A model generated the notes under the pieces. It did no database searches, was not told the DNA's origin, and worked only from the letters and a program-made list of their open reading frames with translations. 64,000 bases of DNA from contig NW_025767157.1 of assembly GCF_003918875.1 (NCBI RefSeq), positions 1,922,001-1,986,000 on the forward strand, read 5' to 3'. Both the position numbers and the translations under genes were made by a program. Every line of letters starts with the position of its first letter. Within the stretch, counting starts at the first letter, position 1. Origin of the DNA: Haliotis rubra (lineage: Eukaryota). This document shows, piece by piece, positions 1-64,000 of the stretch.

Positions 1-589
1 ACCATCAAGTGTTTGTAACAAGAACAGTCCTCAACAGGTTCTGTATCATGTCCCACACATGAAAACAATTAAAATTAGGTGGTCACCTCAATTCATATAC
101 GGTAACAGCAACCTTCAATTAACTCACATTTCAATTACTACACTGCCATCCATATGAATAAAAATATATAAAAATATATTTTAAAAACATATAAGGTTTC
201 ATCCAGTTATTGAATATGAATCTAATTTGAACTACTAAATGAAGAAATAATTTTACAGGAATCTGTTACCATAACATTGGAATTCACAGCTGTGGTACAA
301 ATGGAATGACTCATTCGAACAAGTTTGCGTTCCGAAAAACTATCATATTACATATTGTATAAATGTAGGTTAAACCTGCCAGTAGTTGAGTGAAAGGTGG
401 GAAAAAATGGATGTCAACAACCCTTATATTTCAGTTCATAATTCTGACACATGTTCATCAAGCTATCATGCTTTCACATGTTATATCTTCGACAAACAAC
501 AAAGTGTTGGACAACTTGACACAATAAGTGTTTCTAACTGTTAGCCTATGTAATGTTTGCTTACAATTACTACATTGTATACATTGGGC

Positions 590-645
590 ACCCACGTGAC
601 TTATTCACGCTAATGTTTGTAAACAAAGAGATGGGAATTTCCATG
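590..645. promoter_or_regulatory. Putative enhancer motif cluster in FoxO intron 1
   Basis: E-box CACGTG 593-598, FoxO site GTAAACAA 619-626 and perfect kappaB site GGGAATTTCC 633-642 within 50 bp, in CpG-retaining unique sequence. Confidence 0.45.
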
Positions 646-1208
646 TTAGCTTCACAAGCGGAGAGATCCCGTTAGCCCGTGTTGTTCATGTAACGAATTG
701 TTAACGCAACTGAAATCACACATTAATTACAATCTGTCACGGCTAATTAACGGGCAGTGTTGCAGGTGACGATCATGACAGTCTGAACGCATTATCTCCA
801 ACGACTTGATCAGAGTAACCGATGTGATATAATCGGTTGATTAATGAGTGTGACAAACGATCAATTATAAACTCAAGAGGTGTCTTTACAAAGGGAAGAG
901 TTAATTTTAGCGTTTGAGGAGACCTACAGCGAGCGAGGGGCGTTCTCTCCAAACATTCTACTCACGTAAACTCGTGTCCTGCAAGACGTGACCTTTAACA
1001 TAATACGGAACCTGAAAAGTGACGCACATCCCCCAAATCGGAAGTAGTGGTGACAGAATGCACGCTACTGTTGTTTTAGTATATACGACTATAACTGTCA
1101 ACCCGACATTTTCATAATATACAGATATATAAGTCACTGGCCTCTATGCAAACCTTCACAACCGTACGTTAGCTAATTAGGTCGGATAATATTGCACATA
1201 AAACTAAC

Positions 1209-1556
1209 CTTCCAGCCAGCTGAGCTCGTACTGTCGCCTTTATCTTTGAAATAAGGAACATTTTGTACCATCCAGTCGTATATTTGAGATAGAGTCAAAC
1301 GCTTTTCAGGTGAACTTTGGATAGCTTTCGTTATCAAATCCGCATATGATAAGTTTCCCCACGCATTTCGTCTTGACCCACTCTTTTTAGTGTTTAATCC
1401 GAGTGGATCTTTCTCCTTGTGATTTTCAGTGGAAGAATCCTCTGACACGGGGCTATTCTGGGCATCAAGAATCTCCCGATTCGGTCGCAGAGGCCAGGTG
1501 TTAGATCTTGCCCTAGTTTGAGGCTCAAAATTAGGATCTATGTCTGCAGCGTCCAT
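1209..1556 (-). CDS. FOXO: Forkhead box O transcription factor, first coding exon (gene continues beyond the left edge)
   Basis: [24 protein letters not shown] contains the AKT site RxRSxTWP. The N-terminal half of the forkhead domain ([16 protein letters not shown]...[30 protein letters not shown]-like) ends at a phase-0 donor AAG|GTTAGT at 1209, the conserved FoxO intron position after GWK. ATG at 1556. Confidence 0.97.
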
Positions 1557-1839
1557 CTTGCGTTTTGCAAATGAACGTAACACTTAATATCTAGAACACA
1601 CCGTGGTATTCGTCCTCAGCCCACATATTCCACACTTCAGACAAAGTTAAACATCCATAGGCTCACGTAATGGAGCTGCCAACAGTCACTGACACTCCAA
1701 TCTGCGATGTAATATGGTATCCTAATGCTGGCTAGTGAGCTATCATCCAACATACCATACGGCCATTACTTTACTCTACTACCTCGCTCCAGATCTTGGG
1801 GAGACCTGATGACGTATTTGTTGTCACGGGTGATTTGCA

Positions 1840-2030
1840 TACATGTGGTGGTGATATCATGCGCATGTGCGCAGTCGGTATCTGCGCAGACGGGAAACTT
1901 CCTCGCTCCGAGCTCGTCCTAGTTTCTCTCGCAGCTAACGTGACATTGGCAAATCATAACAGTAAGTTGGCGCGTGTTGCACGCACAGATTTATGCCGCC
2001 AAAAATGTGTAAACGTTATTGGCCGTGTGC
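1840..2030 (-). promoter_or_regulatory. FoxO core promoter region
   Basis: CpG-rich stretch upstream of the FoxO ATG with NRF1-like GCGCATGTGCGCA (~1862-1874), ETS ACTTCC (~1897) and ATTGG/CCAAT boxes (~1945, ~2018). Confidence 0.55.
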
Positions 2031-3599
2031 TGCTAGGGGAAAGGATTTCTTATATTCACTCGTGATAGTCCTTGAGGCTTTCACAATAAGAAAAAAAAAA
2101 AAAACTTGTTGCACCCAGACTTAGTACCTTTTGCAGTAAATATTATGTTAATGAAGAAGCATCTACCAAACTGCGGAAGAACAGATATTTTTTTAACAAA
2201 GATACGGTAAATGCACAATAAATTATAAGATTAAGTTCAAAGATTAATCAAGGTTCATATTTGTACCAACAGCATACACAAGTGAGTGAGTTATATTATC
2301 TTAAGCGGTGTCAGCAATATTTCAGACATAATGCGACTTGAACAATTTAAACGTAAATATTACTTTAAAAAACGTCCAACAAAGGACAGAAAAACAACCA
2401 GTAGTTTATCACAGAATTTAAAACTAGTTTAAATACTCGTAACAAGTTAACGACATATATGTATCGATCTACAACCCTACGGAACCGTAGACTATAAATC
2501 ACCAGGAAACTACATAAATAATGTCATTAAAATAACCAGCATATGTGTAAATTCTTTAAAAAGTGCGTTCTTGGGTTATTTCAGGGGTTGTTAATTAAAA
2601 CTACAAATGCACTGCGATTTAAATAACACATATATGACGAAACTGATTTAAAAGACGTACATATGAATATGGTCAAAGATATTGAATTAGGGCAGCCTAT
2701 CAGACACATTCAAGTGTTACAAAAACAATAAATTACATGAGTAAATAAGAATAATTATAACGTAGCGCATGCACATTGTGTCCTCTGAATTGTCATATTT
2801 GGGATGACAATGATTTCTTTTCCTGCAGTTAAACTTCGTTCCGCCGGGGAAAAAAACAACAACTAAAAAAAGAAAAAGAAAAGAAAAAAAAAACACTACC
2901 AGGCTACAAAAAAGGTCTTGCAACGGTCACATGCACCTACAGCCCATGTATATTCAACCAAAATGCCCTTGTTGTCGGACCTTTGACAATGTGACCTTGT
3001 ACAAGCACATTATTAGTGATATAAATACAACATAGTTGTGAACATGTATTGCTGTCAATATCACCTTTCAATGATGAATACGGCATTGGTCCTGGATCCA
3101 GGATTGGACAGTTCGTGAAATGAATATATTTTGTTGTCTTCTGTTATCTCAGTCATGATATTTACTTATTTTTAGAACTGAAGAAAGCAAATCTATTTTA
3201 GATATTTCAAAAGGTAGGAATCACTAACGGCAAATTGCGTACTACCAAAAACCACCAAACAAGTCATATCAAAATGTATCCAACATTCCGGCCGTAATTA
3301 CATGTAATAAATTACATTTCATTCCTCTTTTGTTTTGTTGCTGTTTGTCATGATGAAAACATATTTAATAAATAATTATACATAAAGGTTAACTGCCAGG
3401 CAAATGAAAGTATACAGTTATGTAGCTAAACATGAATCAAACACGGAATGGTTATTCGATGGTGATGTATTTAGTTAAGTTTTGGACCTTACGTTTGCAG
3501 TTTTAGGGGACTGTTTTGAGAAAGTTAACATCTTGATAAGGTTTTTATATTTGGGTACATCGCATTTTCAAGTGAATACTATTTAGGACGCAGTTAATA

Positions 3600-3689
3600 T
3601 ACTCATGCCAATAATGGGTGTCACCCCCTCCCACCCCAACCCCCTCCAATTAAAATTGAAGGGGGTGACAACCATTATTGGCACGAGTA
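3600..3689. mobile_element. Tiny palindromic MITE, TA-flanked (Tc1/mariner-like)
   Basis: TACTCATGCCAATAATGGGTGTCACCCCCT...GGGGGTGACAACCATTATTGGCACGAGTA, ~30-bp inverted termini, TA on both sides. Confidence 0.7.
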
Positions 3690-4552
3690 TAGAAACGCGA
3701 TCCCCAGTTTCAGAAGGGCATACGGGTGATAGCGTCTGCCTACATAAGTGCCCGTACGTCTTAGATCTATTTTACACAATAACAATAATGTTCAAGATGT
3801 ACATAGCAAGGTAAGCTGATTTGATGCTCATCTGATACAGTTTTGCTTCCTTCTGTTACAAGATCGTCTTGTTGAAACACACGTACAGACAGGCAGTACT
3901 GGATGGGTGATGTCTCTGACAGAAATGAACTGAAGATTATACGTTTGCTTCATATAATACAAACACACACACACACACCACGCTTTACAAATTTATTGAC
4001 CAGTAAACCTTCGACGTTAACACTGCACGCAACAATATATCAGCTACATGATGGAGGTATGCAAATATTAAAATCTGGACCAGACAATATAGTCATCAAC
4101 ATCATGAGCATTGAACATAATTAGGATGCCAGCCTGAAAGTATCATCATAGTGAAGAGCATTTTCTACAAATGTTTCTATAGTTATTAGATCTACTTAAA
4201 ACAACACTGAAAAAAGTCTATTGTGTAAACAATGATAATGAGGACTTACATACTCTCTCAGACAGTAGTAAGAGCTGGTATATTTCTTAAAATGTAAGAT
4301 ACAGCACTTCTATCTTCAAAGTCATCTCAATTACACATTGCATAATCAAATTTTGAAATTGCATTTGTTTACAGTTATTGTTTGTTTATTCAATCTGTAT
4401 ATTAATGACACATTGCCAGATCCTCAAATATACCATATAGATCATAGAGATTGATAACGTTAAATACATATCAATCAATTATTGATAAATATTGCAAGAG
4501 TAACTCTGTGGAAAATGAAAAAAACCCTGAAAAACATAATTCATACATCACT

Positions 4553-4714
4553 AGTGAGTGAGTGAAGTTTTACACTGCTTTTAGCAATATTCCAATAATA
4601 TCATGGCAGGGACACCAGAAATGGGCTTCACACATTGTACCCATGTCGTGAATTGAACCCAAGTCTTCCGTGTGACAAGAAAACTCTTTAACCACTGGGC
4701 TACCCCACTGCCCC
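4553..4714 (-). mobile_element. tRNA-derived SINE, family A
   Basis: Reverse copy of the GGGGTAGCCYAGTGGTTAAAG...GGTTCRATTC...GCTAAAAGC-G-GTAAAAC..(CTCA)n element, flanked by direct repeat ATCACTAGTGAGTG. Confidence 0.85.
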
Positions 4715-4976
4715 ATATATCACTAGTGAGTGGCGACACATTATTGCATGGATTACTAATAAAAACAGGGATCCAATCAAAATTGAGAAGCAGCCAATGA
4801 AGAAAGACATAATTGGAAATTCAAAACTTTAGTTCATCACAATAGTTTTTGTGACATAATTAGAATATTGATAATAGTTAATGATATTTGCCAATTCACA
4901 ATATTTCTGTTATCAATATTTCTAGCAGACCCTATATGAACCAATACTCACCGATATGTTTGATCTACCTGTGGAA

Positions 4977-7900
4977 TTAAGTGCTGAACTTGTCTTGATG
5001 TAGTAGTGATGACAAATCACAAGACAGTGAAAGGAGTTCAATCAGGAGCTGAGTTCTAACATCATTGTTGAATTGGAACTCCCTACCCTCATTACTGTAA
5101 GACAAGTGAACAACTGATGCCTTTAATTCCTACTTTTATTTATAAGTTATGATGTCAATAGTTCTCCAAAATGTTATGTTTTTAAGACATGAAAGTAAGG
5201 GGCCGTTCATAATTTATGGCCGGGGAGGAAGAGATGAATGGAGAAGCATGTACAAATGAATTAAACCCCCAATTTATGTACAAAGTAAGTGACACCCCCT
5301 GCATGTCACAAAATCAATGACCCCCTCCAATATTTTTAAGCATAATTTTAAATATTATTATGAACAAATTTGCTGACCCCCTAGAAACGAGTACAAAATT
5401 GATGACCCCTACCCCAGAACCTCCCCAGAACACACATGGGTGACACCACCCCCACACACATCATCACCCCCATATAAATTATGAACGGTCCCTAATAACA
5501 GCCAAGACTGTGAACATCTTAGCACAAGGAATAGAAAACAATAACTGAAAGTTGGGGATAACACAACCACATATCTTTTCCAGGATATGTCTATGAAATG
5601 ATGAAGTTCAACAAAAGCTACATGCTCTCTTTGACATTCTCAAATTGTCTCTTTGGTTTGAAGCTATGTAATGTGATATTTAAGTATGAAATGCCTAGTG
5701 GATTTGATTATCACCCCTAAAAGAGTAAATTCAGTTGTAACTTGAATCCTAGGTGTAGGAACACCCTGCCCTGTCAAACTTACTGCACATCCAATACATC
5801 TGTGGTCGATTTCAAGGTCACATCTGCAGCATAGTAAAAGTGGGAGAAGATTTATAGGAAGTAAAACTACAGCTGTGTATGTTTCCAAAACAAAATGGCA
5901 TAATTTCTCAAAGAGAAGGTTGTACACAACTAAGACTTAGGACATAACATAACAATACAGAATTGAAACTTTGCGAAAAGTTCAGGTCTTCTGATTCTAG
6001 TTTTCAGTAGATCAGTGTTGAACTTGTTTCTACAGGAGGCTTGTTTTTGATAAAGTATGTGTCAATGGCCATACAAAATCCAAGAAAGCAAAGGCATAAT
6101 TAGGGAATTTTTCGAACTGGTTTGCAATAAGGGATCATTAACAGTGCTTATCTGTTTACACAACATAATTTACACTGAATGTACTGACTAACCTTGCTCC
6201 TCCAATTCTGTCAGTAAATCTCCATCCTATAGAAGAAATACACATGTGTAAGGCCACAAGTCCTTTCAGATTCTTCAGTTTCTCTTTAGATAAAGATATC
6301 ATAAATCATCAATATTTTTCAAATTTGTAAATGAAAATGAAGAGTTTCTGATATTTTTAACTGAAACATCAACCAGAATGGAAGCTATCTATCCCAAACT
6401 CTACTTTCTTAAATGAATGTCTAGGTTTGACAATTTGCCCTTCCCAGAGATAAATCAGTATTCACGCTTGCATACATTTCGTTATCATTAAAAATAACAA
6501 TATCTAATAAACATTAATAATGAATATGTGAAAGAATGTACCTGGTACCCATGACCATGAAATGTTGAATTAACAATTTGTCGTACATGGATCTGTTGCT
6601 CAGAAAACATAATTTGCATAGATGTTGTAAAGTCCTTGACATGATGCTCCAGCTTTTCTCTGAAAAACTTTTCTGAAAACATAAAGACACACTATCAGAT
6701 TCATCAAATGGAAAACTCCTACAATGATATTGTCGGTTTTCTATGAGAGAAAGTTAAGACAAATGACATATTTGCACACTTCTTCAAACACATCTATCCT
6801 TGATATTCCAGTGTTAAAAATATACAAGGGCATCCTTGAGTCCTCAAGGTTTGCTTCAATACTATATTAATTTCGACGCCCAGAAAAACTAGGACTTTTC
6901 ATGTTATGCTGAGTAAGGACGCCTGACTTTCTTGAGTAATTTCTAAAGAAATTAATATCATAAAATAATGAAAACAATTTTATTATTATGAGAACCTGTG
7001 TGACATTAAGCAATTAGAAGGTGTCAGTTCCTCTGGGAGAGAATGAATATCTTCCCATGGGGAGCCCTAGAAGAAAAAAACACAAAACAATTGTAGAGCA
7101 CTGAATTTGTCAAATGTCATACCAAAGTGATAGAGAAGGTCCTCCACTTCATCCAATCCTTGCATGCTGTCATCTTCATTGTAGCTCCAATCTATGATAG
7201 GCTCAGATGGAGAGTCCTCACAGCTCACATCCTTTGAGACACCTTGAGGATTCTGTCTCCAGGATTTGTCAGAACCATCCTCTTGAAGACAACTACTGTC
7301 ATGGCTAGAGTAGCCTGTATCATTGTCAAGCTCAGCATCACAGGAGGAATTCATAACCTCACTGATTTCTGGAACTTCATGAAGATCAGCTAAAAGAGAT
7401 GACTGTTTCTGAAAATGACATTATTTAAAGCACATTAGACTGAGGGCAAGAATGTATGGATGTCAACTATTTGAGGAACAACATTTCGGAAAATACTCTT
7501 ATTCCTTTATCAAGTGAATATTTGGTGATTAAAACAATGTTTTTATTTTCACAAATTATCAAAAAATATCTGCCGTTGAGTGGTCTCAAAAGACATGGTA
7601 AAAGTGGTAGTCCATAAGGAAAATTCACACTAACCTTTCCTGACTAACAGACTATTTACGACATGATGACTATGTGTATTTTAGGTGTGAAACTTAACAT
7701 GTCATTATCAGAACTTTAATATATATAAAAGGAATACTTACAATAATCACACAAAATTGTCTGGTCATTAAACACAAGATGACACAAGGAAACCGCAAAG
7801 TCTAAATATGTTCTCTATTTCAAGACACTGATAAACACCTGACAATATCATTATCAGGGTCATTTTCAAAATTGGTAGGATTTTCAATTCTTTATTACAG

Positions 7901-10628
7901 TAAAATCAAACTCCTCAAAATTGATTTAATTTTTATTTAAATAAAACCTCAAACACTTAATTATTCAAAAATACCAACATGCAGACTGAAATGTACTAAT
8001 TGACCATTTAATTGATACATAAGTAATTACAAGGGTGGGGGACTGTCCTGACCGTTACCACTTCTTAGTCAGAATATGGATTTTGAAATATAATTCATAA
8101 AAATCTTTTAAAGATGGCAGACACAGCTTTTACACAGACTTAATCAAACTTGAAGATAAAAACTATCATCATGAATCTTGAAAGTGTTATTTTGTATCTT
8201 TCATTTATTTACTACAAAATGATAGCATTTTTCTAAAACATTATTATGTATATAGCTTTCAACAGGTAAAATTGTCTAAAATAAACATCAGCTACTAAGC
8301 CCAGAACATCTTTTAATGACACCAGCATAAAGAGGAGTGTTTCATGTATTATCATGAATTAATTAGAGCAGTCAATTAACACAGTAACGGTTAGGACAAT
8401 AGTGGTAATGGTTTGGACAGGAATGGTAACGGGCTGGACATAAGCCTTAAACAGTTTAATTCCACATAGAAACAGTTAACATGAAAGGAAAAATATGACA
8501 TCATTTACTTGAACTGCTAACCCTATTTTGGACAGACAGTGAAATGTGTAATAGAAATTGTAACTCGTAACTAATATGACATGTTTTCTTCCATGCTGTG
8601 GTAACGGTTTGGACATTTGTTATATCAATATAAAACTTGTCAATGAATTTAGGCTTTTGAATAAAAACAAACTGTAGCTTCTAAAGAATAGAAAAACATA
8701 CCTGTCTAGACTGAAAATCACTTATAATCTAAAGAAGAGTGCAATTGGGGAACGAAAATTGAATGAATAGTAACGGTTGTGACATTATTGGTAACGGTCA
8801 GGACATCAGTGTAACAAACAAATGTTATCCCTCTAAAATGTTGCAAAAGATTAAATTCTGAAAGGTACTGCAACAACTATGATACTGTACACATGGTCAT
8901 GCTACACAGGCCACTGCATAGCTATCATTTTGCTGTTGATATTATGGTGCAATATTAGTCTCCACGAAATATACTTCTTTCATTCACTTGGATACCTTTA
9001 GTTTTTGTTGATAGTGAGATGGTAACACATATTTATCAAATACAAAGGCCAACATATTAGCACTTATCAATATTCTAAGTAAATGGTAGTCTTACATATC
9101 TCACAAAGTCAAAACAGACTACACCAAAATAATCTTTAAAGGTTGAAATACAATTGAGTTGTTTACCGTTACTACATTTTGTCCTAACCGTTACCTTTAA
9201 TTCATAAAGACTATACATCTTATAGAAAATAGAAATTAACGTGATAAATTCGTTTTGGTTTTTATTATCAAAAGCAGATAGACAAGTAAATAGAAATTTA
9301 TTATCACACCATAGAACATATGCTTCAAAATTGAAATTTATTAAAGAACTGTCCCGACCGTTACTATTATTTGTCCAAACCGTTACTAGAGACTGTGTTT
9401 TTTATGCTACTACATCAAAACTCCTTTGAATAGTACAAGTCCATGCTTAAACTATCTTAACTCTTAAAGAAATTATAAATTTGTTATACTTCAAATATTA
9501 ATGAATAACTTTTTGAAATGCAAATCATTTTGTCCTGACCGTTACAAGGACTGTCCAAACCGTTACTTTGCAGAATGGTAACGGTTTGGACAGTAATGGT
9601 CAAGACAATTTGTAAGTAAATCTTAAATAAAAAAATGAATGATCCCTAAAAGATTTCAGAGGACATGCCTTCCACCTCTTCCATTTCTGGGCACCATATC
9701 CATTGAAATTTAAAAAAAAAAGAGATACATATTCGTAACATTTATACTTATTTGACGGTGTCAGTTTTCTTCAAAATGTATTGAATCTCTTTATTTCATC
9801 TGCTGTCACATCCACAGGGGCTAGCTCAAACAGACACAGGAAGTAGTATTACAATCCAGCTCCAGGGAGATATTATTGCAGGAATTTCATACACTGGTAA
9901 CAGTCAGGACACAGAATCACAGGACAAGCATGTGACAATTTGTAGAAAAAAACTTTTTTAAGTTAAAAAAAAATTAAGTGCAGTGTGAGTATGCTTGATC
10001 AATCCTTATTGGCATAATATGAATTAATTTGTCTATTTGCATTTATATTTACATTATTTGTGAACATTGATATTAGGACTGTCACCTCCAGACGGAGCAA
10101 ATCTGTCAATTTTGACTCCAAAATGTGGTTAAGTGTAAATTTCAAAATGACAAGACTAATGATATACCACATTTACTGACTAGTAAACATCTAAATATGT
10201 TTTTTTGAACAAAAAAATCCTTTTAAACTCACAGATTTTTTTTATATTCGGAACGGACAGAAAATCCTACCAATTTTGAAAATGACCCATCAATACGTTA
10301 AGTGAATGGAAAGATATGTTTTAGGTGAATAATAAATATGTACCAAATGTACCAAAATGTATCATAATGTGTGTTCAGTTGTTGTCAGTACTATGTACAC
10401 AGAAGTTGTCAGTACACTCAAAATTAAAATCTACCAATACAAGCTATTTGGAGGCTGTGCTGAAACGTATGTTTGGATTTTCCCAAGTCTCTTTACTAAT
10501 AATAATATCCCCGGATTGTTAAATAGAAAAGTAGTTAAAACGGTTTTGCGTCTATTTCTGTAAAATGATAATACCTGATAAATCGGATTCTGTCGGCTAA
10601 TATCCAGACTGTAACTTTCTTGTGTCAT
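4977..10628 (-). CDS. Probable orphan multi-exon gene (~220 aa, acidic/Ser-rich), function unknown
   Basis: Phase-consistent GT-AG exon chain 10575-10628, 7123-7408, 6542-6672, 6193-6226, 5784-5823, 4977-5094 gives MTQESYSLDISRQNPIYQKQSSLLADLHEVPEISEVMNSSCD...EDLLYHFEKFFREKLEHHV...DVRTQLLIELLSLSCDLSSLLHQDKFST*. A possible non-coding first exon ends at a donor CT|GTAAGT near 10879. No homology recognised; the exon set may be incomplete. Confidence 0.45.
5199..5492. mobile_element. PIF/Harbinger (Tourist-like) MITE
   Basis: TIRs GGGGCCGTTCATAATTTAT / ATAAATTATGAACGGTCCC, 3-bp TSD TAA on both sides, internal TGACCCC motifs. Confidence 0.8.
7857..10288. mobile_element. 2.4-kb non-autonomous DNA transposon, Sola-like
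   Basis: 29-bp TIR GGGTCATTTTCAAAATTGGTAGGATTTTC at 7857 and its inverse ending at 10288; 4-bp TSD ATCA on both sides; about 15 internal GTAACGGTYNGGACA motifs in both orientations; no transposase ORF. Superfamily inferred from GRG termini plus a 4-bp TSD. Confidence 0.8.
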
Positions 10629-10959
10629 TTTCCTTCAGGTTGAAACTTTGCGAACATCTGTGAAAAATTCAGTGCAGTATATTGATAGTGCTAATATCAT
10701 TAACATGTAATGTAAAACAGTTATTCATGGAAAACATGATGAAATCTAAAAACATTAATGGAACAATTAGGTAATACCATATATGATCATCCGAGCAGCA
10801 GCCGTCAAAATAATTTTCGTCTGCTATCCGTGACCTTGACTAAGTTCATTGGTCAAGTTCAAGGACCTTTATACTTACAGTAATAACGAAATACAATCTG
10901 TACATACCTAATGCCGAAGTTTAAAAAACGCGAAGAGAGCTAATGTGAGTAATTTAAAA

Positions 10960-11100
10960 AATAAATGTTAACGCGTAAATTTGTGACATACTGAACCGGA
11001 AGTGCAGTCACGCACCTGTTGTACATGCGCAGTAGCACAAGTTACAGTGGCGCTAAATACGATCGTCTGTTGCTGAATGAAAATCATTGGATTGTAAAGG
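10960..11100. promoter_or_regulatory. TEX11 promoter and non-coding first exon; probably bidirectional
   Basis: Local CpG island with ETS/GABP CCGGAAGTG (~10997), NRF1-like CATGCGCAG (~11024) and ACGCGT; plus-strand donor AAG|GTAATT at ~11100; minus-strand donors at ~10879 and ~10907. Confidence 0.55.
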
Positions 11101-11681
11101 TAATTTATTACATGACGATGCCAAATAACGATACAGATTGGGTTGCGTTTTCTCTGACGAATACACAATTACGCCAGAGCTATAAAATGTCCTTGACACA
11201 TTTGCGTTCAAACGAACAGGGAAAAACTTGCATCTAATTTGACTGGGATTTCATTGTCAATGTCGCCTAATATTCGAAATTCAGTGTGTACCACAGATAA
11301 ATTACACTCATAATGTGGTAGTTAGAAAACTTTTCATTTTGTTACATACATATATATGTTATGAATTTTGAAGCACACATTGTGTATATTTGTAACTGGT
11401 TATTAAAACAGCCTATGATTCTGGTAGTTGCCACCACCTCCATAGAACTGCAATGCTTGCTGGGGATGTGCATACACTGTATAGTGCTGGTGAGAACGAG
11501 AACGTGGCCTTGCTAGCATTCGTATATCTGTATGTATATCAATATCCAATCCTGAAAGAAGAGTTTCAATCTAGTTTCTTTTGTAAATCTGTCACTGTTC
11601 AGCAAGTCTTAATTATTTATGCTTCAGTCTCTTAAGAAAACGTCTAATATCATATGTTTTATCAGATTTATTTTTCAGTTA

Positions 11682-13562
11682 ATGGACATGTCAAACACTG
11701 CTGAAGAAATCATTCGTGAGTAACAATATATATAAAACAGCTCTTAGAATCATTTCCAATGAATTATGGGGCAGTGGGGTAGTCTAATGGTTAAAGCATC
11801 CGCTCCTCAGCAGAAGACACAGGTTCATTTCCCAACATGGGTACAATGTGTGAAGCCCATTTCTGGCTCCTGCCATGATGTTGCTGGAATGTTGCATAAT
11901 GGGGTGTAAAACTAAACTCACTACAATGGATCATAATGTTATGATGTGGATTATTATTGGTTGAGCTTACCAGACTAAATATAAACTATGATCAAATGTC
12001 ATCTAATTTTACAGAGATAGTTGACAGCATACTCAAAAAAGAGAATACAGATGATGGGGTGTGGCTACAGTGGCTGGATGAGGCATTGAGACTGATTAGT
12101 AATCTCCACTCAGATTACCTTGGAGGAATTGAAAAAACAAAATGCATAACTGTAGGTACTCATCTTGTTTCTTCTTGTAAAGCTTTTCACATTTATTGTA
12201 TCTTGAGAGCTTATCATTTGATGTTCTGTGAAATTTAGAAGATATTTTGATTTTACTGAAAAGAATTAATTGTTAACGAGAGATACTGGAAGTTTTGAAA
12301 TAAATGTGTTGTGAAAAAAAATTAAACATTTGGGGGTCCTTTCAAGGAAACAAATTTGGTGTTTCTAAGGAGGGACAAAAACAAGATACTATCTCTAAAA
12401 AAAAATCTCAGGCTCTCATAAGATATCAGTATTGTACACACAGTGTTTCAAAATTAAGCATTAAAGTCATGGGCACCCTCTCATATGCCTAAGGTTTAAT
12501 GTTTAAGGTTTGAACTATCCCAGACTGCCCAAATGTGCAAGTATTATTTTTTATTTTGAAGAGCATTTATGTATAATACAAGTAATGATATAGTCATTAT
12601 GCTATATTTCAGCTGGAAACTAATGGAGTGTCTTTGTGGAATCATGCAGTTGGGCTGAAGACAAAAGGTTGTTTGTCCACTGTTACCAATGCCAAATGTA
12701 AGTTCTTTCTACCATTATTAAATTATTAAATTGTTGTAGTGCCAAATGGCAAATTTTCAAAAAACATTTTGGGAAAAGAACATAAGGATACAATATAAAA
12801 CAGTAACCTTGTAGATGTATTTATGTCACAGATGGGATGGCAATTTAGCCCAGTGAAAGGCTCATCAGGCTGATTTTTATTGTTTGAGTCAGTGTATGTA
12901 CAACATGTGCAGGCCAGTCTGTGATAAAAATGGAATTTTGTTGAAAGCTGTCAGTGTAAAACTCAAATGGTTCACTGACAGACAGATGTTTAATTTTGTT
13001 TGAAAATTTGTATCCCCAAATTTATCTCTTCTTGCATGCAGTAATATTAATAAGTACAGTTTTATGAAATTAACTGTACAGTACTAATACCTGATTTCAT
13101 TTAGGTAAATGCTGAAATATTGCTGAATGTTGATATACTAACAATATGCACTTCTTGACTCCATTCATTTCAGTGAGGCACTTGTCCTTCATGATAGTGG
13201 CATTTGCCAACCAAGGAGTTAAGGATGAAGAAACCCTGAAAAAGCAAATTGTGGTAAGTACTAAAGTCTCAGTCTTCTAGTTTTATTAATATTATAACTA
13301 TATTAGACACCAGTTTCCTCAATAGGCATTAAATATTGTGCAAGCATGGTTTAGTTTTTAACCATCAGGAGGTACATGCATATTTTATGAGTGCTTGCCA
13401 CAATTATGCTATATATCTGGTCTCACACTTTTAGTAAGACACACCTCTTCAGGCAAGCCTTTGACTAGCTATTCTTATCTCACTGAATGACTTTTCTTAT
13501 ATCTCCTGTAAACAGCGCCACTGAGCAACCTGTATGGATGGAAGTTAGGCACTATAGAAATA

Positions 13563-13596
<34 letters not shown>

Positions 13597-16500
13597 TGTT
13601 ATTGTAGTAGTAGTAGTATAATATCATTTTGTTTCTATGATCTCTAAATATACCCAAATATTGTGCCCTATGAACTACAAATAGTTTCTTGCTCCAGATT
13701 TCTTTGGCTTTCCTCACTAGCCAAAGTAGGTTATCCTCAGCTTGCATTAAAAGCCCAGCAAATAATGCATGTAATGTAGTAGATGAACCTAAATGCATCC
13801 AGAAAGTCAGTGAAGCATTATGCCTCTGTTACAAAAGTGTATGGTTTTCAAAATTGAATTCATGACAAGTTATTTCTCTTTCACAGATGGGGATGAAAAC
13901 AGGAAGAGCATGGATAGGTAGTAACGTGGAAACATTGCATGTGTAGTATTGAAATAATAAATTCACCTAAACATTTCTCTCTGTTTCAAACCCTGAAAGG
14001 GCGAAACAAGACAATTCAGCATAACATGTAAACAATATATACCAGATGGTAGGCAGAATATGTTTGAATTAGTGTACTTTTTTATAGATAAAACCTTTGT
14101 AGCATTTAGCATAAATCCTCAGCCATAATTTAGATCATTTCACTGTATTTCTTCAAAGGAAATGAGGGGTGATGGGGTAGCCTAGTGGTTAAAGCTTTGG
14201 CTCGTCACGCTGAAGATACAGGTTCGAATCCCCACATGAGTACAATGTGTGAAGCCCATTTCTGGTGTCCCCCGCCGAGATGTTGCTGGAATATTGCTAA
14301 AAGCGGCGTAAAACCAAACTCAGTCAGTCAGTCAAAGGAAATGAGAGTTTTCAGTCAAGACTTGAATGTATTGAAGAAATATGTATGTATAAATAATTAT
14401 TTAAGTGTGTGTCTCATGTTTTGGTATTATACACTTTAATGTTAGTTTTCTTTACATCAGCAATGCTTCATTACAGATGCACATCAACCTGAACAAGCTG
14501 AAATTGTTTTGAATATTTCAAATCAGGTACTGTAGGTGTTGTGCATGGCAAAACTGTTTGAAATAGGATTGTAAATCACACAGAACATTACAAAGACAAA
14601 TGATATCCATCATATTTCAAAATATTGATTTGTTTAACTTTTTAGAGCACATAAATAAGTTTATAGAGACATATTTGGTTCCAGGTTCCCAGCCGATATT
14701 AATTTCCCTATTTATGTTTATATGGTAATAGTGCTTTTACTTTTATTTTGACTGATAACAAGACCAATAAAGAGAAAAAAGCCTCTCTCTCTTTTTTTGT
14801 ATAATTTTTACATCATTGTAGCAGTGCAGTGCTTAAATACAATGTGAAAATTTCTCGGAAACTCCGAAAATAAGAGGTTAAACATAACTGCCATTTCTTA
14901 ATATATCCCCTACATACTCTTAGGAAAAGGGTGTAAAATATCTCTTGCTGGCATGAGGCTACTTGGAAAAACAAGATTCTGAATTGGATTTTTATTATCA
15001 ATGACTCTGTAGCCAAGAGATTCACACACTGGACTACAGATTCAAAGGTCTCATATATTCATTTCCAGAAATATAAAAAAACATGTGTCAGGTGATTTTA
15101 CTTCATTCCAGACATTTAATTATGTGCATTGTGTTCACAGGCACAACAAATATCTGGCAAGAGACATGTACATGTTGCAGTATCAATGGAACGTGTGTAA
15201 AAGAGATCAACATGAGAGTTAACCCAATTTGAGAACATCACTTTTTAAAGATTTAATATCACTGGATGAAATTCAAGTGTTGATCACCATGTGAAAACTT
15301 TCTTCTGTTGATAAAAGTGTGCCCAGAAGCTGCATTCCACTGTAATAGAAAGAAAGAATGAAACTGGTGGGGGAAATGAGGTGATGGAGAGACAGAGGAT
15401 GGAAATAGAAAAGGACATGTTTAAACTGCTGTGCTACAAGGCAGAAGTGGTGAGTGATATAGACTTCAGCGACTGCTACAAGGCAGAAGTGGTGAGTGAT
15501 ATAGACTTCAGCGACTGCTACAAGGCAGAAGTGGTGAGTGATATAGAAGTCAGCAACTGCTGTAAGGCAGAAGTGGTGAGTGATATAGACTTCAGCGACT
15601 GCTACAAGGCAGAAGTGGTGAGTGATATAGACTTCAGCGACTGCTACAAGGCAGAAGTGGTGAGTGATATAGACTTCAGCGACTGCTATAAGGCAGAAGT
15701 GGTGAGTGATATAGACTTCAGCAACTGCTGTAAGGCAGAAGTGGTGAGTGATATAGACTTCAGCGACTGCTATAAGGCAGAAGTGGTGAGTGATATAGAC
15801 TTCAGCGACTGCTGTAAGGCAGAAGTGAGTGATATAGTGATTAAGGCAGAAGTAGTGAGTGATATAGACTTCAGCGACTGCTGTAAGGCAGAAGTGGTGA
15901 GTGATTAAGATTTCGGCAATTTCTGTAAGGCAGAAGTGGTGAGTGATATAGACTTCAGTGACTTTTCACTGTCATCTTTTTCAGTTTATGTAATATTAAT
16001 AAATAGACAAGTATCAATGTGTATAGGAATAGTTTATTATGAAGAAGGATTTATCATTGTGAGGCTTTTATGTATTATGTCAGTGTATAGAAATGAAAGC
16101 TGTTGGTTCTGGAATGGAATGGACGTCTACAAAGTATTTCTATTTTAGGAAATGTTGCAGTGTAGAAATGAAGCAACTGTAAACTTGGTACAGATGGCCA
16201 AACAGATGCTCACAAGATTCCCACGAGAGGTATGTGTGAACAAACATCATGAGCTAATCATTGGGACAGCACAAGCATAAGTTTGGCAGCCTAATTGGGC
16301 CTGCTGTCATTTAACTCAGTTCAATTCACTGTGAAGGTTGGTATCTCTTGACACTGTGATTACAGGCTCAGATCCCAGATTTGTCCTGGCTATGTCTCCA
16401 GTCGGTCAGGATTATACACATGCTAAAATGGTAACCGTATGCATTGCAAATTTGCATTACTCTGAGTCTCCCTCCAGCATGATATCCCCTGTAGTATAAC

Positions 16501-19500
16501 TGGAATATACTCATCTCCCCTCCAGACTGACTGACAGACATGCATGTGCACACGCAGATACACATGCAGATGCACACATAATTATGCACACACTTGTATG
16601 TGCTTATGTGGATCTTTAAAAATTCAATTATATTTGGATGACGACTGGTTAATATCATGTGTTTTGGTCAAAATTTGGTAACACACCACTATGTTGTCTC
16701 ACTAAGTTATGGTACTCTCTACTGCCTAATAACAATATAGTCAGTATACATGTACTATAGGCCTGTGGCCTCTTAAGTGCAAATAAAGACTTAAAACTAT
16801 TTACCCGTGAAGATCCAGATAAGAACTGGTCTTCAGTAACCCATGCTGGTCGTAAGAGGCGACTAACAGGATCTGATAGGCGACTATCAGACTCAATGAC
16901 TTGGTTGACTCATGTCATTGTATCCCAAATGTGTAGATAGATACTCATGCTGTTGATCTCTGGATTGTCTGGTCCAGACTTGATTATTTACAGACCGCCG
17001 CTATATACAGCTGGAATATTGCTGAGTGCAGCATTAAACAACCAGCCAACCAACCGATCTTAAACCTATTTTTTGCATTGTAATGTTTTTATATAAATTA
17101 AGTCAATAAAGTTATGTGTGTCCTGTTGTTGCTAACACAGAGTGGGTTCCTTAGCATGCTGTGTTACAACTTTGGAGTAGACCTGTATCAGAAGAAGAGG
17201 CACAATGAAGCCATCCACTGGCTCCGAGAAAGTTTTGATCTCAGCAAAGAAAGGAAAGGAGTTATGCCTAGAAACCAGGTACTTTTTGTGCTACAGGCCT
17301 ACCTTTGCCTATGAATGCTTTATTCGGTTAAGGGACCACCAGCACATTATGCAAATTGCAGCATTGCATAATAACATACAAGACAGTGTCACAAATATTG
17401 GGCATTGCTTTATTCAAGGGAAGATAGTTTGGTTTTGGGGTGTGTTTTTCATTCACTCAGTACCATACTAATCTTCACTAATGTTAGGAATTTGGTGCAC
17501 TTTTTAGTGGTAAGGAAACTAGACTTACCTAAACATTTTGTGTTGTGAACATATGCTGAAGTTAACAGTTTCATTTTTAATAAATTTTGCTTCCTGCAGG
17601 TTTTTCCCAAAACAATTGGTAGAATATGTTCTGAGATATTTTGATAAAAAGGACAGATTAGACAGGAGTTACATTTGTACAAGTCTTCTTAGCATTTGCC
17701 TGAATAATTATTTCATATAGACAAATTATTAAAATGTGAAATGTTCTCACCAAAAGGATATTTTGTGTTGATTGTTTTGCTTGAGGTGAGTGCCTAATTC
17801 ACAAAACTCTTTCCACAAATTAATAGAATGCTAACAATGCTAGTAACCCCTGATTTCCAGCTTTGTTCAAACAAAATCATCACATGAACAGATTGCACAT
17901 GGACCTAACATTACAAAGCCCCAAATATTGTCTTGAAGACTATCTGATTTTAAGATGCTGGAAACAGAGTGATGGATATCATTTATATTAACTTTTTTTC
18001 TATATATAAGTGAAAAAACATCAATGCAAACCCAACAAGATATTTATTTTGATTAATTCCATTCCAGGCAAGAACTCTAAGACTCTTGGCAAATGCCTAC
18101 ATTGAGAGTAACCCCTCAGAACACTTTGAGAAGGCCTTGAATGCAGTGTCCCTGGCAAACACAGTCAGTATTTCTTCATTTTGTGTATACCTTTCGAATA
18201 TGTTGTGATAAAAGGTAATCAGATTATCCTGTTACCTGATCCTAGTTTTACCAATTACATAATCGTCAGTTACATGTTTTGTTTATACATTTTGTTGGGC
18301 AAAAGACAGAATACACCCATGTTTGGTCATGGTTACAGTTATACAAATAGTAGTTGTTTGATTGTGATGTATGGGATATAGGTGTCATAGCTGTGCTTTT
18401 GACCTTACATTTGCAGTGCTTCAGTAACTGGAGTGTTTGTAATTATTTGGTCAAATCCAATTTTCAGTGTATTCTTTTTTCGCCAAACCATTCTGTTATT
18501 TTATCAGCTTGCTGAAAAACATATTGTCACATAGTAAAATAATAGGGATGTCATGATACATAAGTTTCATGAATCGATACGTATCACGATACCCATGTCA
18601 CCATTCGATACGTATCACGATACCTATTTTTGTGGCATTATTGCGTAAATTTTGTTACATTTTGAACATTGACATTTCATATTTTATAATTGTCCATGAA
18701 GAGATCAACATTTTTGATTCTCAGAGATTAAAAAGTTTTAATTTCTCATCTTTGTGCACCTCACATGGGTACAATGTGTGAAGCTCATTTCTGGTGTCCC
18801 CTGATGTTGCTGGAATATTGCTAAAAGCGGCGTAAAACCAAACTCAGTCAGTCATCTTTGTGCAAAAAATATACAGTTTGCACGTGTTATCTGGCTGATG
18901 TTGTTTTCTAATGTTGAATACATATATGTGAGGCTTACAGGAGCACTGCCACCCTGCCGGTCTCTACCTGAAGCTCAGAGTACTGCTGATAGGAGGAGAG
19001 AAGGGGGCACCTGTCTCTGCAGGTGAGGCACAAACATTCACTTGTGTATTGTTCTTAGGTTCTTAGTGTTACTGGCTTCCCTGTTTATCCAGTGAATCAT
19101 AGTTCCATTCACCTTTTCCCCAATACCTTTGTTTTGAAGCTTGAGGTACATATTCTGTATCACTGGCTTCAATTGCTTGTTGGCTTGAAATCAACAACCT
19201 ATCAAAATGTGATCTTCTAATGCCAGCCAAAGTCAACATATGAAAATTCAATTCAGCCCCATGAGAGCTCAACATTTAAACCACAACATGTTTATCTCTT
19301 TGCTTAGTTTGGTGAACGTATTAAGGCTCTCAGGCTTGTAATAATTTCTATCTCTCCTTGTTGAGTGTAGAACAAATTTAGACTCCGGCTGTAGTCTGTT
19401 TATCTGCAGATGGTATGTTTATCTAACAATGATCTTTGAGTGGTATTTAGAAGTTTGATATGTGATTCATGACAATGTAGAATGATGATCAACTTCATAT

Positions 19501-22500
19501 AACAATTGTAGTCAGACTTCCTTGTCAGACCTGACACCGGACATTGTAGTAACAATGTGTATCATACATACAATCTTGCACTAGCTAATTGCCCACTTTC
19601 TGTTTATCTCCATATTGTGGTATCAGTTATGACTAACAAGGAGAAAGTGAAATCTGAGATTAAAAATGCAGATTGTATTGGAAAAGATATATGTAATCAA
19701 ATCATACAGAAATTCCAATCACAGAGATTTCCTAAATTCATAGAAATTCATATGAAGCTAGGGCAGCATGCAGGATGAGTTAGTGAGCATGCATACATAC
19801 ATACTTGGTCATTTCATTATGTGGGTTTCTTGAGCAACCAGCAATATTCCAGCAACATGAGGGCAACCTGGAAATAATTGGGTGAGGACCAGACAATCTG
19901 GTGATTGAAGCTGTGATTAACAATCCATGCTGTCAAGATATAAAGATACCTCATTTAGCAAGCCAACAAGTCGGACCAGTCTGTGAAGTTGCCTGTTACA
20001 AGTGGCATAGGTTCTGAGGGACCTAACCTAAATTGGAACCCTTACTGGTTCCCAGAATAGTCGTCTCTTACCACAAGACAGGTCCCTTAGAGTTACTCAC
20101 AGAGGTACTCGGAATATCATAATGTCATTAGGTTCATCACCAAAACTGCATTATCAAACACATCAAACTTCTACAAATGTAACAATTACACACAAAGGTT
20201 TCAAAATTGTGAATGAGTGGTTTTGAAATTATACATTTTCAGGTACATGTTCTATCCCAATGAACAAAGTAAATACTTGTACAATCTGCAAACTCTTTTT
20301 CAGTTTTGGATGACATCATTAAGCACTCAGATTGCACCCTAGAGCTAGGACTGAGCGTATTACAGCTGTTAAAGCAGTACAAATGGTAACAATTATTGTT
20401 TGTCCAAATTTTCCATTTCAACGATGTTTGATTTAAGTCAATAAATTGTACTGTTATCACACTCCTCTCCTAGACCAGACAAAAGCAGTGTTTGATGGTA
20501 TGAGCAACCATCCATATTTTGAAGGCATAGAGAGCACAATCAGACTTGTCACAATTTGTAAACCCAGACCAATCCCTCTTTGTTTGGTCAGGGTCAGTGA
20601 ACACATCTCACAATTTTAGAGCAATCAGTGTTTGAATCCCATAAAACACATCCACACATGTTTCTGAATATCATGACCTGAGACATCTCACCTGAAATGC
20701 TTTATATCAATGTTTATTACAGTTTTGATAACTGTATGGACTTTCCATCCAAGTTGAGGAAAAGGTTTGAGCAGTGTCCCGATGTTGGTCGGCTCTTCAT
20801 AACCCAGCTCCAGGCCTTGCTGGAGAGTGACCAGTCCCAGCAGGCAAAGCTTTTCTCTGAAGAATGCATCACAGGTACCTGTTTGTGTATGTATGTTGTA
20901 TAACACTGTATTTAGCAATATTCCAGCTGTAAAGGTGGCTGTATTTAAATGGGTTAGGACCAGATAATCCCATGATTGATATGAGCAATGATTTTGATAT
21001 GGTGACTACTGTTACCGGTAATATAGTGACTGAGTCTTCTAACCATCATAGGGGGCGGTGAGGTAGTCTAGTGGTTAAAGCGTTGGCTCATCCGCCGAAG
21101 ACCCGGGTTTGAATCCCCACATGGGTACAAATAGTGAAGCCCATTTCTGGTGTCCCCTGCCGTGATATTGCTGGAATATTGCTAAAAGTGGTGTAAAACC
21201 AAACTCAGTCAGTCAGTCTAACCATCGTAGGACATAGTACTCCTACTGTAGTGTGTCTACCAGCATGGACAGTTATACTTGTTTAATATAGTATTTTGCT
21301 ACTGAGGTATGAACATGAAAATCTGATATCCATAGCAAAAGGCATTAATCTTGACTATTTAGGCGATTTCACTGGAGCAATAACTGCCAGGATTATATAG
21401 TTTCACTAGTGCTGGTTATCACTCACAATATGTAGATCGATGATACAAGCTCGCTAATAGATCAATAATCGATTGTAAATAGTAAACCCCACCCCAAACT
21501 CATGTGGGCAATAACAGGACACAATCATAACATTTTGCATTAGTTGTTCATGTCTTGATTTAACAAACATAACAATAAGAAACATGCTTTCTAAAGTTTA
21601 ATTTCATGTTTCATGAGTAATATTCATTAAATACATATTGTCACGTGAATTCTTACTCCACTTTCTAATAGCATATTACCTTTGCTATTATTAAGAGAAT
21701 GAAGATTCTATTCTTAAAGTCAATATTTGATGTCCAAAAAATGGTACCATCGGCAGCAGAAAGACATCAAAATAATTTATCACTGAAAATTAAAAGTCTC
21801 TTTTATGCTGCTTGCTTCCCTGTCACACCAGAAATAACATCATGGATGCGGATATTAATTTTAATTACATTTTTGACAGTCAGACTGACATACATAATTA
21901 ACAATGTATTTTTCTCACATATTTTAATGGCTATAATGTACAACTGGAATTCATTAAACATACAATTTAAAGTTACCCACATTTTAATTATGCCTTCAAT
22001 CTTATTCTAATGCAGGTTTTAAAAATGCTCCAACCTACTGTGCTCTGCTGTGTTTTTGCAGAGGTGTTTCAGTGTGTGCCCACGTCTTGTTACTTAGGAA
22101 TATGTAGTACTTCTCTTCCCTGTTTCTGTGTCTAGCTCACAACACAGGAAGGCCACTGGACATAAACACAAGGAAGCAGTTCCACTTGGTGTTTTGGGAG
22201 AAGGCTGGAGCTGCTTTTGAGGTAAAGATTGTATATTTGAGCTCTAGAACAAATCACATCTGATTGTATAACTAGTGTTATGTTGTATTTCAACATAGAT
22301 ATTTGTGCATACACATCGCCTCCTTAATAGTCTTCAAAACCTACCTTTGATGATTAATAATGAAGAAAAACAGACCACAAGAACTGACTTCATTCAGCTC
22401 AATAGTATATTCTGTCTGAACTTCACTTCACTGAGACCATCAGCATGTTCTGTCAAAACAAGACTTCACGGAAACCGACAGTATATTCTGTCTAACAAGA

Positions 22501-25500
22501 CAGCTGAAATTTGTCTAACTCAGACATACATTGTACTAATGTGTCTAAACTATACATCTTTGGGACCTACAGTATATTCTGTCTAAAACAGCATTTTTTG
22601 AAACCAACATTGAGTTCTGTTTAAACAAGAAATGTTTAAGACCAATTTCTTATGCAGAGGTCCGGATTAGAGCAATTCTGACAGGAGACAAAAATATGGG
22701 AAGTAATGATGAATTTGAAAGAAATGTTATTATTTATCAGAATATCCTGCACCACAAATATGGTCTGTTTTTCTAGATTCAATTGTGCTTACATTCATCA
22801 CAAAACACTATTCATTTGGCTAATTGTCAATATCCATCTGTTTGTATAATTGTCGCACACTGTATGCATACAGGGACTACACAGATAATTAATCATATTA
22901 ATTGGACTGGCACTCATCTTTAGGAAGGAGATCACAATGTCACAATAGATGGGCTAAATATCAATGAGCCTAAATTAAAGTTTAAGGTTATGGTTATTCT
23001 AATATAGCTGATAATAGGTTTACTTATATGAAATAGTTAAAGACAGTCTGTTAAACTGTTAAACTTTCCTCTGGACTTATTGAATAGTATGTCTGGGAGA
23101 TGAGTTCTTGTTATTATGTTAGGCTAACTAATATTATGCATCTCTATTTTAACTGAATCATTTATGTTACTTGCTGTGGATCTATGATTAATAGAAACAT
23201 TTGTATAAATGTCACTCCATGATAGTTACTTCATTATAAGCTGACTTCATCAAACCAGTGTGTTCTGTGTTCCCAGAGTAAAGAGTATGGCGAGGCCCTG
23301 ACATGGTACAACTACTCCCTCAGTTTGTTCTCTCCCAGCGAGATGACCAGCATCAACATGGCCAAACTCCAGAGGAACAGGGCTTCCTGCTTTGTAAACC
23401 AAGGACACCTACCACAGGTAGATATCCGTTGGACGACTGAAATCTAGCAGTTGCTTTACACACATTTCCTACCATAGGTGGATCCAGAGGGGGTGCGCAC
23501 AGTTTATTATATGACCTGTGAAACACAGGTGAAAATGAAGTGTGCATTCCCCTTTCTAAAAAAGCTGTATCCGCCCCTGCCTACCATTCTATCAGATTCA
23601 GTTTCAGTTATTTCCAACTGCATAATGCTAACTATATTACATATATGTAATTTTCTGGCATTTTCAGTTATCACATCCGAGCAGACAACTATATTACCAC
23701 AATCTACTGACACAGTGACATATATTTTCAGGACAGTGATTGTTAAATTGCATTGTAAATGGAACATATGTTATATTTGGGATTACACTTTCTTTGGTAA
23801 AGTATAGATTCTCACATTTTGGGAGATTCTAAACTACAACCTCTGAGGCACCAAATCGCCAGATCTGGATCACATACGTTTTGCATCCCTCTGATAAGTG
23901 TAAATTGGTATGCCTCCCATGGCTGAAAGCTATGAAAGTGGTCAAATGTAGCAAACTTTATATATGGGATTACACTTACTTAGTAAACTACAGATTCTAG
24001 TAGTTGTTTAGGGTTGAGTCTCATCCAGGAGTCAAACCAACACTCTAAGAGTAAGATTACCAGTTGTCAGACTTCCATCTTTGTGCCGCCATATAGCTGG
24101 CATACGGCATTAAACAACAACAACCAGTCAGTCCAACTTTGTGGAAGCCTAGGTGGCTGAGTGGATTAAATCATGGACTTTGTGTACTGGTGATTTAGTT
24201 CCTCAGTCTGAGAGTGTGTGTTTGAATCCCAGATGGAACGCCACCCAAAGAGTTCTAGAATCTGTACTTTACTGAGAAGTGTAATCCCAAAAATGTGTTA
24301 CATTTGACCACTATTAAATAACATTGTGTATTCATGCATTGTAAATGTATTCTACGTGGAAAAACAGAGATAAAACACCAATGGTTTGGGTGGCCTTAGA
24401 ATTGATAAGATTACAAGCTGGTACAGTAATTATAGTGAGTGAGTGAGTTTAGTTTTACGCCGCACTCAGCAATATTCCAGCTATATGGCGGCGGTCTGTA
24501 AATAATCGAGTCTTGACCAGACAATCCAGTGATCAACAACATGAGCATCGATGTGCGTAATTGGGAACCGATGACATGTGTCAACCAAGTCAGCGAGCCG
24601 GACCACCCGATCCCGTTAGTTGCCTCTTACGACAAGCATGGGTTACTGAAGGCCAATATTCTAACCCAGATACAGTAATTATACATACTGGACATTGCTG
24701 TAAATTAAAGTGTCCCCGTTATTGGTAATTCACAATTTTATTCCCTTTTTCTTTTCATATGTAAAACATCATTCTGTTAGAATACAAAAGACCCATTTAA
24801 AGGCAAAAGAAATGTGTTTCCTCTCGCAGGCAAAGGAAGCAATCCAGCAGGCTGAGAAATGCAGCCCAGATGAGGCTCACACCCAGTTTATCATCTACAA
24901 GATAGCACTGGCAGAAGATGATCATGATACAGGTGAGCCACACTTATTGGTTTGCTTTTTCTGAATCAGTATATATGCCTACATTTGATTTTGATTTACA
25001 GAATAAATTCAAACATACTGATTCATTACTATCAGTTAACTTGTAGCATTAAATACAATTATTTAATTTTTTCAATTTAAATTTTATTTCTGAATCCCTG
25101 TTACAGTCAAAACTAAGCAGCCAGGGGACAGCTCAGTCTGAAGATGTACAGTAATTTAATGGGATACAGGTGGAAATTTTTACGAAACAAGACAATCCAT
25201 TCACTCACCATTCACACAAGTACAAGATTATTTTTAATTATCAAACAGTAATAATATAATTAATTCAGTCGTCTTTGAATAAGCCATGATATAAGAGCCA
25301 TTTCGAATAAAATTCGGCATTACAGTTTTTGTTAAAGAAAATACATTTTTCAATACTATATCTCAATCTCAACTCACTTCTGAACTGAGCAATATTTGGT
25401 AAAACAGAATTGAGCTTGCATTTGTACAAATAATATTTTCCCAATAATATGAACAAGTCAAAAACAGAGTTAGTAAAAACATTTTTCTTACAGCCAAAAA

Positions 25501-28500
25501 TTATCAGTTCCATAGTGAGATTGAGATCATGGATGTGGTCACAACCTTCTGTTAACCATGATAAAAAATTTGACCAAAAGGTTTGCACAAATTCTCAATA
25601 GATTCCGTTTCTTCATTACAGAATGAACATAAGTCAGAATCTTTTATTTTAACTTTTTAAGAAATGTATTGGTAGTTAAAATTCTATGGAATATCCTGTA
25701 CTGGAACCATCTCAATTTGGTGTCTTGTGTTGATTTAAACGATTTTAGGAAGATACAGTTCCAGTCAAGACCACACTGAAAATCCTCTTGCCACTTTAAC
25801 TGTGCTCTTGATGTCCTGTTTGAAGAACAAAGGATATAGTAATAGGCTTTGGAACCTTTATTAATTGAAAGTAACAATCGAATAAATGGTGTATTTCCTG
25901 CACATTGTCCAGTGTTTTCTCTCACAATTGACAATCCAGCAAAATATTTTCTTATAGAGCTAATGACACCATAGTATTCTAAAAAAGATACATTCAATTG
26001 ATACCTTTCATTAAAATCAACCAGAGACAGATAACTGCCATTTTCATCAACAAAATCACAAATTTGAGAGATACCCCTTTGAAACCACCCTTCATAAAAA
26101 TGGTTTTCTTATCAATAACAATATTGCCATTATAAAATATATGATCAGAAAAGAAATCTTCAAAATTATCAAGTTTAATTGAAACAATCAATCCAGAAGG
26201 GATTTTTCAGATTTCTGACAATTTTTTTCAAATATTCTTTGCCATGCTTAATATCAAATTCACTACATTTACAATAACTAGCATTTAAAATATATTTCAA
26301 CTTGGGATCTTTAGTAACTAGTTTTCTCATCCAAGTGACCTTCAAAGCTTTGACATATTCAAATATATTAATCATACCCAATCCACCAATTAAATCCAAT
26401 TTGTATGTCACTGATAAGAGGAATAATAGAGAGAAAAATGTCTGAAATAATAGTTTTATATTGTTGCATTGAATGCAGATGTATCATACCACTGAATGGC
26501 ATACAGATCAAAATCCTCGATAGATCTCTGTCAGAAAGTTTGTTATATCTGATGTCTTGTCCAACCCATGGTTGCTCTGATGATACTTAATGTACAGCTA
26601 CAGGTAAAGTGAGTGAGTGAGTGAGTGAGTTTTATGTTGCTTTGAGCAATATTCCAGCAATAACACGACAGGGGACACCAGAAATGGACTTCACACATTC
26701 TACCCATATGGGGAATCAAACCTGGTTATTTGACGTGATGAGCGAATGCTTTAACCACTAAGCTAGGCCACGATGGGCTGCAACTCCATGGCTTATCTGT
26801 TGATTATGTTTCAGCCAGCTCCAGTCTACAGAAGATGGTGACAGGGGGTAAGGATGGGCCAAATGTCAGCCAGTCTCAGACCTTCGGTCTCATCTGTCTA
26901 GCTGCTCAAATGGCTTTAGAGGTAATGCTTAAATGTAAATAGCTCACCATATCTGTTTACTTGTACCATGTTTACAGTAGTAAAGTTTCTTTGTTCAAAC
27001 ATGTACCCAATAAAACACCTTTATTCATTCATACCGGGAGGTCATTTAATTATTTTATCTAATCTCATTAATAATCTTTTGTGGACTGTATGCTAGTCCA
27101 CTGGGTAGTAATATCTCCATCTGACTGTCTGACTGCAGCACAACCACTGTGACACGGCCTGTGTGGCCCTGGACTTCCTCATCACACACAGTGCTGACCA
27201 TCAGCAAACCCTCATAGCTCTTCGCTGTCTGGTCAGACTCAGGCTGGGACAGGCCGATAAGAAGAACTACTGCAGGTATTCTCGGAGACTAACTTTTAGT
27301 CCCGGAAATAAAGTGTTATCCATATGTTGAATCTACAAAACAAATCCAAATGGAGCTGAGAACAATCCTCAATTTCACAAGAACAATCTTAACATGCCAA
27401 ATCATCCTAGACTTGAGTACGACTCCTATCTAAATTATTTTCCAGGATCTGGGAGACTGACCAGTATTCCTGCAGAAATGATATCATTATTTATGTATTT
27501 TTCCATGATTAATATAACTGGCTTGTCTCAACTGTAATCAACAAAAACTGTGAAGGCAAAGTAATACCTTACTGGCAGAGATGTAGCTGTCTTTGTGTGC
27601 AAGTAAATCCTTATGTTACTTCACACTTTGAAAATCTGCTATCAGTCTTGCCAGTAATAACCACCAGATTTATTCCTATTACTGTAATTAATCTATCATT
27701 GCAAGAATTTGGTATCCTTAATCTCTTTTGAGTAGTATATATTGTGTGCTAGAAACAATAACAAGGAAATTTGGCAGTGTAGTGTACAAAACGTTCAGTG
27801 TGTAATAACATTCTTTTCTGTTTCAGTGAATCCCTTCAACCTATCATACCACTGATCAGAACAGGTAAAGTTTCAGGCATCTACAGTAGTTTGTATAATT
27901 TGAAACATCTTTAATGGGAAATTGGATGAATAATCTTACTCAGATGTATATCTTTTTGAAAATATTGTGATATGAGTTTCACACAAAAGCACTACATAAG
28001 CAAATGAGCATTACTACAGATATAGATTTTTTTTACGTGGTGATTGCCAAACTCAGGCGAAACACAGAGGTTAACTAATAAATTGCTTTGCACAAAACTA
28101 AATTGTCAAATGTGAAATCATTTAATGACCACAAAAGATCAATGAATGCTCAGTGGATTATATTTAAACACACAGTTTTATGTTTACAATAAAAAGGCGA
28201 TACAGTGAGTGAAAGAAGTAGCAGCAGCAGCAGCAGCAAGATAGAGGCTCTAGAATTAATGTTTAGAATATTGTTCCTGTTAAATGTCTTGAAGGAGGCA
28301 TGATTCTGTTCTTGAATCCAGAATGGTGTTGACAGCTGGCAGGAACTAGGTTTTTCTTAATAGGTATCCAAACTAATTGGCAAAAGGATAAAGAATATTT
28401 AGGCAGGTTGATAAAGATCTCTAATTGCTCATATAGGTACTTTCATATCCAGGCACTTCTAGAATGATCAATACTGTTCATGGACACCACAAGGGGAAAC

Positions 28501-31500
28501 AACTCTAGTTCTAGGACATAATAAGTCTTGAAAGCTCTACTTTCAGCTGTGGACTGCTGTTCAAATCTTGCCATGACAGCACTTAGTATGTGTTTCAGTT
28601 GTAGTTCATTGAATTCTTGCCATTAACAGTTTATACAAAAAGTTTCTTCTGCCTCTAATATAACTCACACACACAACACCTTGCAGTGTAATTGGGGAGG
28701 TTGGGTTGCCTAGTGATTAATGTGTTTGCTTGTTATGCCATTGGCCTGGGTTTGATTCCCCACATGGATCCCTTGTGTAAACCCCATTTCTTGTGTTCCC
28801 CCAAACCCCTTCATGGAATATTTCTAGGTTTGGCATTAACAACAAACAAACAACATAAGACAGGTTTACAGAGGTGTTCCTATGTTATAGCATACAACAA
28901 ACTGCTGATTCTTGGGAAACAGCCATCAGGGGAGGGAACTCTGGAGGAGGCCATGTGGTTCATGAAAATAGGTAACAAGATGACATTTCGGTCAATGTAC
29001 TACACCTGCTGTTCTTACGTAATCAAATGAAATAATAAGGAATAATGTGTCTATCAATACTCAAAGATGTTTATCAATTTTTAGCTTCCATTTAAAAGTA
29101 GGCAATTTATTGAAATAGAGGGTTCAGCTTTTCCTGAATTCAACATTAATGAGGACTGTCATGAGTTCATATGATAAACAAGCATTTTGTGTGTTTGTTA
29201 GCATGGAACCTAGCCTTAAAGTGCGAGGATGACCCATTCAGCTTAAAGGACCTCTTCAGTCTCTGTTTAAAGGTACCGTACATAGCTCCAGATATATTTA
29301 TGTTTTTGAATAACTAGTGAGTGAATATTGCTTTATGCATGTAAGCAATCACTCAACTATGCACTGCAAGTAGTTGTTTAAAAACATCAATAACTGCAAT
29401 TAACTATAAATTTGTAAAAATAAGTAAATGGAAAATAGTGTTTTTATTAGAATATTACATCCCCTTATTTCAAAATAAAGTATTTATGAAATCTATGAAA
29501 TGTATATATTGGTCTTACTTGGTGTGCAAATTTGTGAAAAGTTTTCTTTTTTCTTATCTCTGAGTCAACAAGTTTCAATTTTTTTTAAAAACTTCAATTA
29601 TCATTGGTAACTGTAATTAAATGTAAATTTGTAAAGCAAGAATAAAAAATATAGCCCATAATGTCAAAGTAAAGAAGCTATAGAATATATAGAGAGACCT
29701 TGGTATTATTACTTGGTTTACAAAATGTGAGAAGAGTCTCTTTTTCTTACCTCTGAGACAAGTTTCATATAAATAAAACACCTTCAGTTAGGCTAATAAA
29801 GGAAGGGCAGTGTAATCCCAAATCATTTTTACATTAATTTTCTCAGACCATCAACATTTCTAGGGGATCATTTTGTTTTAAATTTTAAAACTCTAGGAAA
29901 CAACTGGAGAATGTTGACTGTGTTTTGAGTGTACGATTGTATATATTTGTAAATGCTAAAACTTAAATAGTGTTAAATCTGGCACAATACAGAAGAATAG
30001 ATTAAAATGAAAAGAAGAGCCTGTATTTCTGTATGAGTTTCTCCTCCCAGCTGTTGTCCCTGCTGCCATCAGACAAAGCACTTACATGTCGCCAGAAGAC
30101 ATGCACACTGATGGCTGTTGCTGGTTGTCTGCAGATGGCTAGAGCTCACCCAGATGATGATAATATGGTAAGATGGAAATTCATTCTGTCGGTATTTGTT
30201 CATCTGCTAATTCTTAAATGTTATGTGGAAAATATATGAAGATATGCTTGGAATAATCAGTTTACATAACTGTTAATGGTTTTATGACATACACAGGACT
30301 CTTGGTCAGTTTTTAAACCATGGAGTACATGCTCAGATTTATCACTGGGTAATTCATCATTTTCTTCGGATATTCAGTGTGTAGAGCTTAACCTTTTTTT
30401 ATCCAGCCTAGTCTGTATCTTTGAACCAATGCTTAGATTTTTGTTTTGAAAAATTCTGCTTAAAATATGCTGTTAATTTTATATATGCTCAAGTAACGTT
30501 TAATTTGTTCTTTTGATGTTCTGCCCAATGTTGCATTAATTTACAATACCATTGCATGTCTCCATTGCAGTAAGCTATATGAAGCACTTCAGACATAGCT
30601 GTTACGAATCATTTGCATATTCCATGAATCAAACTGCATCCCTTCATGAATTTAAATCTTTATTTGCAGACACTGGAATCTAATATTCATACATGTTTTC
30701 GAAAGGAGTGAATTTACCTGAATTTGGGTGTTATTTATCAAAATATCAAATATTCAACACTCTTATATATTAAACTGGACAGTAATGTGGTAATTACCAT
30801 GATGAATCAACTCTGTCAACATGGTTAAAACATGTCAAAGAATTTATTTGTTGTTCCAGTGAATATAATGAATAATGCACCAACTGCTTGACTTGTAGTT
30901 GTTACCCAATATTCCAGTATGTATTGTATTCACGTCATAGTGGATCCATTCCAGCCCTGTTGTTGGTTATTATTCACGACATGTATGTCGTACCTACATT
31001 CAATAGTACTTATAAATGTATAGAGATGTTTTTTCAGTTATGTAAGATGAAATTTATGCACAGTCTTCTTATCCTGTTGTTTTTTGTAAATTTCGTATTT
31101 CAGGGTGTTACTGGCATACCGCAATATGCTTTTTAAATGATACATGTTGCAGTATTTTTTTGTGAGAAATAGTATATTGGGTAAAAAATATGACAAAGTT
31201 TTGTGAGTTCTGTTTAGAAAAGAAACTAGATTCCCGAACTATGCAACCTAATTTTGAGATTGCTTTTATCAGAACCATAGCATTTGTTTTTATGGCCTTA
31301 GTACGTAGAAAATATGATCTACATGTACAATCAGTGTAGCTCCCAATATATTGCAATACAGGTACCTGAACCGCTATATATTGCAATAGAATCTATTTAC
31401 CAATACACAGCTGTACAAATATGCATCATACATTAACCTTTGCATTTGGTATGAGGAACTAAACCTATTGAAATATGTTTAAAACAATATTTCTACATAA

Positions 31501-34500
31501 CAGTTTTTTGCAAATTGTATGTATATACCTATTTACCTTGTACCTGCTGTAGGTCTAAGAGCCAATACTTCACAGATGTGGTTCGTTATGAACATGTCAT
31601 GTCAATAGTCATTTTGCATAATAGTTATCACATACAATGTAAGGTATTCATTGTATTCAAACTCTTGTGAAGTTATATGTACAACATGTTTAATTAACTT
31701 CTATTGACAAACATAACACTTGTTTATCATTGTTTATGATAACAACTGTTCACATTTCCTTTACAGTAGGGCAGTGGGATAGCCTAGTGGTTAAAGCATT
31801 CACTTGTCATGTTAAGGTCATGGGTTCGATTCCTTTCAGGAGTATGCATGTATCCAATTTCTGGTGTCCCCACACTGTGATATTGCTGGAATATTGCTAA
31901 AAGTAACCTAAAACCATAAACTCATCTACTTATCTTTTATAATGATTGTTTATTGATCAGAGAGATGCACTGGAGGAAGCCCTGTGCTACATTGAAGAAT
32001 TCCAGTTGCTCCAGAGGGATCAGAAGAGTGTTACATGGACACAGATAGGTATCATTCACCCACACTTCAAGCACAGTAGTTTAGGGGTGTATTACACTAC
32101 ACAGACTGACACCTATACTAGGTAGGAGTAATTAATTACCATCAACAATGGGAATTATGCCTAAACCAAAACGATGCAATATTAATGGGTCTAATCCACA
32201 GGGGTGGTAGGGGAGTCTACTAGCTTAAGTGCATGCCTTACAACCTTGGTTCAATTTCCCACATGGATGCAATGTGTGAAGCCCGTTTTCACTCCCATTT
32301 TAGTGATATTACAGGTATATTGCTAAAAGCTGCATGAAACTTCACTCAAGGAGATACACTTTTTAAAACAATCTAAAATTTGCAATTCATAAACAGAAAG
32401 CTAACTAAATTATTTTGTGATATGTTTTAGAAAACTAACTTTTTACCCAATCGAAATTGTTTTGTATGTGACACTGTATATAGGGATGGCTGAAAGAGGC
32501 CCATATAAAGGACACTATACATTATAAAGTAACAAAACTTGTATGCCTCTCAGAATGCTTGTGATGACCAAGTATCATACTATGTAATTTATTTTGACAG
32601 AAGACACAAAAGGTCCTGATACCACCGACATGCTGCTATTGCTGTATGAGTTTGAAGCCCGTGTTAAGTTACAAGACAATGGGGCTGAAGCATTGCTGGA
32701 GAAAGCTCTTACCTTACCTCAACCGGAACCAAAGACTTTTGAGGCTTTTGCAGGTTTTAGTTTTAATAAATCTACGTTCATTTCAAAAACAGAAAGGTCA
32801 GGAATCTGCATCAGTTGTTTATGTGGTGATGTAACAAACATAACAATAAGAAACACATGTTCTAAAATTGAATTTGATATTTATATTTTCGATTATTCTC
32901 CTGAACCCATTGATGCTGACACAAGCGAAATCCAGTGTCCAGTTGTCTTCAACAATAGCTGTTGTCTGTTCCAGGGGTGGTGGGGTAGTCAGCTTAAGTG
33001 TTCAATTGCCTTCTATGACCAACAGTCAAATTCCTACATGGATGTGTGAAGCCCATTTTCACTCCCATTTTAGTGATATTACAGGAATATTGCTAAAAGC
33101 TGCACAAAACTTTGCTCTTACTTACTCATTCATTCACTCACCAACCTACACACTCACTCACTTGCTCTCTACGTTCCAGCCCTCGCTGTGGAGCCACCTG
33201 CCTGTGACAGAGGTTTGAGTATCCGGGCACTCAAGGTGGCGATCAGAACACACCTGCAGGTGGACCAACCTGACTTCCACAGATGCAGGTGGGCAACGCT
33301 ACTAGATTCTGTAATCATTGAACTGCATGGGTGAATAATCTGAAATACAACATGTGTATGTCTGTGGACTGCAAGTCATTTTATGATTGAAAGACTCAGA
33401 AAGAGATGTTAACAGTTGACACAGCCATGATATATGACAGCTGTTGATTTCGTTGTCAGAAGTACTAAGGTTGTAGTTTAAGTGTAAGGTGGGGTATGAG
33501 GTCCATAACATGTGTTACTGGGATGTGGTTTAGAAAAACAAATGTGACAGTTGAGTGTTGGTCAGGGTACTATTTAAATAACTGCATACATAGGGAACCG
33601 TGTACAGATGATCTGTATCATGACTATTCGAATAAAATTTGTGTTTGTTTCATAAACCCTTTTCACGTTGTGTATGTTTCTTCAGCAAGGCCATACACAG
33701 CCTGATCCAGCTGTCGCTGAGCACAGGCCAGTCCAGCAGTAAACAGGAGACGTACAACTACTTCAAGGAGACAATAGATGTCATTGATAAAAAGGCAAAG
33801 GTACATATATTCCTCATTGGGCTGCCCAAACTGAACACAGTTGCTGCTCCATCCTCATTTATCCTGAGTATTATTATTCAACCAATGAAGATCCTGGTTA
33901 GAAAAGGTCTTCAGACACCCATGCTTGTCGTAAGAGGCGACTAATGGGATTGGGTGGTCAAGCTTGCTGACTTGGTTCATTGTATCCCCCTTGCAAAAAG
34001 TGATGCTCATGATGTCGATCACTGGATTGTCTGATCCAGACTTGATTATTTACAGCCATCATATAGCTGAAAGATTGCTGAGTGTTGCATGAAACAAAAA
34101 ACTAAAAACATCAATACCTATATATACTGAGTCAAAATAAAAACTTAGACAGTTTTTGGATATCATAATATTAATCCCCTAGTATCGACTCATCACAGCA
34201 CATTGAAGTCAAACCAAACATCGTGCACCCCACAATAGTGCTAAAACGTGTTTTTCACGCGCTACTGGTCACGTGATCTTATCATTGCACGTGCATTCGA
34301 TCACACATGTTCCCCATCAACTGCACAAAGTGCAAAAAACACTTTAAAGCACTAACAAGAACAGCCAATTCTTATGCCGCGCCTCTCAAATGTGCAGCAG
34401 TAAATGGGGTGCAGCCGTCAGACTGTGATTTACAGACACAACTGCAACAAACTGGCACCACTGCTGATTGCCCTAGGCCAGGTCAACCACGTGCGACGTC

Positions 34501-36464
34501 ACTCGCGGAGGACCGTCAAATTGCGTTACGTCACCTCCACAATTGTTTTTGACGGCTACAGAAACTAGAAATGAGCTGTTTAGGGGTCGATTGTCTGCAC
34601 AAACCATCCAAAACTGGCTGCGAGCTGCTCTCCCTTCGTGTTCGACGACCGTAAAGCGGAACCATTTTGACGTCAGCGTTTGCTCAGGGCCCGACAACAC
34701 CTCCGATGGACTCAGAGAGACTAGAATGGAGTTGTCTTCAGTGATGAATGAAGATTTACCCTCAAATTCACTGATGTTAGGATGAGAGTGTGGAACAATC
34801 TCACTGACTCACTAATAATGTGTTTACACGTATCAGATAGTCCATGAGGTGGTGTTGCTTGGCAGTTGTAAAAGCACGGCGAGGCCATACATGCTACTGA
34901 ACATTTGAAACATTAGATTTAGTTTCTTGTGACTTGTTTACGCTTTTATTGATAAATTCTGTAAGCATATGGAACCGATTTTTGGCATTGTTATTATTCT
35001 CAGTTCATCCTATCAACCTTAACAAATAAATGATAACCTCTATACCACATTCTTGTGTCCTTTCTTTTATATATTATTTATATATGATTGTGAAGTTTCT
35101 AGTTTGACTCCGTCATGTGTTCCTGGCATGCCCAGCCATGCATTTGTTTGGAGATTTCTGGTGCCTATAACAACCGAGTCCCCCATGCCCCCAATGCCTC
35201 AATACCTGTAATGATATAACATTTCTGTAAATTCAGGGACATTATCCTGAACTGGAGATTGTTTGGTTGATGACAAGGGCATGGAACTGTGGCATCCAAT
35301 TCTACAGGTAATAGTTGGACATGTGTACATAGACAAGACGTAAAGGCATGGTACTAACACAGGATACAGCGTTGATATGTTGTATTTCAAAACTTCCCTG
35401 AATTAACAAATTGGTTTATGCTATTAAACCCAATCATCTTGCAAGAGGCACAAGTCAAAATATAATATTTATAAATAACATTTCTTATGTTGTTTGGGTA
35501 AAGGAATACTTCCTAAAAACAAGCTGTGAAATGTATCTTTACGTAATTATTTTGTAAAATATGTTATATTTTCAATCAGTCAGCATGTACATTTTGCATA
35601 ATTTTTAAAAAAATTACTCTGCAAATATATGGATATGCTCATTTTTAAAAAAGAACAAAAATTGTTTGGTTTCGAAGTGAAAGAAAATAAGTACTCTTTC
35701 TTTGTTTCGTAATTATCTCCACACTGATCAATGTCCAAATATCAAGTGTGTTGTGTTAAGCATCACATTTTACATTTTACCCCAAGTTCCACAGAGTACG
35801 ATGAGGCAGAGAGATGGTGCAGTATGAGTATGGGACTCCTCAAGTACTTGACAACCATGAGGCCCAACTACGAGGATCAGGTAATCAATAAACACTAGCA
35901 TTCACTGCGGGAAGATCCATGTGGACAGTGTGTCATCTTACAGTGATCATGTGAAGTGTTTCACAAAGTCAACTAGATTTAATTTTTTTATCATGCCACA
36001 AAGATATTGATCTGTTATAAGAAATGAAGGATACTTTATGAATGACAACGTCTTTATTATATTATGATATGACGTTTTGTTGTAGATTCTCATACCATTG
36101 TCACACTCTTGTTTGACAAGAGTTACTTTACTGTTTGTCTGAAACTGTCCCTGCATATTCCTTATTCAGTCATCATTTTGAGGTTAAGTAAAAAATTTGA
36201 TAACTCAAAATTATTTACATTTGTCCTTTCAACTTCGACACACCTGTGATTGACTGTAGATATAGGTATCATAATTGTTTGCTGTGTTTCAGTGAAGTCA
36301 TGTTTCGATAATATCGGTAATTTGAGGGTCACATCCAGTTCCCACTGTATACTTCTTTCCCTCGGCAGTGGATATCAATAACGCTGTTGTAGATGAACTC
36401 AGTGTATGGCGAGATACTGGACAGGATAGAACAAGCCCGAGGTCAGCCATCAATGGAGGAGTAG
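11682..36464 (+). CDS. TEX11: Testis-expressed protein 11 (ZIP4/SPO22 meiotic TPR protein), 29 coding exons, ~920 aa
   Basis: Exons: 11682-11715, 12015-12151, 12613-12697, 13174-13253, 13887-13917, 14477-14526, 15318-15449, 16149-16229, 17141-17278, 18068-18163, 18941-19022, 20304-20385, 20723-20874, 22136-22221, 23277-23417, 24830-24932, 26815-26921, 27139-27275, 27827-27864, 28891-28971, 29202-29272, 30051-30167, 31961-32048, 32601-32753, 33180-33288, 33686-33800, 35237-35307, 35787-35880, 36393-36464. All are GT-AG and phase-compatible. Motifs match vertebrate TEX11: SLWNHAV, LCYNFGV, ALNAVSLAN, ALTWYNYSL, KLQRNRASC, EAMWFMKIAWNLAL, KTCTLMAVA, LLLLYEFEARVKL, YPELEIVWLMTRAWNCG, AERWCS. AATAAA at 36703. 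Confidence 0.95.
11767..11922 (+). mobile_element. SINE family A
   Basis: tRNA-like A/B box head and shared GCCCATTTCTGG...GCTGGAAT tail. Confidence 0.8.
13562..13618. repeat. (TAG)n microsatellite
   Basis: Run of tagtagtag; explains the poly-Tyr ORF. Confidence 0.95.
14166..14333 (+). mobile_element. SINE family A, young full-length copy
   Basis: Intact A box (TAGCCTAGTGG) and B box (GGTTCGAATCC), (CAGT)n tail, TSD TCAAAGGAAATGAG. Confidence 0.9.
15432..15962 (+). repeat. 42-bp minisatellite (~13 units) spanning the TEX11 exon 7/intron 7 boundary
   Basis: Unit TGCTACAAGGCAGAAGTG|GTGAGTGATATAGACTTCAGCGAC; GTGAGT donors at 15450, 15492, 15534, 15576, 15618, 15660, 15702, 15744, 15786, 15825, 15855, 15897, 15939. 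Confidence 0.95.
16803..17055 (+). mobile_element. SINE-like family B
   Basis: ACCCGTGAAGATCC...CCATGCT-GTCGTAAGAGGCGACTAAC...GCTGGAATATTGCTGAGTGC-GC-TTAAAC(AACC)n; further copies at 24435-24670, 33885-34105 and 46997-47657. Confidence 0.8.
18757..18853 (+). mobile_element. 5'-truncated SINE family A
   Basis: 3' half of family A flanked by TSD TCATCTTTGTGCA. Confidence 0.8.
21051..21217 (+). mobile_element. SINE family A, full length
   Basis: A/B boxes, (CAGT)n tail, near-perfect TSD TCTAACCATC(A/G)TAGG. Confidence 0.9.
23473..23579. mobile_element. Short TIR element (MITE); related copy at 53487-53619
   Basis: CATAGGTGGATCC...GCTGTATCCGCCCCTG; the inverse-oriented relative at 53487 shares CAGGGGCGGATACAGCTTTT and CACACTTCATTTTCAC. 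Confidence 0.6.
24435..24670 (-). mobile_element. SINE-like family B, young copy
   Basis: Reverse copy with 13-bp TSD TACAGTAATTATA (24422-24434 and 24671-24683). Confidence 0.85.
25150..26400 (-). mobile_element. Degenerate 5'-truncated LINE (L1/Tx1-like ORF2 3' end), antisense in TEX11 intron 16
   Basis: Frameshifted ORFs GGLGMINIFEYVKALKVTWMRKL, NPFWIDC, FLEYYGVISSI, DTKLRWFQYRIFHRILTTNTFLKK, C-S-F-C, FWS..SW and LFILLGKYYLYKCK, typical of the post-RT/zf-RVT region. Confidence 0.85.
26609..26770 (-). mobile_element. SINE family A
   Basis: (GTGA)n tail followed by the reverse family-A body. Confidence 0.8.
31768..31925 (+). mobile_element. SINE family A (older copies also at ~28695-28850, 32200-32350, 32975-33140)
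   Basis: GGGCAGTGGGATAGCCTAGTGGTTAAAG...GGTTCGATTCC...GCTGGAATATTGCTAAAAG. Confidence 0.75.
33885..34105 (+). mobile_element. SINE-like family B
   Basis: CCATGCTTGTCGTAAGAGGCGACTAA core and shared tail. Confidence 0.8.
34123..35075 (+). mobile_element. Tc1-like transposon relic
   Basis: Broken transposase fragments QQTGTTADCPRPGQPRATSLAEDRQI, GRLSAQTIQNWL and VVFSDE; begins after TATA with TACTGAGTCAAAA; right end degenerate. Confidence 0.7.
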
Positions 36465-37140
36465 AACACTGACTACAATCGGTCACTGGACAAGCTGATC
36501 TCTACAACAGTTGGTGCTAAGCAGACCAGCTTGATAAATGACTGGCTGATATATTCCTTTTTGTCTTCCTTGACAGTATTCAGTGTTTGTGTTGAGATAA
36601 AACATATCATTGACTAAAGCTTGTTTTCTATTTTAGAACCATTTCGATGAATGCACTGGACTGGGTCTGGTGATATTTGTATTCAGTTAAATTAGATTGA
36701 ACAATAAACAGCAGCATTCATATCATTTTTCAGCAGAATGATTGTGTATGAGATTACTCTATTCATGGTATAAAATGGTGGAGTAAATATCTCTTTCAAA
36801 TGTACCTGAGCAACCCTATGGTTTTTAGGCTGTCAGGTTTTCATTGAAACATGTTTGGCAAGATGAAAAAGTAAGGTAATGACTGGCCTGAGAACTATTG
36901 TGGTGAGGTGAAAAACAATCCATATTCATTCACCTTTTCCCTTAATTGTTAAGTCCATTATCATCTGACACGTGGAAAAATACATTATAAAGAAGGTCAT
37001 CTGGGATGGGAGAATGTGTTGATGGGTCCATGGAGAGTATCTATTATACTGAGTGTCGTGGCTGTCAGAAGAAAAGAGTTGGGTTGTATGCTGCTTTGAC
37101 CAGTATTCCAGTGTGTCAAGCAGGTCTTGGATGTTTACCA

Positions 37141-37411
37141 CACAGGCTTGGAACGCTAAAAACTGCCATCAAGGTATATACTGTCACTGACAGGGTCTTA
37201 GTACCACAGGGGCTTGTAACGCTAAAAACTGCCATCAAGGTATATACTGTCACTGACAGGATCTTAGTACTATATAGTACTTCCTATTTTATATAGTACT
37301 AAGACCCCATCAGTGACAGTACCATATAGTACTTCCTTCTATATAGTACTAAGACCCCATCAGTGACAGTATATACCTTGATGGCAGTTTTTAGCGTTAC
37401 AAGCCCCTGTG
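37141..37411. mobile_element. Foldback MITE with internally duplicated arms
   Basis: ~75-bp inverted arms (37203-37277 vs 37339-37413), an extra tandem copy of the left arm at 37141-37203, and 8-bp TSD GTTTACCA. Confidence 0.7.
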
Positions 37412-37588
37412 GTTTACCACTTCCATGAAACAAACAAGCACAGGTATGGTACTGACAAACCCAGAAACATAAACAGGGGAAACTCAGATCAAACCCATTG
37501 TCACATGTTCCTGGCGTGCCAAGGGATGCAACTCTGTTCGTTGATTTGCAGTACCGAAAACGACTGAGCCTCCTAAACTAGTTCATGT

Positions 37589-37736
37589 CAGTGAGTGAGT
37601 TCAGTTTTATGCCTTTTTTAGCAATATGACGGCAGGAGACACCAGAAATAGGCTTCACACGCTGTGCCCATGTGGGGAATTGAACCCAGGTCTTCGGTGT
37701 GACGAGCAAATGCCTTTACCACTAGGCTACCCCCCA
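37589..37736 (-). mobile_element. SINE family A
   Basis: Reverse family-A sequence with GTGAGTGAGT tail. Confidence 0.8.
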
Positions 37737-38211
37737 TGTCAGAGATGATACATGTTGAACTACGCATCAAAACTGATGCTGTTAATTGTTGTGTTTGCTC
37801 CATATCTGTTGCTGTATTCCTTATAGAGCCAATTGTCAGTGTAGTGTAGGGGTGTCATGATTAATCAAATTATCAATGCATTTGTCCCCAGCTTGGTGTC
37901 TAATCATCCAAGAATGTCTACATTGTACTCATCTTGCTACTGCAATACTGGTTCAACCATCAAAATATTATCTGTAGTGTTCTGAACCATTGCAATACTA
38001 ATGAAAATATTTATCATGCACCTTTTTCTAGACATAAAGATCACAATATGATCATATTACCCCAGATAACCCAAGCTGCCCCTTAGGCGCTATAAGGTTA
38101 ATAGTCTCATGACTTATTTCACCGGGTACCCATTTTCTGATGGGTGAACTGGGGCAATTTTGAACAAACTCACTTGCCTAAGGTGAGACCACAGGTATCA
38201 CATGTGCCTCT

Positions 38212-38975
38212 TTATGTAAAAGAGTGAAATATCAACACAGAAATCTCTAAACTAAACAAAAGTATCTATCACAGATCAACAAATTGGCAAATGCCTCTAA
38301 AGTGGCTTCATATAACAACGCACCATTCACAACCGGTGCATACAAATACTACCCAAAACTGAAGTCCTAGAAACTTTCAGTAGTCAAGCTGCCAAACACG
38401 GTCATCCATCCAAGGACTCTTTGCGCCCAACGCTGCTTAACTTCATCTGATTTGTGACCTGAGTGCTATGCACAGGACCACCACAATAGTATTTAATATA
38501 TAATACTATTGTTGTAATACACCTGAGCCTATAGTATTTACTATATAATACTATTGTTGTAATACACCTGAGCCTATAGTATTTACTATATAATACTATT
38601 GTTGTAATACACCTGGGCCTATAGTATTTACTATATAAAACTATTGTTGTAACACACCTGAGCCTATAGTATCCATAATACAATGGACAACAAGCAATAA
38701 CAAGACATGAAATGGGAGGTGGTGATGTTTCATGATATGATGGAATGAAAAGGAACCACAAAGACAAAAATATAAGAGATAACTACTTACGGTTGAACAC
38801 ATTTATACACATTCATAGGCATATAACAATTATGTAAAAAAGTGAAATATCAACACAAAAACTCTAAACTAAACAAAAAATATCATGTATCACAGATCAA
38901 CAAATTGGCAAATGCCTCTAAAGTGGCTTCATATAACACCATTCACAACCGGTGCATTCAAATACTACCAAAACT
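38212..38975. repeat. ~145-bp direct duplication (38212-38360 and 38830-38975) flanking a 4x45-bp tandem repeat (38486-38672)
   Basis: GTGAAATATCAACACA...GGCAAATGCCTCTAAAGTGGCTTCATATAACA...CCATTCACAACCGGTGCAT occurs twice; unit ATAGTATTTACTATATAATACTATTGTTGTAATACACCTGAGCCT lies between the copies. Confidence 0.85.
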
Positions 38976-39282
38976 TGCTATTGGTGGTACTTTCATGTTA
39001 GTATTCCAATAATGTTCAGAAGTATCACAGAAATTCAGTACTCCATTTCGTTCCATGACGCATACTGGACGGACTTCGTTACATTGACAAGTCACATCCA
39101 GATATCTAGAGTGTATAGAAATCATAAATAAATACTATAAACAGATGTAATTTGCCCATGTCATAACTTACACAAAATCCCTGAAATCATCAAACAGACA
39201 TGTTTAAAAAAAAAAATGCTGACAGGACTAGCTATCCTTTGATTAGACAAGTCATCCTGCAAACACAAAATGACTTGAGAGA

Positions 39283-39445
39283 CAGATTGTTCCAACAGTG
39301 TTGATTCAACAAAACTGATTGTTCCAGCGGTGTGAATCCAACAATACTCATTGTTCCAACTGTGTCAGTCCAACAATACTGATTGTTTAAACGGTGTTGA
39401 TGCAACATTACTGATTGTTCCAACTGTGTCAATCCAACACTACAA
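39283..39445. repeat. Degenerate 33-bp tandem repeat (~5 units)
   Basis: CTGATTGTTCCAAC-GTGT-----CAACA-TA recurring with a period of about 33. Confidence 0.75.
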
Positions 39446-39520
39446 ATGCCTTCAAATATATCATGGTAGAGACTCCATGAATTGTTTGACACAAATTTCC
39501 TCCCTTAATAAGTCCCTGAC

Positions 39521-42500
39521 TCATGAGGATGATGTGAGGAAGACATTTCTGCCAGCATGCATATAGTTTGGCCAGAGTGAACTGAGAGCCTTCGCCTCCT
39601 GCAAGAAAACAGTTAAGGATGACAGTGGAACTCTTGATCAGACTTTGCGTTAATTGGGTATTTATTAACATAAATAATAATATCTAGATTTATCAAGAGC
39701 TGCCCAGAGTCTGATAAATGACAGTTAAGATTACCAGTTCAAATGAAAAAATATTCCCATGTAAAAACAAAATTCAAAGAAAATAGAAAAGAAAAATTCC
39801 AAATTTTCCTGACATTTTCCCAGTTTACCTTCTAAGGGTATTTAGTTTCGAATCCTAAATCAATCCCTGATAGTATTGGGATGTAAATTAGCTGGCATGC
39901 TTGTATACTCACAACAATCCTGCTTTTATCACGGACTTCTTCCATAGTAAGTGGGAGAGGTTTTGGTGGTTCATACACAACAAGCTGATGCTCCGCTTTC
40001 TTCTCTCTGTAAAGATTTTTATTTTCATTGAAGAAATGGTGTTCCTTCCTTTCTAGATGGTGAATAAAACTCCACAAGGTCATTACACAGTTACTCTTCA
40101 CATGCTACACACAGCTCATTCAGTTGTTACACATTCAATAAAAAAAGAGTCGCATCACAGTCAACAATATTTCAGCAATAATGTGATGGCCTGAATCTGA
40201 GCCAGGCAGAACTATACACTGAATGCATAAGCAATGATCTATGTAGTCTGGGTAGCATGACATGCATTCAGCCAGGCGCCTGATTCCCATGTAATCAGCT
40301 CGTGACAAGCAAGAGGTACAGCAAATTCTCATCATGTATGAAAATGGGAGCAGAGTTGTGTCCGTTGGGCATGACAGAAATCTATTATAGGTTTGAATCC
40401 TGGTTTGCCTCTATTATATTTCTAGGTTTGTCTGTACCAACTCATGCTTGTGGGTTTCAGCAAAACATGGTATGACTAGAATGCTGCATTAACCAAACTG
40501 CACTCACTCATAATATGGGACACAAGATTTAAGTAGGTTTAAACACAAATATAACACTGTAAAACGATACTATTTGTAACAATACAACTTTCACTTTCTG
40601 GATTTTGTTCCACACTGACATATTCCCACACAACAGTCATCGTAGCTGCCCAATAACCATTTCAGTCTGGCGATCAATATACGGTTAACATATCTGTCTT
40701 GGAGAAATCGTGGAGGTTCAACAATCTGGTACTCACTGTCTGGGTGTTGTTGAAACAGAACTCCCTCTGCTATGTGTGCTGTGCTCGGCCATCATGGCCA
40801 CCTTGGTCATTGTCGGCACACCCTCCCTCTCTGATTCACGACCAGAGATAGGTGGGAGGCGCTGGCTGGCAGGGGGTAGGGACGGGGCAGCTTCATGAGT
40901 CTCCCAGTAATAATCTGATATCTGAGCAAATAAAGCATATCATAGCATGACATGACGGACACAGATGGAGTAACATGTATAAGTATAACATCCACACATC
41001 CTTATCATCTTTGAATACATTGGTTGTGAAATATTTTGAAAAATGAGCATGAAATGGGAAGGAGTCAATGCCACATTCAAGAATATTTCACTTCCATAGC
41101 GATGTGCATGTGTAAGTCTGGCAGCTTGTACTATTCAGGACTATTCCCCTTTATCCTTTGGTATGATGTGACCAGGGGATCACGCCACCAATCTTCTTCA
41201 GACAGGTGCTCTATGCACTACACTGAAGGCAGGTGTTCTGTGCACTACACTGAAGGCAGGTGCTCTATGCACTACACTGAAGGCAGGTGTTCTGTGCACT
41301 ACACTGAAGGCAGGTGCTCTATGCACTACACTGAAGGCAGGTGTTCTATGCACTACACTGAAGGCAGGTGTTCTATGCACTACACTGAAGGCAGGTGTTC
41401 TATGCACTACACTGAAGGCAGGTACTCTATGCACTACACTGAAGGCAGGTGTTCTGTGCACTACACTGAAGACAGGTGCTCTATGCACTACACTGAAGAC
41501 AGGTGTTCTGTGCACTACACTGAAGGCAGGTGTTCTGTGCACTACACTGAAGGCAGGTGTTCTATGCACTACACTGAAGGCAGGTGTTCTATACACTACA
41601 CTGAAGGCAGGTGTTCTGTGCACTACACTGAAGGCAGGTACTCTATGCACTACACTGAAGGCAGGTGTTCTGTGCACTACACTGAAAGCAGGTGTTCTAT
41701 GCACTACACTGAAGGCAGGTGTTCTGTGCACTACACTGAAGGCAGGTGTTCTGTGCACTACACTGAAGGCAGGTGTTCTATGCACTACACTGAAGGCAGG
41801 TACTCTATGCACTACACTGAAGGCAGGTGTTCTGTGCACTACACTGAAGGCAGGTGTTCTATGCACTACACTGAAGGCAGGTGTTCTATGCACTACACTG
41901 AAGGCAGGTGTTCTGTGCACTACACTGAAGGCAGGTGTTCTATGCACTACACTGAAGGCAGGTGTTCTATGCACTACACTGAAGGCAGGTGTTCTGTGCA
42001 CTACACTGAAGGCAGGTACTCTATGCACTACACTGAAGGCAGGTGTTCTGTGCACTACACTGAAGGCAGGTGCTCTATGCACTACACTGAAGGCAGGTGC
42101 TCTATGCACTACACTGAAGACAGGTGCTCTGTGCACTACACTGAAGACAGGTGTTCTGTGCACTACACTGAAGGCAGGTGTTCTGTGCACCACACTGAAG
42201 GCAGGTGTTCTATGCACTACACTGAAGGCAGGTGTTCTATGCACTACACTGAAGGCAGGTGTTCTATGCACTACACTGAAGGCAGGTACTCTATGCACTA
42301 CACTGAAGGCAGGTGTTCTGTGCACTACACTGAAGACAGATGCTCTATGCACTACACTGAAGACAGGTGTTCTGTGCACTACACTGAAGGCAGGTGTTCT
42401 GTGCACTACACTGAAGGCAGGTGTTCTATGCACTACACTGAAGGCAGGTGTTCTATGCACTACACTGAAGGCAGGTACTCTATGCACTACACTGAAGGCA

Positions 42501-45500
42501 GGTGTTCTGTGCACTACACTGAAGGCAGGTACTCTATGCACTACACTGAAGGCAGGTGTTCTGTGCACTACACTGAAGACAGGTGCTCTATGCACTACAC
42601 TGAAGACAGGTGTTCTGTGCACTACACTGAAGGCAGGTGTTCTGTGCACTACACTGAAGGCAGGTGTTCTATGCACTACACTGAAGGCAGGTGTTCTATA
42701 CACTACACTGAAGGCAGGTGTTCTGTGCACCACACTGAAGGCAGGTACTCTATGCACTACACTGAAGGCAGGTGTTCTGTGCACTACACTGAAGGCAGGT
42801 GTTCTATGCACTACACTGAAGGCAGGTGTTCTGTGCACTACACTGAAGGCAGGTGTTCTATGCACTACACTGAAGGCAGGTGTTCTATGCACTACACTGA
42901 AGGCAGGTACTCTATGCACTACACTGAAGGCAGGTGTTCTGTGCACTACACTGAAGGCAGGGTGTTCTATGCACTACACTGAAGGCAGGTGTTCTATGCA
43001 CTACACTGAAGGCAGGTGTTCTGTGCACTACACTGAAGGCAGGTGTTCTATGCACTACACACTGAAGGCAGGTGTTCTATGCACTACACTGAAGGCAGGT
43101 GTTCTGTGCACTACACTGAAGGCAGGTACTCTATGCACTACACTGAAGGCAGGTGTTCTGTGCACTACACTGAAGGCAGGTGCTCTATGCACTACACACT
43201 GAAGGCAGGTGCTCTATGCACTACACTGAAGACAGGTGCTCTGTGCACTACACTGAAGACAGGTGTTCTGTGCACTACACACTGAAGGCAGGTGTTCTGT
43301 GCACTACACTGAAGGCAGGTGTTCTATGCACCACACTGAAGGCAGGTGTTCTATGCACTACACACTGAAGGCAGGTGCTCTATGCACTACACTGAAGGCA
43401 GGTGCTCTATGCACTACACTGAAGGCAGGTGCTCTATGCACTACACTGAAGGCAGGTGTTCTATGCGCACTACACTGAAGGCAGGTACTCTATGCACTAC
43501 ACTGAAGGCAGGTGTTCTGTGCACTACACTGAAGGCAGGTGTTCTATGCACTACACTGAAGGCAGGTGTTCTATGCACTACACTGAAGGCAGGTGCTCTA
43601 TGCACTACACTGAAGGCAGGTGTTCTATGCACTACACTGAAGGCAGGTGTTCTATGCACTACACTGAAGGCAGGTACTCTATGCACTACACTGAAGGCAG
43701 GTGTTCTGTGCACTACACTGAAGGCAGGTGTTCTATGCACTACACTGAAGGCAGGTGTTCTATGCACTACACTGAAGGCAGGTACTCTATGCACTACACT
43801 GAAGGCAGGTGTTCTGTGCACTACACTGAAGGCAGGTGTTCTATGCACTACACTGAAGGCAGGTGTTCTATGCACTACACTGAAGGCAGGTGTTCTGTGC
43901 ACTACACTGAAGGCAGGTGTTCTATGCACTACACTGAAGGCAGGTGTTCTATGCACTACACTGAAGGCAGGTGTTCTGTGCACTACACTGAAGGCAGGTA
44001 CTCTATGCACTACACTGAAGGCAGGTGTTCTGTGCACTACACTGAAGGCAGGTGCTCTATGCACTACACTGAAGGCAGGTGCTCTATGCACTACACTGAA
44101 GACAGGTGCTCTGTGCACTACACTGAAGACAGGTGTTCTGTGCACTACACTGAAGGCAGGTGTTCTGTGCACTACACTGAAGGCAGGTGTTCTATGCACT
44201 ACACTGAAGGCAGGTGTTCTATGCACTACACTGAAGGCAGGTGCTCTATGCACTACACTGAAGGCAGGTGCTCTATGCACTACACTGAAGGCAGGTGCTC
44301 TATGCACTACACTGAAGGCAGGTGCTCTATGCACTACACTGGGAAGGCAGGTGCTCTATGCACTACACTGAAGGCAGGTGCTCTATGCACTACACTGAAG
44401 GCAGGTGCTCTATGCACTACACTGAAGGCAGGTGCTCTATGCACTACACTGAAGGCAGGTGCTCTATGCACAACACTGAAGGCAGGTGCTCTATGCACTA
44501 CACTGATAATCTCAGTGAAACATTGTATGCTAGGTTTCAGTTGATGACAACCATTAAGTTTGCCTGACCGTGAAATTCAGCTAAACCTGAATCGGTTTAA
44601 ATGTTAATATCCAAATACAAATAACTTCTAACTCACAAGATCTGTTAAATCAGGTCCATCCAACAAGAAAGCAAGGTCTGAGTGCTTGTCTAAGATTCTG
44701 AAAAAACAAACAATAATCAGTATAAATAACTTCAGATACATGTTACACATATCATAAGGTCTACAAGGAAGGAAGCAGAAAGATTGTTTTATATCTGACT
44801 TCTTTATATCACTTTAATCATATGTATCTTATCAAATATAGGAAGGGAGAACAACAAAAAGTTTCAATGATAATTAAAATAATGTTATGGTAATACTGCT
44901 TTTGGATACATTTCTCCATTTTTAAGGAAGTTCTTTGAACATAACTGAAAATATAATATACATATGAGTACATATTAGTTCTGACAAATTGAAAATATAG
45001 TTAAGCTCACATGTAGACTAGGCTCTATAGAGCTACTATACCCATATATTAACCATATTATGCAATACCCAGCACTATGTTAAAGTAAAATGCCTCTATC
45101 TGACAGTGTTAGTAGTCTACAATGTTCTGTTACCTGTACCCTGCATACCCTCTTGCATTACTGCACACTAATACCGGTTTTCTCAGTTTAGAAGACAAGA
45201 AATGTCTACAAGTCACTAATGGAAGCAATCTGATGGCACATGTAGTAGGAATTTCTTGTGTATTAACCAATCTGCTACTAAACAATATTCAGTGGATGAA
45301 GGTCAGCTCAGAAAAATCATACATGTCATGTGTTCTACGAGAAAGCTGTTTATATTTGTAAAATAATAAATTTCGCCCCTTCACCGTCATTGCTTTCAAG
45401 AATTACAGTAATTATTTCTTGAATTCTTACCAATATATCACATACCATTTCTTAAGATCACTATCTAGATGTGTCCTTTGTTAGAGAACTAGCTTCTTAG

Positions 45501-45677
45501 ACTAAACACAATGCAGTAACCAAACTATTACCTGACAATTCCACAGTTTGAACCTTACAATTCTAGCTAAACATGGATAAACATGATCTACATCTATTTA
45601 GAATTGAAGCACATCTGACCTCACTAAGACTTCTGAATACTCATAAACCACCGGCGGAACCAGCTTGTGGTGTGTCA

Positions 45678-45709
<32 letters not shown>

Positions 45710-45739
45710 ACGCTGCACTTGCCTACACGCACTGCACAC

Positions 45740-45808
<69 letters not shown>

Positions 45809-48800
45809 CTTTCTTTCCCGACTCCTCAAATGTTCCCAGCATCCTTGGCCAGGTCACATCATGACTTGGGTATTATGTGCACCCACCCTTTCTCAATATC
45901 CTGGATCCGCCTGTACGAGTTATTACAAAACTAAGGACAAGTTATCAACTAAGCAGATTTAAACTTCACCATATGGTACCAGATACCTCAGATTCTTTAA
46001 TGAACTGAAACATGGAATACACTTTGTTAATTTCTTACATTCTGAGTATTTTCAGGTATACTCTGTCAGCTTGAGATTTTAAATTACAAAAAAGGTTACA
46101 TGCCAAGAGGAATGACAGATTGTTTTAATTTTAAGAAGGAAAGTGATTTGGTAAAGAACTGACAGTTGCTGTCAGCATTCATATTCAAATAAGTTCTACA
46201 TAAATACTGAGGACTAACATGAACGAGTATGGTTTTATGCCACTTTTAGCAACATTCCAGCAATATCAAGGTGAGTGACACCAGAAATGGGCTCCATACA
46301 TCGTACCCCTGGAGGGACTTGGACCTGAGTCTTCGATGTGACAAACAAACGCTTTAACCACAAGACTATCCCAACATCCCACTGAGTACTAAATAACAAC
46401 ACTAATTCTTTAACAAAATATAATTTCATCTTAAGGAGACACATGCATGAGGGCTTCCCATGCTACATCATGGTGACAGTCAGTCATTAGTGAGTGTTGT
46501 TATAACACCAGCAGCAGTCATTCTGCTGTATAACAGCAGTTCTGTTTGGTGTTTAATGCTGCACTCAGCAATAATTCAGCATATAATAGAGGTCTGTAAA
46601 CAACTGAGTCCAGACCACATAATACTGACTGACTGAGTTTGGTTTTACGCCGCTTTTAGCAATATTCCAGCAATATCATGGCGGGGGACACCAGAAATGG
46701 GCTTCACTCATTGTACCCATGTGGGGATTCGAACCCGGGTCTTCGGCGTGACGAACCAACGCTTTAACCACTAGACTACCCCACCGCCCCAGACCACACA
46801 ATAAGTTATTTATGGGTAAACTGACTGCATCAACCAAGTCTGTGTGCATGAAATCACATGTGACAAATGACCCATTTAGGAGTTGCTTGGTGATGATGCT
46901 TTCAGAAATTACACTGCTGTGTTCCACCTGTGTGTACCTGTACAACAGTACAGGTAAATATAAAGCCCATAATCTCATCCAAAAATATATTTTAAATGAG
47001 TGAGTTTAGTTTTACACCACACTCAGCAATATTCCAGCTACAGTCAACTCTCGTTAATCCGACACTCATTAATCCGACAATCACGTTAATCCGAAAAAAA
47101 ATTAGGGAACCATTTATGCTGATATGCGGTAAAAACAAACGTGAGTTTTGTGCCAATGTGGTCATGAAATAGATATGAAACTGTTCGCTTACGTGATTAT
47201 ATATGTATGTTATGCCATCTATGAATGTTAATAAATGATAACAAGTATGTATTGTAAGTATTTTTTATTTCTGTGAATATTTTTACGTACGATGAAGATA
47301 ACTAGATCTGCCATTTCTGATATGCATGCAACAGTAGGACGATCATGACATTTAGTAAACATTGATATTTTCACACAAATACATTAATCCGACATTTTCA
47401 TTAATCCGACATTTCCGTTAATCCGACATATTTCTCTGCAACCACAAGTGTCGGATTAACGAGAGTTGACTGTATATGGTGGCGATCTGTAAATAATCGA
47501 GGCTGGACCAGACAATCCAGTGATCAACAGCATGAGCATCAATCTACGCAACTCGGATACGATGATGGGTCAACCAAGTCAGCGATCCTGACCACCCGAT
47601 CCCGTTAGTCGCCTCTTAGGACAAGCATGGGTTGGTGGAGATCAATTCTAACCCGGGTACATTTTATATGACAGTTGCAGAACCTGTTTTGGCAAAAACT
47701 CAGCATCTCATCTCATGAATAACTGCATACCGTACATGACTACAGATAAACTGAGGCATTAACTTGACTCTTAAAACCTCAATCCAAACATTATGTCCCT
47801 AATATAAGCCAAACTGAGTAGAAGTGCAAACTCGGACCGCAAGACGACTGACAGTTATTCACGAGTATATCATGTAAAACAAAAGCTTCTTCAAAAAGTG
47901 ATAACATTCGTAGAGGACAGAGGTTGCAATGCCACCTGTGTTTACCTGGTTGCTGCAGCACTGTTGGCCATGGCAAGCTGGTGCATCTTGTGTAACTTCT
48001 TCAAGAACTTGCGTCTCTGTTTTTCCTTTGCCTTCAAGTCTATCTTCAGTTGTATCTGTCATGATGACATGGAGAGTTGTGTGAATACACGACATATATG
48101 TATATTGACAAATTATGTGCTCAGGATTCCATCTATCGTGAGATATTCATGAGAACTGAGTATGTACTGATTGGCCAAAGGAACGTTTGTATAATTTCCT
48201 GTTTGTTTGGGGGTCAATATGAGCTGGGCAAGTGACATTTTCATGTGGACTATCACTTTCACCTTTATTTAGATGGCAACACTGTTGTAAATATTTTCAA
48301 ACCCTGATGTGGCAGACAAAAACAGTCATCACTACATTCCATCAAATAGTCAGCTGCCACTAGTCTAATGCTGGTGTAGACTAATGCTTTTCTCTGAATA
48401 TATATAATTTTGACAGAAACAAATAATTCCTTTTAAATTTAAAAGAAGCCCTAATCGGATGGGAAGTTTAGGAACCTGGGAAATCTGGATTTGTTTCATT
48501 TAGGGCTTTAGCACTCCAGAAAGGTCTAGGAGTAAGGAAAATAACATGTTATGGTTCAGGGACTGTGAGACCAGTTAACGCTGCTGCAGCAGCCAGGCGT
48601 ACCTCTTCGGGGTCTGGTGGCTTCTTTCCCAGGTCCATGGTGAAGCAGTGGAGGGGCGGCATCTCCAGCTGTGGGACAGAAGGAAGCAGACGTCACAACA
48701 GTCATCATTGGGGTACAAACCGTTCATGTATAGACATGTCACTGACTAATGGCAATTCTTTTTGATCATAGGGATTTTGAGTAAAATCTAGCAATTATTA

Positions 48801-51800
48801 AAAAAGCACCATGCATTAACAAACATGGAAACTATATGGTCTGGATGTCCCATATCAAGCTGACATGCAGTGACATAAATGTTATACTGTTCAATGTGGA
48901 AATAAACTCAACTCACTCCCATGTTAAAACATCCCTTGTCAGACAACTTTCTCTTATATTTGATTTTTTGGGCCTCTTTTAGCATAACTCCAGAAATGTG
49001 GCAAAGACACTAAGAATGACCTTGTACCGTAAGGGACCAAAATATGTCTTCAAGAGACACAGAATGCTTTGGCCACTACACGTCTGAATTATGTCCTACC
49101 TTGGGAAACCTCTTCTCCAGGTCGATGGCTGCTTGTCTGGAAGGGCTGAGTGATGGAGACTCAATAGCCTGGCCAGGGAGAAACACAATGTCACATCCTT
49201 GCTCATTAAACAATATAGCCATATGATTGGCCAATCTAGCCATATGGTTGACCAATCACTGTCTTATACCGATATCCTGACATCACTATGTTTGATATGA
49301 CATCACTTGTTTACCATCACTATGTTTGATATGACATCACTTGTTTACCATCACTATGTTTGATATGACATCACTTGTCTACCATCACTGTTTAATATGA
49401 CATCGTTTGTCTACCATCACTGTTTGATATGACATCACTTGTTTACCATCACTATGTTTGATATGACATCACTTGTTTACCATCACTATGTTTGATTTGA
49501 CATCACTTGTTTACTATCACTATGTTTGATATGACATCACTATGTTTGATATGACATCACTTGTTTACTATCACTATGTTTGATATGACATCACTATGTT
49601 TGATATGACATCACTTGTTTACCATCACTGTTTGATATGACATCACTTGTTTACCATCACTGTTTGATATGACATCACTTGTTTACCATCACTATGTTTG
49701 ATATGACATCACTTGTTTACTATCACTATGTTTGATGACATCACTTGTTTACTATCACTATGTTTGATATGACATCACTTGTTTACCATCACTATGTTTG
49801 ATATGACATCACTTGTTTACCATCACTGTTTGATATGACATCACTTGTTTACCATCACTGTTTGATATGACATCACTTGTTTACCATCACTATGTTTGAT
49901 ATGACATCACTTGTTTACCATCACTATGTTTGATATGACATCACTTGTTTACCATCACTATGTTTGATATGACATCACTTGTTTACTTTCACTATGTTTG
50001 ACATGACATCACTTGTTTACCATCACTATGTTTGATACGACATCACTTGTTTACCATCACTATGTTTGATATGACATCACTTGTTTATCATTTCTCCATT
50101 TGGACATTGACTTGTTACTACACTTTGTAGCTACAAGTTAGTATCAAAAACTTTCCTATCAAGCATCACAGAGATAGTGTCATTAGAGCTATGAAAGACC
50201 CTGTCTGAACTTTGAGCTTCTACACTAAAAGTCTAATTACAGTCACACAATGGATCTAACTGTCACACAAAAGAATTCCACCAAAACGATTCCTTGTAAC
50301 TTCTGAGTGATAACTTTTGTTATGTGTCAAAAGCAAGTTATACACTGTTTTAGGGGCTGAAAGTTCTTGTACATGTGTCAACTTTTAGTCTTGTGGTGTT
50401 AGGCCTATTCAGCTGGTAAAATCCTGTACATCTCAGAACACTATCCCGACACATAATGTTAATCTCATGACCTTCTATGAAGGAACTGGCAGGTCCTGAG
50501 AGAGGAAAATATAGAATAAGAGTAAGAGATATTTTTGGAAAAAGCACTATACACCAGAAAATAAGGAAGTATACGATCGTCCCAAACTGTTCTGCTGACC
50601 TGGTGTATGTGGCTATATCTCTGTGTGACGGCCCAGGTGTCGTGAGTGGTGGGTCGCGACGATTCCTTCGACTCCGCAATCTGACTGAGAGAGCGAGTGT
50701 GTTCCCTCGCTGGGGACTGCGTGGCAGACGTCACAATGTTCTGGTGGAAGCTGGAGGTGGCAGCAAGACCGTCTACATTCAAAAACAGAAACACTCACTT
50801 ACAGGAGAACTAGCTTCGGGCAAATGGCAGGACCTATGATGTTTCAATCAAGGCATACAAATAGTACCATGTGTGATAACTCAAATAGTGTTTGTGTATC
50901 AACGCACCAGCTGCAAATTATCGAGGCACAATGTGTCACCTCACACAAAGCATTAGCTTCAATATCTAGACACCAAATATGGTCAAATGATCATAAAGAA
51001 ATTGTTTCTAACCATAACTGACCCAGGAATGAAACCGGTCTTTGACATGTCAAGGAAACTGAAACCACCAGACTCCTCACCATCCACCGCCATTAGTCTA
51101 AAACCTGAGTTGGTAAAAGTATGTTTGGGCTACTAAGCTCAACTAATACTATTCCATACATTAAAAAGGAAATTCTAGATATGAAGGCTCAGACGCTTGC
51201 CCAGACCTGGGAAGTGAGAGAAGAAGACTTGTGGTTTCCTCATCTCCAGCCAGAACCTGTCCAGGTCGTCCTGACCTCGTAGCTTCCCCTCCTTCAGCAT
51301 CTTCTCCTGCAGGCCGAGGATCTGGAGGAGAGGACATGGGATACAGTAGGGGGACACTGACTGGTAATGAAGAGGAACACTAGAGGAGAAGACATGGGAT
51401 ACAGTAGGGGGACACTGACTGGTAATGAAGAGGAGGTGGGGTGGGGGTGGGGCAGGGGACACTTTTAAAGGTAACTGGTTTTGAGGGAAAGAGGGAATGT
51501 TGCAGTATCAGCAATCCTGGTCCTGCTCTCAGTGATTAACCTAACTTGGATAATTATGTCGGCTTAGTTGTGAGATCAGTTAAACTGGTCAACCCAAAGT
51601 GATGCAGGCCACATCTGAAGGATACCTATATATTCAATGGTCGGAAGTATTGACAGTCCAAGGATCAAAATCGGGTCAATCAAGGATTCAAACATTTGTA
51701 GTCTAGCATGATGAAGGTAAGCCAGTCTGTATGACAAATTGTTTCACATAGGCTACATTTGACCACTTTGTGTGTTCAGATTGCTTTAGCTCAGACACAA

Positions 51801-54800
51801 GAACCATCCACCAATTTCCATTCTCCGTGGACTATTCCATGTTGCTAGTGGTGTGGAGCCCTCTTGTAAGACATTGATAGTCATATGATTCACTCATGGC
51901 CTACTGTTTGGAAAAAAGACAAGCAGCAAATAGTTATCTCAACTCAAGTTTAAACTTTCAAGATAGACATCTGACTTGGGAATATTCTTCATGTAACTGT
52001 CATCATGCTGCAGTTTGTGATGCTCGTGACGTTTTTTCACATGATGATTTGCTTCTCGCTGCAATAACAAAACAATCTCTTCATATATAACCTTTTCCTA
52101 TCACATGAAGGGAGTAATCCTTAAAGGATTCTGACCTGTCAGACGTTGCAATCCAAGGAAAATACCTCAATGATACAGCCCTGTCTCCCTTACTAAAGGA
52201 ACATCTTCCCCAAGGGTCTCCCCTACATGTCAGTCATGCATGCCATGCTACACTATGTCATGGGTACAGACAGATACTACAGAATTTGGTCCGCCATGTC
52301 ACAGCTATGCCTACTTCCTCTAACCACCCACCATCATGGCTACAGTTGCTACAGACTTCAGTCAACTTGGTAGGACAATGCCTCCCCCACCCACCCATGG
52401 CTACCTACAGACTTCACCCCAGGGCCTCCCACCCACCCACCATCATGGCTACAGTTGCTACAGACTTCAGTCAACTTGGCAGGGCTATGTCCTACACCCA
52501 CTGTCATGGCTACAGTTGCTATAGGCTTCAGTCAACTTGGTAGGGCAATGCCCCCTTCCACCCACCCACCATCATGGCTACAGTTGCTACAGACTTCAGT
52601 CAACTTGGTAAGGCAATGGCCCCCACCCACCATCATGGCTACAGTTGCTACAGACTTCAGTCAACTTGGTAGGACAATGCCCCCCTCTCCTCCCACCCAC
52701 CCACCATCATGGCTACAGTTGATACAGACTTCAGTCAACTTGGCAGGGCAATGCCCCCACGCACCATCATGGCTACAGACTTCAGTCAACTTGGCAGGAC
52801 AATGCCCCCACCCACCATCATGGCTACAGTTGCTACAGACTTTCATCAACTTGGCACAGCAATGCGCTCCCACCCACCTCCTTGTCCTCCTTTAACTGCT
52901 GTTTCTTCAGCTGAGCCTCGTTCTTCAGACGGATGTCTTTCCGTTGCTGTGTGACCTTGGTGTCCAGCTTGTCCCTGTACTCCTGGTAGTAGTAGTTCCT
53001 CAGCTTCTTCAAGTCCTCCAGCACCTGCATGTGCTTCTGCAACACACACATCCCTAACATTACACCCGTAGCCTGTCAGGATCATTGAGCTCACACACTT
53101 CCCTAACATTACACCCAGAGCCTGTCAGGATCATTGAGCTCACACACGTCCCTAACATTACACCCAGAGCCTGTCAGGATCATTGAGCTCACACACTTCC
53201 CTAACATTACACCCGTAGCCTGTCAGGATCATTGAGCTTCCACACGTCCCTAACATTACACCCAGAGCCTGTCAGGATCATTGAGCTCACACACGTCCCT
53301 AACATTACACTCGTAGCCATTTCAGGATCATTGAGCTTCCACACGTCCCTAACATTACACCAGTAGCCTGTCAGGATCATTGAGCTCACACACGTCCCTA
53401 ACATTACACCCGTAGCCTGTCAGGATCATTGAGCTCACACACGTCCCTAACATTACACCAGTAGCCTGTCAGGATCATTGAGCTTTCAGGGGCGGATACA
53501 GCTTTTTGAGAAAGGGCCGAGGGAGTGCAGGATCTTGAGACAGCGGAGGGGTGCACACTTCATTTTCACAAGAGTTTCAGAGATGCACACCCTACATCCC
53601 CATTCTGAATCCGCCTATGGCTCCCACACGTCACTCTCATTTCCATTTTAGAACCTATACAACACAAACAGTCTAGAAGACCATCACATGTTCATGAGTT
53701 CTCATTTAATCAGGACAAACATATTTCAAGAATGTATACAATGAAATAGCATAAAAGAAAACAGTAAAAAAAAACTTTTCTTTATTTGTCCTAGTATGAG
53801 TGAAATACATGGTACTTCTACAAAGCCATAAACTTTGTTATTACTTGTATTGGGTAATGTATTTTTCCAATGTGGCAATATTAACATTTGCTGCAGACTT
53901 GGGGCCAAACATCATCCCCTGAGCAGTCTGGATAAATCACTGCAGAAACTACCACTGGTAGTCACTGCCTGAGAGCTGACCATATTATTTTCCACTCTTA
54001 TTTTCATTATTAAAAGGACAACTGATAACGGTGTGAAAAAATGTAAAATCTTTACTATTTTGGTTTAATGCACACACTAAACATGCTAAAGATCACAAAA
54101 ACTGGCTGTGGTGCACCGATAGACGGATATACTTCAACCCATCAAAGACGGAACTTTGTAAGCATACCTCCTCCTTCAGTTTTTCCTTCTCTCTATCCTT
54201 CTCATCATCACTGTAAAATGTGGTTGATCTCTTCCTCTTCTTTTCCTTTTGTTCCCTTGCAGCTCGCGCCTACAAATAACATAGTGAATCTGGATCAGGT
54301 ACAGTCTTTTTGGTGTAGATGACAGGGTGTATGAAATATTCATGACAATATATCCATGCAGCTATATTTGTTTGCATTCGGAGGTCCCTGGTTCTATCTA
54401 TACAGCTCTGATATTGTAGAAGCCTCCTCACTGACAATGTGACACAACTTCAGGCAGAGGCATCCTCAGGTCTTTATGCAGAGGTGTGTCACATCACAAG
54501 CCAAAATGTGGCATTAACGAAACTGTATATTTAACAAATAAACAAGCAAAAGGTTGATGGATGAGACCATGAAGTGCAATACGATTAAATGGGGTTTAAC
54601 ATATCAGTCAGTATTATTACACTGCTACAAATATGTGCATCCACAGATGTGTATGTGGCTGCTTGTACTGGCCAGGCTAATGTCAGGTGTAGTTTTAACT
54701 CATGCTGCAGGTAAACATGGATACCCAACTCAGACACATTATAGTGACCCTGAGCTAACCAATTCCCTTGTGTCCCCACATGGAGACAAGCATGGATGTA

Positions 54801-56648
54801 GCCTGTCATGAGGTTATTACCTTAGCTCGTGCCTGTTTTCTTTCATCCAACCCGTATTCTGTGAGGGGCGTGGGGAGACTTGGCTTGTGGGGCGATGGCC
54901 TTCTTTTCACTTTAGACAAATCTACCTGAACTGCTGGTCTGTTTGACTTCCCTCTAGAATGTGCCTTGAAGCAAAGGAAATACATATTGTAGAAAACAAC
55001 TTCTAAATACTACTACTTTGCAGGAAATTACATGTCATTGAGAATTAATTAAATAAGTCCTTACCAATAGAGAAAAACTTTCCACATTTTCTACTTCTAA
55101 AAGAAAATTCAAATTTTTTTTGAGGATATTCCATATTTGAAAAAATGTTTTAAGAAAATAGATATTGCCTAACATACTGTTTATAAGAAGTTATTATGAC
55201 AAGGATTTAAATGATACCACATGGACAAAGTCCACAGACGAGATTTCCCAAATCCTGTTAACAAAGTTATAATCAATGTTGTGGCTTTGTGGAGGTGGTA
55301 AGTATTTTACGCACAAAAGGATCTAAAAAGTGGATAAAGTGTTATTGTATAGTTTTGTATACAAATGTATTATTGCATGATATCCAATGTAAAAACAGAT
55401 TCAAAACAATCCAATAAATTAGCATCCACACCGAAACATCACATCTATTGCAATAAAGTAGTTGTCTAACCACAAAAATTGTTCCTCCTCATTTTTAAAG
55501 AAGTATAGAGTACAGAGTTTAAGAGTTGTTGTTTTAAGTGAAACCAATGTTGATATAAACATGTGTATCATGTGTATACTCAAAGCCTACAGTACAACAT
55601 CTTTACATGAACAAGATGAATTATGGGACATTGTAGGTTTTACTATTTCTTCCTGCAGAAGAATACATCATCATCAGTAACCATCAGATATAGTAACATA
55701 TCAAATTCTTTGAAGTTCAAACATTCCATAAATATAATTATGTTTATGAACTGATATACTAAGATTACAACACTTTTCTATTAACCTCTTTTTGACAGAA
55801 ACCTATTCTGAGACAGACAATATTTACATTCTTAACATTTTGATGAATTCTTACTTTTGATGAATAATTAATTTGTATTGTTCAATTTGTCGACTCATCC
55901 AATTTTCAGAGAAATTATCAGCCAAAATGTTTGTCAATTGATTGATGTCCTTTAGGCAGATGAGCATAGTAGAATTCAGTCATCCTTTGGAATTAAGAGG
56001 GGAAAAAAAATCTTCCTAATCATGCTAATGGTGCTCGCAATAATCATGGCAAAAATATTCAACGATTATTGATATGACCAGAGTGTCACCAATAATATCT
56101 AACATAAACTATTGTGATGTCTGAAGTTTAAATTTACTCACACAAAACACTCTCCATCTGTATTCAGATTATTTAAATTATGTTCTGATTGTTGTCATTT
56201 TAGTAATGCATAAAAATGTGTCACCACTCACCAGTGACCTGAAATCCGAAAAATGTTGATTTCTTCGTCCTTCTTTTGCATTCTAGCACCAAAATATTTT
56301 CCCGATATTTATTTAAAATCAATGAATACTTAGTTATCGATACGTTATTTAGTTTACCTATCTGTGTAATCTGTGATGTATGGTCTGTATCAATAGCCAG
56401 CTAATGTAGACGTTTCTTGCATATGTGTTTGTTTACGTTATCAGGCTAGGTTTGGCGAGTCAAAGAATCAGTTCGTTCTATGTGTTCGTCTTGTGTACTC
56501 CAGAATATCCATCACAAACGAAGCTTCGGGTTACCTTCTTTGGCAATTGTGGTTTCTGTCCTGGGCTCTCTGCATTCTTGTTATTTTCTGCATCTGGTGA
56601 TAGATTTTCATCGTCTGTTTTGGCTAACTCGTCCTCTGAGTCCGCCAT
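39521..56648 (-). CDS. Uncharacterised Lys/Glu-rich coiled-coil protein, ~14 coding exons, ~520 aa
   Basis: Phase-consistent exons 56535-56648 (MADSEDELAK...), 54821-54964, 54168-54269, 52878-53036 (KHMQVLEDLKKLRNYYYQEY...), 51960/51969-52058, ~51207-51321 (ILGLQEKMLKEGKLRGQDDLDRFW), 50600-50772, 49100-49168, 48603-48668 (LEMPPLHCFTMDLG), 47946-48055, 44637-44697, 40737-40921, 39913-40006 (PLPLTMEEV), 39521-39598 (EAKALSSLWPNY...*). Strong acceptors and GC-rich codon usage against AT-rich introns. Confidence 0.8.
41198..44506. repeat. 27-bp minisatellite, ~120 copies, filling most of one intron
   Basis: Unit ATGCACTACACTGAAGGCAGGTGTTCT with a few recurrent variants; lies in the 40922-44636 intron of the minus-strand gene. 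Confidence 0.98.
45678..45806. repeat. (CA)n microsatellite, interrupted
   Basis: Long acacac runs. Confidence 0.97.
46230..46382 (-). mobile_element. SINE family A, older copy
   Basis: Reverse family-A similarity (CACCAGAAATGGGCT...CGCTTTAACCAC). Confidence 0.75.
46626..46790 (-). mobile_element. SINE family A, young copy inserted in a degenerate family-B element
   Basis: Near-consensus copy with CpGs intact; flanking repeat CCAGACCACA(T/C)AATA. Confidence 0.9.
46997..47657 (-). mobile_element. SINE-like family B interrupted by a MITE
   Basis: GCAATATTCCAGCTA at 47026-47040 resumes as TATATGGTGGCGATCTGTAAATAATCGAG at 47473. Confidence 0.85.
47041..47472. mobile_element. pogo/Tigger-like MITE
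   Basis: Perfect 26-bp TIRs CAGTCAACTCTCGTTAATCCGACACT, TA TSD, subterminal TTAATCCGAC repeats. Confidence 0.9.
49277..50090. repeat. 34-bp minisatellite (~25 units) containing TTGTTTAC
   Basis: Unit TGACATCACTTGTTTACCATCACTATGTTTGATA, with 32-bp and 20-bp variants. Confidence 0.95.
51322..51463. repeat. 58-bp duplication abutting a 3' splice site
   Basis: GACATGGGATACAGTAGGGGGACACTGACTGGTAATGAAGAGGA at 51333 and 51391. Confidence 0.85.
52322..52877. repeat. ~55-70-bp minisatellite (~8 units) abutting a 5' splice site
   Basis: CCCACCCACCATCATGGCTACAGTTGCTACAGACTTCAGTCAACTTGG..CAATGCCCC repeated up to the exon donor at 52877. Confidence 0.92.
53042..53486. repeat. 49-bp minisatellite (9 units) abutting a 3' splice site
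   Basis: CCCTAACATTACACCCGTAGCCTGTCAGGATCATTGAGCTCACACACGT with period 49 from 53052; a MITE (53487-53619) is inserted in the last unit. Confidence 0.95.
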
Positions 56649-59149
56649 TTTAGTTGATACAGTTTCCCGGACTACAGCCTCGCTTTGAAAACAAGGGCCA
56701 TAACTACTATGCAACTGAAATTTTGACGACTTGAAATTACAAGCATCATTATTAACAGTTCGAGCCATCGTATCCGATGTCTCGGTAAGAAAATGTTTGG
56801 TTTGTATATATTTGAAAATATATGGGAACGCGTCATCAAATAGTTCAGTATATATACAGTGACTATCTTATTTGGCATGGCCAAGCGGGAGTAATTATGT
56901 TTATCGTTTCAGATTAATGAACTGCTGTCTCTACAGTTGTTATCACCCACTTGAAATATAATCGAATGATCGTATAAACAATACCAGTGATGTGCAGTGA
57001 TTATTAACACTGAAAACTCTGTCTGGACCTGACTAGCAATCGAAATTAGAACCGTTTACGTTCCTTCTCCTATTTGAAGCGCTCGTAAAATACCCATTTC
57101 GACCCATCTTTTTAACCAAGTATAACCAAACATATTCAATGAAACAAACATAATAGCTTTTTTAAATGTACATCTATACACATTAACTCACAGAAATGAA
57201 AATGTTACCATGAATATTTCTTTTGAATTTTTCTCCTCGCCGACACCATGATATATGCTGTTCTTCCTTCAGATTGCATTTTTCCCAGCTTGATAAGAGA
57301 GCGTTTCTTAGAAAGTGTTTCACGGCCTGAATTCCATCAAACATGATTATAACACCCACACTCTCACTGACGTTATATTGGGAATATTGTTCAGATATGA
57401 CGTTCTCAAGTAAAGGCTCTTGTCCACCGTTCATCCATGCTTTCTTCCATAGCGACAGCTAACAGCCAGCGACAATGAAGTGACCATCGACATTGCATGT
57501 TTTATTGCTGTAACTAATTTATAAATTACCTTGACGCTGTATATATAAATAAAAAGAAAAACATTTACATTTTAAAAATATATGCGCCAATTACTTCTTC
57601 ATATTTTGAATCGATCAACTTACTTTTGCAACATCGTAAAAGCACATCCTTACAAAATCATACCTTTATGATAATCTTAGCTTTCAGACTGACTGGATGA
57701 ACAAAGATCTAAGTGCTGTGTTTAGTTATGCCCATAAATTTCTCCCCAAAATTTCAGTAGCTTTTAACTCAGTAAGACACAACGTCTTTACCTGTGTTCC
57801 TTCAAGCGTGACCACGAGGCTGCGCCGTATCACTGTGTATACGCGAGATCTGAAGAAAAGAGACGCACTGACACCTCCGGCGCTTACTTTATGAGTGTTT
57901 AATATCTCACATAATATATTCGATCAGCTTGACAAATTTCACCCAAGAAGCATGACAACTGCATCTACCCAACGTTGTCATTTATCAAGCGTTTTGCTTG
58001 TCACGTTCTTCAACGTTTTTTACGTCACACGATTGGGACGCTTTAAAAGAGCCACGCGCCGTTGAATTGCTATCTGTCAGGACGATAATGACTCTCGCCC
58101 ATCCGAATGGTTTTATGCGCGAGAAATGCCTTTTGGAATGCTTGGCTATCATCACTGTTGTTGTCAGTGTTCGACTTAGCGAGAGCATACGGCACATCTG
58201 GGTCAGCGAACAGCGGTTCCCGGACACAATATTATTACTTAGATTCAAAAGAATCTCTCATGCATATATATTGAGATTTTCATCTTTCGTACGGTGAGAA
58301 ACATAATCCGTAAGAGTTATCTTTCTTTGGCTTATTTGTGTACAAACCGCCAGAGGGCATTACATGATTGCGTCGTCTGCTCTTTCCCGCGCGTGGATCT
58401 TGTAGCCCAAGGCATCCTGAGTTATTAACACGATTTATGGCAATACTTAAATCAAGTTTTAGTTTAAAAGTTATTTTTTAAATATACCCCTTCATATCTC
58501 AATGCTGCTGTTACATGATTTTGAACAGAGTTGGGTGAAGCACTTCTCCCGATGAAGCCGTCTAGCAGCACGTGACTGACAATCCAGTTATTGATTTTGA
58601 AACAGAGGAATAACGACAGTAGGCTTGTTGGGAAACAAATCATTACGAACGATACATCTCAATTACATTTGTATCCCAAACAAACACGTGCTCCTGTTTG
58701 CATCATATATCAAATCAACGAGTAGGCAGTGTTTGCTAAGAAGTTAGAAGTTTCAAAAGTTTTGGTGAGTCGAGCTGTTGGGTGGATTATATAGTTGTGG
58801 TTGAGAGTATGGCTGTAATTTGTCGTTTAGCATGTAGAGCGTGGAAGATTGCAGTTGTCGTCTTGTGAACTGTTTGTGCTCATCTGATGCCGGTATAGAA
58901 GTTTGCGCCTCCTCTAGAATAGAAGCTGTGGACACTTGTTTGTCGTTCTTTGACTCCAGGTTCCCCTTTCATACCAATCGCCCGCCGTAGGACGAGCAAA
59001 TAGGTTGCAAAGAAAGAACCGGAATGGTCCGCCTAAATGTGAACAAGTTTGAATGAATACGGCCATTATTACGATGGAAGAATGAGTCCCCGGTTGATCA
59101 ACGATTGAAAGGCGGTAGTCGAGAAAAGTGGACAGAGGCAGTGATTGAC

Positions 59150-59260
59150 ACATAACAAGGTGAGTGATGGGCCTGGCTGTGTACGCTGAGAGGGAAGGGG
59201 GCGGAGCTACCAAGAATAACACTAACGCTTATTGGCTCACAGCCGTGTGAAACCGAGCAC
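59150..59260 (+). promoter_or_regulatory. Frizzled-4 proximal promoter
   Basis: GC box GGGGCGGAG (~59198-59206) and inverted CCAAT ATTGGCT (~59231) in CpG-rich sequence ~350 bp upstream of the ATG. Confidence 0.55.
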
Positions 59261-59588
59261 TGATGAATCCGACAGTGTAGCCTGTTTTCAATGCATCCAC
59301 GAATGATTCTCTCACAGATTTCATGTAGCCTCGGTCGATGCGGTGCGTGTTTTGTGTCCCGTCTTCATTGAGAGGGAGTCCTAAGTTAAGGACCCGATGC
59401 ATGGATGTACCCTAAACGCCGTGAGTACCCAGAGACCATCATGGAACTCGCCATGACAGCGTTAGAAGAAGAGGTCGGGAGCCCCGCGGTCTGTTAGAGA
59501 GAGAGAGACAGTGAACGAGGCCCCCTCTCTTTACAACCGCTTGACTAGCAGTTTATTATTGCGTTTACGGAGTACACTATCAGCAGAA

Positions 59589-61307
59589 ATGGGCACTTAC
59601 TTGGCAGTCTACGTGTTGTTAGTGGTCTTCCTGGGCCCGGTACTACTGACCAAAGTGCCCGGAGTTGCTACCTCGGAAGCTGTGAGAACGTGTGAGCCCA
59701 TCAAGTTTGACATGTGCAAGGGCCAGGGGTACAACGTGACTGGCATGCCCAACTTGGTCGACCACAAGGACCAGAAAGACGCCAGCCTTCAGTTACAAAC
59801 ATTCACCCCACTCATACAATACGGGTGCTCGAAGAAACTCAAGTTCTTCCTGTGTTCAGTGTACTTGCCCATGTGTACAGAGAAAGTTCTAACTCCGATC
59901 GGTCCTTGTCGACCTCTGTGTGAGAGTGTTCGGAAACGCTGCCAGCCTGTTTTGAATGAGTTCGGCTATCCCTGGCCCTCGGCTCTCAACTGTTCCAAGT
60001 TTCCAGTTCGTAATGACCAGAACCACATGTGCATGGACGGTCCAGCAGGGGAAGAAGATGACTACCCAGGTGAACCCACGAGAATGAGACCCGAGACAAG
60101 TTCAAATTACCCCCCTCAACATACACTAACACATGGGTCAAGGAACTGCCAACACTACAGACACCCCAAAAAGTATATATATATAAACAGGACAGAACGA
60201 TGTGCTTTAAAGTGTTCGGAGCATGATGCCTTCACAACTGAGGATAAGTTTTTTGCTGACGTTTGGATGGCCATATGGGCCGGGCTATGCTTTGTCGCCA
60301 CTCTGTTTACAGTGCTTACCTTTCTTATAGACTCTCAGAGATTCCGGTACCCTGAGAGACCCATCATCTTCCTATCTATGTGTTACAATATCTACAGTAT
60401 TGCCTACATTGTAAGACTTATTGCAGGACGTCAGTCTATATCGTGTGATAGTACGGACACGGAAAGTCAGAGTGATCAGGGAATTCTCATTCAAGAAGGA
60501 CTGGAGAATACTGATTGTGCTATAGTGTTTTTGTTGTTATATTTCTTTGGCACAGCCAGCTCGTTGTGGTGGGTTGTGTTGACGTTTACATGGTTCCTGT
60601 CGGCGGGGTTGAAGTGGGGACACGAGGCAATCCAGCTCCACTCTAGTTACTTCCATCTGGCAGCGTGGGCCATCCCTGCCATCAAAACTATCGTCATCCT
60701 CGTCATGAGAGACGTGGACGCCGACGAGATCACAGGGATCTGTTACGTAGGGAACCAGAACACTAACACCCTGATGGGGTTCGCCATTGCACCCCTGATC
60801 GTCTACCTCTTAGTAGGAACGTCCTTCCTAGTGGCTGGGTTTGTGGCATTATTCAATATCCGGAAACAGGTGCGTGGGGATGGGGTGAAGACTGACAAGC
60901 TGGAGGTCCTAATGGTCAGAATTGGCATTTTTTCAGTACTGTACACTGCCCCGGCCACGTGTGTGATCGGGTGTCTGCTGTACGAGTACACCAATAGGAC
61001 ATCATGGTATTTTGCTGACAGTACCAATACCCCCAATATTGAGGTGTTCATGTTGAAACTATTCATGTCCCTTGTTGTTGGGATTACAAGTGGCATGTGG
61101 ATGTGGTCAGCCAAAACAGTCAGTTCTTGGAGAAATTTCGGCAAAAAATTGTTTTCAAGGAGAAAGGACCGCAAAAACTGGGAATACGCAGTCCCTGTTC
61201 ACCACTATCACCAAATTCCTCTGAAACCCTCGAATAACAGGACAATACGAATGCAAGAAAAAGCCAAGAGAAATATGAATAAGTCTGACAATGAAACTGT
61301 GGTGTAG
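59589..61307 (+). CDS. FZD4: Frizzled-4 Wnt receptor, single exon, 572 aa
   Basis: Signal peptide from [16 protein letters not shown]; CRD with 10 Cys ([21 protein letters not shown]...[15 protein letters not shown]...[11 protein letters not shown]); 7TM region ([41 protein letters not shown]); KTVSSW Dishevelled motif; C-terminal PDZ ligand ETVV as in FZD4. Confidence 0.97.
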
Positions 61308-64000
61308 TTGGAACTAGCCGCGTCACCATCGTCCTCGTCGTCGTCATCGTCGCTGCTGTTGTTGTTATTGTTGTCACAGTCGTGCACGTCATGACGGTGA
61401 CGGACCAAGCTCCCTGCGCCGATAGTCCCATGTGCGTGTGGTGTATGTGCTTTTCATAGTTGGCGAATACTCGGCGTTAGAGAAACCTTCTACAGCAGGC
61501 CAAAAGGACCAACTTACATTTGTATAGCTCTGTGAAGGAAGTGGATTACGGGTAATTCTTTATTATTGTTGTTGCTGTTGTCCCAAAGAGGGATGTGTAT
61601 GACAGGGAAAGGCGTGCAAGGTTCAAGATATCTAAGTCCTTACTAGCAAGTATTTTGTAGTGATTGTTATGTGTGGGGTCGGGAGTTGCTGAGGGGCACC
61701 GCCCTGACCCCCAGCTGAATGTTGTACCTGTACACGAGAAACTGAAATCCTAAGTACATATGCCCGAAGGTTCACTGTTGTTGATGCTGAAGCGATACCA
61801 AAAAGAATCCTATACGTTCGTTGTTTTCCGTCATGAAAATAGATTTGACTGTTTTAAGACTATGAAATTATATGTACTTTTGTTGTGTACCAACTACGGA
61901 GAGTCCCATATTAAATGGCCTACATCTGCAAAAATGTGTACATAATTTTAAACTGAATGAAAAATTGAAAACTATGTCAGATATTTGTCTTTTGTCACCA
62001 CGTACTGCGTACATCCTAAGGAATCTGGTTTATTGTGGTAGGAGCTAGGTGAGATTGACATGGTGGAATTAGGGATAGAAAGTGCTTCCAATCGGCGAAG
62101 TGAGCAATTTCAGTGGAATTCTCTTTCCTCGAATTTCAAGTAAGCGTTTTCGGGTTAGGGACTTGAGCTTTCAGAGGACGCTATTAGCCAGCCTAAAGTT
62201 AGCAAAACACATGGACATTTGTGTTGAATTACATGCATTGGCCTCGGCGTTGAGCGTTAAGCCTGGTCTCACAGGGCCACGCCTGCGCTGAAGTAGAGGG
62301 CCCAGGCGCAGATGTGGTCCACCCGACACCTGATATCATTACAAGCCAGTCCACCTGAAATTCTACAAGGGTTCCCTTTCCCGAGGCGAGCATACTCCAG
62401 AGGGGTAGACAAATACCCGGTTATTCACTGATGCAAACACTTAGCGTATTTCCCGTAGTTCCTCTGTCCTATAGCTTCTGTCAATTACATTATGGCTGTG
62501 GAGAGGGGTCTGGACATTCCGTCCGGCCCAGCTAAACAATTTAGCTATCTGTCTGCCACTCACATGTGTGATAAAAGATTAATTTCCAGATGAGGTTGTA
62601 CAAACATTTGATTTGGCGCGTGTATGTGTGGAACAGCAGCCCGATCTGTGAATGCCGGACCTCCATTTACACGGATAATGGAGCCAAAGGGAGATGTTGA
62701 TAAAGGTTTGGGACTGGTTTACGCTGCAGTAGCCCGCGCATGTTGGAAAGAGAGAGGGAGGGAACGAGCGCAATCACTTGTACTCACGACGCTAAGAGTA
62801 GTCAGAGATAAATCTTCCCCGGAAAGGTTAAAGGGGGAGATTTATCAGCCATGCTTGACAGCAAGGCGAGCAGCTAGCCCGATTTTCTTATGGCGGGAGC
62901 TTCGACCAAAATATCGTCTGCTCTTGAAAGGCTATCGTTTTTCAATCCCCTTCTTTAGGTCCTGGGTCGCTTTGTGGGTTTCCACACCAGGGCAGGCAAG
63001 AGAGTATGCTTGATTGCTACTGGGAACAAACCGGTAGTTATTCCGCGTGGTACTGTTACAATAAGGTTGGGGGGAACGTGAGGATTCGGGACCTACTCGA
63101 CCATGGCATCGATTCATATCTCTAAATATTGACAAATTACTTCAGCATAAAGAGCAGATCTAACGGCTTCTGAGTGTGAGTCTCCACTTGGCGTGTGTGA
63201 TAATGAGCGATATCATAACCCGACAAATCTGAGTGGTGTAATTAACTCTACTTCTATACAGTTAGTCGGACGATGAAACCACACCATCGTACACAATTCC
63301 CTCCAACATGCTTGTCGTCTGCTGTGGCGGCTACGGTTCAGAACTGTGCTTAAAGGGAGACTGGACTAAATATAAGCAGTACGCTAGCAGGCGGGCCAGT
63401 CGGGGTCGCCATAAACATTTATTACCCTTTATTTCTTTTCTTCCCCTCATACTCCGTGGCTACATGAACTGTATTAATGATCCGCATGCGACACCTTTTA
63501 AACCATCAAACATTCGCCAGGATGGTCTGTTGATTTGGGCTGAAATTTACATACTGTGTTGGCGTTGTCTAAAACAACGTGTTGTAACCTTGGAAGACAA
63601 CTTGCTTGCAAACGTGTAGAATGGAGTGGATTTATTTATCACTGCATTATTGATTTTTTTATGGAAGCAAGGCGCCTAAGTGGATAAACCGCGCCAAAAC
63701 TGACTGGTAAAGAGGACCGGATACAGGTATGTCTGTATGCCAGATATACACGGCCTTATCACGTTAGGAGCAGCGACACTGTCCGTGACTCTCGTAAAAT
63801 GCACGTGCATTCTGACTCTTGTTTAGGTTGAGCTCCACGCGGTCTCAATGTCCCAGAAGGTCGTGCATACACAGCACAGCTAGCGGCCTTGAACGCATAC
63901 CGGACATTGCTTCCAAAATACCTCTGTACAGTCAGTTATGTGGACGAAGGAGAGAGCACAACCACATTTCAAATTGTTCTAATCGAACGGCGTGGGTCAT

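Follow-up and report, generated by a model that had tools for sequence, protein, structure and literature searches.

A minisatellite reiterates the exon 7 splice donor of the abalone TEX11 gene

Tandem arrays that reiterate a 5′ splice site have been described in both human and amphioxus genes. In human F7, which carries five to nine copies of a 37-bp unit, splicing takes just the first of the identical donors; the pseudo-sites are functional, but they are activated only once the upstream sites have been destroyed (Borensztajn et al. 2006, PMC1557585). Likewise, only the authentic donor is used in LMNB2 and PDGFA, whereas IFI6 and CBS are also spliced from the two pseudo-sites closest to the authentic one (PMC1557585). 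The so-called mirages of amphioxus leave normal splicing undisturbed, and it has been suggested that introns can be gained through them (PMC3087553). We describe here an array at the boundary between exon 7 and intron 7 of TEX11 in the blacklip abalone, Haliotis rubra, seen in a 64-kb stretch of the genome (hereafter the window) that contains no N. In its structure the array is a junction-spanning minisatellite of the "mirage" or F7-IVS7 type. It runs head to tail, with a unit inside the range of roughly 10 to more than 100 bp that marks such arrays, its first monomer holds the real exon–intron boundary so that an authentic donor is reiterated, and its copy number is unstable between species. 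Arrays of this kind are already known from human and amphioxus genes, and abalone TEX11 is a new instance.

ZIP4/TEX11 has a role in class I crossovers. An earlier note, made from the letters of the window alone, had named the gene TEX11, and several lines of evidence bear this out. The Pfam family SPO22/ZIP4 (PF08631, gathering score 27.5 bits) matches exon 9 (ORF 17102-17311; E = 1.7e-8, 34.7 bits, profile positions 32-69) and, just under the gathering score, exon 10 (ORF 18053-18205; E = 8e-6, 25.9 bits, profile positions 81-121); exons 7 and 8 alone gave no Pfam match. A one-exon HMMER search returned mollusc and annelid proteins named TEX11 or ZIP4 homolog, which align collinearly over 12.6-35.9 kb of the window, and tblastn with mollusc, annelid and one vertebrate TEX11 gave 9 to 26 ordered segments per query, 18 of them for Potamilus. 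Among Haliotis proteins the best match is that of H. rubra itself, XP_046583412.1 (920 aa), which maps exactly onto 29 coding exons on the plus strand, spanning 11682-36464. The RefSeq mapping places exon 7 at 15318-15449 (132 nt, phase 0 to 0, with CYKAEV at its end), intron 7 at 15450-16148 (699 nt, three quarters of which is array) and exon 8 at 16149-16229 (81 nt, phase 0 to 0), directly before the part of the protein that matches SPO22. Both exon starts are those given in the note. Over the 1901 nt tested, the window shows 100% identity to the same locus in GCA_003918875.1 (contig QXJH01000047.1). The neighbours of TEX11 include a minus-strand forkhead (FoxO-like) first exon at 1176-1583 and a single-exon Frizzled gene at 59466-61304.

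TRF detects one tandem array at the junction, at 15432-15963 on the plus strand, with a period of 42 nt, 13.0 copies, 87% matches and a score of 798. When up to three mismatches are allowed, the consensus unit occurs nine times, and it does not occur in any of 100 shuffles. Each 42-nt unit corresponds to 18 exonic nucleotides, the end of exon 7 that codes for CYKAEV, followed by 24 intronic nucleotides, and unit 1 lies across the exon 7/intron 7 boundary itself. GTGAGT occurs 13 times in the array. Donor 1, the authentic 5′ splice site at the junction of the RefSeq model (15450-15455, GTG|GTGAGT), agrees with the MAG|GURAGU consensus at seven of nine positions. It is followed by 12 pseudo-donors, also on the plus strand, that span 15492-15944: eight come at every 42 nt (15492, 15534, 15576, 15618, 15660, 15702, 15744 and 15786), and the last four lie at 15825, 15855, 15897 and 15939. 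The GTG|GTGAGT context is found in 11 of the 13 donors, which means that ten of the 12 pseudo-donors, donors 2-9 among them, equal donor 1 over the 9-nt context; those at 15825 (GAA|) and 15855 (GTA|) have an A at position -1. The only odd spacings between donors are 39 nt (-3) and 30 nt (-12), each departing from the period by a multiple of three, and together they leave a shortened 27-nt unit at 15816-15842. All 13 donors are in phase 0 when counted from the start of exon 7 at 15318. Reading in frame 0 meets no stop from 15315 to 15905 and ends at an in-frame TAA in unit 12 (15906-15908). Splicing from donors 2-12 would add between 14 and 149 stop-free residues, and donor 13 lies beyond the TAA. 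The note's description of the array, namely a unit of 18 exonic and 24 intronic nucleotides, 13 donors mostly in one context, two length variants that keep the frame and a stop-free path through donors 2-12, therefore stands in every part.

A transposon origin of the unit is ruled out, as the exonic part encodes the conserved CYKAEV of TEX11 itself. Matches of the read-through ORF to the Pfam families PcF and Galaxin are put down to chance, being below threshold and arising from a cysteine-rich repeat.

We consider it likely that the array is a tolerated junction-spanning minisatellite, removed with intron 7 from the first donor. The last 18-20 nt or so of TEX11 exon 7 and the first 24 nt of intron 7 were duplicated in tandem before the four sampled Haliotis species split, and each lineage has since lengthened, shortened and homogenised its array on its own. 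By the account we favor, the spliceosome would take the most upstream donor, at 15449|15450, and the whole array would leave with intron 7, a near-neutral by-product of a minisatellite-rich genome rather than a device for tuning isoforms.

With regard to donor choice, use of the first donor gives the sequence CYKAEV|EMLQCRNEA, and this is the sequence in the RefSeq proteins of H. rubra, H. rufescens, H. cracherodii and H. asinina, each of which maps exactly onto its own genome as 29 exons with exon 7 ending at that donor. Two TEX11 isoforms are present in H. rufescens; both have the same CYKAEV|EMLQCRNEA junction and they differ elsewhere, at residue 56. RefSeq models are predictions and may follow the homology of orthologs, and gene models and homology together indicate the conserved product rather than the absence of minor isoforms. 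Alignment with unionid, oyster, octopus and annelid TEX11 shows that FKLLCYKAE followed by V, I or A is a conserved motif, and no insert follows it in any of the bivalve, gastropod, cephalopod or annelid proteins aligned; if the model is spliced from donor 2 instead, every other TEX11 protein of the alignment acquires a gap of 14 residues. A search with residues 130-280 of H. rubra TEX11 as query found no Haliotis protein fragments. No sequencing run recorded as RNA was found to contain the stretch. Runs X4-X6, which are small and presumed to be RNA, covered only a high-copy repeat at about 16700-17105 within 15000-17400, and no TEX11 exon.

Orthologous arrays are present in other abalones. 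At the same junction H. rufescens carries a 44-nt unit in 2.5 copies, which are perfectly identical and have GTGGGT as their donor, and in H. cracherodii 83.5 copies fill 3.65 kb of a 3.9-kb intron. The 83 units of H. cracherodii comprise 70 of 44 nt, 11 of 42 nt and two of 45 nt, and they include 47 donors identical to the authentic GTG|GTGGGT. When the first seven of its pseudo-donors were translated, premature stops followed from each; since the first stop lies in unit 2, the remaining pseudo-donors must give stops too. In H. asinina the first unit is retained, and the second, which is degenerate, has no donor; after an insertion of about 290 nt comes a terminal unit bearing GTGAGT. This terminal unit and its 3′ flank are orthologous to those at the end of the H. 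rubra array. The outgroup gastropod Gigantopelta aegis has an intron between the same two codons; this intron has a single donor, GTT|GTTAGT, and lacks the repeat. The origin by tandem duplication that the note had proposed is thus upheld: the array is a tandemly duplicated exon 7/intron 7 junction, and the position of the intron is old. Both Haliotis clades share the breakpoints of the unit, except for a TG in a TGTG run, and the unit shorter by 2 nt is also present as a minority in H. cracherodii. Because the breakpoints are shared and the terminal unit is orthologous, the duplication must be older than the common ancestor of the four sampled species.

Within each clade all units share certain letters, GTGAGT and GACTTC in H. 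rubra and H. asinina, and GTGGGT and GTCTTC in H. rufescens and H. cracherodii. As the authentic first unit carries the same clade-specific letters as the rest, the arrays bear the mark of concerted evolution. The dS between the clades is 0.42-0.50, whereas H. rufescens and H. cracherodii are 33-fold apart in copy number at a dS of only 0.058. The dN/dS of TEX11 is 0.10-0.13 in every Haliotis pair, and the gene is under purifying selection in each.

These comparisons do not support the main proposal of the note, that copy number sets the spectrum of isoforms and the dose of TEX11 through repeat-tuned splicing. The comparison of array lengths in related species that it called for gives 13, 2.5 and 83.5 copies and a remnant, and the gene models use the first donor in all four species, with no insert in any ortholog. 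In addition, TEX11 is still intact in H. rufescens and H. cracherodii, where the 44-nt units break the frame. A TEX11 gene that tolerates 47 perfect frame-breaking pseudo-donors speaks for downstream donors being essentially unused in Haliotis. From the gene models, the ortholog alignment, the tolerated frame-breaking arrays and the precedent of human F7, we infer that the pseudo-donors are essentially silent, with minor use of donors 2-3 a possibility.

Junction duplications also have to be seen against the background in which they arise. The window contains seven separate minisatellite arrays with at least four copies, including a 27-nt unit repeated 122 times, and the TEX11 introns of the other Haliotis species hold many more arrays, which reach 20 kb in H. 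rufescens. H. cracherodii also has a second, young junction duplication, at the donor of exon 28 (82 nt, 2.3 copies). Approximately 15 independent arrays were counted in the TEX11 genes of the four species, two of which cover a donor, a sample too small for judging any excess of junction-spanning arrays over chance. In the high-copy repeat of intron 8, ARAGORN found no tRNA. We conclude that the TEX11 array is one instance of a common feature of abalone genomes and is not tied to meiosis.

Nevertheless, the silence of the pseudo-donors could be incomplete. If donors 2 and 3 (15492 and 15534) were leaky, a minority of transcripts would encode TEX11 with 14 or 28 additional residues before the SPO22 region and would escape nonsense-mediated decay. 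We regard this as unlikely, even though the identity of ten pseudo-donors to donor 1, the in-frame position of donors 2-9, the read-through frame that stays open to 15905 and the preservation of frame in both length variants would all suit it. The exons that end at donors 2-4 would also be short, at 174-258 nt, and the use of the two nearest pseudo-sites in human IFI6 and CBS provides a direct precedent. However, the one RefSeq protein of H. rubra lacks an insert, and insert-bearing TEX11 isoforms are absent from the RefSeq proteins of the four Haliotis species. Nor were relatives (108-343 aa) of the 196-aa read-through ORF found in a collection of 5.8 billion proteins. The frame-breaking units of the sister clade mean, moreover, that the in-frame ladder of donors is not conserved, and the variation among units (four replacement types, covering Y/C, D/N and DF/EV, against one silent type, TAC/TAT) looks neutral, as expected without constraint.

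The open frame itself is probably not meaningful, and selection is unnecessary to explain it. Of the 126 single substitutions that the unit could undergo, just five would yield a stop, and with ten substitutions in all across units 1-9 the probability that none did so is 0.67. In TEX11 introns a stretch of eight codons is stop-free in 60% of cases, and 22 of the 28 TEX11 introns are open over their first 24 nt. That the unit length should be divisible by three is a one-in-three chance, and that both H. rubra length variants should keep the frame is a chance of about one in nine. The frame-keeping unit is peculiar to H. rubra, the unit of the sister clade being 44 nt, and it is most likely the chance outcome of a 2-nt loss in the TGTG run. 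It is conceivable, but to our minds quite improbable, that this loss had consequences: in going from 44 to 42 nt the H. rubra unit would have acquired frame-keeping pseudo-donors, and if these were leaky, H. rubra alone would make a decay-resistant TEX11 longer by 14 or 28 residues, in a share that shifts with the length of the array.

We also considered that the array could act in cis with its pseudo-donors unspliced, an intronic row of U1 snRNP sites altering the efficiency of splicing, or the amount of TEX11 mRNA, according to copy number. Between the clades, the intronic part of the unit differs less than dS predicts, with three of 24 sites differing where about 7.9 are expected (P of about 0.02), and this could reflect some constraint; homogenisation with the functional first unit could explain the low divergence too. 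The array has persisted across a dS of 0.42-0.50. However, a donor-free 38-nt array in intron 14 has persisted equally well (2.5 copies in H. rubra, 19 in H. rufescens and 12.9 in H. cracherodii), and as this array is purely intronic, persistence is not special to the array of donors. In human ABCA7 the length of an intronic VNTR is reported to be linked to changes in splicing (PMC5954066). Against an effect of this kind in abalone, the array ranges from the remnant of H. asinina, with its insertion of about 290 nt, through 2.5 to 83.5 copies with the integrity of the gene visibly unaffected. Unusual RNA folding, by which the array might mask its pseudo-donors, was not detected in it either (z = -1.32; 24 of 200 shuffles fold as well). 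We therefore believe a cis-acting role to be very unlikely.

The presence of the array was also checked in independent reads. Run X1 behaves as whole-genome DNA, with contigs that sum to 1.48 Gb and a word depth of about 15. Its contigs cover both flanks at 96-97% identity to the window and break at the edges of the array; word depth is 14-16 in the flanks and 23-252 (summed) in the array words. The greater depth of the array words shows that the array is multi-copy in these reads, and the 31-mer contigs give no exact length. It is hardly credible that the Nanopore-hybrid assembly of H. rubra created the array or gave it a false length. Although the breaks at both array edges in run X1 leave the copy number unconfirmed, the array words of that run are 3-17 times deeper than the flanks, and three further Haliotis genomes, each assembled independently, have orthologous arrays at this junction.

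For the biology of TEX11 the array probably changes nothing. The locus constitutes a natural experiment on the choice of 5′ splice site. In one conserved gene, sister species carry from 1 to 47 identical extra donors, and the pseudo-donors are frame-keeping in one lineage and frame-breaking in another. The locus thereby bears on whether the "first donor wins" behavior of the human F7 minigenes holds in molluscs, and over an array of 3.6 kb. Were the downstream donors leaky after all, it would offer a species-specific test of a junction minisatellite creating protein sequence in a crossover gene. For genome annotation there is a caution as well: abalone introns often contain arrays of perfect pseudo-donors.

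One of the closest systems described is the VNTR of F7 intron 7. There, too, the first monomer lies across the exon 7/intron 7 boundary, pseudo-donors identical to the authentic donor come after it, these sites are of the GUG/GUGGGU type and the copy number is polymorphic. In contrast to the abalone unit, however, that of F7 has only four exonic nucleotides and breaks the frame. Donor choice in F7 was shown by 50 minigene constructs, whereas in abalone we infer it from gene models, and the abalone array is common to a genus, with a 33-fold range of copy number. Intron 2 of IFI6 (6-16) and intron 13 of CBS likewise have junction-spanning arrays, with 25 and 15-20 reiterated donors, respectively, but both make use of their nearest two pseudo-sites, while the abalone TEX11 models show the first donor. 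LMNB2 (100 bp, 10-15 copies) and PDGFA intron 4 (81 bp, 16-18 copies) are junction repeats with longer units, again in vertebrate genes. The invertebrate parallel is provided by the amphioxus mirages in Adh3 and in the globins BflGb6 and BflGb9, which are minisatellite-like tandem duplications of exon–intron boundaries, are unstable in length between haplotypes and evolve in concert within the array, the edge units excluded. The mirages belong to another phylum and some of them copy the acceptor side, whereas the orthologous arrays of abalone TEX11 copy the donor of exon 7 and can be traced through four species.

The junction-spanning minisatellite at exon 7 is not the only array of its kind in abalone TEX11. 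At the H. cracherodii locus (L004), the donor of exon 28 lies in a second junction-spanning duplication (L004 32783-32972), in which an 82-nt unit that takes in the last ~17 nt of the exon and the GTAATC donor is present in 2.3 copies. This duplication is young and the second of its type in the gene, and it is not present in H. rubra TEX11. In H. asinina, the remnant of the exon-7 array is interrupted by an insertion of ~290 nt (~5690-5985 of that species' locus, L003), for which a quick check revealed no clear terminal inverted repeats.

Across 15000-17400, the sequence of the independent DNA run X1 is ~3-4% divergent from that of the window, with a 25-nt insertion after 15268 and three substitutions in exon 7 (15359, 15371 and 15398) among the differences. 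Together, these differences point to a source for X1 that would be a divergent haplotype or individual relative to the window. Word depth in the same run also marks a dispersed repeat of very high copy in intron 8 (16700-17105), where summed depth reaches up to millions, and this repeat is the sole part of the stretch matched by three small runs (X4-X6), which we guess to be RNA. ORF look-alikes of the repeat lie near 11763, 14173, 18805, 24453 and 26621, and further ones near 31800, 32195, 37599, 46250 and 46629; ARAGORN found no tRNA within the repeat.

TEX11 is flanked in the window by a FoxO-like forkhead-domain first exon on the minus strand (1176-1583; Pfam E 1.4e-13) and by a single-exon Frizzled gene on the plus strand (59466-61304; Fz and Frizzled domains, E 3e-125). 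The interval from the end of TEX11 to Frizzled contains four minisatellites: 27 nt x 122 copies (41203-44506; 94% matches, score 5658), 34 nt x 24 (49281-50091), 61/129 nt (52425-52878) and 49 nt x 9 (53043-53485). The first is very large for a minisatellite, and two plus-strand frames stay open across it for >600 codons.

Within TEX11, a wholly intronic 38-nt minisatellite in intron 14 is orthologous across three species, with 2.5 copies in H. rubra (window 22400-22495), 19 in H. rufescens (locus L002, 20821-21539) and 12.9 in H. cracherodii (L004 17851-18342), and it serves as a control without a donor for array persistence. A TEX11 intron of H. rufescens also holds a 13-kb array of 238 copies of a 55-nt unit (L002 31965-45080). 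Arrays take up ~40% of the 51-kb gene in that species, whereas in H. rubra their share is ~2.5%.
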